This document shows positions 1-64,000 of a stretch of 64,000 bases of DNA, piece by piece (positions within the stretch are counted from its first letter, which is position 1; every line of letters starts with the position of its first letter). Source of the DNA: Phycisphaerae bacterium. GTDB lineage: Bacteria; Planctomycetota; Phycisphaerae; SM23-33. Position numbers and translations under genes: made by a program. The notes beneath the pieces are model-generated. The model was not told where the DNA came from. It saw only the letters and a program-made list of their open reading frames with translations, and did no database searches. The stretch covers positions 2,201 through 66,200 of the forward strand of contig JBAZTO010000016.1 of assembly GCA_041661865.1 (NCBI GenBank). The letters run 5' to 3'.

Positions 1-1067
1 CCCGCCGCGCGGTTCATCACCGTGCCCAGTTGCCCGGTCCGCTCGCCCGCGGCGATCATCTGGGTGATGGGCTGGGGCATCAGCGGGGCGTTCTGAAGCT
101 CGTCGGTCAGCGACGCGCCCTCCTCCACCTTGCCGGCCGTCTGCCGCCACATCAGGCTGAAGTAGTGATTGCCCGCGACCTCCGCCGTCAGGTTCAGCGC
201 GTCCAGCATGCTCACGCCGGTGTTAATCATCGTGGCCAGCGTCCGCAGCGAGCGGGCCATGCAGGCCTTGCGGATCATAGGCCCGATGACCGGAAGCTTC
301 AGGCGGATATCGTCCAGGGCCAACTGTCCGCGCGGGGTTTTTTGCAGGTAATAGATGCCGCAGCCAATGCCCGCCAGACCGACCACGACCACCGGCCAGT
401 AATTCACCAGGCCGTTGCTGGCGCCCAGCAGTATCCGCGTGGGCAGCGGCAGCACCGCGCCCTTGCCGGCGTAGATCTTCTCGAACCGGGGCAGCACGAA
501 CACCAGCAGCGCCGTGACCACCAGCACGCAGAAACCCAACATGCAGGCGGGATAGATCATGGCCCCCTTGACCCGCTTGCGAACGTCGCGGTCCTGTTCA
601 AGGTACTCGCTGACGCGCTGGAGCATGGTGCCCAGCATGCCCGAGGCCTCCGACGCCCGCACCATCGCGACGAACAGCTTGTTGAAGACCCTGGGGTGCT
701 TCTCCAACGCCCCCGAAAAGTCCGAGCCGCCCTTGACCTGCTCGCTGATGTCGCAGATCACATCCCGCATTCCGCCGGGCGAGCTCCCCTGCACGATGCT
801 GTCCAGCGAGTCCGACAGCGGCACGCCGGTATCGACCATCACGGCCAACTGGGAGCAAAAGAAGATCACGTCGTCCTTCTTGACCTTCATTTTGCCGCCG
901 GCGCAACGAGCCTTGGCCTTGATCTGCTGCCTCCCCTCGGGAGCCAGCGCCACGATGGTCTTGCCGTCGCGTCGGAGCAGGCGAGAGGCGTCGGCCAGGT
1001 CGTTGGCCGTCAGAACGCCGGCCACCGACTGCCCGGCGTTGTCGCGTGCCTGGAATTTGAATCGCAT
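1..1067 (-). CDS. pilC: Type IV pilus/T2SS inner-membrane platform protein PilC/GspF (3' end runs off the window)
   Basis: Translated by hand from ATG at 1067: MRFKFQARDNAGQSVAGVLTANDLADASRLLRRDGKTIV..., with later T2SSF-type segments (LATMVDTGVP, LVRASEASGML, IYPACM). Missing from the ORF track because it is open at the window edge. Directly follows pilT. Confidence 0.93.
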   Translation of the reverse strand, partial: MRFKFQARDNAGQSVAGVLTANDLADASRLLRRDGKTIVALAPEGRQQIKAKARCAGGKMKVKKDDVIFFCSQLAVMVDTGVPLSDSLDSIVQGSSPGGMRDVICDISEQVKGGSDFSGALEKHPRVFNKLFVAMVRASEASGMLGTMLQRVSEYLEQDRDVRKRVKGAMIYPACMLGFCVLVVTALLVFVLPRFEKIYAGKGAVLPLPTRILLGASNGLVNYWPVVVVGLAGIGCGIYYLQKTPRGQLALDDIRLKLPVIGPMIRKACMARSLRTLATMINTGVSMLDALNLTAEVAGNHYFSLMWRQTAGKVEEGASLTDELQNAPLMPQPITQMIAAGERTGQLGTVMNRAA

Positions 1068-1083
1068 AAGGAACCTTCTTTGT

Positions 1084-2142
1084 TCAGGCCACCAGCCGTG
1101 CCAGCTTCTCGGGGTTCTGCGACTTGGCCAGACCCTCGGCCAGGCTGACCTTGCCTGATGAGATCAGCTCGGCGATGGCCATGTCGATGCTCTGCATGCC
1201 CACGGACCTGCCCGTCTCGATCATGCCGGCGATCAGGTGCGTCTCGTTGTCGCGAATGGCCCGGCGGATGGCCGGGTTGGGGATCATAATCTCGACGGCC
1301 GGCACCAGGCCGCCGTCGCTCTCGTCGCGGAAAAGCCGCTGGCAGATCACGCCCTGGAGCGTGCAGGCCAGTTGCACGCGGACCTGGTTCTGCTGGTCGG
1401 CCGGGAAGACGTCGATGATGCGGTTGATCGTCTCGACGGTGTTGCAGGTGTGCAGCGAGGCCAGCACCAGGTGCCCGATCTCCGCCGCCGTCAGCGTGGC
1501 CGAGATGGTCTCCAGATCCCGCATCTCGCCGACCATGACCACGTCGGGGCGCTGGCGGACGATGTGCCGCAAGGCCGAGCCGAACGACTCGCTGTCCTGG
1601 CCGATCTGGCGCTGCTCGATGAGGCTCTTGCCGTGGACAAAGGTGAACTCCACCGGGTCTTCCATGGTGATGACGTGGTAGGCGTAGGTGGCATTGACGT
1701 GGCCGATGAGCGAGGCCAGCGTGGTGCTCTTGCCCGTCCCGGTCCCCCCGGCCACCAGGACCATGCCGTGCGGCAGGTCGGCCAGGTCGCGAACGCGCGG
1801 CGGCAGCTTGAGCTTGTCGAACTCCGGCACCGCGTGCGGTATGTACCTCATGGCCGCCGACAACGTCCCCCGCTGCCGGTGGAGGTTAACGCGCACGCGC
1901 CCCACGCCGGCACGCCCCACGGAGAAATCCACGTCCCCGGTGCGGTCGAGCCGCTCCCGCTGCTCGGCGCTGAGCTGCGGATGAAAGCACTCGGCAATGT
2001 CCGACTCGCCCAGCGGCTCGGTTCCGATCGGCTGCATCTGGCCGACCACCCACAAGGCCGGCGGCGCCCCGGTCACGAAAAGCATATCCGAGCCACGCCT
2101 TTGCACCATCGTTTCGAGTACTCTGTCGATTGTCCAGGACAC
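1084..2142 (-). CDS. pilT: Type IV pilus retraction ATPase PilT
   Basis: Walker A GGTGTGKSTT, TMEDPVEF, LRHIVRQRPDVVMVGEMRD, AAEIGHLVLASLHT and a C-terminal AIRRAIRD (AIRNLIRE-like) motif. Confidence 0.93.
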   Translation of the reverse strand: MSWTIDRVLETMVQRRGSDMLFVTGAPPALWVVGQMQPIGTEPLGESDIAECFHPQLSAEQRERLDRTGDVDFSVGRAGVGRVRVNLHRQRGTLSAAMRYIPHAVPEFDKLKLPPRVRDLADLPHGMVLVAGGTGTGKSTTLASLIGHVNATYAYHVITMEDPVEFTFVHGKSLIEQRQIGQDSESFGSALRHIVRQRPDVVMVGEMRDLETISATLTAAEIGHLVLASLHTCNTVETINRIIDVFPADQQNQVRVQLACTLQGVICQRLFRDESDGGLVPAVEIMIPNPAIRRAIRDNETHLIAGMIETGRSVGMQSIDMAIAELISSGKVSLAEGLAKSQNPEKLARLVA

Positions 2143-2169
2143 GTTATGGTCTCCCGTCGTGTTAAAACA

Positions 2170-3882
<1,713 letters not shown>

Positions 3883-3908
3883 ATCGTTTCGACCCGCTCA
3901 CTTGTCTG

Positions 3909-4250
3909 CTACGACCGCACGGACTTGACGGCCTCCGCGGCGGTATCCAGAACCTCGAAGTATGTCAGCAAATGCGTGATCTCCAGGATTTTTCTGATGT
4001 TCTCATCGCAGTTGGTCAGCTTGACCTGCCCCATTCTCTGGGCCAACTGGTCCTGGAGGTCCATCAGGCACTCCAGGGACGCACTGTCGATAAACGGCAC
4101 CTGCTCCATATTCAGGATCAGGTCCACGATCCCATTGCCGGCCAACTGGTGATCCACCGCCTGCTTGAAGGCGACCAGACAATCTTCGGTCAGTTCACCC
4201 TTGATGTTGAGAATGACCGCGTGCCCATAACTTTCGGCGGCTACTTGCAT
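3909..4250 (-). CDS. STAS domain protein (anti-sigma-factor antagonist-like)
   Basis: 113 aa; IKGEL, DLILNMEQVPFIDSASL (STAS phosphoserine motif), VKLTNCDENIRKILEIT. Confidence 0.88.
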   Translation of the reverse strand: MQVAAESYGHAVILNIKGELTEDCLVAFKQAVDHQLAGNGIVDLILNMEQVPFIDSASLECLMDLQDQLAQRMGQVKLTNCDENIRKILEITHLLTYFEVLDTAAEAVKSVRS

Positions 4251-5896
4251 TCTTTGCTCCCTATCGCATCCAGGCCCAACGGGTTGGGCACCAGGATGCT
4301 CAGTTCATCCATAAAGGCGCTAAGGTCCATACTCAGCAGCTTGTCCACCAGCACCGCGTCCAGCTGGGTGCCGGCGTTACGCTTGATTTCGTCGGTGACG
4401 GCCGTCAGGGACATCGCCCGCCGGTAGGTTCGGTCGGAGGTCATGGCGTCGAAGCTGTCGGCCAGCCCGAGGATTCTGCCTTCCAGCGGCACCTGGTCGC
4501 CCTTGAGCCCGCGGGGATAGCCGCGCCCGTCGAGGCGTTCGTGATGCGTGACGATGCCCTCCACCACATCCTCCAACTGGCGGATGCCTCCGAGGATCCT
4601 GGCCCCGATGGCCGGGTGGCGCTTGACACTGTCGTACTCCTCGTCGGTCAGGCGGCCTGGCTTTCGCAGGACGCTCTCGGGCACGCCGATCTTGCCCACG
4701 TCGTGGAGCAGCCCGGCCAGGTAGATCCTCTGCGCGTGCTCGGCCGACAGGCCGCACGCCTCGGCCAGTCGCTTGGAAATGATCGCCACCCGCTGCGAAT
4801 GGCCGCAGGTGTAGGGATCCTTGGCGTCGATAGAGGCCGTCATCGCGTGCAAGACGCCCATCAACAGATCCTTCATGTCCGCGTAAAGCCGGCTGTACTC
4901 CAGAAAGACGGCCGTCTGCGTGCCCAGCGAACTGATGAGCTTGACATCGACGCTGTTGAAGTCGCCGCTGCGTTTGTTGAAGCCCATGAGCACGCCGATG
5001 GTCCGCTCGTCGCTGACCAGCGGGACAGCGATGAGGTTGCGGATATTGCCGGCGGCGCCGTAGGCGTGGCCGAAGTCGTTCTCGATGGCCGGATCCTGGT
5101 CCCGGATGAGCTTGCGGGCCACGAACTCGTCGGCCAGCAGCTTGATCTGCACGGCGTCGAGATTCATGTCCCCGGCGACCACGACGATCTCGTCCTCGGA
5201 GGGCCGCTTGGCATGAACCACCGCGGCGGCGGCGGAGATATTCATCACCTCCAGGATCTGCGAGCAGACGTTCTGGAGGAAATCTCGCGGCTGGCGGTTG
5301 ATGTTCATCGAGCCGGTAATGGCGTAGAGCAGGCCCAGTTCCTCGTAGGTGCTGGCCAGGTTGGCGCTGAGATTGCCCAACTCTTCCTGGCTGGTCTGGA
5401 CGGCCTGTTCGCGGGCGAGCATCCAGCCCAGGATTTTCAGGAAGTCGTCGGCCTGCGACAGCTCGTGCCGGCAGAAGGGCTGGGCCATGCCGAGGGCGGC
5501 CTGGCGGTCGATCTTGAGGCGGTCGCAGAGGCGGTTGAAGGCCTCGTCCTCCACCAACGAGCGAGGCAGGTAGCAGGCCACCGCCGCGCCCAACAGGCGT
5601 CGGCGTTGGTAGATGGGCACTCCAATCAGAGAGCAGCCGCAGGGAGAGACGCTTTGGGCCTGCCGGCCGTCATGCATCAGTTTGATGGCCAGGGACTCGG
5701 CGGCCTCGATGCAGCCGGCACGGCTTTCCTGGGCCATCTGGCAGAATTGACAAGGCGTCTGGAACTTGCCGGCCAGGCGTCCATTCTCGTCCCACACCGA
5801 GAGGTTCAGCCCGATCTCGCGCAACTGCGTCCGCAGTTGGGTCAACGCCCTGCCCATGGTCAGAAGCACACCGGGTTTTGCCGTGGTCGTCGTCAC
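4241..5896 (-). CDS. PocR-like sensor - GAF - HD-GYP c-di-GMP phosphodiesterase
   Basis: N-terminal CQFCQ...C...PCGCSLIGVPI (PocR-like); central LIAVPL...IGVLMGFNK...F (GAF); C-terminal DPYTCGHSQRV, HDVGK, HHERLDGRGYP, ADSFDAMTSDRTYR (intact HD-GYP). Confidence 0.9.
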   Translation of the reverse strand: MTTTTAKPGVLLTMGRALTQLRTQLREIGLNLSVWDENGRLAGKFQTPCQFCQMAQESRAGCIEAAESLAIKLMHDGRQAQSVSPCGCSLIGVPIYQRRRLLGAAVACYLPRSLVEDEAFNRLCDRLKIDRQAALGMAQPFCRHELSQADDFLKILGWMLAREQAVQTSQEELGNLSANLASTYEELGLLYAITGSMNINRQPRDFLQNVCSQILEVMNISAAAAVVHAKRPSEDEIVVVAGDMNLDAVQIKLLADEFVARKLIRDQDPAIENDFGHAYGAAGNIRNLIAVPLVSDERTIGVLMGFNKRSGDFNSVDVKLISSLGTQTAVFLEYSRLYADMKDLLMGVLHAMTASIDAKDPYTCGHSQRVAIISKRLAEACGLSAEHAQRIYLAGLLHDVGKIGVPESVLRKPGRLTDEEYDSVKRHPAIGARILGGIRQLEDVVEGIVTHHERLDGRGYPRGLKGDQVPLEGRILGLADSFDAMTSDRTYRRAMSLTAVTDEIKRNAGTQLDAVLVDKLLSMDLSAFMDELSILVPNPLGLDAIGSKECK

Positions 5897-5904
5897 TATC
5901 GCCC

Positions 5905-6309
5905 CTAGTTCGTTTGGATGGACTCACTCTCGATCGTCTCGTGCTCGCCCAGCAACTCGTGGACCTTCTGGAGTACTTCGCGCGGCGCGAACGGTTTGGC
6001 CAGGATCACCGAGATGCCCGCCTGCTGAAGCTCCGCCGGCTCGATATCGAACTCCCGCGCCGTCAGCATCATGGCCGGGATGTGGCGCGTGTCCTCGTGG
6101 CGGCGAAGTTCCCCGCAGAACTTCAGGCCGCTCATGAAAGGCATCTGGCAGTCCGTGATCACCAGGTCGGGCCTTTCCATCAGGCACAAGTCCAACGCCT
6201 CCTCGCCGTCCACCGCCGTCACCACGTCGTAACCGGCGTTCTTGAGCTTAAGTGACAGCACGTGCAGGATATGCGCCTCGTCGTCGGCAATCAGTATCTT
6301 CTTACTCAT
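5905..6309 (-). CDS. Single-domain response regulator (receiver only)
   Basis: ILIADDE, DLVITDCQMP (phospho-Asp), MLTA, KPF; no output domain. Confidence 0.93.
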   Translation of the reverse strand: MSKKILIADDEAHILHVLSLKLKNAGYDVVTAVDGEEALDLCLMERPDLVITDCQMPFMSGLKFCGELRRHEDTRHIPAMMLTAREFDIEPAELQQAGISVILAKPFAPREVLQKVHELLGEHETIESESIQTN

Positions 6310-6391
6310 ATGTCACCCGTTCAGACCCGCCGAGGTGTCCGTCAGTAGCCTCCGAGGCTCCGTCTCCAGACACATCGACACTTTTTGACCC

Positions 6392-7834
6392 TCATGCCAG
6401 TAACGGCAGTTCAAAACTGAAAGTGCTTCCCTTGCCCACTTCGCTGGTGACGGCCAGCTTGCCCTCGTGCGCCGTCTCGATGATGTGTTTGACCAGCGTC
6501 AGGCCCAGCCCGGTGCCCTTGGCCAGCTTGTTGTTGGCCTTGACCCGGTAGAACTTGTCGAAGATGCGGGGCAGATCCTGGGCGGGGATGCCCGCGCCGG
6601 TATCGGTGACCTCGCACACGGCCATGCCCCGCCGCTCGTCGGCCGAGACGCTTACGGTGATCGTGCCGCCGTCGGGGGTGTACTTGATGGCGTTGGAGAT
6701 CAGGTTCAGCGCCGCCTGGTAGATCATGTCGCGGTCGGCCTCCACCAGGTAGTACACCGGCGCGAGGCGCTCGACGACCTTGAGGGTCTTGGCCCGGGCC
6801 TGCGGGGCGGCCACGTCCAGGACCTTCCTGACCACCTCGGTCAGCACGATCGGCTCGCGGACCATCTTCACCACGCCCGACTCGATGCGGGAGATATTCA
6901 GAATGTTCTCGATGAGCCGGTGGAGACGGTCGGTCTCGCTGGAGATGATCTCGTAGAACTCGCGCTGGGTCTTGTCGTCCTTGGCCTCGCCGTCCACCAG
7001 CATCTCCACATAGGCCTTGATGGAGGCCAGCGGCGTCTTGAGTTCGTGCGAGACGTTGGAGACGAAGTCGGACTTCATCTTGGCGATTTCTTTCTCGCGC
7101 GTCACGTCATGCAGCACGGCCACCACGCCCGAGACCTCCTCGTTGGTGTTGACCACGCAGCTCAGGGTGATGTTGAAGGTTCGCGGGGTGCCCTTCTGGT
7201 CAATACTGTGTTCGACGACGTTTCGCGTGTGGCTTCGGCCGTGGCTGCGCGTCTCGCGAACCAGCCGCACCAGCGTGCCGTCGGAGATGATCTGGTCGAT
7301 GTTCTTCCGCTGGTTGCCCTCGCACTTGAAGACCAGCAACTTCTCAGCCGCCTCGTTGGCCAGGATCAGTTCGTCAAAACGGTTGGTCACGATCACGCCG
7401 TCGGAAATGGAGAAGATGATCGCCTCGGTGTGGTTCTTCTCGGCGGCGGAAATGCGGGCCTGGATCTGGAGTTCGCGATTCTCGGCCTGGATTTCGTCCA
7501 TCCGGCTGCGCGTGAGCGAAAGAAGCTGGTTGAGCGGCCGGACGACCTGTCCCAACTCGCAGGCGTCCTCGGCCAGCACCAGGCCGTACTGCCCGGTGCG
7601 GCACATCGTCTCGATCTGCCGGGCGACGGAGGTCAGCTCGCGGTAGACCCGCCGCCAGAAGGCCAGCAGGATCAGGATCGTCAGCACGGCCACCAGCGCG
7701 TAGACCAGGCCGTTAAGCCCTTTGCCTCCGGCGAGATGGCCTTGCACAACCATCATGGTGGCGTAGTAAGCGGCGCTGGCGCCCAGCACGACGAGCGTGA
7801 TGCTTGCCAGCCCCAGTCTTTTGGCGATTGTCAC
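6392..7834 (-). CDS. Membrane PAS-domain sensor histidine kinase
   Basis: H-box SHELKTPL, N-box NLISNAIKY, DTGAGI, GTGLGL; PAS region (ISDGVIVTN...LANEAA); two N-terminal hydrophobic helices. Start moved from the track's 8065 to GTG at 7834, which has a GGAGG SD upstream. Confidence 0.92.
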   Translation of the reverse strand: MTIAKRLGLASITLVVLGASAAYYATMMVVQGHLAGGKGLNGLVYALVAVLTILILLAFWRRVYRELTSVARQIETMCRTGQYGLVLAEDACELGQVVRPLNQLLSLTRSRMDEIQAENRELQIQARISAAEKNHTEAIIFSISDGVIVTNRFDELILANEAAEKLLVFKCEGNQRKNIDQIISDGTLVRLVRETRSHGRSHTRNVVEHSIDQKGTPRTFNITLSCVVNTNEEVSGVVAVLHDVTREKEIAKMKSDFVSNVSHELKTPLASIKAYVEMLVDGEAKDDKTQREFYEIISSETDRLHRLIENILNISRIESGVVKMVREPIVLTEVVRKVLDVAAPQARAKTLKVVERLAPVYYLVEADRDMIYQAALNLISNAIKYTPDGGTITVSVSADERRGMAVCEVTDTGAGIPAQDLPRIFDKFYRVKANNKLAKGTGLGLTLVKHIIETAHEGKLAVTSEVGKGSTFSFELPLLA

Positions 7835-7923
7835 GTTGGCAGCCTCCACAAAAAGGGTCCAGCCGGCCCCTGGCGGTGGGAACGAGTCTTGCCCGCCAGA
7901 GGACCGGAAGGCCCGCAGTACAC

Positions 7924-9110
7924 TTAAGGAACGCTTACGGCGTTGGAATTGCCCGACAAGGCCTTGGCCAGCGCGTTGTTGGGCTCGAGCTTCAGGGCCA
8001 GGCTGTAGCACTGTGCCGCCTGGTCCGTCTGGCCGCTGAGGGCGTGGGCCTTGCCCAGCAGGCACTGATCGTGCCGCTGGTGGAATTGGCCGCGGCCAGG
8101 GGTTCGAGCACCCTGATGGCCTGATCGGCCTGCCCCTGGCTGATCAACGCGTAGCCCAGGACGATGCCCGCCTCAACATTGGTGGAATCCAGCTTGAGGA
8201 CCTCCTTGGCGTTGAGGAGGGCCCGTCGGCCGTCGGCCATGGCCAGCGAGGCCTTGGCGATGCCCAGCCACGCGGCGGCATTGTTGGGTTCCAGTTCGGC
8301 GGCTCGGGAGAAGGCCTCCCGGGCGGCTGGGGCGCGTTTCATGCCCAGCAGGGCCGAACCCAGCGAGGTCTGAACCCAGGCCTGGGTCTTGTACTCGGGA
8401 ATCTCCGCCAGGCGCGTGAACGACTCGGCCGCCTTGCCGTACTGGCCGCCCAATAGCTGAGCCCGTCCCAACGCCTCCAGGTAGGAGGGGTTCTTGTAGT
8501 CCAGGGCACGGGCCGACTGGTAATACTTCTGCGCCTTGTCGTACGCGCCGCGCATCATGGCCAGGCGACCCGCCAGCTCGTAGAGGCCCGGGTTGTTGCC
8601 GGCATCCTCGATGCGGGCCTCGACCTCCACCTGCGCCTCTTCCACTTTGCCCATCTGGACCAGCACCTCGCCGATGGCAATGACCGTCTCCAGCGACTGG
8701 GGGTCCAGCACCGCGGCCTGGCGGTAACTGGCCAGCGCCTGCTCAAACTTACCCGCCTTCTCCTGGGCCACGCCCAGCAGGTAGCAGGCCTCGCTCGACT
8801 GCGGGCGCGCCTGGCAGACCTGCTGCAACTCGCTGCCGGCCGAATCGTATTCTCCCTGCTCTATGTAGGCCCGGCCCAGCAGCGTCCGGGCGTCGGAGTT
8901 GTCCTTCTCCAGCGCCAAGGATTCCTTGGCCGCCTTGGCGGCGTTGTCCACCTGGCCGACCTTGAGGTACTCGCTGGCCAGCCCGCACAAAACGTTCGAC
9001 CGGGCGTGATACCACCTCTTGTAGGCCTCCTCCTTGGAAACCTTCTGCGAGGCGGCTTGGCATCCAGCCAGCAGAGCCACAACCATTGCTGTAAAAATCC
9101 ATCGGGCCAT
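7924..9110 (-). pseudogene. TPR-repeat lipoprotein (pilotin PilF/PilW- or MshN-like) with an apparent 1-nt frameshift near 8067
   Basis: Lipobox LLAGC and many TPRs. The track ORF ends in non-TPR junk at 7992, while another frame from about 8067 reads QCLLGKAHALSGQTDQAAQCYSLALKLEPNNALAKAL... to TAA at 7924-7926, a good final TPR. It could be a sequencing error. Confidence 0.75.
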
Positions 9111-9184
9111 GTGAAGCTCCTATGACTTCATGTTTACCGATATTGCGCAAACAACCTAAATTGACACATGTGAGCAAAAAAAAC

Positions 9185-11269
9185 CTACTCCTTGGCCGGC
9201 TGGGTCGTCAGTGCCTGGGTCGAGACCGCGTTCGGGGCCGGAACCGGGGCCTCTGCCGGGGCCGGGGGCATATGCATCTTGACCTTCCGGTCGGCGCCGC
9301 TGCTGGCGGCGGGCGGCATGATCGGGTCCATCGGCCGCGGCTCGATGTCGAAGGCTTCGCGGACTTCCGGCGCGACGTCCCTGGCATGCAGGGGCTTGTC
9401 GGGAGGAATGATCCGCTGGACGGGCAGGCCCATTTCCTGCATCATCATCCGCTGCACGATGTAGGCGGCGGTGGAATCCTGGTAGTAGTCCGACCAGAAC
9501 GCCTTGCCGGTGATCTGTTCTTTCAGCGCGATGGCCTCGGTGAAGCGAGGTTCCAGGGACAGGGCCATATCGACATTCCACAGGGCCTTGTCTTCCTGCC
9601 CCTCGTTGAGGGCCTGGCGCGCCCAGCCCAGATGCGTTTGGGCCAGACGGTCGCGACCCCACCATTGCACGCCTTTACGCTGGCCGATACGGTAGCGGTT
9701 CACGTCGTCCTTCAGTTGCTCGCTGGTGGCCTCGTCGGCCGCCTGGCGAATAATGTGCGGCGTCAGCAGGATGATCAACTCCTTGCGGCGAGTCTTGTCC
9801 GCGGTCCGGCGGAAGGCCGCCCCGATGACCGGCAGGTTGCCCAGCATCGGGATCTGCGAGCGGTTGTTGTCGGTCTGCTCGCGGAACAGGCCGCCCAACA
9901 CGATGGTGTGGCCGTCGCGGACGAAGATGTTGGTCGTCAGCTCCGTGCTCTTCTTGCTGGGAATGGTATTGCCCGATACCTCCGTGACGCTTCCGGTGCT
10001 GTCCTCGGGATGGATCTCCAGACGCAGGTATCCGTCCTTGGCGATGTACGGCCGCACGATCAGGCGAGTGCCGGTTTGTAGGAACGCCACCGACTGGGTG
10101 ACCTGGCCTTCCGTGGTCGTCGTCGTGAGATAACCCAGTTCGTCACCGACCAGGACTTCGCCGCGTTGCTTGTTGACGATCAGCAGCTTGGGGTTGGCCA
10201 GCACCGTCGTGTCGACCACGCTCTCCAACGCGCTGACGAACGCCGAGACGTTGTTGGTGACAATGCCGAACTTCATGCCGCCCGGCACCGTCGGAAAATC
10301 AGTCCGGAAATTACTGACGGGCGCCTTGCTCATGTTGGCCGTGGACAGCCCGGTATTGGTGATGGTGCCGATGGGATCGCTGGTCGAACCCAGCGTCTCA
10401 AAGTCCACGCCGCACAACGTGGTTAAGTTCACGCCCAGGGCATTGTCTTCCGTCAGTTCGGCGCTGAGGATGGTCGCCTCCAGGAGTACCTGTTCGGGCC
10501 TGACATCCAGCCTGTTGAGGATCTGCTCGACCTGCTTGAGGTTGTCCTCGTAGTCCGTCACGATCAGCACGTCGCCGGAGGCCGTGCTGTTGCCCCCGGT
10601 ATCGGTGTTGCTGGGTCCGATGCCCGTCCCCGCGTCGGGAGTGGTGGAAACCAGGGCCTCCTTCGACAACACCGGGGCGATCAGATCCTTGGTGTCCTTG
10701 GCGTTGATGTAGGACAGGTGGAAGGTGCGGGTGGACACCTTCTGGGCAGCCCTCTCGGCCTCTTCCTTTTGCTTGGGCGTGTAGACGTAGATGAAGCCGT
10801 CCTTCTCCAGGTAGACAAAGCCCGTCGAGCGGAGCACCGCGTCCAGGGCGTCCTTGAAGCTCACGCCGTACAGGTCGGCCGTCACGGTGCCGGCGACGTC
10901 CCGGGTGGCCACGATGTTCTTCTTGCCCTGGGTGCTGAGCAACTGGAGCACGCCGCGAAGGTCGGCGCCTTGGACGTGGATCTCGAACGTGCCGGGCTTG
11001 GTCACGCGGACAGGATCCCCCTCGGCGTTGGGGTCGAGGGAGTTGGCGGCCTGCCGATTCGGCGTGGCGGCCTGGGCCGCCGGCGGAGTGGTTCCAGACA
11101 CTTCGGCGGACTTGGGCGCCACCAGCCCGCTGAGAGTCTTTGACGGAGAGGACGCGGACGGAGAGGACGCGGATTTATCTTCCGCCGCGGCCACCCGGGG
11201 GAGGGTCAACACAATAAGGGCGGCCAATCCAGTCCCCGCCCATAACACCTTTGAGCTCCGCGATATCAT
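9185..11269 (-). CDS. pilQ: Secretin (PilQ/MshL/GspD family) with C-terminal extension
   Basis: Signal peptide; STN/N0-like region (DLRGVLQLLS...KNIVAT...VTADL); N3 region; secretin core (QVLLEATIL, LANPKLLIVN...GE, DGHTIVLGGLF, IPMLGNLPVIGAAFR, ELIILLTPHII). Confidence 0.92.
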   Translation of the reverse strand: MISRSSKVLWAGTGLAALIVLTLPRVAAAEDKSASSPSASSPSKTLSGLVAPKSAEVSGTTPPAAQAATPNRQAANSLDPNAEGDPVRVTKPGTFEIHVQGADLRGVLQLLSTQGKKNIVATRDVAGTVTADLYGVSFKDALDAVLRSTGFVYLEKDGFIYVYTPKQKEEAERAAQKVSTRTFHLSYINAKDTKDLIAPVLSKEALVSTTPDAGTGIGPSNTDTGGNSTASGDVLIVTDYEDNLKQVEQILNRLDVRPEQVLLEATILSAELTEDNALGVNLTTLCGVDFETLGSTSDPIGTITNTGLSTANMSKAPVSNFRTDFPTVPGGMKFGIVTNNVSAFVSALESVVDTTVLANPKLLIVNKQRGEVLVGDELGYLTTTTTEGQVTQSVAFLQTGTRLIVRPYIAKDGYLRLEIHPEDSTGSVTEVSGNTIPSKKSTELTTNIFVRDGHTIVLGGLFREQTDNNRSQIPMLGNLPVIGAAFRRTADKTRRKELIILLTPHIIRQAADEATSEQLKDDVNRYRIGQRKGVQWWGRDRLAQTHLGWARQALNEGQEDKALWNVDMALSLEPRFTEAIALKEQITGKAFWSDYYQDSTAAYIVQRMMMQEMGLPVQRIIPPDKPLHARDVAPEVREAFDIEPRPMDPIMPPAASSGADRKVKMHMPPAPAEAPVPAPNAVSTQALTTQPAKE

Positions 11270-11356
11270 TTTCGTACTCCTTACTAGGGGTGGCTACCTC
11301 TACGAGCAGCCTGGGTTAATCTGTATCCGTAGCGCCTCTTGCGGCGCAAACCAGGG

Positions 11357-11917
11357 CTAACTTCCTTTCATCTCCAAAACGACTTTGACGTCGGCCTTTT
11401 CCAGCGTCACCGACCCGCTGGTGATCTCCATGACCTGGAACCCGCCGATCTGACTTCCGATTTTCAGCACTTTTCCGTTGATGATCGCGGTCGGGCTGGC
11501 CGAGAGGATGGTGCTTTGCAGGGTCATGCCCCGAACCTGGTCATCGGCCGCCTTGGCCGCCTCGTCGTGGTTGTCCGGTTGAACGCTGGCCGCGACCCCC
11601 GAGGGAAACAGCCCGGCCGGCGCCGAGAAGATGTCCCGCTGGATCGTCGTGTCAATCTCCCGCAGGTACTTGTCGCGGCTGGGATCGACGGCAGACTCGT
11701 CGGCGGAGTTCGTCAAGGCCGGCTCGGTCGGGGCAGGGCTCGCCGCCACAACCAGTGGCGCCGCCGCGGCCGAGGAGGGAACACCCTTGAAGATCAGCTT
11801 CCCGAATACCACCAGCCCAACGCAGAGCAGGACGCCCAGGGTCAGGGCCTTCTTCTTGTCCCGCTTCAGCTCGTCGAGCAGTTGGTTCTTGATTCTTGTG
11901 ATGCTGTCGTTTGCCAT
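11357..11917 (-). CDS. MshK/PilP/GspC-like pilus alignment protein
   Basis: One N-terminal TM helix, an RDIF motif and a C-terminal beta domain LQSTIL...AIINGKVLKIGSQIGGFQVMEI...VTL; lies between pilO and the secretin. Confidence 0.6.
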   Translation of the reverse strand: MANDSITRIKNQLLDELKRDKKKALTLGVLLCVGLVVFGKLIFKGVPSSAAAAPLVVAASPAPTEPALTNSADESAVDPSRDKYLREIDTTIQRDIFSAPAGLFPSGVAASVQPDNHDEAAKAADDQVRGMTLQSTILSASPTAIINGKVLKIGSQIGGFQVMEITSGSVTLEKADVKVVLEMKGS

Positions 11918-11933
11918 GGCTACAGATCCCGTC

Positions 11934-12464
11934 TTAGCTCTTGGTGAAGTAAATGTTCATGAAAAGCTCGAATTCCATCGGCTTGTTGTCCTCGCGAGGC
12001 GTCAGGATCATCAGCCGCTGCACCCGCGTCAGACGCTGCATTCGCTCGATGTTTTTCAGGAAGCTCGCCAAGGCCAGGTAAGAGCCCTTGAACTTCATCT
12101 GGATGGGCATCGTGTTGAACAGATCCTCGCTCGTGGGGCTGCCGGTCTCCATCAGGCCGTCGGACAAGGCCGACTCCCGCTGGATGCCCGAGATCTCCTG
12201 GAGGAATCCGCCCAGTTCCTTGCTCTTGGGAAGCTTGCGGTCAAAGTCCTTGTAGCGGTTCTTGAGGCTCTGAACCCTGCGCATCAGGTCGGGAACCACG
12301 GCGGCCTTGTTCCGATCGGCATCCAGCGCCAGACGCTTGGTGGCGATCTCGGTCCGCAGTCCCTCCAACTTGGCGTTCTGCGGGCGATACACCGCCAGCA
12401 GCGAGACGACCGCGACGCTGCCGGCCAGGCCCAGCACGATCCAGTTTTCTTTCGTCAACTTCAT
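11934..12464 (-). CDS. pilO: Type IV pilus alignment protein PilO
   Basis: N-terminal TM helix, coiled coil, KLP...L..FL..I, then PIQMKFKGSYLALASFLKNIERMQRL; follows pilN. Start set at MKLTKEN. Confidence 0.85.
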   Translation of the reverse strand: MKLTKENWIVLGLAGSVAVVSLLAVYRPQNAKLEGLRTEIATKRLALDADRNKAAVVPDLMRRVQSLKNRYKDFDRKLPKSKELGGFLQEISGIQRESALSDGLMETGSPTSEDLFNTMPIQMKFKGSYLALASFLKNIERMQRLTRVQRLMILTPREDNKPMEFELFMNIYFTKS

Positions 12465-12478
12465 GTTTGCTGCCTCTC

Positions 12479-13090
12479 TTAGCGAACCACGTAGCAACTG
12501 GCCTGGAACTCCCGGACGGTCCGGCCGCGGTACTCGACGTTGCGGGAGTAACCCATGCTCACGTCCTCAAACAGCTTGCAGGCCGACATCTGGGCGATAA
12601 AGTTGGCCAGGTCCACGTCCGTCGGGGCCAGACCCGTGAAGGTCAGTTGCACCCGCTTGGTGATTCTCTCGCCGCCCAGGCCCGCCGAGGCGGACCTATC
12701 CGCCGGCTTGACCGGCACGGGCACGGACTTGGCCTCCAGGTTCAGGTTGGTCAGGAAAATCGTTTCGGGCAGCAGCCGTTCCATCTCAGCCAGCACTTCC
12801 AGGGCGTTCACGCGGCTGCCCAACTGGTCGTCGATCCGCTTCTTGATCATCAGGTCGGCCTGCTGACGCTCCAGATCCTGGCGGAAGGACATCTGCTTGT
12901 GGATAGCGGCCGACTGGTCTTCCAGGGCGGCCATCTCGGCGTGGGCCTGGGCGATCTGTCCCTGCCGCAGACCGGCCAGCGCCGCCACGCCCAGCGTCGC
13001 CAGACCCACCAGGATCAACTGGCGAATCATGCTCCTGCGGCTGGCCTGTTGGCGCCGAATGCGTTCAGGCAGAAAGTTTATGTTCAGCAT
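12479..13090 (-). CDS. pilN: Type IV pilus alignment protein PilN
   Basis: Starts MLNINFLP (the PilM-binding INLLP motif), then TM helix, coiled coil and LPETIFLTNL; between pilM and pilO. Confidence 0.87.
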   Translation of the reverse strand: MLNINFLPERIRRQQASRRSMIRQLILVGLATLGVAALAGLRQGQIAQAHAEMAALEDQSAAIHKQMSFRQDLERQQADLMIKKRIDDQLGSRVNALEVLAEMERLLPETIFLTNLNLEAKSVPVPVKPADRSASAGLGGERITKRVQLTFTGLAPTDVDLANFIAQMSACKLFEDVSMGYSRNVEYRGRTVREFQASCYVVR

Positions 13091-14204
13091 GTTGAGCCTC
13101 TGAAGGATTGCGGATCGCGCGAAGCGACATTCCGGCGCACAGCGCCCACTCGGGGAAGCAACCACGCTCGTGCGCCTCGCTTTGCAGGGCCGTGGTGTCC
13201 ACGCCCTGGAGCGGCTGGCCCAGGACGCACTCGACATCGAGATGCTCGCCCAGGATCTTGGAGATCGACGGGTCGTAGGCCTCCCCGCCGCACAGGACGA
13301 TTTGCGAGGGCCTCAGCCCGCGGAAAGTGACCGAACAGTAACGCAGGCACAGGGCTATCTCCGAGGCCAGCGACTCCACCTCGGCCCGAATGGCATCGTG
13401 CATGGTCCAGTCCAGGTTCCCGTCGACGCCGGCCTGGCCCTTGATCATCGCGTCGGATCGCTGGCGGATCATCCGCTGGCGGAGCTGGCAGGCCTCGTCG
13501 AAGCCCAGGCCTAACTGCTTGGAGACCGCCTCGACCATGTGCCTGCCGCCCAGCTCGATGCTCTTGATGAAAACCACCTGCTCGCCGCGCCCCACCACCA
13601 CGCGCGTGCCGCTGTAACCGACATCCACCACCACGCTGATGCCCGGGTCGTCGCTCTTGCGAGGGAGGGAGCGACCCAGAACGCGGTAGACGACAATCGG
13701 GGCCGCCTCGATGAACACGGGCGTCAGTTTCATCTCCGCCAGCAGGGCCGTGTGCGCCTCGATGGTCTTGCCCTCCACCGCCAGCAGGATGATCTCCTGG
13801 CAGGTGTCGTTGCCGGAGCGGACCTCGCCGGCGCTGAGGAAGTTGAACTGGTCGTCGGCCACTTCAAAGCCCAGGCGTTCCTGGGCCTCCCACTTCAGGG
13901 CGTTCCGCATTTCCGCCTCGGGCATGGCCGGCATGCGGAGACTCTTGATGGCCAGCTCCGAGCAGGACAAGGCCGTCACGACCTTCCTGCCCTCGAAGCC
14001 GCCCTGGCGCCTCAATTCCGCCACGCCCGCGACGACCTGCTGACGCCATTGCGCCGGGTCGGCCGTCTTGGCCAGCGGCTTGTAGCCCCAGGCCGCCACG
14101 CGCGGCCCCTGCTTGGTCGAGTCCAACTGGAGCATCTTGATGCTGTCGGCGCCGATGTCCAGTGCGATCGGCTGTCGCTTGTTCTTTGCCCATAAACGTG
14201 TCAT
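13065..14204 (-). CDS. pilM: Type IV pilus actin-like protein PilM
   Basis: IALDIGADSIKMLQL, VVVDVGYSGT, IELGGRHM, IVLCGGEA (actin-like ATPase fold motifs). Confidence 0.92.
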   Translation of the reverse strand: MTRLWAKNKRQPIALDIGADSIKMLQLDSTKQGPRVAAWGYKPLAKTADPAQWRQQVVAGVAELRRQGGFEGRKVVTALSCSELAIKSLRMPAMPEAEMRNALKWEAQERLGFEVADDQFNFLSAGEVRSGNDTCQEIILLAVEGKTIEAHTALLAEMKLTPVFIEAAPIVVYRVLGRSLPRKSDDPGISVVVDVGYSGTRVVVGRGEQVVFIKSIELGGRHMVEAVSKQLGLGFDEACQLRQRMIRQRSDAMIKGQAGVDGNLDWTMHDAIRAEVESLASEIALCLRYCSVTFRGLRPSQIVLCGGEAYDPSISKILGEHLDVECVLGQPLQGVDTTALQSEAHERGCFPEWALCAGMSLRAIRNPSEAQHAEHKLSA

Positions 14205-14226
14205 GTTTGCGATGCCCTTGTTAGCA

Positions 14227-14754
14227 TTACGGTTTCGCCTGCACCGACACTCGGCCGGTCGCCGAGGCCACGTCGATGTAGTAGACGTTTGCCCTGGCCT
14301 GCAACACGATGTTGTGCGTCGCCGGACTCAGCGGCGCCACCGTGCCCGGCGCTCCCAGCACGTCGAACGTCACGGCGCTTCCACCGTTGAAGTTCACCGA
14401 GTAAACATCCACGTTTTCGGTGCCGGGGGTGGTCCTGAAGCCGACCACGTAGTCTGTCTTCGTGATCGGGTTTTTCAGCAGGCCACTTGCGTTAGATAAT
14501 TGGTAACTCTCGGCGCCGGTGTTGAATGTCACCGTCACCGGAACCTGGGTGGTGATGGCGGTGTCCTGGGCGTATTGCAGGTCGGCCGCGAGCATCCTTG
14601 CCGCGCCCATCACCTGCAAATCACTGGCATTGGACAACTTGGGAACAATCACGGCCGCGGCGATGCTCAGAATCACCAGCATCACGATCACTTCGGTGAG
14701 GGTGTAGCCTCGCCGGACGGTCCGATAATTACGGATTGCTGGCCTTGGAGTCAT
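14227..14754 (-). CDS. Minor pilin, FimU/FimT/GspH-like
   Basis: Class III signal RRG|YTLTEVIVMLVILSIAAAVIVP; AARMLAADLQYAQ..AI; C-terminal GRV. Start moved to 14754. Confidence 0.85.
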   Translation of the reverse strand: MTPRPAIRNYRTVRRGYTLTEVIVMLVILSIAAAVIVPKLSNASDLQVMGAARMLAADLQYAQDTAITTQVPVTVTFNTGAESYQLSNASGLLKNPITKTDYVVGFRTTPGTENVDVYSVNFNGGSAVTFDVLGAPGTVAPLSPATHNIVLQARANVYYIDVASATGRVSVQAKP

Positions 14755-15136
14755 TTCCCTCTCCTTCCGTGTAGGTAACACCGCCCTGGACGGGCGCTCC
14801 GGCGGCCGGCGGCGCGCTGCTGGACTGGTCCGCAACGATCTGGAACTTCGCGTTGCCGCTTTCCAGGAGCTTCTTGATCTCATCGAGCTTCTGGTTGGTC
14901 TGGGTCGAGATGCCGACCATTTCGTCCAGGTTCAGGGTGCTGTATTTCTGGTAGCGGTCCGGGGGCGGCGTGAACATCTTGTTGTTGCTATCGGCCGCGA
15001 GGGCCTTGCCCGCCGACGGAACGCCCTCGGCCCACAGGCCCAGCACCACCACTGTCAGCAGCACCATGATGGCCGTCAGGCAAAACCGCGTGTACCAATC
15101 GACCTTCATCCTGATCTGAGTTCTCGTGTCTTTCAT
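14729..15136 (-). CDS. Small membrane-anchored hypothetical protein inside the pilin cluster
   Basis: 135 aa; N-terminal hydrophobic helix (DWYTRFCLTAIMVLLTVVVLGLW) and a short coiled coil; same strand and tightly packed between pilin genes. Confidence 0.6.
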   Translation of the reverse strand: MKDTRTQIRMKVDWYTRFCLTAIMVLLTVVVLGLWAEGVPSAGKALAADSNNKMFTPPPDRYQKYSTLNLDEMVGISTQTNQKLDEIKKLLESGNAKFQIVADQSSSAPPAAGAPVQGGVTYTEGEGNDSKASNP

Positions 15137-15150
15137 ATTTCACTCCGGGT

Positions 15151-16266
15151 CTAGTAGTTCCATCGAACAATCTGAATCTTGGATACCGCGCTGCCGGCGT
15201 CGTGCAGGGTCTGGATGTCGGCGGGGGCCAAAACTTTGTCGAAAATAGCCACTTCGTCCATGCTGCCCTTGAAGAACTGGCTCTCGCCCCACTGGGAGCC
15301 GATGTAGAGGTCGGCCTTCCTGCCGCCGGTGGGTTTCTTTTTCCCCTCGCTATAGTTCCAGACGCCCACCTGGACTCCCTCCAGGTAGACCCGGATGGTG
15401 CGGCTGCTGATCTCCCGCGTGAGCGTCAGGTTGTGCCAGACCCCCGCGCTGATGTTCAGCCCGGTGAAGGTATTGGCATGGTCGCGTCCCTTTTTGTATT
15501 CGTCGAGGTATTCCAGATCCCCGCTTGGGTTGATTACCATCTCGTAAGTGGTGTTATCCCTTTTCCTCTCAGTGTCCTCGCTGCTGGTCACCAGCGTGTA
15601 CTTGTCGCTGGGCAGGCTGTCCATCTTGAACCACATGGACACCGTCATGTCGCCGCGGAGTTGGAGATCCCGAGTCGCGTCCCGGGTCAGGTAGTCGTTG
15701 GCGCCGTCAAGGGTCATGGCCTTGTCCGAGTCGCTCGGCAATGCCCCGGCAGCGCCCATCGTGACGGAGTTCTTGACAGTCAGGTCGTAGTCGTCCGACG
15801 TGGCATCGTCTGCCACATTCCCGGAAATCTCCCCCAGCCGCCAGTAGCCTACCGGAGATTGGGACATGACGGTATTCTGGTAGGCGGGCGGCGCGTAGAC
15901 GAGCATGGAAGGTTTCTGCATGCCCTTGCCAAACGTGGCTTTGCCCGTCAGTACGTAGTAGCCCGGGTTATTGGCATCCGCAGTCCCCCAGAAGTAGTAG
16001 GTGTCGGCGGTGCCGTCGGCGTGAAAAGGCCCCAGCGGGCGGGCTTCGCTGGTGCCGGCGAAGGCGTTGCAGTCCTTCTGCAACTGGTAGAGGGCGTGCT
16101 GGAGGGCCGACTCGCCCAGGTATCGGGCTCTCGCCGCCTGGAGCATGTTGTGACTGGCGGTCATTTTGATGGTGGCGCTGGAGACGTAACTGCCGGCCAG
16201 CACCACGGCCAGTGCCACGGCCAGCAGCACCAGCAACATCGCCATGCCTGTGGATTGTCTTTTCAT
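15151..16266 (-). CDS. PilX/GspK-like minor pilin fused to a LamG (concanavalin A-like lectin) domain
   Basis: MKRQSTG|MAMLLVLLAVALAVV (no Glu5, as in PilX); ARARYLGESALQHA; then PVGYWRL.E, LDGANDY, MTVSMWFK, WHNLTLT, VYLEG, LYIG, FFKGSMDEVAIFDKVL (LamG_3 signature). Confidence 0.85.
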   Translation of the reverse strand: MKRQSTGMAMLLVLLAVALAVVLAGSYVSSATIKMTASHNMLQAARARYLGESALQHALYQLQKDCNAFAGTSEARPLGPFHADGTADTYYFWGTADANNPGYYVLTGKATFGKGMQKPSMLVYAPPAYQNTVMSQSPVGYWRLGEISGNVADDATSDDYDLTVKNSVTMGAAGALPSDSDKAMTLDGANDYLTRDATRDLQLRGDMTVSMWFKMDSLPSDKYTLVTSSEDTERKRDNTTYEMVINPSGDLEYLDEYKKGRDHANTFTGLNISAGVWHNLTLTREISSRTIRVYLEGVQVGVWNYSEGKKKPTGGRKADLYIGSQWGESQFFKGSMDEVAIFDKVLAPADIQTLHDAGSAVSKIQIVRWNY

Positions 16267-16341
16267 CGGGATCGTTACCTCTAGTCCCTCATCGGCGCAA
16301 TCGCGCCCCCAGATAATTAGCGATTTCGGCTTGGGAGGCCT

Positions 16342-16466
16342 CACAGGCGTCTCGCCTGTGTCCGGGGGTAGCACAGGCTTTCCAGCCTGTGCGTGACACC
16401 GCTTGGAAAAGCTGTGCCACCTGTTGGGACGGCCTCTTAATGCACAGGCGAGACGCCTGTGCTACC
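16342..16466. repeat. Cluster of REP-like palindromes (CACAGGC..GCCTGTG family)
   Basis: CACAGGCGTCTCGCCTGTG (16342-16360), GGTAGCACAGGCTTTCCAGCCTGTG (16367-16391), a degenerate partner at 16401-16421 and GCACAGGCGAGACGCCTGTGCTACC (16442-16466). Confidence 0.85.
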
Positions 16467-16483
16467 ATCGCGGCCTCTGGAGG

Positions 16484-17119
16484 TTAGCCGCCTATCAGGA
16501 CGTATTGTCCGCCGGAAATGCCCACCTTGCTCGTCAAACCGGCGCGGGTGGAAGCGGCGCTGCGAAGCGTGATCTTTTGCGTGCCCACGCCGACGGTCAT
16601 GTTGACCTTCACCAGCGTCGCCAGGGGCGGAGTGGGCGTGGCGCTGAAAATGCAACTGCTGACGTCGGTGGTCAGGAGCTGGGCGGGGGCGTAAGTGCTG
16701 TTGAGAATCTGCGGCACGATGCTCGTCGCGTTGGTCAGCGACGACAGCGGGACGGCCGTATTCAGGGCGGCCTGGATATTGGCGGGGAAACTGCATCGGG
16801 AGAACTTGATCTGGCCGGAGGCAAACGATATCACGCCGATCTCGTCCATGTTGACAAGGTTGTTGCCGTTGGTGTCGTCCAGCCAGAGTACGACCGTGTT
16901 GGCGCTGCAATAGGTCGCCAGTTTGGAACTCTGCACGAGGCTCTGGATCTTGAGCATGGCGCTTCGGCCGGTCTGGATGGACTGGTAGTAGTCCTCGGTG
17001 CTGGCGTGGGCCTTGGAGATGGCCATGGTCACCCCGGCCACCGAGAGGCTGGTGATGGACATAATCAAGATCGAGAGCGTCAGTTCCAACGCGGTGAATC
17101 CGGTCCTGCGTCGCGTCAT
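16484..17119 (-). CDS. Minor pilin, PilW/GspJ-like
   Basis: MTRRRTG|FTALELTLSILIMSI class III signal with Glu5. Confidence 0.8.
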   Translation of the reverse strand: MTRRRTGFTALELTLSILIMSITSLSVAGVTMAISKAHASTEDYYQSIQTGRSAMLKIQSLVQSSKLATYCSANTVVLWLDDTNGNNLVNMDEIGVISFASGQIKFSRCSFPANIQAALNTAVPLSSLTNATSIVPQILNSTYAPAQLLTTDVSSCIFSATPTPPLATLVKVNMTVGVGTQKITLRSAASTRAGLTSKVGISGGQYVLIGG

Positions 17120-17134
17120 GTAAAACTCCTTCAA

Positions 17135-17638
17135 CTAGAGCGTCAGGCAGATCAGGCGGCTGAGCGTGATCAAGGTCGTGCCGCGGTGCTTGACCGTGAC
17201 GGTCACGCGGTAGAAGTCCGCCGGCTTGCTGGTGTCCTGCCCGTCCAACCAGGCGTAGGCGACGGTGGTTTCGCGTGACAGGCCCGAGGACAAGGGGCTC
17301 TTGATGATCGCGCCGCCGGCGTCGGCGATCTGCCCGGCCGCCTCGGTCACAGTCTTGTAGTCGTTGACGTCGTCGTAGCGGCTGCGCGTGACCTCGCCCG
17401 CGTCGGGGCCGAAAGCCGTTCCGCCCTGGGGGTCTTTCACCGGCTTGGACAGGACTTCTTCCATCATTTCCTGGGCCAGCCCTGTGGCCAGGGTCATCCG
17501 GCCGTCGGTCTCCTCGTTGCGTGCCCCGGCGGCGAACGGCATGGTGATGGCCGTGATGGCCACCGTCAGCACCACCGCGGCCATGAGGGACTCGACGAGC
17601 GTAAAAGCCTTCGTGCCAGTCTGTTGTAGTCGGTCCAT
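17135..17638 (-). CDS. Minor pilin, PilV/GspI/MshD-like
   Basis: TKA|FTLVESLMAAVVL; ATGLAQEMMEEVLSK; YDDVNDY; C-terminal VTVTV. Confidence 0.82.
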   Translation of the reverse strand: MDRLQQTGTKAFTLVESLMAAVVLTVAITAITMPFAAGARNEETDGRMTLATGLAQEMMEEVLSKPVKDPQGGTAFGPDAGEVTRSRYDDVNDYKTVTEAAGQIADAGGAIIKSPLSSGLSRETTVAYAWLDGQDTSKPADFYRVTVTVKHRGTTLITLSRLICLTL

Positions 17639-17651
17639 ATCCCCTTCTCCG

Positions 17652-18155
17652 TCAATAACTGAAGAAAGCGACTCCCGCGTTGTCGCTGCCCTGCGAATCA
17701 GCTTTCAGCCTGTCGATGGAGGGTTGGTAAACCCAGCCGTGCGAATCGTCCGCGGCTCCGGGCAGGCTGCCACCGTCGGGAATGATCTCAACGGTCTTCT
17801 TGCCGTTGACGGGGTTGGCGGGGATCTCTCGCAGGTAGGGACCGTAGGGATAGCCGGCCGTTCCCGCCGCGGCGCACTCCCCGTTCCCCTTGGAGGCGCT
17901 GATCATTTGCAGGACCAGTGCCGCCTCGGTCGGCGCGACCGCCGGGTCGCAGCCGGGATACCCTGCCGCAACGTTGTGCTGGCCCTTAAAAACAGCCAAC
18001 TGCGTGCGGAAGGTCCGAAGGTCGTCGGCCAGCATGCTGGCCCTGGCGGTAGCCGCCGCATTGGACACCTTAGGCAGCACAATCGCCGCCAGAATGCCCA
18101 GGATGAGGACCACGATCAGGATTTCGACCAGCGTAAATGCCATCTGTTTCTTCAT
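17652..18155 (-). CDS. Major pilin paralog 2 (GspG/PilA-like)
   Basis: QMA|FTLVEILIVVLILGILAAIVLP; paralogous to 18301-18792 along its length. Confidence 0.88.
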   Translation of the reverse strand: MKKQMAFTLVEILIVVLILGILAAIVLPKVSNAAATARASMLADDLRTFRTQLAVFKGQHNVAAGYPGCDPAVAPTEAALVLQMISASKGNGECAAAGTAGYPYGPYLREIPANPVNGKKTVEIIPDGGSLPGAADDSHGWVYQPSIDRLKADSQGSDNAGVAFFSY

Positions 18156-18300
18156 AGTTGGCTCACTCGCTTCATGTCCTCCAGACCCGATTAGGGGCCA
18201 GGAGAACCTTTACAGAAACGACTCCAGGCCGGGGCCGACTATCTGTCAGCCCCGGCCGGGAAGCCGCAACTCATGCCATGTGGGTCTCAAGCCACATGGG

Positions 18301-18792
18301 TTACAGCCCGCTGAAGGCAACACCCGCGGAGTTGTTGCCCGTATTGTCCGCGGACAGGCGACCCGAGTTGGGGTCGAAGTGCCAGGCGTCGGTGCCCGCA
18401 CCGGCCGCAGCGCCAGCCACGCGAACGGTCGTTCTGCCGCTGATCGCGTTGGTCGGGAAGCTCTGCATGTACGGGCCAAAAGCGCCCGCGGTTCCGTTGG
18501 CAACGATATTGCCGTACTGGTCGGTCTGGCTGGTCAACTTGACGGCGAAGTTGGCGTCAGCCACCCAAGTCGCGCCGCTGTCAGCCGACTTGACATTGGG
18601 ATAGTGGTCGTTGTGCTGGATGTTGTACAGCTCCAACTGGCTGCGCAGCGTCTGAAGGTCGCTGGTCAGTGAAGACTCGCGGGCGTCCTGGGACGCCGAG
18701 CTGAACTGCGGGATCACGATCGCGGCCAAGATGCCCAGAATGATCACAACGATCAGAATTTCAACCAAAGTAAAACCTTTATTGCTAGTCAT
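18301..18792 (-). CDS. Major pilin paralog 1 (GspG/PilA-like)
   Basis: MTSNKG|FTLVEILIVVIILGILAAIVIPQF; GGAGG SD upstream of ATG 18792; first gene of the cluster. Confidence 0.9.
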   Translation of the reverse strand: MTSNKGFTLVEILIVVIILGILAAIVIPQFSSASQDARESSLTSDLQTLRSQLELYNIQHNDHYPNVKSADSGATWVADANFAVKLTSQTDQYGNIVANGTAGAFGPYMQSFPTNAISGRTTVRVAGAAAGAGTDAWHFDPNSGRLSADNTGNNSAGVAFSGL

Positions 18793-18928
18793 GAAACTGC
18801 CTCCAAAATCTGGATTCATACTCTTGTCATTGCCCCATCAGGGGCGCCAAACATCTCGAACATTCATCCGTGTCCTGACCTGTCTACTCCATTTATCTCT
18901 GTGTCGGCTTGCCTTCAGGCCGACGCCC

Positions 18929-18953
18929 GGTACCACAGGCCTCTGGCCTGTGA
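18929..18953. repeat. REP-like palindrome (CACAGGC family)
   Basis: GGTACCACAGGCCTCTGGCCTGTGA, the same architecture as the 16342-16466 units. Confidence 0.65.
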
Positions 18954-19544
18954 CTTCTCCCGGCACTCCGGCGCCTTGGCCGGCGAGGGAACATGAAGCT
19001 CCCGTTGCGTCATTGCCCATTGCAGCATCCGCGTTCACTGACCCGGCATGTCCACCCTCGCGTCACCTCCTCTCAGGACTGCCTCCTGATCAAAATCGTG
19101 CCAGTCGAATGCGTCGCTCCTGAACCGAGCCGACCCACTGTCACACCGATCCAACTTGCTTATCGGTTGGTTCGGCAGTGGCCTTAATTAAGCAAAATTC
19201 AAGATAAGAACAGGTTGTCAGCGACTGCTTCGGGGAGCCGGGCCAGGTGACCTAAGACTTGTCACAATCGTAGGATATGGCCGCGAAACGCTCAGGATTC
19301 CCCAAGGCCCGTTCTCAGCACGGGCCAAGAGCAGTCCAATACGCCTCTGCGGCGCGGTGGGGGCATCTCTCAATGCCGACCCCTCAGCCCTCTGGCTGGG
19401 GGTCTAAGGGCAAGATAAGATTCCCTCGACATAAAGCAAATCTTGAAATACTCTGGTGTCACAGTCGTTATAGCTACAGTGGGCCTTGCGCCGGGCGGGC
19501 CCCGACGGGAACTTGAGATACCGCAACCTGTTGGCGATTCGCCC

Positions 19545-20615
19545 ATGAGCAAGAACACCATGCAAGGGATCCCGTGGCAGATCGGCAGGATAATCCTGGC
19601 CGTGGCCCTTCCCGCGCTGGCCCTGGGCGGGTGCGGGACCTATCGGGGCATCCCCTCGCACGGCGGCGGAAAGAGGTTCGACGAGGAACAGCGAATCGTC
19701 GCCAATTCCGTCCGCAAGGCCCTGGCCGACATGGACCTGAAGGAACTCAAGGGCAAGAGGGTCCAGATCGTGCTGGAGAGCATCGCCGCCGATGGCGGGG
19801 GTACCATCATCTGGCCGGGCTTGCAGAGCTTCAGCCTCGGCGGCAGCGTCGGGCGTAACCTCTACAATAATACACCGTTTAGCATGTCTAGAAACCCCGA
19901 TCCCAACGTAGTGGCGACTTTCACCCCGCTGCAAGAGGACAGTACCACCTTCAGCGGCACCGGGAGCATGAATGTCCAGGTCAAACCTACCTATTCCCCC
20001 AGCGTCTTTTCCACCCAGGGCGACCTGAGCTATCTGCGGGCCTGCCTGGAGATGAAAGTCCGGCACGAGGAGATCGTCCCGGCCGCCGACCGCATCGAGG
20101 CCGTGCTGTTTGTGCTGGTGGACGTGATGGGCACCAACCGCAGCCAGACCCAAAAGGGCTTCATGGAGTCCGACGATTACGAGGCCTCCTGCGAGATGAC
20201 CTACTACGCGGTGGACCCGGCCACCGACAAGATTCTGCTGCGCCAGCGGCAGGTCAGTGCCGTCTCAAATTACACCGAGACGCGATCCTTGTCAGGACTG
20301 GAGATTGATCGCCAGACCCAGGCCACCACGCCGATGATCCTGCCGACAGATCCGACCACCAGGCCGGCGAGCATGCCCGCCACGGCGCCGGCGGCAGCGA
20401 CCGAGCCCCCGCCTGCGGCCCCGCCGGTGACGGTGTTCAACGTGGCAATGACCCAAATCCCCGCCAGCCAGCCGACTACCGCCCCGACCACCGCACCGGC
20501 CAGTCCAGAGAGCCAGCCGACCACCGCGCCAACCAGTGCGCCGGCCACCATGGCCAGCCAACCGGTGACAACTCTGCCGGCGACGGCGACCAGTACTCTG
20601 TCAGGCATGGATTGA
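19545..20615 (+). CDS. MafA-like lipoprotein with Pro/Thr/Ala-rich C-terminal tail
   Basis: Lipobox LGGC followed by GTYRGIPSHGGGKRFDEEQRIV...ADMDLKELKGKRV, closely matching the Neisseria MafA N-terminus as I recall it (CGTLTGIPSHGGGKRF..EQ.LV...DMDL..L.GRKV). Also VDVMGTNRS and YYAVD...KILL (MafA IDVFGTIR, YFAVD...KLLI). Confidence 0.8.
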   Translation: MSKNTMQGIPWQIGRIILAVALPALALGGCGTYRGIPSHGGGKRFDEEQRIVANSVRKALADMDLKELKGKRVQIVLESIAADGGGTIIWPGLQSFSLGGSVGRNLYNNTPFSMSRNPDPNVVATFTPLQEDSTTFSGTGSMNVQVKPTYSPSVFSTQGDLSYLRACLEMKVRHEEIVPAADRIEAVLFVLVDVMGTNRSQTQKGFMESDDYEASCEMTYYAVDPATDKILLRQRQVSAVSNYTETRSLSGLEIDRQTQATTPMILPTDPTTRPASMPATAPAAATEPPPAAPPVTVFNVAMTQIPASQPTTAPTTAPASPESQPTTAPTSAPATMASQPVTTLPATATSTLSGMD

Positions 20616-20616
20616 T

Positions 20617-20672
20617 GGGTGGCACAGGCTTTCGAGCCTGTGCATGCATGTGCTTGGAAAGGCTGTGCCACC
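20617..20672. repeat. REP-like doublet (GGTGGCACAGGC...GCTGTGCCACC)
   Basis: Inverted arms GGTGGCACAG/CTGTGCCACC with an internal CAGGCTTTCGAGCCTG hairpin, immediately after the MafA-like stop codon. Confidence 0.8.
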
Positions 20673-20824
20673 GGAGGGCACGTCCATCAGTTGACGGCTG
20701 GCAGACCGCCAGCCCCGCTACGGCCAAGGCGATTTAACCCTCGCGGCAGTTCCGCCACAATGTCCTTGCCCAAACCGCGTTACGGTCGCGGCTTGGGCGG
20801 TCGATACGTGGCCCACGCCAGCGC

Positions 20825-20859
20825 AAAGAAAAAGGCCAAGGGCTTGTTTGCCTTTGGCC
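20825..20859 (-). terminator. Intrinsic terminator downstream of tRNA-Asn
   Basis: Minus strand GGCCAAAGGC-AAACAA-GCCCTTGGCC followed by TTTTTCTTT. Confidence 0.75.
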
Positions 20860-20863
20860 CGAT

Positions 20864-20935
20864 CTCCCCGATTAGGATTTGAACCTAAAACCTGCCGGTT
20901 AACAGCCGGCCGCTCTACCGTTGAGCTATCGGGGA
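20864..20935 (-). tRNA. tRNA-Asn(GTT)
   Basis: TCCCCGA TAGCTCAACGGTAGAGC G GCCGG CTGTTAA CCGGC AGGTT TTAGGTTCAAATCCTAA TCGGGGA G: complete cloverleaf, CCA not encoded. Confidence 0.97.
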
Positions 20936-21026
20936 ATAGCTCGCCACGAAGCGATCAAGCGTTACAGCTTACTTTATCGGCACGCGATGTCAAGGGTTTT
21001 AGAATTTAGAGAGACTGGTATTGACG

Positions 21027-21812
21027 TCAATTCCGGGTCGCGTTTCGGCCGGTGGAAGCACGGGTGACACTCGGCGGCATGCCGGTGTGATGACGAAAGA
21101 CGCGACTGAAATGATACTCGTCGGCAAAGCCCACCTGCCGGGCGATTGCCTTCATCGGCAGCGGCGTCCTCAGCAGCGTCCGGGCCACACCCACTCGCAG
21201 GGCGGTGACGAATCGCATGGGGCTCTGTCCCGAGGCCTGGCGGAAGAGGCGGGCAAAGTGGAACTTGCTCAGTCCAATGACGGAAGCAAGATCGTCCAAG
21301 GTTATCCGCTCGGCGAGATGGGCCCGAACGTGCCTCCGGACCGCCTGGACCATCTGGCTCTCGGCCGGTTCGGTAGCGCGGCGAAACTCCAGGATCACCA
21401 TCTTGCCCAAGGCCTGCAGCATGTCCTTCTCGACGGGGTGTCGTGCGGGGAAAAGGTCCAGCATCCATCGCAGAGACCATTCAATGCGTCCCAGAGGGTC
21501 GTTGGCGCGTAAGGGCCAGGGCTGCTGCGGGTGCAGACCGGTGGACGGGAGATGCCTGAAGCCGAAATAGAGCGTTTCAAGTGGTTCGGGACCATCGGCA
21601 TGCTCTTGGTGGACCTCCATGCAGGGATACAACAACACCTGACTCTTGGAGGCTGTCAGTTCCTGCCCGGCTATACGTGTCACCAGGCGCCCACCGACGA
21701 CCAGAATCATCTCGTGGATGTCCCGGTGGGCGTGAGGTCGCATTTCCCAGTCTCGCTGTGGACCGACTCGCCCGCAGACCAGCACGGCGGGACGGAAGGT
21801 GTCTTTTGGCAT
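21027..21812 (-). CDS. AraC family transcriptional regulator (cupin + double HTH)
   Basis: PHAHRDIHEMILV cupin; ITLDDLASVIGLSKFHFARLFR; IARQVGFADEYHFSRVFR..TGMPPS; divergent from the sugar operon. Confidence 0.93.
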   Translation of the reverse strand: MPKDTFRPAVLVCGRVGPQRDWEMRPHAHRDIHEMILVVGGRLVTRIAGQELTASKSQVLLYPCMEVHQEHADGPEPLETLYFGFRHLPSTGLHPQQPWPLRANDPLGRIEWSLRWMLDLFPARHPVEKDMLQALGKMVILEFRRATEPAESQMVQAVRRHVRAHLAERITLDDLASVIGLSKFHFARLFRQASGQSPMRFVTALRVGVARTLLRTPLPMKAIARQVGFADEYHFSRVFRHHTGMPPSVTRASTGRNATRN

Positions 21813-21984
21813 AGCAAGATTAGATAAGGATTCCGCAAGAAAAGCAATCCAATTGTTCGGGCCGGCAGGTTCTGATGAAGCCTGAGGCAAGGGTGTGGCA
21901 GCGGAATGGACAAATGCCCGCAGGGCCGGCCGGACGCGCCAGGGTCCGACCGAGTGTTAACAGTCATAAGGAGCGGGTAGATTT

Positions 21985-23037
21985 ATGAGCAAGATCAGGA
22001 TCGGTTTTGTCGGTGTGGGGGCAATGGGCCAGATGGCTCACCTCCGCAATTACGTCAACATCGACGACTGCCAGGTCGTCGCCCTGGCTGAGCTGAGACA
22101 AGAGACGGCCAGGCTTGTCGCAGCCCGGTACGGAGTCCCCAAGGTGTACGCGGACCATCGGGAAATGCTCGCGGTTGAGAAGCTGGACGGCATCGTGGCC
22201 AGTCAGCCGTTTCCGCGGCACGCCGTGCTGTTGCCGGAACTCTACAAGGCGGTGAAGTTCCTCTTTACCGAAAAGCCTGTGGCGGTGGGCGTTTCGGCCG
22301 GGGAGATGCTGGCCCAGCAGGCTGCCGCAGCCGGCTGTACGCACATGGTCGGGTATCACAAGCGTTCGGACCCAGCCACCGCGTACGCCAAGGGTGTCAT
22401 AGACCGGTGGCGATCGACACACGAAATGGGGGCGATGAAGTACGTTCGCATTCTCATGCCCGCCGGTGACTGGACCGCCAACGGATTTGCAGGCCTGCTT
22501 AACGCCGGCGACCCGTCGCCGACTCTGGAAACCGAACCCGCCGCGGCGGACATGGATGCCGCCACCGCGGCGCAGTACGTCAGCTTCGTCAATTACTACA
22601 TCCATCAGGTCAACCTGATGCGGCACCTGTTGGGCGAAACCTACCGCGTGACCTACGCTGAAAAAAGCGGTGTGCTGCTGGCGGTGGAGAGCAAGTCCGG
22701 CGTTGCGGGCGTCATCGAGATGACGCCTTACCAGACCACGGTCGCCTGGGAGGAGTCGGCGCTGGTCGCCTTCGAGAAGGGCTACGTCAAACTCTCGCTG
22801 CCGGCCCCGCTGACCAGGAACCGTTGCGGGAAGGTAGAAGTGTACGAGGACCGCGGTGAAGGCGCCACGCCGACCCGCACGCAGCCGACGTTGCCCTGGA
22901 TTGACGCCATGGCCCAGCAGGCTGCCAATTTCGTGAAGGTCTGCAGGGGCCAGATGTCTCCACCGTGCGCCGCCGCGGAGGCCGTGGAGGACCTGAAGAT
23001 CGCCCGCGACTATATCCGCATGCGGCTGGGAGATTAA
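21985..23037 (+). CDS. Gfo/Idh/MocA family NAD(P)-dependent oxidoreductase
   Basis: IRIGFVGVGAMG Rossmann fold, FTEKP, HMVGYHKR. Confidence 0.9.
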   Translation: MSKIRIGFVGVGAMGQMAHLRNYVNIDDCQVVALAELRQETARLVAARYGVPKVYADHREMLAVEKLDGIVASQPFPRHAVLLPELYKAVKFLFTEKPVAVGVSAGEMLAQQAAAAGCTHMVGYHKRSDPATAYAKGVIDRWRSTHEMGAMKYVRILMPAGDWTANGFAGLLNAGDPSPTLETEPAAADMDAATAAQYVSFVNYYIHQVNLMRHLLGETYRVTYAEKSGVLLAVESKSGVAGVIEMTPYQTTVAWEESALVAFEKGYVKLSLPAPLTRNRCGKVEVYEDRGEGATPTRTQPTLPWIDAMAQQAANFVKVCRGQMSPPCAAAEAVEDLKIARDYIRMRLGD

Positions 23038-23072
23038 CCCGCCCAACCTGACGCCAGACGAAGGAGATAACC

Positions 23073-24176
23073 ATGCCTCCCTTACGATTCCAGAAGATCC
23101 TGATATCCGACGAGCGTTACGAATCCGCCGCCATTTTCGATGTCAACAACGACGGTATCCCCGACATCGTCAGCGGCGCCTATTGGTATCCGGGGCCGAA
23201 GTTCGACCGCAAGTGCAAGGTCGGCGAGGTCAAGGCCATCGGGGAGTACTTCGACGATTTTTCCAATATCCCGATAGACATCAACGGCGACGGGTACCTG
23301 GACTTTGTCACCGGTGGCTGGTGGAGCGACGCCCTCCACTGGCGGGAGAATCCCCAGGGCGACCCGTCGAAGCCCTGGCTGGAGCATGCGATTGCCAAGG
23401 TCGGCAACATCGAGACCACCCGCGCCTGGGACATCGACGGCGACGGGCGGCTGGAGGTCGTGCCCAATACGCCGGGCGGCCCGCAGAGAGTCTTCAAACT
23501 TGTCACGGATTCAGCCGGCAAGGGCACGGGACAATTCAAGGAGTTTGTCATCTATGACGCCCAGAGCGGTCATGGCCTGGGCTTTGGCGATGTCAATGGC
23601 GACGGCCGGGGCGATATCATCCTGACCAAGGGGTGGCTGGAGCAGCCGGCGACGGGACTGGAGGGGAAGTGGACTTTCCACCCGGAGTTCGACCTCGGAT
23701 CGGCCAGCGTGCCCATTCTGGTCGTGGATGTCAACGGCGACGGTCTGAACGACCTGATTGTCGGCCAAGCGCATGGATACGGTCTGGACTGGTGGGAGCA
23801 GCGTCGGGACGGTGGCAAGCGAACGTGGATCAAGCACCCCATCGACCCGTTCAACAGCCAATACCACGACCTGATCTGGGCGGACATCGACGGTGACGGT
23901 CAGTGCGAGTTGATCACCGGCAAGCGTTATCGCGCCCATTGCGGCCACGATCCCGGCGAATACGACCCGGTCGGACTGTATTATTTCAAGTGGACCGGCG
24001 AAGGCTTCGCCAAACAGGTCATTGACTTTGGCCCGCTGCGCGTGGGCAAGGGGTGCGGCATCCACTTTGCGGTGGCCGACCTGCAGGGCTGCGGGCGATT
24101 GGATATCGTCGCTCCAGGCAAGGATGGGCTGTACTTGTTCAGGAACCTTGGATATGCGGAGAACATGGGCGAGTGA
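23073..24176 (+). CDS. FG-GAP/VCBS repeat beta-propeller protein (no signal peptide)
   Basis: Repeated DVNNDGIPDIV, DINGDGYLDFV, DIDGDGRLEVV, DVNGDGRGDII, DVNGDGLNDLI, DIDGDGQCELI. Confidence 0.88.
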   Translation: MPPLRFQKILISDERYESAAIFDVNNDGIPDIVSGAYWYPGPKFDRKCKVGEVKAIGEYFDDFSNIPIDINGDGYLDFVTGGWWSDALHWRENPQGDPSKPWLEHAIAKVGNIETTRAWDIDGDGRLEVVPNTPGGPQRVFKLVTDSAGKGTGQFKEFVIYDAQSGHGLGFGDVNGDGRGDIILTKGWLEQPATGLEGKWTFHPEFDLGSASVPILVVDVNGDGLNDLIVGQAHGYGLDWWEQRRDGGKRTWIKHPIDPFNSQYHDLIWADIDGDGQCELITGKRYRAHCGHDPGEYDPVGLYYFKWTGEGFAKQVIDFGPLRVGKGCGIHFAVADLQGCGRLDIVAPGKDGLYLFRNLGYAENMGE

Positions 24177-24217
24177 GGCACAGGCCTTGATGCCGAAACG
24201 GCTTGCTTAAGGAGTCA

Positions 24218-25654
24218 ATGATGCCCCGGAAAATTGCAATGATTGGCGCCGGCAGTGTGGTTTTCTGCAAGACTCTCATGAGCGACATTCTGGCGACGCC
24301 CGCGCTGGCCGACAGTGAGATCGCCCTCATGAGCCCGACGGAGACCAAACTCCGGCGTATGGAAGCGTTCGCCAGGCGGATGACCAGGGACAACGGCCTG
24401 CCCGCGAAAGTCTGGGCGACCACCCACCGTACCGAGGCAATCAAGGACGCTGATTTTGTCGTGGTGATGATCCAGGTCGGCGGGATCGAGGCCTTCGGCA
24501 TCGATTACGAGATTCCGCGGAAGTACGGGGTGAACCAGTGCATCGGCGACTCCCTGGGCCCTGGCGGGGCGTTCCGCGGCCTGCGCAGCGTGCCGGTCCT
24601 GATCGACATTGCCCGCGACATGGAACGGTCGGCCAAGCCTGGGGCGATCATGCTTCAGTACGCCAACCCGATGGCCGGCAACTGCCTGGCACTGGGCAAG
24701 GCCACCAACGTCGCGTTCACCGGGCTCTGTCACGGCGTGCAGACCACGCTGGACCTGATCGCGGGGTATTGCGGTGTGCCCAAGGCGGAGATCACCTACA
24801 CCTGCGGCGGCATCAACCACATGGACTGGTTCCTCACGCTGGAGCACAAGGGACGCGACCTGTATCCCGCTCTCCGCGAGGTCTTCGAGAAGCCGGAGTA
24901 CTACAAGAACGAAAAAGTGCGCGGCGAGGTCTTCCGCCATTTCGGCTTCTTCATGACCGAGTCGACCGGCCACCTGAGCGAATACGTGCCGTGGTTCCGC
25001 AAGAACAAGAAGGCCCTGGACCTCTATTGCGACGAGCCCGGCTTCGGTGGCCAGAGCGGGGCCTACTACACGTACTGCAAAGCCCTGGCCGCCAAGTATG
25101 CCAAGCACGACCCCTTGGAGTATGAAGGCTCCCGGATCACCGAACGAAGCGCGGAATACTGCTCGTACATCATGGAGGCTGTTGTCACGGGCAAGCCATT
25201 CCGGTTCATGGGGAATGTCCGGAATGATGGATACATCGATAACCTGCCCGATGGCTGCTGCGTGGAAGTTCCCACCTTTGCCGATGACAGCGGCCTGCAT
25301 CCCACGCGGGTGGGCGTCTTGCCGCCTCAGTGCGCCGCGGCCTGCATGACCAATGTCAACGTCCAGATACTGTCGGGGCAGGCTGCTCTCCACGGTGACA
25401 CCGAGGCTATCGTCCACGCGCTGGCCCTGGACCCCCTGACGGCGGCGGTGCTGACCCTGAAGGAGATCCGCGACATGGCCGGCGAGATGCTGGAGGCCCA
25501 GCGGAAATGGCTGCCGCAGTTTGAGGGCAAGAAGATCGCGCCCCGGCCGACCATTATCATACCCAGGGATTGCGTGCCCGTGGATGTTCCATTAGACCCA
25601 GCCTTGGCCATCAACAAGCGATTCGGTACACTCATCAGCCAGAAAACGGACTGA
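24218..25654 (+). CDS. Glycoside hydrolase family 4 (alpha-galactosidase/alpha-glucosidase, MelA-like)
   Basis: KIAMIGAGS, DYEIPRKYGV.QCIGDSLGPGG, QYANPM, GLCHGV, CGGINHMDW, TESTGHLSEY. Confidence 0.93.
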   Translation: MMPRKIAMIGAGSVVFCKTLMSDILATPALADSEIALMSPTETKLRRMEAFARRMTRDNGLPAKVWATTHRTEAIKDADFVVVMIQVGGIEAFGIDYEIPRKYGVNQCIGDSLGPGGAFRGLRSVPVLIDIARDMERSAKPGAIMLQYANPMAGNCLALGKATNVAFTGLCHGVQTTLDLIAGYCGVPKAEITYTCGGINHMDWFLTLEHKGRDLYPALREVFEKPEYYKNEKVRGEVFRHFGFFMTESTGHLSEYVPWFRKNKKALDLYCDEPGFGGQSGAYYTYCKALAAKYAKHDPLEYEGSRITERSAEYCSYIMEAVVTGKPFRFMGNVRNDGYIDNLPDGCCVEVPTFADDSGLHPTRVGVLPPQCAAACMTNVNVQILSGQAALHGDTEAIVHALALDPLTAAVLTLKEIRDMAGEMLEAQRKWLPQFEGKKIAPRPTIIIPRDCVPVDVPLDPALAINKRFGTLISQKTD

Positions 25655-25706
25655 TCGACGGCGGGAGGGATGCTCTAAGCCCGCGGGGCAGAAATGAGGC
25701 GACAAA

Positions 25707-26702
25707 GTGCGTGCAAACACTGACTGGTTCCGCGACGCCAAGTGGGGCGTGTTCTTTCATTACCTGGCCGACGTCGCCAGCGCCACCACCGCGGTGGACA
25801 TCAGCGTCGATCAGTGGAACCGGAGGATCGATGCGTTCGACGTCGAGGGGCTGGCCCAGCAATTGACCGAGGTTCGCGCCGGCTACTTCTTCATCACGCT
25901 GGGCCAAAACTCCGGGTTCCTCCTCTCTCCCAATGAAACCTATGACTCGCTGGTGAAACGCTCCCCCAGCCATTGCAGCCGCCGCGACCTGGTGGCCGAT
26001 CTGGTCAAGGCCCTGGCGCCCCGGGGCATTCCCGTGATGGTATACCTGCCCTGCCACGCCCCGGCGCTGGACCGCCAGGCGGTTGAAGGTCTGGCCTGCA
26101 CTCCGGACTGGGATGCATCCTGCTGGCAGCTCAGGCCCGGGAATTATCTGCGAGCGCAGCCGGTCGACGCACGGTTGACGGAGTTTCAACGTCATTGGGA
26201 AGCCGTCATCCGCGAATGGTCGCTGCGGTGGGGCAGCGGTGTACGCGGCTGGTGGTTTGACGGCTGCTACAAGGCCGACCGGATGTATCGCCATCCCGAT
26301 GAGCCCAACTTTGCCAGCTTCGCCGCGGCGGCCAAGGCAGGCAACGGCCAAAGCCTGGTGGCCTTCAACGATGGCGTGAATACGCCGGTGACCTGCCTGA
26401 CTGAGTACGAGGACTATACCGCCGGCGAACTCAGCCATGCGTTCCCAGCCACCTTGCGCGCCTCATACACTCCGCCCCTGACGCGCTTCATCGGCGGCGC
26501 GCAATACCATGTCCTGAGTTTCCTGGGGGACTGGTGGGGGCAGGGCAATCCTCGGTTCTGCGAGGAGTTCGTGGTGGGCTTCACGAAGAACATCAACGCC
26601 TTCGAGGGTGTGGTGACCTGGGATGTCCCGCCCACACCCACGGGGCGGATTCCCGATGATTTCATCCGGCAGCTTGCGGCGTTGCGGAAGGTCACGCGTT
26701 GA
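25707..26702 (+). CDS. GH29-like alpha-L-fucosidase (cytoplasmic, short)
   Basis: WFRDAKWGVFFHY, FD...A...AGY..IT, RDLVADLVKA, WWFDG nucleophile region; no signal peptide. Confidence 0.7.
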   Translation: MRANTDWFRDAKWGVFFHYLADVASATTAVDISVDQWNRRIDAFDVEGLAQQLTEVRAGYFFITLGQNSGFLLSPNETYDSLVKRSPSHCSRRDLVADLVKALAPRGIPVMVYLPCHAPALDRQAVEGLACTPDWDASCWQLRPGNYLRAQPVDARLTEFQRHWEAVIREWSLRWGSGVRGWWFDGCYKADRMYRHPDEPNFASFAAAAKAGNGQSLVAFNDGVNTPVTCLTEYEDYTAGELSHAFPATLRASYTPPLTRFIGGAQYHVLSFLGDWWGQGNPRFCEEFVVGFTKNINAFEGVVTWDVPPTPTGRIPDDFIRQLAALRKVTR

Positions 26703-26774
26703 CACTCCGGCGGGCGAGATTCCGCGGGGGCCCAGTGTGACCGAGATGGGATCATCACCAACCGGGATGACGAC

Positions 26775-28817
26775 ATGTCCGTCCGAGCGATAGTTCTGGG
26801 TGTGCTGGTGGCGGTGGCCATAGCCGCCGGCGGCTACATCAATGACCAGATCTTTCGGCTCAACCAGGTGGTTGGCAGCCATTTCCCGATTATTGTCTTC
26901 GGGCCCCTGATCGGTCTGGCGCTGCTGGTGAACCCTCTGCTGGCCAGGCTTGGCCACGGTTGGAAGTTTCGGCCCGCCGAGTTGGCCATGATCGTCACGC
27001 TTGCCTTTGCCGGCTGCGCCATCCCGGGCAGCGGACTGATGCGGTTTTTCTCCCGCACGCTGGGCGTTCCGATTGTGTTCGCACATAACGAGACGGGCTG
27101 GCGGAAGTGGGAAGTGATGAGCTACGTGCCCCCGCAGATGCTGCCCGGTTCGGGCGGCTATGACGAGCGCGTAGCCAACGGGTTCATGTATGGGCTGGGA
27201 GACCCCGATCACCCTATCGGCATCGGGGCCGTTCCCTGGGCCCAATGGCAGGGTCCGCTGGTAACATGGATGCCGATCGTCGCACTGCTCGCCATTGCCT
27301 CCATCTGCCTTTCCCTGGTGGTCCATCGGCAATGGGTACACCACGAGCGGCTGCGTTATCCGGTGGTGGATTTCATGGAATCCCTGCTGGGCTCGACCGG
27401 CGGGCAGCCCCACACTTCCATCATCCGCAACAAGTTGTTCTGGGCGGGACTGGCCTTGATGATGTGCCTTCATCTCGTCAACGGCGCCGCGGCCTGGTTC
27501 CCGAACAGTATTTCCATACCGCTATCCTTCGACCTGTGGCCGCTGGTACAGGCATTCCCCGTCCTGGCCGAGCTTCATTGGCGATGGCAGCTTCTGACTC
27601 CCGCGCTGTGGCCTATTGCGGTGGCTTTCGCCTTCTTCCTGGCCTCGGATATCGGGCTGAGCCTGGGAGTCTCGCAGATATTCTATTTCATCGCGTCGGC
27701 GGCATGCTTCAAGGCCGGCCTGCACATCGAGTCCGACACCCTCAGGGGCGGGATCTTCGTCTGGGAGCGTTTGGGCGGCAGCGTGGCCTTTGCATTGATA
27801 CTCATATACGTCGGACGGCGGTATTACTGGCAAGTCGTCAGGCAGTCCCTGGGGGTGGCCCGGCAACAGGAGAAGGTCGAGCCGCACGTGAGGTGGGCTT
27901 TCCGGATCCTCATTGCCAGCATTGCCGGGCTGGTGGCGCTTTTCGTGGCTCATGGCCTGGATTGGACGCTGGCCATCCCCGTCGTGCTGCTGAGTCTGAT
28001 GGTGTTCCTGGTCCTGGCACGTCTCAACGCCGAGGCCGGCTTGATCCTCGTGCAGGTGGATTGGACGCCGATGGCCGCCTTGGTTGGCCTGCTGGGATTG
28101 GGGGCCATCGGTCCGCAGAACTACATGATCGTGGCTTTGCTGATCTGCCTGACGACGCTGGATCCGCGGGAGTGTCTGCTGCCATTCCTGGTCAACGGTT
28201 TCAAGATCGGCGGGGACTATCGGATTCCGCTTGGCAGAATCGGTGTGTCGATGGCCGCGGCGTTCCTGCTGGCCCTTGCAGTGGCCATCCCCGTGGGACT
28301 GTGGGCCGACTATAACTTCGGTGTTGGCTCCGGAGAGCCCTGGGCCACCAACGACGCGCCGCGAATCCCGTTTGACAGTGCGACGCAAATTGTTAACAAC
28401 CTCGCCGTAACCGGGGAACTGGAAAAGTCCGAGCAACTTGGCCCGCTGCAGCGGATCGCGGCCATGGAGCCCGGCAAGACCTTCCTGTGGTCGGCTGGCG
28501 CCGGCGTGGCGCTTGTCTTGCTCTTTAGCATCGCCCGATTGCGATTTGCCTGGTGGCCGCTGCACCCGCTGATCTTTATCATTGGCGGAACGTGGGCAAC
28601 GGCGGAGTTCATGTACTCCTTCCTTTTCGGCTGGCTGGTGAAGACCGCCGTCATGCGGCTTGGCGGGATCGCGGTCTATCGACAGGCGAAAGTCTTCATG
28701 ATCGGAGTGATCGCGGGCGACCTGCTGGGCGGACTGATCTTCATGGTGATCGGCATGGCCTACCGCATCTCCACCGGCATTGTCCCGCCGCTCTACCGCA
28801 TCATGCCGGGGGGCTGA
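26775..28817 (+). CDS. Polytopic membrane protein, DUF6785/DUF6784 (OPT-like putative transporter)
   Basis: Many TM helices; SVRAIVLG, ELAMI, PW..W..PL..W, QWVHHERLRYP, WPLHP, W....FLFGWLVK..V.R.GG...YR....F.IG motifs typical of this family. Confidence 0.75.
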   Translation: MSVRAIVLGVLVAVAIAAGGYINDQIFRLNQVVGSHFPIIVFGPLIGLALLVNPLLARLGHGWKFRPAELAMIVTLAFAGCAIPGSGLMRFFSRTLGVPIVFAHNETGWRKWEVMSYVPPQMLPGSGGYDERVANGFMYGLGDPDHPIGIGAVPWAQWQGPLVTWMPIVALLAIASICLSLVVHRQWVHHERLRYPVVDFMESLLGSTGGQPHTSIIRNKLFWAGLALMMCLHLVNGAAAWFPNSISIPLSFDLWPLVQAFPVLAELHWRWQLLTPALWPIAVAFAFFLASDIGLSLGVSQIFYFIASAACFKAGLHIESDTLRGGIFVWERLGGSVAFALILIYVGRRYYWQVVRQSLGVARQQEKVEPHVRWAFRILIASIAGLVALFVAHGLDWTLAIPVVLLSLMVFLVLARLNAEAGLILVQVDWTPMAALVGLLGLGAIGPQNYMIVALLICLTTLDPRECLLPFLVNGFKIGGDYRIPLGRIGVSMAAAFLLALAVAIPVGLWADYNFGVGSGEPWATNDAPRIPFDSATQIVNNLAVTGELEKSEQLGPLQRIAAMEPGKTFLWSAGAGVALVLLFSIARLRFAWWPLHPLIFIIGGTWATAEFMYSFLFGWLVKTAVMRLGGIAVYRQAKVFMIGVIAGDLLGGLIFMVIGMAYRISTGIVPPLYRIMPGG

Positions 28818-28840
28818 TTTCCTGCGGACGCACCGCAGCC

Positions 28841-31333
28841 TTACGGCGAGTCCCAATGCCTGGGGAAGTCGTCCGTGAGGCCGACGCCGCGAAGGTCGAT
28901 GTCCTGAAATCCCAGCTTCAGGGCGGGCGATTGGGGCTTGAGCCGGTAGTCGCGGCGCTCTGGGGCGACAAACATCGGATCGGCCACCAGGCTGTTCTGG
29001 TCGTACTTCCCGCCCAGTATGCCCTTCCAGTTTTCCAGGCTCCCCTTCTGTTCGCCGCTGATGCCCACCGTACCGTCGCGATCCCAGAACAGGTTATGGT
29101 CCGATTCGGTGATTCGGTCGTCCGACCAGTTTATGAAGTGATAGGCCGATTTCATATTGGGTCCATCTGGGGCATGGGTCTCAGCCTGCACCACGATCAG
29201 GTGTCCGCTGGCAGGATTGACGGTCCGTCGGCCGCCAGGCGTCCAGTTGGGGTCGCTGCACAAGGCCCAGGCATCGAATATGATCGTTCCGCCCTGGAGA
29301 TTCTCCCACGTCACATCGGCCCGGCCCTTCTGTAGATCCACCGATCCGGCGCAGGCCCATGCGAAGGTGTGCCAATCGCCCGTATCCTTCAGGTTCATCA
29401 ACGTGACAGGCCGGCTGGACCCGATAGTCAAGGAGGAGTGTCCGCTATAGTCGATCAGTCCGGACTTGGCGTTACTCATCGAATAGAGGATCCACACCCG
29501 GTAGTTGGCGTCGGCCGGGATCGCGACGCCCGGCCACGACAGTCGGCTCCCGATCTTGTGGTCAACCGCGACACCCTGATTGAAGCCGCCGGGAGGCCTG
29601 TCGCCCGAATCGAAACAGATTATGTTACGGCTGTACGTGTGCTGGTAGGCAGGAACGTTGCTGTAGGCGAAAGAGACGATCCCAACGCTGCAGACCCCGT
29701 CACCGACGATGATGTTGTTCTCGATCCTGTTGCCGATGCCCTTGGTGGTGATGGCGCTGGCCCCTCCGGAAGCCCGGATGCCGTATATCACGTTGTTCGT
29801 GATCGTCCAGCGATCGGACCCGTCGTCGAGGTATATGCCACACTGCGTGTCAATCTCCAGGTGGCCGCTGTCGTGTATCAGGTTGTGGTCGAGGCTGTTG
29901 CCGGGTCCGGAGCACCAACTTTCGCAGGCCCCGGTGTCCTGGCTGTCCTCGTTCACGTGGTGGACGTGGTTGTAGGCGATCCGGTTATTCCGCGACCAGT
30001 TGCCCGCGTAGCGTGTCGCCTCATCGATGCCGCTCGGCTGTGTCCGCGCCGAGGAGAGCGGGCCCTTGACCGAGATGCCGTAACGCGGCATGTTGTGCAC
30101 AAGGTTATGAAGGATCTCGTTGCTTCCGCTCTGCCGAAGGCAAATTCCACCCCCGTGCCCCACGAGGCGTCCGCAATGGTGGATATGGTTGTTGACGATC
30201 CGGTTGCCCTTGCAGACATCGGCAGTGGTCAGTCCCTCCAGCGACACGCCGTCCTGCCCGTTGTACTGGATAAGATTGCCATAGACCTCGCACCGCTGAA
30301 CGTAGCCCTGGAGGTGGACGCCGTGCGTGAAGGCGTTTTCCACCTTGCAGAAGCGAATCGAGCAATCCTCCGCGCCGGAAAGGCGCACGGCCTGGGCGTT
30401 GGCGATGGAGAGGTCCAGATTCGCGAAGTGGATATTGCGCACGGGCCGTTGTTCAGTGCCCAGAATCCGGATGACATTATCGGCGGTCGCGGCCACCAAT
30501 TCGCCTTGCTGCGGCTGGCCCTTCACGGGCCAGACGTATATCTTGCCCTCCGACCAGGCGATCTTGCATTCCCCCGGCCGATCCAGCAGCGCCAGAACGT
30601 TCCGAACGCGATAGCGATTGCCGGGACGAAAGGCGGACATGGGCTCGAAATGCAGCACGCGGTTGGCCGGATCAATGCTCTTGATCGGCTTGTCGTCGCT
30701 GAACCAGTCGTTTGTCGGCCAGGCAAACAGGCGGGCGTCGCCCCAGTCCCAGTTGGGATCCAGGTCGCCGTCAAAGTAGACCAGCGAACTGGTCTCCTGG
30801 CCGTCGAGAATCCCCGCGACCTCCAGGTATCCTGACTGCGGCGCAGCGGCCAAGTCCAAGCGACGATTGTCCTCGAACACCTGTTGTGGGACTTTTCCCG
30901 CGGGGATGGGACACTGCCAGATTCCCTTCTGCCACAATTCCCACTGCCCCAGCCTGACGCCCCCGACCAGGCGGGCCGTCTCGCCCGGATAGGAGGCATA
31001 CGTGATGGAATGGCTCTGGTCGCCAGAGTCCTCGGCTTCCAGACGCAAGCCGTCAGGAAGGTAGTAGGTGCCCGCGCGGAAGTAGACACCTACATCGCGC
31101 CGCAGCCCTTCGGCGATCAGCTTGCGTACCGCCTGTTTTGCCCGCTCAGCCGATGCAAAGGGCCCGTCAGTTCCCTCTGTGTTGGACAAGGCCAGGCAAC
31201 CCGTCCAGGCGTCGTTTCCCGCTGGAGAGACATACAGATGATCCTGGTCGTCCGGCAGCCGCGCGGGGGCCGACTGAGCCATCACGAGGGCAGGGAACAG
31301 AAACAACAACGTTGGTATCAGCATCCATTTCAT
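28841..31333 (-). CDS. Secreted right-handed beta-helix glycan-active enzyme (GH141-like) with an inserted CBM-like domain
   Basis: Signal peptide; LYVSPAGND..G...DGPFAS; YPGE.A.L.GG; Asn-ladder repeats (NLIQY, NHIHH, NLVHN, NHVHH, DTGA, GIYLDDGS); C-terminal DP.FV.PE.RDYRLKP.SPALKLGF. The track start at 31417 overlaps tRNA-Val and was moved. Confidence 0.8.
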   Translation of the reverse strand: MKWMLIPTLLFLFPALVMAQSAPARLPDDQDHLYVSPAGNDAWTGCLALSNTEGTDGPFASAERAKQAVRKLIAEGLRRDVGVYFRAGTYYLPDGLRLEAEDSGDQSHSITYASYPGETARLVGGVRLGQWELWQKGIWQCPIPAGKVPQQVFEDNRRLDLAAAPQSGYLEVAGILDGQETSSLVYFDGDLDPNWDWGDARLFAWPTNDWFSDDKPIKSIDPANRVLHFEPMSAFRPGNRYRVRNVLALLDRPGECKIAWSEGKIYVWPVKGQPQQGELVAATADNVIRILGTEQRPVRNIHFANLDLSIANAQAVRLSGAEDCSIRFCKVENAFTHGVHLQGYVQRCEVYGNLIQYNGQDGVSLEGLTTADVCKGNRIVNNHIHHCGRLVGHGGGICLRQSGSNEILHNLVHNMPRYGISVKGPLSSARTQPSGIDEATRYAGNWSRNNRIAYNHVHHVNEDSQDTGACESWCSGPGNSLDHNLIHDSGHLEIDTQCGIYLDDGSDRWTITNNVIYGIRASGGASAITTKGIGNRIENNIIVGDGVCSVGIVSFAYSNVPAYQHTYSRNIICFDSGDRPPGGFNQGVAVDHKIGSRLSWPGVAIPADANYRVWILYSMSNAKSGLIDYSGHSSLTIGSSRPVTLMNLKDTGDWHTFAWACAGSVDLQKGRADVTWENLQGGTIIFDAWALCSDPNWTPGGRRTVNPASGHLIVVQAETHAPDGPNMKSAYHFINWSDDRITESDHNLFWDRDGTVGISGEQKGSLENWKGILGGKYDQNSLVADPMFVAPERRDYRLKPQSPALKLGFQDIDLRGVGLTDDFPRHWDSP

Positions 31334-31358
31334 AGCCGGCCTACCAAGTGGGACAGAC

Positions 31359-31432
31359 TGGGCACGACAGGACTCGAACCTGTGACATCTTCCTTGTAAG
31401 GGAAGCGCTCTAGCCAACTGAGCTACGCGCCC
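31359..31432 (-). tRNA. tRNA-Val(TAC)
   Basis: GGGCGCG TAGCTCAGTTGGCTAGAGC G CTTCC CTTACAA GGAAG ATGTC ACAGGTTCGAGTCCTGT CGTGCCC A. Confidence 0.97.
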
Positions 31433-31515
31433 GTCAAGATGGTCAGTATATCCGCCCTTCCATTCCCTGCCAAGCGGCTAGGAGCGGGGTTGCATCACGG
31501 GAGTCGATTGCGTTT

Positions 31516-31746
31516 GTGCCGGCCCACGCCCTGCCACTCATCACCAACCCCGCCGCCGCGGCCTTCCTGCTGGTCAAGGGCTCTGGCCGGGTGATGGCGC
31601 TGGCCTCGGTGCTGGGCGCGGTCAGCGGACTGGGCGGGTTCCTGCTCTCAGCGGCCACCGACCTGCCCAGCGGCGCGGTGATCGTGCTGCTTTCCTCGGC
31701 CTTGGTGGGCCTGGCTGCGTTGGTGGCGCGACTGCGGCGTTCGTAG
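31516..31746 (+). pseudogene. 3' fragment of an ABC-3 family (ZnuB/MntB-like) metal transporter permease
   Basis: LITNPAAAAFLL...ALASVLGAVSGLGGFLLS...DLPSGAVIVLL matches the last TM helices of ABC-3 permeases. The 5' three-quarters is absent because tRNA-Val lies immediately upstream. Confidence 0.65.
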
Positions 31747-31748
31747 CG

Positions 31749-33206
31749 CTACTTCCCGCTATCCACCTGTTCCAGAACTGGTTGGCCGTCCCGCACAGAG
31801 GCACGGTACACCGACCCGCTTGCTCGGGCCTGCACGGCCACTGGCCCAAGTTCCAGAATTGTCACGGTCACCTCACGGTCATCGCCATCAGCCGCCCAGG
31901 CTGTGATCAGCCACTCGGCCCGCTGCCGGTGCTTCCGTGCGACCACGCGGGCCGTGACGTCGCCCGTGGGAAACTCGTACGCAGGCAAGTCATGGGACCA
32001 GCGGTGCCGGTCCGGGCCAGGCAAGAGGTCACCCTGTCGCAGGAATTCCTCGAGGTGAGAGAAGGTTGCATGAACGCGGGCCAGGACCATCATCTGGCCC
32101 AGCCAATGCGGCGGTTCGGCGCCGGTGTCGACATCGCCATCCGAAGGATTCGAGAAATAGCCGGCCACGCCGCCGGTCATACCGGCTGTGTACAAGCACT
32201 TCAGGAAGCCCTTATATCGATTCAGATCGCCCCAAAAACCGCCCTCGCCCCATGCGTTGCGCGGCCAGCCGCCACTGAGCCAGTTATATGAAAGCGGATC
32301 GCCCAGCGGGATCTGCTGCGCGGCGGCGTTAAGCGCCTGGGTGAGCATGTCATTGTGCCCCGTCCAGCCGGAGCAAAGGTGCCGGTAGTAAATACTGCTG
32401 GAGGGCAGATCACTGACCGGCCGCATGAAACGGTATTCCCAGTCCCAATCCTCCCAGCCCTTGTAGCGATAGCGTTGCACACAACCATCGGTGTAGTAGT
32501 AGATGTACAGCAGCCGACCGGGACAGGCCTTGCGGAAAGCGTCGGTGACAATGCCTTCCTGGTGCGCCTTCCCGCGGGAGATGTATTCGTGCCAACTCAT
32601 GTCGCCCTTGGCCTTGACGACCCGCTCATCCTTCTCCCAGATCTTGCCGTCATGGCCGTAGACCTTCAGGGCATACTCCCCATAATTAAGGATAACAGCC
32701 ACGGGCGCTTTGGCCATGACCTTCCGTAGCGGCTCGATGGCTGCCTCCGCCGACTGTTGGAACACCAGGTCCGGCGCCTCGGGACTCCAGACCTTCTTGC
32801 CTTCAGGCCCTACACACCACGTCTCCGGCGGCAGCGTCCTGGTGAAATCCTCGGAGTGGCAGGGCGAATAGGCTACAACGGCGAGGGGGTAGTGTTTGGG
32901 ATCGGAAGCCGCCAAGGCACACAACCGAGAGGCTGCGCTGTTGGGGTCGTCCAACTCCCTGGCCAGTTCATTATTGGCCGTCCCCAGTTCCAGGGCATAG
33001 CCCCAGTGCTTGGACAACTCAATGCGAAACTCAGGCGAGAGCCTGACGGTGCTGCAACGGGCCAGCGGAGGAAGCGTGTGTCCCTGGCGAAAAACCGGCT
33101 GGCTCGCCGCCCGCAGATGCTCCAGAGGCGTGGCCCCGGCTGCAAACGGGGCAAGGGCTGTCGCCAGGACCGTCAGCAGCGATAGGCCGAACATTCGTGG
33201 GGTCAT
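31749..33206 (-). CDS. Secreted hypothetical protein (485 aa, aromatic-rich)
   Basis: Signal peptide (MTPRMFGLSLLTVLATALAPFAAG); globular composition; no family recognised. Confidence 0.7.
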   Translation of the reverse strand: MTPRMFGLSLLTVLATALAPFAAGATPLEHLRAASQPVFRQGHTLPPLARCSTVRLSPEFRIELSKHWGYALELGTANNELARELDDPNSAASRLCALAASDPKHYPLAVVAYSPCHSEDFTRTLPPETWCVGPEGKKVWSPEAPDLVFQQSAEAAIEPLRKVMAKAPVAVILNYGEYALKVYGHDGKIWEKDERVVKAKGDMSWHEYISRGKAHQEGIVTDAFRKACPGRLLYIYYYTDGCVQRYRYKGWEDWDWEYRFMRPVSDLPSSSIYYRHLCSGWTGHNDMLTQALNAAAQQIPLGDPLSYNWLSGGWPRNAWGEGGFWGDLNRYKGFLKCLYTAGMTGGVAGYFSNPSDGDVDTGAEPPHWLGQMMVLARVHATFSHLEEFLRQGDLLPGPDRHRWSHDLPAYEFPTGDVTARVVARKHRQRAEWLITAWAADGDDREVTVTILELGPVAVQARASGSVYRASVRDGQPVLEQVDSGK

Positions 33207-33412
33207 GTGATCCTCTCCTCAATCCGTAGTTCTTGGTGGCCATTCACGAGTCTGGGGCCCATCGTATGGACGGACCACTGGGAATCAAGCATCATCTTCC
33301 ATCCGCCCCGCGCGGCTGGCAAATGATGAAGAGGTCTGCTATCTTGGCCGCCGACACACAAGTGCCACGATGGCCTCAGAAGGATATAGGAATCCTGTTA
33401 GGCGAGAATTCC

Positions 33413-35074
33413 ATGAACATGGAGACACCGGCCGGCAAACTCGACCCCCGAGTCAGGCGCTTTGTGACGCCCAAGCGGATCGTCTGGCAGAACCAGGGCG
33501 CCGACGCCCCGCAGAACGCCACGATGCTGCTGAAGGAAGACGACGGCCAGGCGCTGCTGTCCCTGGATAGACCCTGCGTGCTGGAAAACACGGGCGATGG
33601 CGCGCCGGGCCTGCTGCTGGACTTCGGGGTCGAACTCAACGGCGGCGTGCAGATTGTCACCTGTCGCAGTGGCGACGCAATGCCGGTGACCGTTCGGGTT
33701 CGCTTCGGCGAGTCAGCCAGCGAGGCGATGGGCATCACCAACAATGACCACGCCATGCACGACCAGGTCGTGCGGCTTCCCATCATGGGCAATCACGAAG
33801 TGGGCTCCACGGGCTTCCGCTTCGTCCGCATCGACCTGGTGCAGGAGAACGCACGGATCGAGATCAAGTCCATCCGGGCCGTCTTTCTCTATCGCGAGCT
33901 GGAGTACCATGGCTCCTTCGCGTGCAGCGACGAGCGGCTGAGCCGCATCTGGGCCGTCGGCGCCCGCACCGTCCATCTGTGCATGCAGGATTTTTTGTGG
34001 GACGGCATCAAGCGCGACCGCCTGGTGTGGATCGGCGACATGCATCCCGAGACGGCGGTCATCGCCAGCCTCTTCGGAGCCCACCCGATCGTGCCGGCCA
34101 GCCTGGACATGGTCCGCGACACCACGCCGCTGCCCCAATGGATGAATGGCATCAGTTCCTATTCCATCTGGTGGGTGCTCATCCACGAATACTGGTACGC
34201 CTACCAGGGCGACCTCGACTACCTGCGTCGCCAGCGGACCTACCTGCTGGGCGTGCTCGACCTGCTGCAAAGCCGCATCGGCCCCGATGGCGCCGAGGCC
34301 CTGGACGGCATGCGGTTCCTGGATTGGCCCAGCCAGGCCAACCCGTCCGCCGTGCATGCCGGCCTGCAATCGCTAATGGTGCTGGCGATGGACGCCGGTG
34401 CGCGGCTGTGCGAGGTTCTGGGCGAAAGTGACGCGGCGCTCCGATGCGCCGACGCCGCGGCCAGGCTCCGCCGCCACGTCCCGCAGGCCGGGATGAGCAA
34501 GCAGGCCAACGCGCTGCTGGCGCTGTCAGGCCTGGCCGACGCGGCCGAGACCAACCGCCGCGTCCTGGCCAACGAGCCGCTGTCGAAACTCTCGACCTTC
34601 TACGGCTACTATGTCCTCCAGGCCCGCGCGCGGGCCGGCGACTACGACGGCTGCCTGGAGGTGATCCGCAAGTATTGGGGCGCGATGCTCGATCTGGGGG
34701 CGACGAGTTTCTGGGAGGACTTCAGCCTGGACTGGACCGCCGGGGCCGCGGGCATCGAAGACCTCGTGCCGCCGGGCATGAAGGACATTCACGGCGATTT
34801 CGGCGACTACTGCTACAAGGGCTTCCGCCACAGTCTCTGCCACGGCTGGGCCGCCGGGCCGACGGCCTGGCTCAGCGAGCACGTGCTGGGCGTGCGTCCC
34901 ACCCAACCGGGCTTTGCGGAGGTCGCGATACGGCCGCACCTGGGCGGCCTGGAATGGGCGGAAGGCACGTTCCCCACGCCCCGCGGCCTGATCTGCGTCA
35001 GCCACAAGCGCCGCGGCGACGGGACAATCGACAGCAGGATCGACGCACCGGCCGGGGTGAAGGTCGTTCGGTGA
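33413..35074 (+). CDS. Alpha-L-rhamnosidase (GH78)
   Basis: LLDFGVEL.GG, GFRFVR, FACSDERLSRIW, DGIKRDRLVWIGD, GATSFWE, SLCHGWAAGP, PTPRGLI. Confidence 0.9.
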   Translation: MNMETPAGKLDPRVRRFVTPKRIVWQNQGADAPQNATMLLKEDDGQALLSLDRPCVLENTGDGAPGLLLDFGVELNGGVQIVTCRSGDAMPVTVRVRFGESASEAMGITNNDHAMHDQVVRLPIMGNHEVGSTGFRFVRIDLVQENARIEIKSIRAVFLYRELEYHGSFACSDERLSRIWAVGARTVHLCMQDFLWDGIKRDRLVWIGDMHPETAVIASLFGAHPIVPASLDMVRDTTPLPQWMNGISSYSIWWVLIHEYWYAYQGDLDYLRRQRTYLLGVLDLLQSRIGPDGAEALDGMRFLDWPSQANPSAVHAGLQSLMVLAMDAGARLCEVLGESDAALRCADAAARLRRHVPQAGMSKQANALLALSGLADAAETNRRVLANEPLSKLSTFYGYYVLQARARAGDYDGCLEVIRKYWGAMLDLGATSFWEDFSLDWTAGAAGIEDLVPPGMKDIHGDFGDYCYKGFRHSLCHGWAAGPTAWLSEHVLGVRPTQPGFAEVAIRPHLGGLEWAEGTFPTPRGLICVSHKRRGDGTIDSRIDAPAGVKVVR

Positions 35075-35091
35075 CCGCGGTGAACAAGCTA

Positions 35092-35157
35092 AGCCGCGAA
35101 TGACGCGAACTGTCCAGATACCTACATATTACTAGCCGCGAGCGCAAAGCGAGCGGG
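35092..35157. repeat. GCCGCGAA-type repeat end plus a GCCGCGAGCGCAAAGCGAGCGG palindromic unit
   Basis: AGCCGCGAATGACGCGAAC at 35092-35110 and TAGCCGCGAGCGCAAAGCGAGCGGG just downstream, between convergent genes. Confidence 0.55.
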
Positions 35158-35203
35158 AATTTGGATGGCGAAACTGCCTCGGCGTCCCTTGCCCGGCACT
35201 CGT

Positions 35204-37069
35204 TTACTTCGCACTCCGCACTTCGCACTCCGCACTCTCTTCAATGGCCGGCAGTTCGAGTTCCACCGGGCTCTTGCGTGCGGCGCGGAACCACTTGGGG
35301 ATCGCGTCGATCAGGATGATGGCGGCGCTGGCCATGATGACCGTCGTCAGGACCAGGTTGATGATGCCCTGAAGCTGCTTGCCCGGCAGCGAAAGCTGCG
35401 GCAGGTAGATGCCGCGGATGTTCATCCACCCCGCCGTCAGCGTCGTGACGCCGACGAACGCCATCGGCACGATCGTCACCCACGCGTAGCGTGCTCGGCC
35501 GCGGTTGATGATGAACGATGTTCCCACGGCCAGGGCGATGCAGGCCAGCAGTTGGTTGGCCGTGCCGAACATCGGCCAGATCGTCGAGATGCTGCCGGTG
35601 TAGATGAAGTAGCCCCAGGCCAGCACGACCAGGGCGCTGGCCAGCAGATTGCCCACCAGCCAGTCGGTGCGGGCAAAGGGCCTGTAGACCTTGCCCAAGG
35701 CCTCCTGGAGGATGAAGCGGGCGATTCGCGTGCCGGCGTCGATGGTGGTCAGGATGAACAGGGCCTCGAACATGATGGCGAAGTGGTACCAATAGGACAT
35801 CAGGGACGACAGGCCGGGAATGGACGAAAAGACCTGCGCCATGCCGACAGCCAGCGAGACGGCCCCGCCGGGCCGGCCAGCGATCTTCTCGTTGACCTCC
35901 CGGGCCAGTTCCGGCAGGTTGGAAGTGGCAAATCCCATGGCCTGGAGTTGGGGCAGGAACTTCTGGAATGTCGCGGGGTCAAGGTTGATCTGGAAGTAGT
36001 CCAGCGGAAAGAGGCTGGTGGCGGCCACCAGGGCCAGGATGCTGACCATGCCCTCGGCCAGCATCGAGCCGACGGCGATGACCTTGATGTCGTGGTGCGA
36101 CATGAGCATCTTGGGCGTGGTGCCCGAGCTGACCAGCGAATGGAACCCGCTGATGGCCCCGCAGGCGATGGTGATGAACAGGTAGGGGAACAATGTGCCG
36201 GGGATGATGGCCCCCCCGCCGGCAGTGAAGGTCGTGAAGGCGGGCATCTTGATCGTCGGGGCCACCACGATGATCCCCACGGCCAGCATGGCCACGACGG
36301 CCAGCTTCATGATCGCGCTGATGTAGTCGCGCGGGGCCAGCAGCAGCCAGACCGGCAGCACCGACGCGCAGAAGCCGTAGCCGCACAGCAGAAGCGTCAG
36401 CGTCTTGCGGTCGAAGGTGAACCATCCCGCCAGCGGCGAGCCGGGGATGTAGCGCCCCAGGATCACGGCCAGGACCAGCAGCGTCACGCCGAAAGCGGTG
36501 GCCTCGCCGGTGTGGCCCTTGCGGAACTTGTACATCCACAGGCCCGTGGCCAGGGCGATGGGGATGGTAGCGGCGATGGTGAAGGTGCCCCACGCGCTCT
36601 CGGCCAGGGCGTTAACCACGACGCTGCCCAGGCCCGCCAGCGCCACGATGATGATGATCAGCACCGCCAGCGACGCAGTCGACCCGCTGATCCGGCCGAT
36701 TTCGCGGCGGGCGATCTCGGCCAGGCTCTTGCCGTCGTGCTGCACCGAGGCGGTCAGGATGACCAGGTCATGCACCGCCCCGGCCATCACCGAGCCGATG
36801 AGCATCCACAGGAAGCCGGGGAAGTAGCCGAACTGGGCGGCCAGCACCGGCCCCACCAGCGGCCCAGCCCCCGCGATGGCGGCGAAATGATGCCCAAAGA
36901 GCACCCACTTGCTGGTGGGATAGTAGTTCTGCCCGTCATAGAGGCGATGGGCCGGCGTCTTGCGGGAGTCCTCCCTGACCGCGACCTTGGCCGCCACGAA
37001 GCCGAAATAGAAACGGTAGGCCAGCGCGAAGACCACCAGGGCCGCGATCACCAGAACCATTGCGTTCAT
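35204..37069 (-). CDS. cstA: Carbon starvation protein A family peptide/pyruvate transporter
   Basis: [77 protein letters not shown]. Confidence 0.95.
35206..35236. repeat. Tandem heptamer (ACTTCGC/ACTCCGC)x4 overlapping the cstA 3' end
   Basis: ACTTCGC ACTCCGC ACTTCGC ACTCCGC ACT; supplies the [10 protein letters not shown] tail of CstA. Confidence 0.8.
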
Positions 37070-37219
37070 GTCAAGTCCGCTCCCGCCGCCCAACTGAAAA
37101 AGTCACCTTTGCGGCCGCTCGCCAAGGCAGCGACGGTCCCATTGTAACAAAGGTTGGAGGTTAGCGATAAGAGATTGGAGGAGCGTCTTCAGGGCAAACG
37201 CATCTAATAAGAGACCTTC

Positions 37220-37340
37220 GCCGCGAATTACGCAGATTACGCGAATTCAAAGATATAAAGAACTGACAGTAAGGCCGGGGAAATTGGTAGGTCGTGCAAC
37301 TTGTTGCACGCGGAATGAAGCTTACGAGCTTTTCGCGGCT
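37220..37340. repeat. GCCGCGAA...TTCGCGGC inverted-end element with 9-bp tandem units
   Basis: Left end GCCGCGAATTACGCAGATTACGCGAATTC; right end TTTCGCGGCT; same family as 42729-42840. Confidence 0.6.
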
Positions 37341-37461
37341 GATTTTTTCGCGACCAACTCATTTCACTCTTAGATGCGATGGCCCAGGGAGCGTCTTGCC
37401 CCCGCCGGCCGAGAATGGTATCTTCTCGCTTTCACGCAAGCGGCCACCCGCAGGAGAGAAC

Positions 37462-38292
37462 ATGATTACCCTCAGCGCCTTTGCCGACGAGATCGACCCC
37501 AGCCTCAAGATCCAGATGGACGTCTGCGCGTCTCACGGCATCGGGTGCATCGACGTCCGCGGCATCGACAACACGAACGTCTCGAAGATGACGCTCGACC
37601 AGGTCCGCCGGTACAGGAAGCAGATGGACGACCGCGGCTTCCGCGTCCCGTGCGTCGGCTCGCCGCTGGGCAAGATCAAGATCGGCGAAGACTTCCAGCC
37701 CCACCTGGAGTTGCTCAGGCACTGCTGCGACGTGGCCAAGGCCTTTGGCACTTCGCTGATCCGCATCTTCAGCTTCTATCCGCCCGAGGGCGGCAACATC
37801 GCCGACCACCGCTCGGCCGTGATGGACCAACTGGCCGCCATGGTCAAGCTGGCCGAGAAGTCCGACGTCATCCTGCTGCACGAGAACGAAAAGGCCATCT
37901 ACGGCGCCAAGCCCGCCGGCGTGCTGGACATCTTCGCGACCGTCAAGTCGCCCGCCCTCCAGGGCTGCTACGACCCCGCCAACTACGTCGAGGAAGGCAT
38001 CGCGCCGTACGACCAGGGCTGGAAGGCCGGCCTGGACAAGATTACTCACTACTTCCACATCAAGGACAAGAACCCCACCGAGAACACCTGCGTGCCGGCC
38101 GGGAAAGGCCAGGGGCAAATCGAAGAGGTCTTCCGCGAACTGAAGACCCGCAACTGGAGTGGCATAATGACGTTAGAGCCTCACATGCAGGCCGCCGGCC
38201 AGTTCCAGGGCTTCACCGGCCCCGACCTGTTCGCCCAGGCCGTCGGCGGACTCAAGGGCCTGCTCGACCGCGTGGGCCTGCCGTATCAATGA
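37462..38292 (+). CDS. Sugar phosphate isomerase/epimerase (AP_endonuc_2 TIM barrel)
   Basis: ITLSAFADEI, IRIFSFY, LLHENE, YDPANY, FHIKD, GKGQGQI, MTLEPH; AGGAG SD before ATG 37462. Confidence 0.88.
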   Translation: MITLSAFADEIDPSLKIQMDVCASHGIGCIDVRGIDNTNVSKMTLDQVRRYRKQMDDRGFRVPCVGSPLGKIKIGEDFQPHLELLRHCCDVAKAFGTSLIRIFSFYPPEGGNIADHRSAVMDQLAAMVKLAEKSDVILLHENEKAIYGAKPAGVLDIFATVKSPALQGCYDPANYVEEGIAPYDQGWKAGLDKITHYFHIKDKNPTENTCVPAGKGQGQIEEVFRELKTRNWSGIMTLEPHMQAAGQFQGFTGPDLFAQAVGGLKGLLDRVGLPYQ

Positions 38293-38499
38293 TGTCACAT
38301 TGCAACACGCAATGTTGATCTGAAGCAACAATTGGCCATGTCACCCTATCTGTTTGCGTTAGGATTGCCAGAATTAAAAGAATAGGGCAACCCTAGCGCT
38401 GGCAGTGCGTTGCGATCTTTTTGTCTCGCCGCGGACGACTTTCTCGTTCGGGAGGCACTATGATTGCGTAAATGTAGTCGCGATTGAAAGGGGAATCAC

Positions 38500-38832
38500 A
38501 TGAAAGGAAAGGAACGCCGCACGGATCGCCGCCTGCGACTCCGTGTGCCACTATCGTGCAATCTCACCCACGCTGACCATACCGTGGTGACAACCAATAT
38601 TTCAACCGGCGGAATGTACATTCAGCTTTCTAAAGGGGTCAGAATCAAGAGCGGCTCTGACTTGAATTTTGAACTCCTCATGCCGCCGGGGGATGGTTAT
38701 TCCCACATCAAGGGGAAGGTCAAGGGCAGCGGAAAGATCGTCCGTGTTGACGCCCTGGCCGCGGGCCATTCGGGCCTGGCTGTGCAGTTCACTCACCCGT
38801 TGACGCTGAGCTTTCCAGCGTCTTACACATGA
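38500..38832 (+). CDS. Stand-alone PilZ domain protein
   Basis: ERRTDRR (RxxxR) and NISTGG (D/NxSxxG) c-di-GMP motifs; G.VVR...G.A.QF. Confidence 0.85.
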   Translation: MKGKERRTDRRLRLRVPLSCNLTHADHTVVTTNISTGGMYIQLSKGVRIKSGSDLNFELLMPPGDGYSHIKGKVKGSGKIVRVDALAAGHSGLAVQFTHPLTLSFPASYT

Positions 38833-38872
38833 CGGCGGCCAGATTGGCGCCCATCTCCGCGAAGCCTCCGCC

Positions 38873-40597
38873 TCAACCGCCGGAGCCGTGCAGGCAACTG
38901 TCCATCTCCTGTTGCTTGCGTTCCCTTGACTGGCCAAAATGGCTCAGGAGGTAGCCGATCTGGCTGTCGGTGATGGACCACAGGCGCCCGCGGTGGGCCG
39001 GCTGGTCGATGTCCAGGGTGACTTCGGAGGCCGCGGTCACTTTTTCGCGCTGGGCCAGGCGTTCAAGTTCCTCCAGGGTGGCGACGGTCACGGGCGAACT
39101 CTTGCCTTCCACTGTCGCGGTGTAGCCGACGCGGCGATTATTCCAGATGGTCATGCTGTAGCCCCAGCCCCCCAGCACCTGCACCAGCACCGACCAGCCC
39201 ACAAGCACGGCCACGACGATCAGCACGGCGCGCCGGCGAAAAACCCAGTCGGTCGCCGGGATCAGCAGCACCGCGAAGATCGGCATGGCGTCCACGATGG
39301 GCCGGTAGCCAAAGCTCCAGCCGCCCCACCAGTCGAACCACTTGAAGGCTATGACCAGCAGTGCCGCCAGGGCCACCACCAGCGGGCGGAGGAATGCGTA
39401 CTCCTTGCGGCGCCAACACTGGACGATTCCGACGGCGGCGAGCGCCACGAAGGGCGAAAACACCAGCAGCCCGCGCGAAGGGCTCACCAGCAGCCCCGCC
39501 GCCCCCAGCCACAAGGGCGTCTGCCAAAGTTCGCCGCTGCCGGTTTTCTGCATCGCCACGATCGCCCCGGCCGAGGCCTGGCCGAAGTTCTGCGGCGCGC
39601 CGAGATAGTAAGTGTTGTAGGCCGCCAATGCCACGGCCACCGGCAGGCAGGCCAGCGCGTAGACCAGCAGCGCCCTGCGATTGACGATCAGCAGGTAGGC
39701 CCCCACCGCCGCCACCACGATCAGGCTGGTCGGGCGGCAGGCCACCGCCGCGGAATAGGCCAGGCCGCAGCCGATCGTCCAGCGCCAGCGGCCAAGCACA
39801 CCCTCCACGCGCCCGCCGTCGCACACTGCGGGCTCGGCGGTGCGGGGGCGGAAGATTCGCGAGAGACACAGCGTCCCCAGGGCCAGGAAGAACTCGTTGG
39901 GCCCGTGCTGCCAGAGCGTCTGAGAGCTGATGCTCCACACGCAGGTGCCCAGGCCGTAAGCCAGGGCGATCAGGGCCGAGCGGCCGATGCCGGTGTACGC
40001 GCACGCGGTCAGGAAAATAAACGCCGCCGAGCCGGCCACCAGGGCCGAGGCGGTAAACTTCGCGCCGTACCACATCGCGACCACATTGCCAGTCAGCTTC
40101 TCCACGAACAACTTCAGCACCGCAAAGACCGGCAAGGCCGTCGCGGCGGCCCCGGGCCCGAACGTGTTGACGTACAGCGGCTGGCCGTTGGCGTCGCGGC
40201 GCACGCTGGGGACCAGGTAGTATCGGTGCTGTGCCGACGTCAAGGCCCCCAGGCGGCGTAGTTCGCGATACGTGGGAGCGTTGGGATCATCCACGGGCCG
40301 CTGGTCCCAGTTCTTGAACTGCAGTTGCACCGGGCCTTGGCGCGTCGATGCCGTCCAGACGAACATGGAGGGCGCATCATTGGGGTTGAACGTCATGCCT
40401 CGGCCTTCGAGCAAACCCGCGGCCAGGTAGGTGCTGGGAACCGCGTCGTTGCCGACAAGGATATCGCCGTTGATCTGGTAAACCCCCAGCAGGAGGAGGA
40501 AGATCAACCACCCGACGCGGCTGGGACGTGAAAAGAACCGCCGGATGAACGGGGCCTTCTCCGCTGGGGAGCTTCGCTGTTGCGTCGGATTAGCCAT
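38873..40597 (-). CDS. GT-C fold polytopic glycosyltransferase-like membrane protein
   Basis: Multi-TM; early GND acidic loop; GTCVWSISSQTLWQHGP; ACRP; SPSRGLL.FSP; W.GGWSFGYR. Confidence 0.7.
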   Translation of the reverse strand: MANPTQQRSSPAEKAPFIRRFFSRPSRVGWLIFLLLLGVYQINGDILVGNDAVPSTYLAAGLLEGRGMTFNPNDAPSMFVWTASTRQGPVQLQFKNWDQRPVDDPNAPTYRELRRLGALTSAQHRYYLVPSVRRDANGQPLYVNTFGPGAAATALPVFAVLKLFVEKLTGNVVAMWYGAKFTASALVAGSAAFIFLTACAYTGIGRSALIALAYGLGTCVWSISSQTLWQHGPNEFFLALGTLCLSRIFRPRTAEPAVCDGGRVEGVLGRWRWTIGCGLAYSAAVACRPTSLIVVAAVGAYLLIVNRRALLVYALACLPVAVALAAYNTYYLGAPQNFGQASAGAIVAMQKTGSGELWQTPLWLGAAGLLVSPSRGLLVFSPFVALAAVGIVQCWRRKEYAFLRPLVVALAALLVIAFKWFDWWGGWSFGYRPIVDAMPIFAVLLIPATDWVFRRRAVLIVVAVLVGWSVLVQVLGGWGYSMTIWNNRRVGYTATVEGKSSPVTVATLEELERLAQREKVTAASEVTLDIDQPAHRGRLWSITDSQIGYLLSHFGQSRERKQQEMDSCLHGSGG

Positions 40598-40693
40598 GAT
40601 CCTTGTATCGGAACAAGCCGGAATATCTGAACCCGAAATCAATGCAGGAACCATCGCGGGTAATACCGCTGCATTTCCTCAGCCGCGTTAGCG

Positions 40694-40856
40694 GCGTCTT
40701 GCTTAGCCCCACGCGGAAGCGTGGGGTTTCCCGGCACGAACAAGCACAAGCCCCAACGGGGCGCCTTGGTCGTGCGAATCGTCAAGACGCTCCTACGGAG
40801 CTAGACCACATCGGACAATCTCACCCCGGGCTTCCGCCCGAGGCTAAGAAAGACGC
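40694..40856. mobile_element. MITE/BIME-like element with imperfect terminal inverted repeats
   Basis: Left GCGTCTTGCTTAGCCCC versus right reverse complement GCGTCTTTCTTAGCCTC (15/17 identical); internal hairpins CCCCACGCGGAAGCGTGGGG, GCCCCAACGGGGC and GCTCCTACGGAGC. Confidence 0.6.
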
Positions 40857-40958
40857 ACCTGTGGTGCTCAATCAACAGCCACAGTAACCTTACATGTCAT
40901 CACCGACAAGGCAATGGTGTTGCTCGGATCTGTAGCCCACACTTGCAGCTCGCGATTC

Positions 40959-42704
40959 TCACATCTGCTCAGCCGTGTCGATGCCCAGCAGGCCCAGGCC
41001 CGTCTTGATCGTCCGGGCGGTAAGCTTGCAGAGCATCAGGCGGGCCGAGCGGGTCGGCTCCTCGGATTGCAGCACGGGGCAGTTTTCGTAAAAGCCCATG
41101 AACGCGCCGGCCAGGTCGTACAGGTAAGCGCACAGCACGTTGGGCGTGCAGTCGGCCGCGACGGCGGCGATGGTCTCGGGGAACTGCACCAGCTTGACCG
41201 CCAGGGCCCGCTCCGCCGCCTCGGTCACGACGATCGGCCCGGACAGGTCGGCCTCGTTCACGCCGGCCTTGCGGAAAATGCTTTTGATGCGGGCGTAAGC
41301 GTACTGCATGTAGGGCGCGGTGTTGCCCTCCAGCGAGAGCATCTTCTCCCACGAAAAGACGTAATCGCTCGTGCGGTTCTGCGACAAGTCGGCGTACTTG
41401 ACCGCGCCGATGCCCACGATGCGGGCGATCTCCCGCCGCTGCTCCTCGCTGAGCTCGGGGCTCTTGGCACTGACCAGATCGTAGGCCCGCTTGACGGCCT
41501 CCTCGAGCAGGTCCATCAGCTTGACCGTCCCACCGGCGCGAGTCTTGAACGGCTTGCCGTCCTTGCCGAGCATGACGCCAAAGCCGGCATGTTCGACTGA
41601 AACATTATCAGGCAGGAAGCCGGCGATCTTTCCGACGGCAAAGACTTGGCGCAGATGCAGCGTCTGTCGGGCATCAACCACGTACAGAAGGCGATTGGCG
41701 TGCAGCGTGCCGACTCGATAGCGCATGGCCGCCAGGTCCGTCGTGGCGTAGAGGTAGCCCTCATCAGACTTCTGCACGATCACCGGCAGCGGCTCACCGT
41801 CCTTGGCCTTGAACTCAGGCAGGAACACGCACTGGGCGCCCTGTGACTCCGTCAGCAACCCCTTGGCCTTCAACTCTTCGACAACCTTGGGCAGGTCATC
41901 ATTGAATGCACTCTCACCTCGCAAATCCTTTGCCGTAAGCGAGACGTTCAAGCGGTCATAAACCTGCTGGCAGTGCCCCAACGAGGTGCCCACGTACTGT
42001 CGCCACAACTCGATGAGCCGGTCGTGCAGCGAACCGATACCCGACTGCAACTCGAAGACGTACTTTCGGGCAACATCCGCAAAGGCAGGGTCCGCATCAA
42101 ACAGACGCTTGGCCTTGACGTAGAACTCTTCAAGATCCGAAAGCTCTCCGCTGTATTCCTGCCCCGAGGCGGCCAGCCGCTCCATGTAGGCCAGTAGCAT
42201 GCCGAACTGCGTACCCCAGTCGCCGACGTGGTTCTGGCGGATGACATTCAGTCCGCAGAATTCCAGGACACGAGCCAGAGCGTCACCAATGATCGTGCTC
42301 CGCAGGTGACCGACGTGCATCTCTTTGGCCAGATTGGGATGAGAGTAATCAATAACGATGGTCTGCGGGTTCGCCGGTTGATTCACGCCCAGGTGCTCGT
42401 CGGCGAGCAGGCTTGTGGTCTGCTGGGCCAGCCAGGCCGGGGCGAGGCGGACGTTGATGAAGCCCGGGCCGGCGACCTCGAGCTTGCCGGCCAGGGTGGA
42501 CAGGTCGGCGGCGGCGACGACCTTGTCAGCCAGTTCGCGCGGCTTGGTCTTGAGCGCCTTGGCCGCGGCCATCACGCCGTTGGCCTGGTAGTCGCCCAAT
42601 TCGGCGCGGGCCGAGGTGGCCACCAGGGCCGGGCTGCCCGGGGCCGCTCCAGCCGATTCCAGCGCCGCGGAGATCCGCCGTTCCAATTCCGCTTTGACGT
42701 TCAT
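40959..42704 (-). CDS. argS: Arginine--tRNA ligase
   Basis: GDYQANG, GPGFIN, IDYSHPNLAKEMHVGHLRSTIIGD, NHVGDWGTQFG, KSDEGYLY.TTDLAA, KPFKTR, GNTAPYMQYAYARI.SI. Confidence 0.98.
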   Translation of the reverse strand: MNVKAELERRISAALESAGAAPGSPALVATSARAELGDYQANGVMAAAKALKTKPRELADKVVAAADLSTLAGKLEVAGPGFINVRLAPAWLAQQTTSLLADEHLGVNQPANPQTIVIDYSHPNLAKEMHVGHLRSTIIGDALARVLEFCGLNVIRQNHVGDWGTQFGMLLAYMERLAASGQEYSGELSDLEEFYVKAKRLFDADPAFADVARKYVFELQSGIGSLHDRLIELWRQYVGTSLGHCQQVYDRLNVSLTAKDLRGESAFNDDLPKVVEELKAKGLLTESQGAQCVFLPEFKAKDGEPLPVIVQKSDEGYLYATTDLAAMRYRVGTLHANRLLYVVDARQTLHLRQVFAVGKIAGFLPDNVSVEHAGFGVMLGKDGKPFKTRAGGTVKLMDLLEEAVKRAYDLVSAKSPELSEEQRREIARIVGIGAVKYADLSQNRTSDYVFSWEKMLSLEGNTAPYMQYAYARIKSIFRKAGVNEADLSGPIVVTEAAERALAVKLVQFPETIAAVAADCTPNVLCAYLYDLAGAFMGFYENCPVLQSEEPTRSARLMLCKLTARTIKTGLGLLGIDTAEQM

Positions 42705-42728
42705 GAGTGTCTTTCCGCCAAAAAAGAT

Positions 42729-42840
42729 AGCCGCGAATCACACCAATTACACGAATTCAAACTTGAGTCAAGATCGGCCTGGTTGCTGCAGCCGTCTTTC
42801 TCTACTCAATTTCTTCGCGTAATTCGCGTAATTCGCGGCT
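42729..42840. repeat. AGCCGCGAAT...ATTCGCGGCT inverted-end element with 9-bp tandem units
   Basis: Left AGCCGCGAATCACACCAATTACACGAATTC; right CTTCGCGTAATTCGCGTAATTCGCGGCT; sits between rsfS and argS. Confidence 0.8.
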
Positions 42841-42844
42841 GGTA

Positions 42845-43228
42845 TTACTTCTTACTGGCCGGCTTCCGCCATCGCACGCGGGGCGCTTCGCCCCAGATCA
42901 GTTCCAGGTCGTAGTAGCGGCGGTGCGACGCGTCGAAAATATGCACCACCACATCCACGAAGTCCAGCACGATCCAGTCGCCGGACTGCTTTCCGGCCAC
43001 GTGCCAGACCTTCTGCCCGATCTTCGCGCCGCACTCGGCCACGTCGTCGGCGACCGTCCGCATCTGCCGGTCGGAAGTCCCGGTGCAGATGACGAAGTAC
43101 TGCGTGATCGGGCTGATCCCTCGCAGGTCCAGGACGATAATATCGTCGGCATTATCGTCCAGGGCGATTCGAGCCGCCTCGATCGCCAGCAGCCGTGCGG
43201 GGTCGTCTTTGCGTGCGCGCTTGGCCAA
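42845..43228 (-). CDS. rsfS: Ribosome silencing factor RsfS
   Basis: DIIVLDLRGIS.ITQYFVICTGTSDRQM, WIVLDFVDVVVHIF...RRYYDLE.IWG. Confidence 0.96.
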   Translation of the reverse strand: MAKRARKDDPARLLAIEAARIALDDNADDIIVLDLRGISPITQYFVICTGTSDRQMRTVADDVAECGAKIGQKVWHVAGKQSGDWIVLDFVDVVVHIFDASHRRYYDLELIWGEAPRVRWRKPASKK

Positions 43229-43241
43229 CTTTGATACCTTA

Positions 43242-45812
<2,571 letters not shown>

Positions 45813-46013
45813 TGCCACTTTTCCTGTTTCCCCCCAGGCCTTTTGCTCTTGCCCCTCTTGCTCGGAACAAATCCGACCAAGACTCGCCTGGTCACAAAAC
45901 CTGGGTCAAGTTACTGTTGATTGCTTAACCGCAGCGGCCAAGTGACGCTTGCGTCACCCGGCCGGTGTGGAAAAAACTATTGCAGAGTGCGCGTGCCACT
46001 CAAGCGGGAATCC

Positions 46014-46196
46014 CTACATCGGGAACATGGTCCGCTTGAAGCTCTTGCGAGCCCGGCGACGACGACGCTCGGAGGGCTTTTCGTAGTAGCTGTTGCGCTT
46101 GATGTCTTTGACCAGACCTTCTTTTTCGCACATCTTCTTGAAACGCCTGATCATCTGCTGGACCGACTCGTTGCCTCTGGACTTAACTTTAATCAT
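46014..46196 (-). CDS. rpsU: 30S ribosomal protein bS21
   Basis: ESVQQMIRRFKK.CEKEGL......YYEKPSERRRR. Confidence 0.95.
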   Translation of the reverse strand: MIKVKSRGNESVQQMIRRFKKMCEKEGLVKDIKRNSYYEKPSERRRRRARKSFKRTMFPM

Positions 46197-46445
46197 TCTG
46201 CAATCACTTTGCCTTTCACCTCGGATGCTCTTTTACCCGATCAAGAGTCCGTCTATGATAGGCATCGCCTTGAGCAGTTCAAGCTATTTTCGCACTTTTT
46301 GCGGACCGACCCCGGCGGGCCTTGACGGGGCCCCCCTCCGCCCTAGAATAGCAGCCTGGGAAAGCAGGATGCGTACAACCTTTTCCACGCCCGCAGGCGA
46401 GGTTTTGCCCCCTCCTGCCCCCCGGCGGCCAGGAAAGCGACAAAA

Positions 46446-46868
46446 ATGACACAACCCACACAAGCCATTGATCTTGAGATCCGAGTCCGCTACGTCGAGG
46501 CCGACCAGATGGGCGTGCTACACCACAGCCGCTACTGGGTCTATTTTGAGATGGGCCGAACCGAACTCCTTAGGGCAGCAGGGATTGTGTATCGCGACCT
46601 CGAAGAGGCCGGCGTTTTGTTCGTAGTGGCCCGCTGTAGCGCCAAGTACCACGCCCCAGCCCGCTACGACGACCTGCTGACGCTGACGACCCGCATCGCC
46701 CGCATGGGGGCGGCCAAGATCGACCACGAGTACGAACTCCGCCGCAAGAGCGACGGCCTGCTGCTGGCCACCGCCCAGACGACTTTGGCCTGTGTCGACC
46801 GAAGCGGCCAGGTGATAGAAATCCCGGCGGCGATACGCGAAGGCAAGGGACTTGGGGGGCAGCGCTAG
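46446..46868 (+). CDS. Acyl-CoA thioesterase (YbgC/4HBT hotdog family)
   Basis: IRVRYVEADQMGVLHHSRYWVYFEMGRTE, Y.APARYDDLL. Confidence 0.9.
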   Translation: MTQPTQAIDLEIRVRYVEADQMGVLHHSRYWVYFEMGRTELLRAAGIVYRDLEEAGVLFVVARCSAKYHAPARYDDLLTLTTRIARMGAAKIDHEYELRRKSDGLLLATAQTTLACVDRSGQVIEIPAAIREGKGLGGQR

Positions 46869-47758
46869 GCCCAGATGAATCGCTGGCCGGTCAAGCGGGT
46901 GTAGGCCTCGATGTATCGCTCGCGCGTGGCCTGGACGATTTCCAGCGGCAGCAGCGGACCGGGCGCCTGGCGGTCGAAACCGATTTCATCGAGCCAGTCG
47001 CGGAGAGGCTGCTTGTCGAAACTGGGCTGATCCTTGCCCGGCTCGTAAGCGTCGGCCGGCCAGAAGCGGGAGGAATCGGGCGTGAGGACTTCGTCGATGA
47101 GGATGATCGAACCGTCGGCCAGGCGGCCCCACTCGAACTTCGTGTCGGCCACGATGATGCCGCGCTGCGCGGCGTAGCTGCGGGCCCGGTTGTAGATGGC
47201 CAGGGACTTCTCGCGGACGATGTTCATCGTATCGGCGCCGACCAGTTCGCAGGCGACCTGGAAGGAGATGTTCTCGTCGTGGCCCTGGGAGGCCTTGGTC
47301 GAAGGGGTGAAGATCGGCTCGGGCAACTTGGAACACTGCTTGAGCTTCTTGGGCAGCTTGACCCCGCAGACCTCGCCGCTCTCCTTGTATTCCTTCCACG
47401 CGCTGCCGGCGAGGTAACCCCGCACGACACACTCGATGGGGATCACGTCGGCCTTGCGGCAAAGCATGAAGCGGCCTTCAATTTCCTCGTCGCGGCAGTC
47501 CTCGGGCAAGTCTTCCATTCGCGTGGAGACCAGGTGGTTGGCCACGATGTCGTCCAGCAGTTCAAACCAGAAGGCGCTGATCTGCGTCAACACCCGGCCC
47601 TTGTCGGGAATGCCGTTGGGCATCACCACGTCATAGGCGCTGATGCGGTCGGTGGCAACGATCAGTAGTTGCTCGGGCAATTCGTAGATGTCGCGAACCT
47701 TGCCCGATCTCTTGGGATAGTTGCCGATGGAGGTTGTCAGCAGGGCCGTTGATTTCAT
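46865..47758 (-). CDS. purC: SAICAR synthetase
   Basis: GKVRDIY, ATDRISAYD, IPIECVVRGYLAGS, IFTPSTKA..GHDENI, ADTKFEWG, LIDEVLTPDSSRFW, FDKQ.LRDWL. Confidence 0.98.
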   Translation of the reverse strand: MKSTALLTTSIGNYPKRSGKVRDIYELPEQLLIVATDRISAYDVVMPNGIPDKGRVLTQISAFWFELLDDIVANHLVSTRMEDLPEDCRDEEIEGRFMLCRKADVIPIECVVRGYLAGSAWKEYKESGEVCGVKLPKKLKQCSKLPEPIFTPSTKASQGHDENISFQVACELVGADTMNIVREKSLAIYNRARSYAAQRGIIVADTKFEWGRLADGSIILIDEVLTPDSSRFWPADAYEPGKDQPSFDKQPLRDWLDEIGFDRQAPGPLLPLEIVQATRERYIEAYTRLTGQRFIWA

Positions 47759-47810
47759 GGCGTTTCTTTTACTCCTCCCCGCCGTCGCCCGTCAAGGGGT
47801 TGCTCGCCGC

Positions 47811-48611
47811 TCAGCGGTGGGCCAGGTAGGCCAGGAAGAAGGCGATCTGGGTCAGCAGGTTGTTGGCCAGCAGGACCTTGCGGGTCAGGGCCCCCTGCCG
47901 CGCGCCCAGGGCCAGCCCCCCGCCGACGGCCGTCAGCATGGCCGTGGCCGGGATGCCCAGTTGCGTCCAGGGCCAGTGGTTGAAGTACATGATGGTGGCA
48001 GAAAGCACCGCGGCCAGCGAAAGGGTCGTCGCCAGCGGCGAGCAGCCCCGCGCGAAGGCTGCGACGGCCGGCTCGGTCGCCTGCGAGGGCTTGCGGAACT
48101 GGCAGGTGACCAGCATGGCCCAGCCGCCCCAGATCGGGGCCAGCAGCAGCGGGCGGAACATCGTCTGGGGGCGAACCCACCACCACACGCGCGGCCAATA
48201 CTGCGGCCAGTCGGGGTCCCAGCACTTGAGGCCCAGCAAGGCCAGGGCCAGTACCAGCAGTATGACGCTCGTGGCCACGGCCTGGCCCGGGCCCGACCCG
48301 CCCAGCGCCTCGGCCAACGCCGCCACCGCGCGCCGGTAGACCAGCAGCATTCCAATGGCCAGCACTACCGCCACGGGCATCAGCGGGATGCCCGAGTAGT
48401 CGCCGAACAATCCCCACGTCCAGCTCCACAGTTGCATGGACATTCCGCCCCAGAGCACCGAAACGATCATCAGCTCCAGCCACGCGGCGGCAAAACGCGG
48501 CGCCGGCTGGGATGCCAAGGCCTCGTCGCCGGCCGTGAGCAGCAGCACCGCCGGCCGGTGGGCCAGCCATCGCGTCAGGGCCTTGCCGAGTTGGAAAACC
48601 TTCGAGAGCAT
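47811..48611 (-). CDS. CobS-like membrane protein (adenosylcobinamide-GDP ribazoletransferase-like, degenerate)
   Basis: Multi-TM with a CobS-like pattern (LLLAP.WG.WAM; C-terminal R.G.LT..VL.A.N.L.Q), but the LHxDG..D..DG motif is not visible. Confidence 0.55.
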   Translation of the reverse strand: MLSKVFQLGKALTRWLAHRPAVLLLTAGDEALASQPAPRFAAAWLELMIVSVLWGGMSMQLWSWTWGLFGDYSGIPLMPVAVVLAIGMLLVYRRAVAALAEALGGSGPGQAVATSVILLVLALALLGLKCWDPDWPQYWPRVWWWVRPQTMFRPLLLAPIWGGWAMLVTCQFRKPSQATEPAVAAFARGCSPLATTLSLAAVLSATIMYFNHWPWTQLGIPATAMLTAVGGGLALGARQGALTRKVLLANNLLTQIAFFLAYLAHR

Positions 48612-48636
48612 CGTGGGTTTCTCGTGCGTAATGGCG

Positions 48637-49296
48637 TCAGTTCTTCTTCATGGCCGCGCGAGTCTCGGCCACGATCTTGACGTATCGGCGGGCCAGATCT
48701 TCGATCTCGCCGAAGTTGCCGCTCTCCAGGGCGGCCTTGGTCACCAGCGACGAGCCGATGCCGAGGGCCACCGCGCCGGCCTTGATCCAGTCGGCGGCAG
48801 TCGTCAGGTCCACCCCGCCGGTGGGCGAAAGTTTCAGGTGCGGCATGGGGGCCAGGACGTCCTTGAAGTAGCTGGGGCCAAACTGCCCGCCGGGAAAAAC
48901 CTTGACGATGTCGGCCCCGGCGTTGGAGGCGTTGAGAATCTCCGTCGGCGTCAGCGCGCCGGCGATCACCGGCAGGTCGGCGGCGTGGGCCCGCGCGATG
49001 ACCTCGGGATTGAAGATCGGAGAGACCACGAACTGCGCCCCGGCGGCGATGGCCTTGTCGGCCGTCGAGCCGTCCAGCACGCTGCCCACGCCGATCATCG
49101 CCGCGCCCAAGGCCGAGCGGCAATCGCTGATAACCTTCAGGGCGTTGGGAGTGGTCATCGTGATCTCGATGCACTCGACCCCGCCGGCCAGCAACGACTT
49201 GGCCACGTCAATAAGCTGCTCGCTACTCCTGGCACGGACAACCGCCACCACGCCCGTGGCACAAAGCCTCTCCACCGCTGCCGAACGATTGGACAT
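48637..49296 (-). CDS. eda: KDPG/KHG aldolase
   Basis: VVAVVR, GGV.CIEITM.TP, IGVGSVL, AGAQFVVSP, GALTPTEI, VKVFP, PTGGV, ALGIGS.L. Confidence 0.93.
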   Translation of the reverse strand: MSNRSAAVERLCATGVVAVVRARSSEQLIDVAKSLLAGGVECIEITMTTPNALKVISDCRSALGAAMIGVGSVLDGSTADKAIAAGAQFVVSPIFNPEVIARAHAADLPVIAGALTPTEILNASNAGADIVKVFPGGQFGPSYFKDVLAPMPHLKLSPTGGVDLTTAADWIKAGAVALGIGSSLVTKAALESGNFGEIEDLARRYVKIVAETRAAMKKN

Positions 49297-49639
49297 TGAT
49301 GCATTTCCTTTCGCCTTGAAACCATAGTAGGAGGCCCGTTGACAGTCAATCGGTTAATCGGACGACAGATGGAATCAGCTGGCGGGCCAGGCAGGCTGGT
49401 TGCACGTTCTGCCAACTGCGGGCCTCTTTCAAAATGGGTTGTCCTTATTAATTTCCGGGATTTCTTTGACAAATTGCGCAAAAGATATTATATAGGGGTG
49501 GCTTTCCCGATGCCGTTGGTGGCAGTGCGGTTCCGCCAGACTTCGGGAGTTTTACACGAGGGTCCAGCGCTTAGCCCAAGGCACCCATCAAAGGGCCCTT
49601 TGGGAGACCCTCCCAGAGAATCTCTTGGAGGAGAGAACC

Positions 49640-51052
49640 ATGCTTACCGGAATGTTGCGCGCGGGCATGCGTTGTGCCATATGTTTCTCGGCACTACTCA
49701 TCTGGTCGCTTCCTTCGCAGGCCCTGATCGCCTTCCCCGGCGCGGAGGGATTCGGCGCCAATGCCATTGGCGGCCGGTATGGCGACGTCTATCACGTGAC
49801 CTCGCTGGCTGACACCTATGTCCCCGGCACGCTGCGGTATGGCGTTTATTCCGCGCCGTCGGCCGGGAGGACAATCGTCTTCGACATCTCCGGCACCATT
49901 AACATGGCCCAGTACTTGAGCATTGCGCGCGACAAGGTCACCATTGCCGGCCAAACCGCTCCGGGCGACGGGATCACGATGGCCGGGTATGGCGTGTACA
50001 TTGATGCCAACGACGTCATTCTCCGCGACATGCGGTTCCGCCTGGGCACGGCCAACAACCAGGAGGCCGACACCCTGGGCATCAACAACGGCTCGAACAT
50101 CATTGTGGATCACTGTTCGGCCTCCTGGAGTGTGGATGAGACGCTTTCGGTGGCCGGCACGGCCCGCAACGTCACTGTGCAGTGGACGACGATTTCCGAA
50201 AGCCTCGACCACTCCATTCACAGTAAAGGCGCACACGGCTACGGGTCGCTGATCAGGCCGGATGTCGACGCCAGCTATACCTTCCACCACAACCTTTACG
50301 CCCACAACCGAAGCCGCAATCCCAGGCCCGGCACCTATAACGGCAAGCTCCTTCAGTTCGATTTTCGCAACAACGTGGTCTACGATTGGGGCCAGGCCGG
50401 CTACGGAGCCTACGACGGCGAGTACGTGAACATGAATTACGTCGGCAACTACCTGGTCGCGGGGCAGTCGACGAAGCCCGAAAACTTGGGCGACGCCTTC
50501 GCAGGCGGCAGCGTGGACACGCACATCTACCAATCCGGCAACATGATTGACAGCGACCGCGACGGCAATCACGACGGTGTGGACACCGGCTGGGGCATGA
50601 TCACCGACACTTACACGAAGGTCTTGTCTCCGTACAACTATGCGTCCGTGGCCACAGACACAGCCGACGTGGCTTACACGAGGGTGCTGGGCGATGTCGG
50701 GGCCCGGCCCTGGGCACGCGACCCGGTGGACCTTCGCATCATCAACGACGTCAAGAACGAGACTGGGCACGTCATCGACGCCACCTCGGAGGTCGGAGGC
50801 TTCCCGACACTGGCTTCGATCCTCCGGCCAACGGACTTTGATACCGACCTCGACGGCATGCCCAATTTCTGGGAGACGCTCTACGGCACCAACCCCAGCC
50901 TCGCCGATAACAGCGGCGATAGAGACGGCGACGGCTACACGAATCTTGAAGCCTACCTCGCCTACGCAGCCGTGCCCGAACCGGTCACCATGAGCCTGCT
51001 GATCCTGGGTGGCACGATGCTGCTGAGAAGGCGAAACTCTCGGCAGATTTGA
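49640..51052 (+). CDS. Pectate lyase (PL1-like) with PEP-CTERM sorting signal
   Basis: AFPGAEGFG..A.GGR.G.VYHVTSL.D..PGTLR, IAGQTAPGDGI, DHCSASWSVDE, HGYG, HNRSRNPR, DTDLDGMP..WE, C-terminal VPEP-hydrophobic-RRR. Confidence 0.9.
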   Translation: MLTGMLRAGMRCAICFSALLIWSLPSQALIAFPGAEGFGANAIGGRYGDVYHVTSLADTYVPGTLRYGVYSAPSAGRTIVFDISGTINMAQYLSIARDKVTIAGQTAPGDGITMAGYGVYIDANDVILRDMRFRLGTANNQEADTLGINNGSNIIVDHCSASWSVDETLSVAGTARNVTVQWTTISESLDHSIHSKGAHGYGSLIRPDVDASYTFHHNLYAHNRSRNPRPGTYNGKLLQFDFRNNVVYDWGQAGYGAYDGEYVNMNYVGNYLVAGQSTKPENLGDAFAGGSVDTHIYQSGNMIDSDRDGNHDGVDTGWGMITDTYTKVLSPYNYASVATDTADVAYTRVLGDVGARPWARDPVDLRIINDVKNETGHVIDATSEVGGFPTLASILRPTDFDTDLDGMPNFWETLYGTNPSLADNSGDRDGDGYTNLEAYLAYAAVPEPVTMSLLILGGTMLLRRRNSRQI

Positions 51053-51064
51053 CGGAAAGCATGT

Positions 51065-52768
51065 TCACGGGTTCCATTCCGCCGGCGCGGTGGAGACCGA
51101 CTCCAAGGCCTGGACATTCTCGCGCGGCGGCTCCAGGCCGAGTTTGCGGCACTGGATCAGGTCCGCCCAGGCTCGGTCGTACTGCTTCGGGTCGCGCTGC
51201 CCCAGGCGGAAGCAGCAACCGGCGCGAGCCATGTACGCGCCGGCCAGCTTCGGCCGAAGTTCGATCACGCGGGAATAGTCGTGTGCGGCCTGGTCGAACC
51301 GGCCTAGCTTCTTGAGGAGGTTTCCGCGATACATGAAGATTTCCCAGTCATTCGGATCGAGCCGCGCGGCGATGTCGTACTCGCCCATCGCCTCGTCGAG
51401 CCGCCCCGCCTGTTCGAGGTGCAGCCCCAGGCAGTTGTGCGCCCGCTGGTTATCGGGGCGCAGCGTCAGCGTCTGCCGCCAGATGACGATGGCGCTGCGG
51501 TAGTCCTCGTTCCGCTGGCGCGTGCCGACCAGGAGCGCCGTGACAATCCCGACGGCCCCCAGCGCCATGCCCACGGCGACCATCGCCCCCGGCACCCGGC
51601 CGCTCGCGAGCAGGCCCATGAGCAGGGATGCGCCGACCACCACGACTGAGACCAGGGCCGCCAGCGGCAGGTACATCCGGTGCTCGAAGGCCAGGTCCGC
51701 CAGCGGGATGAAGCTCGATGTCGGCGCCAGCACCATGAAGAACACTGCCCCCGCGAAGCCCCATCTCGGCCGGCGAACCAGGGCCCACAGCGTCGCGCCC
51801 AGCAGCGTGCAGATCACGATCGCGCCCGGCACGACTTCCCCAGCCGAGCGGGCGAGCTTCCAGTCGTAGTCCAGGCACAGCGGGTGCGGCCAGAATGAAA
51901 GCGACAGGTAGTGCAGCACCACGCCCGCCTCCGTGGCCGCGTACACCAGCGGGTTGGCGGCGGCTGCACCGGCGGTCCCGCCGCGGTCTCCGCTGACAAA
52001 CGCCAGTGCCACCAGCAGGCCCCACGTCGCCGCAAGCGCCAAGTACAGCCCCCATCGGGCCGACAACGCCTTGCGGAACGAGCCGGCGATGAACGCCCGA
52101 TCGAGCAGCAGCACCGCCAGCGGCACCGAGGCCATCGGCTCCTTGGTCGCCATTCCGGCGGCACACGCCGCCACGGAGGCCACGTACCACCACGCCGCTC
52201 GACGCGACGCGCTGCCGCGCAGCATGCAGTAGAGCGTCAGCAGATACAGCAGCGCCATCATCGACTCGACGCGCTGGATCACATACGTCACGGCCGCCGT
52301 CGTCAGCGGGTGGACCGCCCAGATCATGGCCGTCGCCAGCGCCAGCCAGCCGGCCGACTGTCGCAGCCGCGGCGGCATGCCGGGCGTACGCAGCAATCGA
52401 TTGAGCAGGCCGAATAAGGCCAGTGCCGCCAACACGTGCATGGCGACGTTGAAGACATGATACGAGAACACATCCAGGCCGCTGATTGCGTAGTTGGCCG
52501 CGAGCGAAAGCACGAGCAGGGGCCGGCCCTGCGTGGTGCTGCCGGGCTCCTGCCGGGCGGCCAGCAGCTCATGCACCGGCCAGCAGCGGCGGATCGTCGC
52601 GTTGTCCGTGATCGAGCCGGTATCGTCCAGGACGAACTCGCCCCACAGTCCGTTGGAGTAGGCGGCCACGGTCACGATCACCAGGAACGCGCCGCCCAGC
52701 CATGCGAACCCTCGCGGCGGGCGGGCCGTGGCGGACGAGTCCGAACTTGTTCGTTTGGGACCGGGCAT
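51065..52768 (-). CDS. TMTC-like GT-C membrane protein with C-terminal TPRs (putative protein O-mannosyltransferase)
   Basis: EFVLDD, GRPL, HVFNVAMH, WAVHPLTT.AV.Y..QR.E, KE, FWPHPL..DY, FEHRMYLP, RNEDYRS...W, TPR repeats. Confidence 0.82.
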   Translation of the reverse strand: MPGPKRTSSDSSATARPPRGFAWLGGAFLVIVTVAAYSNGLWGEFVLDDTGSITDNATIRRCWPVHELLAARQEPGSTTQGRPLLVLSLAANYAISGLDVFSYHVFNVAMHVLAALALFGLLNRLLRTPGMPPRLRQSAGWLALATAMIWAVHPLTTAAVTYVIQRVESMMALLYLLTLYCMLRGSASRRAAWWYVASVAACAAGMATKEPMASVPLAVLLLDRAFIAGSFRKALSARWGLYLALAATWGLLVALAFVSGDRGGTAGAAAANPLVYAATEAGVVLHYLSLSFWPHPLCLDYDWKLARSAGEVVPGAIVICTLLGATLWALVRRPRWGFAGAVFFMVLAPTSSFIPLADLAFEHRMYLPLAALVSVVVVGASLLMGLLASGRVPGAMVAVGMALGAVGIVTALLVGTRQRNEDYRSAIVIWRQTLTLRPDNQRAHNCLGLHLEQAGRLDEAMGEYDIAARLDPNDWEIFMYRGNLLKKLGRFDQAAHDYSRVIELRPKLAGAYMARAGCCFRLGQRDPKQYDRAWADLIQCRKLGLEPPRENVQALESVSTAPAEWNP

Positions 52769-52956
52769 GATTCGCGACGCCGATTCTACACGTTTGGGCC
52801 TGGAGACGATACTGAAGTGTCCGGCTTGGTTGGCTGAATCAAATCGTGCGTAGAGAACCTGATATGCGGGGAGGACGACGGGCCCCCTACGGCGATCTGA
52901 GCAGAGAGGCCGACACTACCGACAATCGACCGGTGATCTCACAAGAGACGCGGAGA

Positions 52957-54282
52957 TCAGCCGCCGGCGACTTCCCTGACTCGGAAGAGCGTTCGGCAAC
53001 CGTCCACGCTCAGCCCGACTCGGCCGGTGGTCGGCAAGGTGGCGATCTTTTCGCCATTGGCCCAAAGTGTCGTGGAACCGCCCTCCTGGCTCACCTTCAG
53101 GACATCGTCGCCGTTGCCCCGTTTGAGATCGCTCTCGGAGACCGTCGCCCATGCGCCACCCTGGCGGTGCATGATTCGGATCTTGTGATCGCCAATCACC
53201 TGGAAGAGGTGAAACTCCGTCGGCGACTGGTAAGCGAAGACCAGGCCCGCCGCGCCGCCCGCCGTCTGCGGCTGGATGTCCACCGTCAGGGCCTGGGGTG
53301 TCTGTTTCAGGATAGTCATGGCGTTGGCCTTGGATTCGCTCTCAATGGCCTCGCCCCGCTGCTGCCAGCCAATCCAGACGATCTGCCACGGCTGGGAGTG
53401 ACTGACGATCCATTCGCGATACTCCTGGGAAAAACTGGCATAATCGCGACCAAAGGCCCGCTTCCAGGTCTCGTCCGCGTCGGCTCGTTGATCGAGCCCC
53501 GCGCTGAGTTGACGGAACTGGTCGGGGTACTTGTTCACGAGGAAGTGCACCAGGGCCCACGATTCCGGCCGCCCGGCGCGGGGAAGCATAGCACCCAGGT
53601 CGCTGCCGGCCGCTTCAAATTTCCAAAGCGCCTTGGCAGGATAATCCTCCAGCGTGATGGCTGGAATGACGCCGGTCTGAAGGCGCCGGCCATCCCAGTT
53701 GTGCATCGCGAAATACTCCGCGAGGCCCTCGGTATACCAGTTGGTCGATGGAAACTGGTTGCCCGTGGATGTGAGCCAATGGAACTGGTGAGTGGCTTCG
53801 TGCAACAGCACATGCCTCGTGAAGTAGGCCGACGGCTGGACCCAGACGTAGGCCTTTCGTGTGGCTGGAGCATAGTACCCACCGGCATACAACACTGCCT
53901 GGCCATCGGCCTGAAGGGCTGCGGCCCACTTCTCGCGCGTGGCGTAGAGGGCCAGGGGCAGGCGTCCCGAGGGAGCGGATCCAAAATACCGGGTGAGCTG
54001 CGCGTGGAGCTGTTCGAGCATGTTGCCGACCTCGGCTGCGTCCAACCCTTCGACGTAAAGGTCGTAATGCTCGGTTCGCAGCTCCGTGCCGGACCCGCCG
54101 GCAGGCTGGGCCACCACCGACGACGCCACAGCGCTTTGAACGCAGGCGCCCAGGCAGATTACTGCCGCCAGCACCCTTGCCAGGCTGCCAGGGGCGAGGG
54201 AGAAAGGCGGGAAGCTCAACGGCCCGGCCGAGGGAATGCTTTCCGCGAAACGAGAATGCAGAATTCGTTTTGCGTCTGTCAC
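52957..54282 (-). CDS. DUF1570/peptidase MA-like protein (HExxH) with C-terminal beta-sandwich domain
   Basis: GGYY, LLHEATHQF, WYTEGLAEYF, SWALVHFL; C-terminal AGLVF...V.....NG beta domain. Confidence 0.72.
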   Translation of the reverse strand: MTDAKRILHSRFAESIPSAGPLSFPPFSLAPGSLARVLAAVICLGACVQSAVASSVVAQPAGGSGTELRTEHYDLYVEGLDAAEVGNMLEQLHAQLTRYFGSAPSGRLPLALYATREKWAAALQADGQAVLYAGGYYAPATRKAYVWVQPSAYFTRHVLLHEATHQFHWLTSTGNQFPSTNWYTEGLAEYFAMHNWDGRRLQTGVIPAITLEDYPAKALWKFEAAGSDLGAMLPRAGRPESWALVHFLVNKYPDQFRQLSAGLDQRADADETWKRAFGRDYASFSQEYREWIVSHSQPWQIVWIGWQQRGEAIESESKANAMTILKQTPQALTVDIQPQTAGGAAGLVFAYQSPTEFHLFQVIGDHKIRIMHRQGGAWATVSESDLKRGNGDDVLKVSQEGGSTTLWANGEKIATLPTTGRVGLSVDGCRTLFRVREVAGG

Positions 54283-54284
54283 GA

Positions 54285-55253
54285 TTACTCTCCTAGGGAC
54301 CGCTGAAAATCTCTCTCCAACGGTTCAATGGGGCCAAAAACTTCGGCGAATCGTCGCTCGGGGGATTGGCGGCTTTTCGGCCACCCGCTTATGTATTCCT
54401 TGAGTTCCTGACGGTGATGCAGGAACAAGTAGCGAAACAGGCCCCAGGCCTGGGCATACGCGTCTCGGGCGCTTTGGTCCTGCCCTGAGGACAGGCTCAT
54501 CATCCTGACAAAGCTGCTCAGTGGAATTAATCGGCCATTTGCCTTGAGTTGGATCAGCCGGGATCGGTAGCCGGCATCGCTCCGAGACAGGCCGTACGCG
54601 CCCGATTCATCGGCCTCGAAGTTCGTGGCCAGCCCCTCGGTGACCCAAAACGGGTAGTTGACGCCCCTTTGCTGCAGCCCGCTATTGAAGGCCAATTGAT
54701 GGGCCAGTTCGTGGGTGACGGTCCTGAGATTCAGGCCGTCGCTGCCTGAGCCGCTGTAAGATCCGCTGGGGGCGGCGCTAACCGCCGATTGCGCGGAGAT
54801 GCGATTGGACATCCCTCTCGCGCCGCCGGGGAAACGGACGATGGCCACGCGATTGGTGCGGTGCGAATAGTATCCGCCCATCCACGACGCCTCCACGTCG
54901 TCGACCAGACGCGCGTAACTGTCCAACTGCGAATAAGAATCGACGCAGACGCAGACGAGTTTGTCTGACGAAGGCCGGGGCAGGAAGCCCGCGCCCGCAA
55001 AAGATGCGTAAAACTGCTGTCGCACCTGCTCAAGGAAAACGCCCGTGGCGGCCGCCGATGCACCGTCGGCCGAGGACAGCAGAACAAAATGATCCGTTGG
55101 GTGGGCTTGAAGGCTCGCACCGCTTTGGGCTGCCTCGCTGATGCAACGATCAGCATCATTGACCGACGCCGCGATGCCCGTTCCGGAATTGGCGATACGG
55201 CCCCCTGTGAGCAAAGCCAGCGCCACAGCTAACAACCGACGCTTTTGATGCAC
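54285..55253 (-). CDS. DUF1570 domain protein (HExxH zincin-like)
   Basis: Signal peptide; GGYYS, TVTHELAHQLAFNSGL, PFWVTEGLAT.FE, YAQAWGLF.YL. Confidence 0.8.
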   Translation of the reverse strand: MHQKRRLLAVALALLTGGRIANSGTGIAASVNDADRCISEAAQSGASLQAHPTDHFVLLSSADGASAAATGVFLEQVRQQFYASFAGAGFLPRPSSDKLVCVCVDSYSQLDSYARLVDDVEASWMGGYYSHRTNRVAIVRFPGGARGMSNRISAQSAVSAAPSGSYSGSGSDGLNLRTVTHELAHQLAFNSGLQQRGVNYPFWVTEGLATNFEADESGAYGLSRSDAGYRSRLIQLKANGRLIPLSSFVRMMSLSSGQDQSARDAYAQAWGLFRYLFLHHRQELKEYISGWPKSRQSPERRFAEVFGPIEPLERDFQRSLGE

Positions 55254-55774
55254 GCGAACCTCTCAACTCTAACTGCTTAGGCGTAAGGGAAACCAGTACG
55301 CTCGCGTAGGACTACTCTGTAGGCCGTCACAAGTCAAGTCCCTGGCCGTAGCGTCGAGTCGGCAAATCGGGGGGATCGTCAGGCGGCTTGACATGGCAAG
55401 CTCGGCCAAGTCAAGACCGACGGGAGGGTTGAGAGGATTCGCAGGCCGGCAAGCGGCGCGAATTCAACAGGAGAAAAAAAGTGAGAAAAATAGAGAGAAA
55501 GGCGGAAACGGCAAGAGTGCCCCTATGGATCGCAAAAAATAGCCTCCACGCTACAATCTGTCGTAGCATGGAGGCGAGGACTCCACATGCGGTGCCATCA
55601 GCACTCGCGGTGTGACCTGCGTGTCCTTTGGCGTGAGCCCCCCAATCCAGGGGGCGGCTGAGCCACACTTCTTCAGCGGGCCGCTGCCCGGCATCTCCTC
55701 AGCTATAGCCCTGCCGAGGAGTCCCGGGCAGCGTCCACCGCTTGCAGGCCACTTGGTCTTGTCCGCTGCAAGGC

Positions 55775-56752
55775 TTACGGGCCAGTCATGATGAGCACTT
55801 CAACGCGCCCTTCGCGCCGCAGCTTGGGATCGCCGAAAGCGCCGACCTTGATCCTGTCGGACGGCACCCCGTTCTGGATCAGCGAGTCACGCACCGCATC
55901 GACGCGCTGTTCGTTCAGATCCCGGCGAGAACCCGTGTAGCCGTCGATCCCGAGCGTCAGCGACGGGTTGCGCTTCACGTAGTCCGCCATCTCCGCCGTC
56001 ATGCTCCTCTGGGAATCAAGGATGTCGGCGCTGCCGCTGTTGAACCAGAACTCCCTGTAAGAAACCCAGCACGGGACGATGCCCGCAGGGCCTTGCGGAC
56101 CTTTTTCACCCGCAGGGCCTGTGGAGCCTGGAGGGCCTGCCGGTCCCGGCGGGCCGGCTACGACCGCACCAACCGGACCTTGGTTGCCGACCTCACCCGC
56201 AGGGCCTGCAGGGCCGGCAAAACCTGTCGGACCGGCGGGGCCCGCAGGGCCGACCAGCGTTGGCCCCCTATCGCCCACCTCACCGTACGGGCCTGTGGCG
56301 CCTTTAGGTCCGGGCGGACCCACTGGGCCTGTCGGGGCCATTGCCGTTGGGCCCGACTCGCCAAGCGGTCCGGCAGCACCTTCTGGGCCTCGCTGCCCCA
56401 TCGGGCCCACTGGACCCATCGGACCTACTGCAATTTCGCCTGCCGGGCCTCTGGCTCCCGTGGGGCCCTGGTCACCCATCGGACCGGGAGGGCCTTGCGG
56501 TCCAGGAGCACCGACCATCGTGGCCCCCACCGGGCCGCCAGGTCCTGCTGCACCTTGACCGCCCATGGGACCCGCGGGCCCCTGTGGGCCTCGCGCACCC
56601 ACAAAGTCAATCATGCAAACTTCCGGCCGCAGTGAAGGCTCCACCTTGGCACTTGGCTTGCAAATGGGACAGTTGGCACATCCGGCCAGGAACACGGCCG
56701 TCAGGGCCAGCGCCCCTCCTCTCATAATCGCTCTTCGTTCCATCATGTTCAT
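55775..56752 (-). CDS. Lipoprotein: Cys-rich N-terminus - segmented collagen (Gly-X-Y) rod - OmpA-like C-terminal domain
   Basis: Lipobox FLAGC; about 55 Gly-X-Y triplets in six blocks; C-terminal [10 protein letters not shown]...LGIDGYT...[19 protein letters not shown]...RVEV. Confidence 0.88.
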
Positions 56753-57184
56753 CCTACCTTTCTGGCCTGCCGACGGGCCACCCGCAACGTTTGATAACCC
56801 AATTCGAACGCAGTTTTGGGGCCGGCCGATCCTGAAGCGTGCCAGCCTTACGCCTCGGAACCAGCCGTGCTCCACGCGTAAGTCTACGCGGGTGCGAGTG
56901 CGCTTCCGTCGAGCAGCATCCCTGATTCTGTCGTCGGGGCCTTGCTATCCCGCATGCAGGGAAATTCCCGTGGATAATCAAGATTTGCCCCTAAAGGCCA
57001 CGCCGCACACTGCCGGCTGCCCACCTCCATTCCCGCGCCGCGTGTTCGATGTTCCCCCTCGGCGGAGAATATGCCGCTCCCATCTCATCCCTCAAGGAAG
57101 CATGGCCCGGACGGGCTGAAGACATGGAGAATTACACATGAGCTATTTGGGCTCCCCGCGGCCTCCGTGGAGGCCTGCCCCAAA

Positions 57185-57571
57185 TCATGTGGCATCCTGG
57201 CGCAAGTACTCCTGGTATCGATGTGCGTCCATCAGGCTCGCCAATTCGTCGGCGTCCGAAAGCGACATTTCGTAGAGCCACCCCTTTCCATAGGGGTCGG
57301 AGTTGACCAGTCCGGGGGCATCGGCCAACGCCTCATTGACTGTTACGATCGCTCCCGAAACCGGTACATCGAGGCCGACGCTTGCTTTCGACGACTCCAC
57401 GGCCGCCGCTTCCTCACCCTTGGCCAGCCTCTTGCCGACGGGCGGAAGTTCCACATGGATGATCTCCCCCAGGGTCTCCTGGCCGTGGTCGGTCAAACCG
57501 ACAACAACGGTCGAATCGCGACGGGCAACCCATTCGTGTTGGCGGGTATACAATAAGGTCTCAGGCGTCAC
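57185..57571 (-). CDS. gcvH: Glycine cleavage H (lipoyl carrier) protein, orphan
   Basis: YTRQHEWV, VGLTDHGQ..LG.I..VELP.VG, VESSKA (lipoyl Lys), PVSG.I..VN..L...P.LVN.DPYG.GWL. Confidence 0.92.
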   Translation of the reverse strand: MTPETLLYTRQHEWVARRDSTVVVGLTDHGQETLGEIIHVELPPVGKRLAKGEEAAAVESSKASVGLDVPVSGAIVTVNEALADAPGLVNSDPYGKGWLYEMSLSDADELASLMDAHRYQEYLRQDAT

Positions 57572-57769
57572 TCTGTCAGACTCCTTTATTGCCTTGACGG
57601 TTCGGTTCGTGCCTGCCGATACTCAAATACACAGGGATTCTGCCTGCCATGTGTCAAGATGGCAGAAGACCCTTGCTTGAAGCACGAAGCCGTGTACGTC
57701 GATTATCTATCATATACTGGCCGTATGCGTTGCACACAAGACCGGAACCTGTTCGGAGAAGCATGAACG

Positions 57770-58987
57770 ATGTTTGGAATGCGAATTGTCGTTGTGACGT
57801 TCTGCGTCACGGCAATCCTGTCGGCCGTGGCCTACGCGGCCGGTGCGCAGGGAACCCAGCCCACTTCCGTCCCGGCTGAAACCCACTTACGAATCGTCTA
57901 TTTCTACAGCCCCACATGCCTCAAATGCGAGGAACTCAAGAAGGTTCTCGACCGCGCGGAAAAACGATGGGGCGACGGGATCTCCATTGAGCGTCACAAC
58001 ATCCAGGAAGCCAAGGGCCTGGACCTGATGCTCGAGTACGAAGACCGGTATGGATCGGAAGAGGCGGCGGCCCCGAAGATATTCCTGGGCAGGCAATACC
58101 TCGCGGGGGCGGACAACATCATGCGGCGCCTCGACGATGTGATCGCCAAGGAACTTCCAGCGGCGCCCACGACCCAGAGCATGCCGGCCAGCACCCCCGC
58201 CGCGACCACTTCGGCCGCAACGACCCGCACGGATTCGGCGGATGAGCAACCCTTGTTCATCAAGCGGTTCGGCTCCTTCCGCGTGGCGGCCCTGATTTCC
58301 GCCGGGCTGATAGACGGGGTCAACCCCTGCGCGTTCACGACGGTCGTGTTTCTGCTCTCCACCCTCACCTACCTGCACAAGAGCCGTCGCGATGTGGCCA
58401 TCGTGGGGACCAGTTTCACCGTTGCCGTCTTTGTGACCTATCTGCTCCTGGGCCTTGGCATGTTCGGCGCCATCAAGGTGTTCGCCGTCTCGCACGGCGT
58501 CTCGGCGGCTCTGACCTACGTCATCGGGGCCTTGACGCTCGCATTGGCGGTCTGGAGCTTCATCGACGGCGTGCGATTCGTCCGGACGGGCAAGGTGCCG
58601 GCCGGTGCCCTGGGCATGCCCCAGTGGGCCAAGAAAGGCGTCCACAAGGTGATCCGGACGGGACTCAAGACCTCCAGCCTGGCCATCGGCTCCTTTGGCA
58701 TGGGATGCCTGGTGTCCCTGTTGGAGTCCGTTTGCACGGGGCAGGTCTACCTGCCCACCATCATGCTCGTCGTCCGAACGCCCGGCCTGAGCCTTCACGC
58801 CTTCGGCTACCTGATCCTGTACAACGTGATGTTCATCCTGCCTCTGGTCGCGATCCTCATTGCCAGCTACTGGTTCACCGGCTCCGACCGCCTAGGCCGG
58901 TTGATGCAACGTCACCTCGGGGCGGCCAAGTTTCTCCTGGCTGCATTGTTCCTGGGGCTGGGCCTGCTGCTGCTGGCAACGGTGTGA
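57770..58987 (+). CDS. Thioredoxin/glutaredoxin-like (CxxC) domain fused to a CcdA/DsbD-like transmembrane domain
   Basis: Signal peptide; YFYSPTCLKC; AGLIDGVNPCAF and LLESVCTGQVY (the two TM Cys); YLILYN.MF.LPL. Confidence 0.85.
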   Translation: MFGMRIVVVTFCVTAILSAVAYAAGAQGTQPTSVPAETHLRIVYFYSPTCLKCEELKKVLDRAEKRWGDGISIERHNIQEAKGLDLMLEYEDRYGSEEAAAPKIFLGRQYLAGADNIMRRLDDVIAKELPAAPTTQSMPASTPAATTSAATTRTDSADEQPLFIKRFGSFRVAALISAGLIDGVNPCAFTTVVFLLSTLTYLHKSRRDVAIVGTSFTVAVFVTYLLLGLGMFGAIKVFAVSHGVSAALTYVIGALTLALAVWSFIDGVRFVRTGKVPAGALGMPQWAKKGVHKVIRTGLKTSSLAIGSFGMGCLVSLLESVCTGQVYLPTIMLVVRTPGLSLHAFGYLILYNVMFILPLVAILIASYWFTGSDRLGRLMQRHLGAAKFLLAALFLGLGLLLLATV

Positions 58988-59007
58988 GTTAGAAACTACC
59001 TCCGAAC

Positions 59008-59058
59008 GTAGCATGGGCATCTTGCCCATGAGTATCACGGGCGAGACGCCCGTGCTAC
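59008..59058. repeat. REP-like doublet (GTAGCA..GGG family)
   Basis: GTAGCATGGGCATCTTGCCCATG-AGTAT-CACGGGCGAGACGCCCGTGCTAC, between convergent genes; related to 16442-16466. Confidence 0.85.
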
Positions 59059-59076
59059 GGGTTTTGAGATAGTCCC

Positions 59077-59670
59077 TCAGTCCTTCACGCGGCACTTGAC
59101 CCACAGGGAGATTTGTTTCCGCCGCGGATCATCGGTGACAAGAATCAGCCTGGACACGTAGGGCACGGCCACGTTCGGGGCAACAAATTTAACTTTCACG
59201 CGGGTGGCGCCTGTCGCCGCCAGTTCCTTGGGCGGGTTGACGGCTGTGATGCACCCGCAATCGCCGCGAATCTTGCTGATTCGTACCGTACGGCCTGAGG
59301 GGTTTTCGATCGTGAACGTGACGGTGTGCTTGCTGTCCTTGCGGATCTCCCCGAGATTGCATGTGGCTTCCGTCCCGAAAAACGACGGCATGTGCTTGGC
59401 GGTTCCCTCCACCGGCGCCGGAGCTGTCGCCGTCGTCGGGCCGGAGGACGCCACGGGTTGGGTTGCCTGCACTTCACTGCCGGCCGGGCGCGACTCGGCC
59501 GTCGCGACAGGGCGCACCGACGTCGCCGACGCCACATCGCAGCCCATGAGGATGCTGAGAGTCTCCCACAGCAGGAGTACTGCCGTCAGGCTCAGCAGGC
59601 CCAAGGCGAGTTTACAGCCCGTAACGGTCTGATAGACGCACTTGGCGCCCGCCGGGTCGAACCTTCTCAT
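59077..59670 (-). CDS. DUF1573 (Ig-like) domain exported protein
   Basis: N-terminal TM helix, Pro/Thr linker, NLGEI....H.VTFTIEN.S...V.I..I.GDCGCIT. Confidence 0.78.
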   Translation of the reverse strand: MRRFDPAGAKCVYQTVTGCKLALGLLSLTAVLLLWETLSILMGCDVASATSVRPVATAESRPAGSEVQATQPVASSGPTTATAPAPVEGTAKHMPSFFGTEATCNLGEIRKDSKHTVTFTIENPSGRTVRISKIRGDCGCITAVNPPKELAATGATRVKVKFVAPNVAVPYVSRLILVTDDPRRKQISLWVKCRVKD

Positions 59671-60068
59671 AACGACCTCTTTTCCTTGGCGCCTGCCGGG
59701 CCGACCGGCCCTCGCGACGCCCCCATCCGTCCGGCCATTTTATCGCGAGATACCACAAACCTTCAAGGAACAGGATATCCCAGCAAGTCGGCATGAATTG
59801 AGCATGACCGAAATCGCTTCCCGGGCGGAAGCCGCAGCCAACCCGCGTGGGCATTGGCATCGGCCACGTAATCGGGGCTCGCGGCGAGAATCTGTCGCCA
59901 ACAGGCGCCACACCGTCATGCCGCGGATAGCACAAATATAATGTGTGCTTTGCGGCCTCGCCCCCAGCAGGGAAAGGCGTAAAGGCATAAGTGCCGATAA
60001 TTGTTTTGTGGGCAAGGATCTGTTTGTTACAGTAATTGGTGATTACTGTTTGCGAAGGAGAGAACGCG

Positions 60069-60746
60069 ATGATATCAGCCGCAATCCACAGCACCGGTTC
60101 GATCACCATCCCCCGTGCGGTTTCCGCTTGTGCCTGCTTCCTGGCTTGCACAGCCCTGGCCATTGGGAGCGCCGGCTGCGCCGAGGGCAACATCAGGCCC
60201 GTCAGCGAAACGGCGGACTTTCACAGGCAAATCGCCCGGTCCGACCGGCCGGTCCTGGTGGACTTCTACAAGGACAACTGCCCGACGTGCGTCATTCAAG
60301 AAGCTGAGCTGGATCAATTGCAGCAGGAGTATGGCGGCCGCGTGACGTTCATCAAGTTCAAGATCCGCGAAGCCACCATGGAGAGCGCCAGCCCGGAAGT
60401 CATGGACGAGTACAACCTGTTCTGGGTGCCGACGGTGATCCTCTTCGTCAAGGGTCAGGAAAAGCAACGCTGGGTTTTCAATCACCTCGCCGCGGAGTTT
60501 CGAGACCCCCTGGACCTGGCCCTGGCCAAGACGTCGCCGCAGGTCGCCGCGGGCAGGCCGGGGCAAGTGCCGGCCGGGAATACCACCCCCCCTGCCCCTA
60601 CAGGGTCAGCCCAGGTGCTGGCCAAGAAACCCGTACCCCCCGCTGCTCCTCCAGCAGCCGGCACGTGTACGGGGCAGGGATGCCCTCTTTACAGACCAGG
60701 CCCATCGGCCAATCTGGGAGCATTGGACCCAAGGAGTCCTAAATGA
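60069..60746 (+). CDS. Thioredoxin-fold lipoprotein (CPTC)
   Basis: SAGC lipobox-like; RPVLVDFYKDNCPTC; VPTVILFVKGQE; Pro-rich tail. Confidence 0.85.
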   Translation: MISAAIHSTGSITIPRAVSACACFLACTALAIGSAGCAEGNIRPVSETADFHRQIARSDRPVLVDFYKDNCPTCVIQEAELDQLQQEYGGRVTFIKFKIREATMESASPEVMDEYNLFWVPTVILFVKGQEKQRWVFNHLAAEFRDPLDLALAKTSPQVAAGRPGQVPAGNTTPPAPTGSAQVLAKKPVPPAAPPAAGTCTGQGCPLYRPGPSANLGALDPRSPK

Positions 60747-61294
60747 CAGACTTGTCTTCCGTGCTCGCCCGCACATTTCTGTCCGATGATCTCAAAGCGG
60801 CTAGGCAGCCTGGAAGCCGGGCAAAGCCTGGCTCCAGCCGCGTCGGGACAGTGGCCTGCGTCCTGCTGCTGGCCCTGGCCGGAGGATGTGGCGGCGGTGG
60901 GAAGGCCGTAGTGCTCAAGAACGCCGACGAGGTCAATGCCGCCATCTACGGCGACCCGCCTTCCCTCGTGATGTTTTACAAGCAGGGCTGCGCGACGTGC
61001 GTGGCGCTGGAGCCCACGTTCGACAAGTTGGCCAAGGAGTATAAAGGCCGGGCACTAGTCTCCAAGTACATGATCTACACGTTCACGTTCCACGTGAATT
61101 CGTGGGAACTCAAGAAGAAGTACGACATTGCCTTCGTTCCCACGGTCTTACTATTCGTGGATGGGCAAGAGAAGAAACGCTGGGTCGTGGACTACAAGAT
61201 CAACGACTATCGCAAGGCGCTAGACGAGGTTGTAGCCCCCACGGAGACCCAACCCTCCTCACAACTATCCTCAAGCCCGGCTGGAAAGCCCTGA
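60743..61294 (+). CDS. Thioredoxin-fold lipoprotein (CATC)
   Basis: LAGGC lipobox-like; LVMFYKQGCATCVALEP.F.KLA; VPTVLLFVDGQE; overlaps the previous gene by 4 nt. Confidence 0.85.
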   Translation: MTDLSSVLARTFLSDDLKAARQPGSRAKPGSSRVGTVACVLLLALAGGCGGGGKAVVLKNADEVNAAIYGDPPSLVMFYKQGCATCVALEPTFDKLAKEYKGRALVSKYMIYTFTFHVNSWELKKKYDIAFVPTVLLFVDGQEKKRWVVDYKINDYRKALDEVVAPTETQPSSQLSSSPAGKP

Positions 61295-61522
61295 GGCCCA
61301 ACGGCAAGGTCTTCTCCTGAAAGCCCGGACGCCGCGACGGCCCGTGGCGGTTGTTGGTCCCAGGATCAAACAGCCTCAAATTCTGTTGCGTTCCACATCT
61401 CTCAGTGCTTAAATTGCCGCGTACATTTCAGCGAGGCCCGGGGATGAAAAAGGCATCGTCGAAAGTTCGGCGAGTCAGTGTCCTGAGCCCCGGCCGGGTG
61501 TCATGACAAGGAGATTGCCGGT

Positions 61523-63070
61523 ATGAAGCTATCTAACCTGGGCCTCTGCAATATCGCCACCTGCCGCGCAAGGGTGCCCGCCGAGTTCTTTTTCCGCGAC
61601 AATCAGGTCTGGATTCGGAAGATTTGCCCCACCTGCGGCCCCAGCGAGTCGCTGGTCAGTTCAGACGCGGGCGTCTGGCAGGCCAAGCGGGACCTGTGGC
61701 AGTACGTTCCCACGGACCCTGAAGTCTGCACCCTCAACTGCGACCGGTGCGGCAAAGACCACAAGCCCAACATGGTCTTCCTGGACGTCACCAACCACTG
61801 CAACATGAACTGCCCCATCTGCATCGCCACGATTCGCGGCATGGGCTTCGACTTCAACCCGCCGCTGTCGTATTTCGAGAAGATCTTCGCTGAACTGGGC
61901 CGGATGCAGCCCCAGCCGGTCGTCCAGCTCTTCGGCGGGGAGCCCACCATGCGAGAGGATCTGCTGGAGATCATCGCCATCGCCAAGAAGAATGGCCTCA
62001 GGCCGCACGTCGTCACCAACGGCCTTCGCCTGGCCGACGAGGAGTACTGCCGCAAGCTGTGCGAGGCCAAGGTTCCCATGCGATTCGCCTTTGACGGGCG
62101 CAGCGCGGACATCTATGAGCGCCTGCGCAACAACCGCGGCGCCTACGACAAGAAGATGAAGGCCCTGGAGAACCTCAAGAAGCACAGCCGGCGGAGGCAC
62201 GCCATCATTGCCTGCGCGGCCTGGGGCATCAACGACCATCTTATCGGGGACATGTTCCAATATTGCCATGACAACCGGGATCTGATCTCCGATGTCGGCA
62301 TCATCCCGCTGACGGAAAACTGGGAGCCCGGCACCTTTGACGCCGCCAAGACCACCACCATGGAAGATGTCGAGAAGATGGTCCAGCAGGCCATCCCCGG
62401 CGGAGAGGTGGAGTTTATCCCGGCAGGATTGGCTTACGCCCTGAAGAAGCCGCGGTCGTTCTTCCGCGCCAACCCGCGATCCGAGGTGCTCCTGCTGGCC
62501 GGCGTGCACCCCAACTGCGAGGCGATGACCTTGCTGATCTCCGACGGCAAGGCCTACCGCGGCATCAACCACTATCTGACCAAGCCCTTCAGCCAGGTGG
62601 CCGTGGAGTGCGCAACCCTGTGCAGGAAGATCGAGCCCAAACTCGACCGCCTGGATCCCACAAAATACTGGCAACGTCTGCGCGGGCGGATGTTGCTCAT
62701 CCGGACCCTCGGGCCGTGGGTGCTGCGTACCATCCGGTTCGGGCGATTGTGGGGCAATCCGATCACGGCCGTGGTCAAGCCCCTCGTCGCCCGGCTGCGC
62801 CGCAAGTATGGCGAGCATTCCGCCAACCGCCTCCCACGGCGAATCCTCCGCGTCGGCATGCTGCCCTTCGAGGAACAACATTCGGTCGATGCCGCCCGCA
62901 TGGAGAACTGCAAGGCCGTCTTTGCCTACGAAGACGTCGATGACGGCAAGGTCAAGTACATCCCGGCCTGTCTGTGGTATCCCTACCGCAACGCGTTCCT
63001 GGAGAAACTGTCGACAAAGTACGGTGTGGCCGGCAAGAAGTCCGCGGCGCCGTCGCCCGCCTCCGTCTGA
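61523..63070 (+). CDS. Radical SAM enzyme of the MJ0619/Tes (tetraether lipid synthase)/Mss family
   Basis: N-terminal C-x4-C...K.CPTCG metal site; C-x3-C-x2-C-x3-H; DVTNHCNMNCPIC (SAM cluster); GGEPT, TNG, FDG; HPNC; D..R...C...G...IPAC C-terminal motif. Confidence 0.8.
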   Translation: MKLSNLGLCNIATCRARVPAEFFFRDNQVWIRKICPTCGPSESLVSSDAGVWQAKRDLWQYVPTDPEVCTLNCDRCGKDHKPNMVFLDVTNHCNMNCPICIATIRGMGFDFNPPLSYFEKIFAELGRMQPQPVVQLFGGEPTMREDLLEIIAIAKKNGLRPHVVTNGLRLADEEYCRKLCEAKVPMRFAFDGRSADIYERLRNNRGAYDKKMKALENLKKHSRRRHAIIACAAWGINDHLIGDMFQYCHDNRDLISDVGIIPLTENWEPGTFDAAKTTTMEDVEKMVQQAIPGGEVEFIPAGLAYALKKPRSFFRANPRSEVLLLAGVHPNCEAMTLLISDGKAYRGINHYLTKPFSQVAVECATLCRKIEPKLDRLDPTKYWQRLRGRMLLIRTLGPWVLRTIRFGRLWGNPITAVVKPLVARLRRKYGEHSANRLPRRILRVGMLPFEEQHSVDAARMENCKAVFAYEDVDDGKVKYIPACLWYPYRNAFLEKLSTKYGVAGKKSAAPSPASV

Positions 63071-63103
63071 GATCGCCAATCACCCAAAGGAGGTTATGGC
63101 ATA

Positions 63104-63727
63104 ATGTTCTCGCCCAGAGCATTCATCGGCCTTGTATTGCTTAGCGCCCTGTTGCCGGCCTGCGGACAAGGCGAGTCATCACACAAGAGCACAGCGGTCA
63201 TCGCTGAGCAGTTGTTCGCAGCCAAATCGCCCATGCTCCAGAAGCCAGCGCCCGATTTCACGCTGATGGACCCGAACAACAAGCCGGTTACTTTGAGCGC
63301 CCTGCGCGGCAAGTGGGTGGTACTCTACTTCTATCCGTCGGAGGACACGCCGCCCTGCGTCTGCGACGCCACGGAGTTCACCAAGACGCTTGCCGATCTG
63401 CGTGGCCTACAGGCCGAGGTCTACGGTATCAATCCGGATACGCCCCAGGCCCATCAAGCCTTGGTAACAGCCTACGCCCTCGAACTCAGACTACTGAGCG
63501 ATCCGGACCACCAGGTGGCCCAGCAGTATGGCGCATGGCTACAGACAACCTTGGACGGCGGTGCTTACGGCCGGGTCATCCGCGGCACCGTGATCGTCGA
63601 TCCACAAGGGATGGTCCTTCAGCATTGGCCGGAGGTAGTGCCGCTGGGACACGCTCAGCGCGTCAAAACTAAACTGGCTGAACTTCAGGCCCAATCGCCC
63701 CGGCTACGGGATGAGAACGAAAAGTGA
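63104..63727 (+). CDS. Peroxiredoxin (BCP/PrxQ-like), predicted lipoprotein
   Basis: LLPAC lipobox; APDFTL; GKWVVLYFYPSEDTPPC (PxxxTxxC); VYGINPD; LLSD; R.TVIVD..G. Confidence 0.88.
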   Translation: MFSPRAFIGLVLLSALLPACGQGESSHKSTAVIAEQLFAAKSPMLQKPAPDFTLMDPNNKPVTLSALRGKWVVLYFYPSEDTPPCVCDATEFTKTLADLRGLQAEVYGINPDTPQAHQALVTAYALELRLLSDPDHQVAQQYGAWLQTTLDGGAYGRVIRGTVIVDPQGMVLQHWPEVVPLGHAQRVKTKLAELQAQSPRLRDENEK

Positions 63728-63977
63728 TCTCCACCTGGCCTGACGCATAACGGACAAGCCCGGCCGCAAGACCTCAATCCGCTAAACACGCCCCGACAGC
63801 CCGCTCGCGCGGACAGGTCCAGAGCCCATCGGCGTGTGCGGCCACGATAGCCGCTGAGGAGGCGGAGGCGGTCGGTTTTCATCTGCAACCACAGGTCGCT
63901 CGGTGCCCCCGCCGCCGGCGGCGACAACCGAGTCCGGCCGGTCAAAGCAGTCTAAGTTTGGATAATGACATTGGGCC

Positions 63978-64000
63978 GGGTGGCGCAGGCTTTCCAGCCT
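63978..64000. repeat. Start of another GGTGGC(A/G)CAGGCTTTCCAGCCT REP-like unit (truncated by the window end)
   Basis: GGGTGGCGCAGGCTTTCCAGCCT matches 16367-16390 and 20617-20640. Confidence 0.7.

Follow-up and report, generated by a model that had tools for sequence, protein, structure and literature searches.

A Planctomycetota-centred clade of predicted radical SAM enzymes related to the archaeal tetraether lipid synthase Tes

The bacterial producers of branched tetraether lipids, which serve as palaeoclimate proxies, and the enzymes that make these lipids are still unsettled. Among described systems the closest to the protein considered here is the archaeal Tes/GDGT-MAS, represented by MJ0619 (7TOL/7TOM). 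In MJ0619 the labile ligand Met439 is completely conserved in 1000 archaeal homologues, and Tyr459, which lies next to the substrate terminus, is strictly conserved in archaeal homologues (PMC9433317). The enzyme also binds phospholipids of bacteria irrespective of their headgroup, and activity persists in its M439A and Y459F/L variants (PMC9433317, PMC13459092); hence, changes at these residues alone do not exclude Tes-type chemistry. Surveys for Tes have used cut-offs of at least 30% identity (PMC11868695, PMC13159169) or E<1e-50 (PMC8941075, PMC13159169), and none of the bacterial Tes relatives has yet been tested in the literature (PMC13459092). We describe here a bacterial branch of the Tes superfamily, starting from a gene in a window of 64,000 nucleotides, the whole stretch analysed, from a Phycisphaerae bacterium (assembly GCA_041661865.1, contig JBAZTO010000016.1).

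Metal-site motifs and predicted fold

The gene and its recognizable segments are as follows:

61523..63070, plus strand: Tes-like radical SAM enzyme gene, ATG start, 515 aa
61547..61636, plus strand: N-terminal zinc-ribbon/rubredoxin-like site, Cys4 (C9, C14, C35, C38), Pfam PF23545, E 2.5e-9
61727..61762, plus strand: N-terminal auxiliary [4Fe-4S] motif C69-x3-C73-x2-C76-x3-H80, aligned to MJ0619
61799..61822, plus strand: radical SAM cluster motif C93-x3-C97-x2-C100, Pfam PF04055
62507..62521, plus strand: H329-P-N-C332-E333, with the first Cys of the C-terminal [4Fe-4S] site (MJ0619 C338)
62519..62860, plus strand: helical segment, residues 333-446, matching the Tes lipid-pocket helices (AF2, alignment)
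62855..62875, plus strand: G-M-L447-P448-F-E-E in place of Tes C-M439-H440-F-M-D
62897..62971, plus strand: R459...C463-K-A-V-F467...I480-P-A-C483, with the second and third Cys of the C-terminal cluster

A first-pass annotation had ascribed all modules of the MJ0619/Tes architecture to this frame, and the ORF, Pfam, NCBIfam and alignment evidence places every one of them where it was said to be; the presence of these motifs far beyond chance is confirmed. A long ORF on the opposite strand (61661..63079, minus) is a high-GC shadow. Both Pfam domains, Zn_ribbon_HMPTM (PF23545; 37 bits against a cutoff of 27) and Radical_SAM (PF04055; E 6.7e-17, 62.6 bits against 29.5), pass their gathering thresholds. 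At the N-terminal site the protein has the pattern C9-x4-C14...C35-P-T-C38-G, as against C9-x2-C12...C33-P-E-H36-G in MJ0619. The C-x4-C spacing is a minority variant found in 6 of 120 close homologues, and the Cys4 site recurs in 113 of the 114 that match the pattern. Further along, C69, C73 and C76 align with C73, C77 and C80 of MJ0619, His80 falling one position later than its His83 (PMC9433317), and C93-x3-C97-x2-C100 is invariant in all alignments.

The C-terminal half combines conserved and altered elements. C332, C463 and C483 align with C338, C455 and C470 of MJ0619 and are invariant in both clades; judging from this conservation they are probably the ligands of the C-terminal cluster, for which the MJ0619 structure paper names Met439 only (PMC9433317). 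The HPNCE motif is present in 119 of 120 close homologues, and its Glu333, invariant across the clade, takes the place of a Gly in Tes. The helical segment 333-446, with helices at 356-375, 382-403 and 413-428 in the AF2 model, contains a clade-specific insert, visible in the alignment, and is strongly cationic (net +17); relative to the Tes lipid-pocket helices its length is about kept, with a hydrophobic content of ~40-46%. The CMHFMD...RCCIHY region of MJ0619 reads 445-GMLPFEE-451...461-ENCKAVF-467 here. This alteration, already pointed out in the first-pass annotation, is real and its register can be refined: HMMER and two MAFFT alignments agree in placing Tes Met439 at Leu447 and not at the neighboring Met446, and therefore the labile Met ligand has been lost. 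Mapped onto MJ0619, then, all cluster cysteines are kept, with Met439 replaced by Leu and His36 by Cys. Alignment thus shows retention of the predicted SAM-cleaving [4Fe-4S] site, the N-terminal auxiliary cluster, the three C-terminal cysteines and a mononuclear Cys4 site.

The AF2 model (pLDDT 86.2, pTM 0.87) predicts a Tes fold over the entire length of the protein. Foldseek aligns it with 7TOL over 543 columns (E 2.2e-27, TMq 0.73/TMt 0.76), and the sequences themselves match with an E of 2e-35. 7TOL/7TOM are the sole full-length PDB matches, the next covering the radical SAM core only (TM ~0.33).

A bacterial clade beside archaeal Tes

The NCBIfam Tes model NF045702 aligns with the protein end to end (E 1.9e-47) at 162 bits, in the range of its clade relatives (146-201 bits), as against 430-610 bits for true Tes representatives and a curated equivalog cutoff of 450 bits. 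Identity to MJ0619 is 26% (E 5e-38). In a neighbor-joining tree (used rather than maximum likelihood) of 77 full-length representatives sampled from the superfamily, the clade of the window protein (23 taxa) parts at the deepest split with 100/100 bootstrap support and falls outside the Tes clade. Given the score, the identity and this separate placement, the window protein is not a Tes orthologue. The Tes-type architecture proposed in the first-pass annotation stands, and orthology to Tes is opposed by score, tree and clade-wide residue changes alike. Of the two alternatives it offered, a route to membrane-spanning lipids or a sister clade with new chemistry, the Tes model score, the tree and the clade-wide changes at Tes-defining residues favor the sister clade.

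These changes are consistent across the clade. Tes His36 becomes Cys38 in all clade members and is His in all Tes representatives; the Met439 position holds Leu/Ile in 19 of the 19 clade sequences compared and Met in 8 of 8 Tes representatives. His440 of Tes is replaced by Pro (Pro448 here), Tyr459 corresponds to Phe467 here and mostly to Phe in the clade, and the HxxCG of Tes becomes HPNCE. The clade can be recognized by the Cys4 site, HPNCE and [LI]P[FY]E[ED], together with the lack of Met439/Tyr459. Positions that in MJ0619 are close to the substrate terminus or to SAM (distances and roles from PMC9433317) stay hydrophobic or become more so, as in Y459 to F, M439 to L, Q268 to I/M/L/V and F106 to I/L/V (MJ0619 numbering). 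Gln268 and Arg275 of the SAM lid, like the Met-His pair of the C-terminal cluster, do not vary among the sampled Tes representatives, yet the whole clade has other residues at these positions, so that the chemistry may differ.

The planctomycete host named in the first-pass annotation is borne out by the close relatives, all of which are Phycisphaerae/Planctomycetota MAGs. Carriers across the clade come from metagenomes only, labeled Planctomycetota with one Omnitrophota, and their habitats, groundwater, fens, sediments and digesters among them, are anoxic or low in oxygen; some genomes have two to four clustered paralogues. No cultured carrier occurs among the best 80 genome matches, and therefore there is no lipidome that could be matched to the gene. 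The more than 120 homologue clusters at 65-79% identity suggest strong purifying selection. On sequence grounds, this is a distinct Planctomycetota-centred clade, sister to archaeal Tes/GDGT-MAS.

Published surveys have reported Tes homologues in Phycisphaerae. The window protein is probably not among them, with 26% identity against the required 30% or more (MJ0619 standing proxy for the M. aeolicus query). As it lies below the survey cut-offs, those hits are probably other proteins, and the branch as a whole was probably left out of the Tes counts and never looked into.

Genomic neighborhood and alternative functions

The radical SAM gene is flanked by genes for exported redox proteins:

60069..60746, plus strand: second thioredoxin-like CxxC lipoprotein gene, with a 4-nt overlap with the next gene
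60743..61294, plus strand: thioredoxin-like CxxC lipoprotein gene directly upstream (Pfam Thioredoxin, E 7.8e-10; gene call)
63104..63727, plus strand: AhpC/TSA (PrxQ/BCP-like) peroxiredoxin with lipoprotein-type N-terminus (Pfam AhpC-TSA, E 1.3e-33; NCBIfam PrxQ-like), 33 nt past the end of the radical SAM gene

The directly upstream protein has a lipobox and the motif PVLV[DE]FYKxCxxC, and in 18 of 35 unique loci (at least 63% identity) the radical SAM gene has a thioredoxin-like gene as its same-strand neighbor; a related peroxiredoxin gene lies nearby in nine loci. More distant subfamilies pair with other partners: a lipoprotein of no known family, a SufS-like desulfurase or tandem paralogues. 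The thioredoxin/peroxiredoxin neighbors point to co-regulation with envelope redox defence and not to direct partnership, which is disfavored because these lipoproteins are exported and the enzyme is predicted to be cytoplasmic. A DsbD/CcdA identity considered for 57770-58987 is supported by neither Pfam nor NCBIfam. A hairpin with a weak T tail lies at 61330-61349, after the thioredoxin gene; the counts from a promoter/terminator scan are not above those of shuffled sequences, and Rfam gave nothing credible over 59000-64000 (top match speF, E 0.62, within the CDS). The locus occurs in DNA runs of groundwater metagenomes only, with zero RNA runs that would show transcription of a putative thioredoxin-thioredoxin-radical SAM-peroxiredoxin operon. 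Pfam assigns the window ORFs (about 40) to polysaccharide degradation, secretion/pilus, housekeeping and signalling functions; lipid-synthesis genes occur neither among them nor as conserved neighbors. The conserved neighbors are thiol/sulfur proteins and lipoproteins rather than lipid enzymes, which counts against a lipid reading.

The same scaffold might support another chemistry on a hydrophobic substrate, with the open C-terminal cluster serving as a sulfur donor or electron sink and the outcome being C-S bond formation (thiolation or thioether) or desaturation instead of C-C coupling. We regard this as possible, if doubtful. It would accord with the clade-wide replacement of the labile Met by Leu/Ile, which places a three-Cys cluster beside the invariant Glu of HPNCE and the acidic LPFEE, and with the behavior of Tes itself, which forms a C-S(cluster) intermediate and, under SAM limitation, frees a lipid that contains sulfur (PMC13459092, PMC9433317). 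In one known case, moreover, a divergent homologue of a radical SAM enzyme that modifies lipids has switched from methylase to desaturase (bioRxiv 10.1101/2025.10.20.683597). In the 45-51% subfamily, 11 of ~23 loci have a gene for a SufS-like cysteine desulfurase as the immediate same-strand neighbor. This gene is also consistent with sulfur chemistry, but it equally fits ordinary cluster assembly or repair for a three-cluster enzyme, and it is absent from the window and from the loci of the protein's own subfamily; nor does the literature retrieved tie a sulfur-containing lipid to the carrier organisms.

A strict bacterial synthase of tetraether or membrane-spanning lipids, with Tes-like tail-to-tail coupling, would make the Phycisphaerae a source of brGDGT-type lipids. 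The complete Tes architecture and fold speak for such an activity, as does the retention of every cluster ligand except a Met that is dispensable in MJ0619 (M439A being active, PMC9433317); metagenomic gene surveys have led to the proposal that Planctomycetota produce brGDGTs or OB-GDGTs (PMC11868695), and the anoxic or low-oxygen habitats of the carriers are compatible with this. However, no bacterial Tes relative has been shown in the literature to make such lipids (PMC13459092). The protein is also not a Tes equivalog (162 against 450 bits), lies outside the Tes clade, falls under the published survey cut-offs in both identity and E-value, and has no linked ether-lipid or other lipid genes, so we consider a strict synthase unlikely.

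The enzyme could alternatively be a protein maturase that modifies the adjacent lipoprotein before export, this being the thioredoxin-like protein here and a ~190-aa lipoprotein in other subfamilies. Multi-cluster radical SAM enzymes such as the SPASM maturases often modify the products of neighboring genes, and in three subfamilies the radical SAM gene has a lipoprotein gene as its immediate same-strand neighbor, the other neighbors varying. Such a role seems decidedly improbable to us, given that the full-length fold match is to Tes, with SuiB and SkfB matching the core only (TM ~0.33), that the partners are folded exported proteins of 160-200 aa rather than short precursor peptides, and that the partner family varies by subfamily, with a partner of this kind missing from about half of the loci. 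Some Planctomycetes carry H4MPT-linked C1 genes, JGI labels several close homologues as '7,8-dihydro-6-hydroxymethylpterin dimethyltransferase', and the Pfam domain name stems from the same annotation, all of which would favor a pterin C-methylase (HMPTM, 'class D radical SAM methylase') of tetrahydromethanopterin biosynthesis. This is scarcely credible, as that annotation goes back to MJ0619, for which the assignment is irreproducible and at odds with the structure (PMC9433317), as the neighborhoods examined have zero H4MPT genes, and as cultured Planctomycetes are missing from the best 80 genome matches.

Proposed mechanism and comparison with known systems

The reading that we prefer, with a probability of roughly one half, is that of a Tes-like radical SAM enzyme of the cytoplasm that carries four metal sites, belongs to a sister clade of Tes and acts on a hydrophobic, probably lipid, chain. 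In such an enzyme SAM would be reductively cleaved to yield a 5'-deoxyadenosyl radical, which would take hydrogen from an unactivated sp3 carbon of the hydrophobic chain, most probably an acyl or alkyl tail of a membrane lipid. This chain would be enclosed by the barrel on one side and the helical segment (~333-446) on the other; that segment, cationic and amphipathic, would attach to the membrane from inside the cell. The substrate radical could then be parked, as in Tes, on the nearby C-terminal cluster, the fourth site of which would be permanently open (Leu447 for the labile Met439) and flanked by Glu333, and a second turnover would finish the reaction. The most likely outcome would be that the tails of bacterial lipids are joined end to end through a C-C bond, or modified in a closely related way. 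Tentatively, the clade may build undescribed cross-linked lipids (membrane-spanning, macrocyclic or sulfur-bridged) in anaerobic planctomycetes by an open-site, Tes-like radical mechanism; if so, these could explain some of the orphan GDGT-type signals, branched or 'overly branched', of anoxic waters and sediments.

A well-conserved and easily recognized branch of the Tes superfamily is now defined by its signature residues. If it modifies lipids, it offers a concrete gene with which to test for membrane-spanning or cross-linked lipids in anaerobic Planctomycetota; if it has another function, the Tes scaffold supports other chemistry and counts of 'Tes homologues' in metagenomes need clade-level resolution.

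Among the other systems, Gms (GMGT synthase) is likewise a radical SAM enzyme with several clusters that works on lipid tails, and a C(sp3)-C(sp3) coupling assisted by a cluster has been proposed for it, but it has SPASM-type auxiliary clusters and lacks a rubredoxin domain (PMC13459092); it was not recovered as a relative of the window protein in the searches made. Mss (Tmari_0825 and the T. ethanolicus enzyme) is a radical SAM protein for which an analogous tail-to-tail C-C coupling of bacterial acyl chains has been proposed, its activity being restricted to anoxic conditions. The first-pass annotation had treated Mss as a bacterial Tes homologue. In the organisms that carry Mss, however, Sahonero-Canavesi et al. 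detected no homologue of Tes (PMC13159169), and going by these searches Mss is non-homologous to Tes and at most a functional analogue. Hence, a 'Tes/Mss family' merges two unrelated radical SAM families, and a Tes-superfamily protein would not be expected to be a relative of Mss. The literature retrieved on ladderanes and Phycisphaerae lipids contains nothing on the clade.

TrsS (NF045646), which appears in the literature only in a table listing with its function uncharacterized (PMC13188914), belongs to the same MJ0619-like superfamily and has the zinc ribbon, N-terminal cluster and radical SAM core in common with the window protein. Its model, however, reaches 128.5 bits against a cutoff of 490 and covers residues 13-265 only, leaving the C-terminal half without a match, and in the tree the TrsS-like representatives lie on the same side as Tes. 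From Tes/GDGT-MAS (MJ0619, 7TOL/7TOM, NF045702) the clade differs in its low identity (22-26%), in having a Cys4 N-terminal site where Tes has Cys3His (C9, C12, C33, H36), in a helical segment that is longer and much more cationic, and in being bacterial (Planctomycetota/Omnitrophota, with activity predicted only) whereas Tes is archaeal. With Tes it nevertheless shares the N-terminal mononuclear site, the N-terminal [4Fe-4S] cluster (3 Cys + His), the radical SAM [4Fe-4S] cluster and the C-terminal [4Fe-4S] cluster with its three cysteines at equivalent positions, together with an end-to-end HMM alignment and a predicted structural match over the full length (TM 0.73-0.76).

A Tes-like radical SAM protein outside the Tes family

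The gene at 61523-63070 (+ strand) has an ATG start and encodes a protein of 515 aa; an antisense ORF of 472 aa (61661-63079, - strand) was rejected as a gene, being a shadow ORF of the kind usual for high-GC DNA. The following motifs can be recognized in the protein:

C9-x4-C14...C35-P-T-C38-G: N-terminal zinc-ribbon/rubredoxin-like motif
C69-x3-C73-x2-C76-x3-H80: N-terminal auxiliary cluster
C93-x3-C97-x2-C100: radical SAM motif
H329-P-N-C332: C-terminal cluster, first part
R459...C463...I-P-A-C483: C-terminal cluster, later part

All the motifs listed by the first-pass annotation are thus present, including the altered region in which 445-GMLPFEE-451 and 461-ENCKAVF-467 correspond to CMHFMD and RCCIHY of MJ0619, the reference archaeal tetraether synthase (Tes). 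The first zinc-ribbon knuckle (residues 9-14, 61547-61564) is of the form C-x4-C (CNIATC), as against the family norm of C-x2-C, and recurs in only 6 of 120 close homologues, among them the nearest relative, P0002 (CNNAAC). Pfam recovered an HMPTM-type zinc ribbon (E 2.5e-9) and a Radical_SAM domain (E 6.7e-17), the NCBIfam Tes model aligned end to end (residues 13-497 with model positions 8-483 of 486), and the top solved structure by sequence was 7TOL of MJ0619 (GDGT-MAS; E 2e-35). In a Foldseek search of the PDB, an AlphaFold2 model built from an alignment of 46 sequences (mean pLDDT 86.2, pTM 0.87) matched only 7TOL and 7TOM at full length (E 2e-27, TM 0.73/0.76), with the runners-up SuiB, SkfB, DesII and MoaA covering the radical SAM core alone (TM ~0.33). 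Since only these two entries match throughout, the predicted four-domain architecture appears to be specific, among solved structures, to Tes and to be shared by the window protein, which combines the Tes fold with a complete set of Tes-type metal sites.

When 1.84 billion representatives were searched exhaustively by phmmer with the window protein, the top set comprised its own family and full-length relatives (34-64% identity, 240-763 bits), after which scores fall sharply to ~136 bits and the proteins align mainly over the N-terminal two-thirds. Ten relatives from above this break score 146-201 bits with the NCBIfam Tes model (cutoff 450); among ten from below it, seven reach 430-610 bits and are true Tes or near it, the remaining three being TrsS-like or other. 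In a tree built by neighbour joining from 77 full-length representatives of the superfamily, MJ0619 among them, the deepest split separates the window's clade (23 taxa) from Tes, the TrsS-like proteins and other subfamilies, with bootstraps of 100/100 for both the clade and the close subfamily (at least 63% identity). The tree favours the sister-clade alternative that the first-pass annotation had raised. Its designation of the protein as a Tes-family enzyme holds for architecture and fold but not for membership, given a score of 162 bits against the cutoff of 450 and the separate clade. The window protein is 22-26% identical to Tes representatives, to which MJ0619 shows 41-49% identity. On these sequence grounds we regard it not as a Tes orthologue but as belonging to an uncharacterised sister clade of the tetraether synthase.

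Its identity to MJ0619 is 26% (pairwise E 5e-38), while Tes homologues in Phycisphaerae MAGs have been reported by blastp at E<1e-30 and at least 30% identity (PMC11868695) and the threshold of Zeng et al. was E<1e-50 (PMC8941075); by these cut-offs the clade probably falls outside the published survey counts. Mss, cited earlier as a bacterial homolog, is a radical SAM enzyme that is no Tes homologue (PMC13159169), and a review from 2026 lists no bacterial Tes relative whose function has been tested (PMC13459092). The JGI name on several homologues, "7,8-dihydro-6-hydroxymethylpterin dimethyltransferase", was set aside as inherited from a superseded annotation of MJ0619.

Residues distinguishing the clade from Tes

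MJ0619 residues 4-493 were reconstructed by aligning a true Tes representative to 7TOL with HMMER, and the numbering matches each residue named in the structure paper (PMC9433317). All radical SAM and N-cluster cysteines are kept in both clades, as are three C-terminal cysteines (C338/C455/C470 of MJ0619, C332/C463/C483 here). The positions that differ are as follows.

Positions replaced in the window's clade (MJ0619 numbering)
His36, rubredoxin-like site ligand: His in Tes; Cys in the clade (Cys4 site)
Met439-His440, labile ligand of the C-terminal cluster: Met-His; Leu/Ile-Pro
Tyr459, beside the substrate terminus: mostly Tyr; mostly Phe
Gln268, SAM-lid contact: Gln; hydrophobic
Arg275, SAM-lid contact: Arg; variable
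Phe106, SAM contact: Phe/Tyr; mostly Ile/Leu/Val
Residue following the first C-cluster Cys, flanking the cluster: Gly; Glu

The resulting HPNCE motif is present in 119/120 close homologues. The helical segment C332-L447, counterpart of the amphipathic helices from which the second lipid pocket of MJ0619 is formed, has an insert specific to the clade. The segment is about as hydrophobic as in Tes (fraction 0.36-0.46 vs 0.39-0.49) and much more cationic, the close family showing a net charge of +15 to +22 vs -3 to +9 for Tes. Replacement of several Tes-defining residues extends throughout this distinct, strongly conserved and Planctomycetota-centred clade, and the substitutions mark another lineage. 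Since the M439A and Y459F/L variants of MJ0619 are still active (PMC9433317; PMC13459092), they do not by themselves exclude Tes-type chemistry.

Distribution and neighbourhoods of the relatives

More than 120 clusters (at 90% identity) show 65-79% identity, all metagenomic and, where labelled, assigned to Planctomycetota or Phycisphaerae. Scanning GTDB at one genome for each species turned up 394 relatives, of which the best 80 (44-79% identity) all come from MAGs, with no isolate genome among them, and nearly all are labelled Planctomycetota. A few bear Anaerolineales labels; three such loci (L003, L019, L038, "uncultured Anaerolineales bacterium") hold a planctomycete-type gene (59-79% identity), probably reflecting mis-binning or an error in the MAG-catalogue labels. 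Divergent members are metagenomic only, one labelled Candidatus Omnitrophota. The window's own locus is present in groundwater metagenomes.

A recurrent lipoprotein gene accompanies the radical SAM gene. In the close subfamily a thioredoxin-like CxxC lipoprotein gene directly adjoins it on the same strand in 18/35 unique loci, mostly upstream but directly downstream in two; the other loci have mixed neighbours, including other lipoproteins, and the outer flanks show no conservation. The mixed neighbours of loci lacking the thioredoxin-like gene also include TetR- and Rrf2-like regulators, recognized by eye from N-terminal sequences. In the subfamily of 45-51% identity, a different, uncharacterised lipoprotein family (~180-200 aa) adjoins the gene at 12 of ~23 informative loci, as a single gene or a pair; it has no Pfam match, matches the LIC13411 adhesin model only weakly, at the C-terminus, and is missing from the window. 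On a 418-kb contig it recurs upstream of a member with 40% identity (E 5e-58). In 11 of the ~23 loci a SufS-like cysteine desulfurase adjoins on the same strand, mostly downstream (TIGR01979 293 bits, cutoff 475; Pfam Aminotran_5 E 1.5e-84; motifs SGHK and RNGCFCAQP).

L074:6786-7334 and 7406-7942; L084:7384-7959: lipoprotein family
L069, L072, L073, L078-L081, L062, L064, L066, L068: further lipoprotein-family loci
L074:9545-11005; L069:9534-11009; nine other loci: SufS-like desulfurase
L056:2169-7102: three tandem radical SAM paralogues
L069:66-13111: four copies within 13 kb
L058, L059, L070, L077, L078, L081: other clustered paralogues

Ten loci contain at least two family-member ORFs within the retrieved stretch, one of which (L060) is an overlapping-ORF artefact. 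Divergent tree representatives match the second or third copies best, and the clustering points to a pathway of several enzymes in some Planctomycetota. Directly 3' of the L056 tandem lies a 904-aa LRR-Roc-COR-TIR protein (L056:7281-9995, +) that resembles ROCO/TIR proteins of signalling or defence. L078 (3424-7739, 9973-10830) has a further, distinct radical SAM/SPASM gene along with genes for a family 2 glycosyltransferase and a member of the TauE/SafE sulfite-exporter family, and its opposite strand bears a second clade paralogue and its lipoprotein. What recurs is lipoproteins together with functions related to thiols, sulfur and Fe-S; lipid metabolism is not part of the pattern.

Probable substrate and the thiol-redox setting

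The substrate would be hydrophobic and is probably a lipid tail, because hydrophobicity at the reaction-centre positions is retained or increased, the helical segment that forms the pocket is kept and looks like a membrane-interface element, and the sole characterised enzyme of this fold acts on lipid tails. MJ0619 itself binds bacterial phospholipids non-specifically (PMC9433317). Following the Tes pattern, the substrate radical would be parked at the C-terminal cluster and might end in C-C coupling; C-S formation or desaturation are the alternatives, in view of the cluster's open site, the invariant Glu and the link to a desulfurase seen in the sister subfamily. The original observation is confirmed and its interpretation is partly supported; no result of this analysis establishes membrane-spanning lipid synthesis by the window protein, and no lipid-synthesis genes were found within the 64-kb window. 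The protein is a worthwhile expression target.

The remaining window genes belong to polysaccharide degradation, type II secretion/pilus, signalling and housekeeping. Carbohydrate-active genes are dense at 23073-38292 and 49625-51052 (GH4, fucosidase-like, rhamnosidase-like, beta-helix/NosD-like, pectate lyase-like, DUF6785/DUF6784 membrane protein), which fits a Phycisphaerae heterotroph that degrades polysaccharides; the window also encodes CstA and a membrane H+-pyrophosphatase (43242-45818, -). An unusual envelope protein (55775-56875, -) joins collagen triple-helix repeats (Pfam Collagen E 5e-23), which give several long + strand shadow ORFs, to a C-terminal OmpA domain. Nearest the radical SAM gene are:

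57770-58987, +: polytopic membrane protein with N-terminal CxxC thioredoxin-like segment, ~2.5 kb upstream
60069-60746, +: thioredoxin-like, lipoprotein-type N-terminus
60743-61294, +: second thioredoxin-like gene, 4-nt overlap with the preceding one, lipoprotein-type N-terminus
63104-63727, +: AhpC/TSA peroxiredoxin, lipoprotein-type N-terminus

The radical SAM gene lies 229 nt after the second thioredoxin-like gene and 33 nt before the peroxiredoxin gene. Within the 229-nt gap, 36 nt past the thioredoxin stop, is a GC-rich hairpin with a weak T tail (61330-61349, +), in a context where terminator-like sites show no enrichment over shuffles. For the exported thioredoxin and peroxiredoxin neighbours co-regulation with the radical SAM enzyme is more likely than direct partnership. 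Pfam and NCBIfam did not confirm a DsbD/CcdA-like identity for the membrane protein; as a set, the thiol-redox genes (57770-58987, 60069-61294, 63104-63727) resemble the ScsB-TlpA-PprX pathway of envelope peroxide reduction (PMC3322552).
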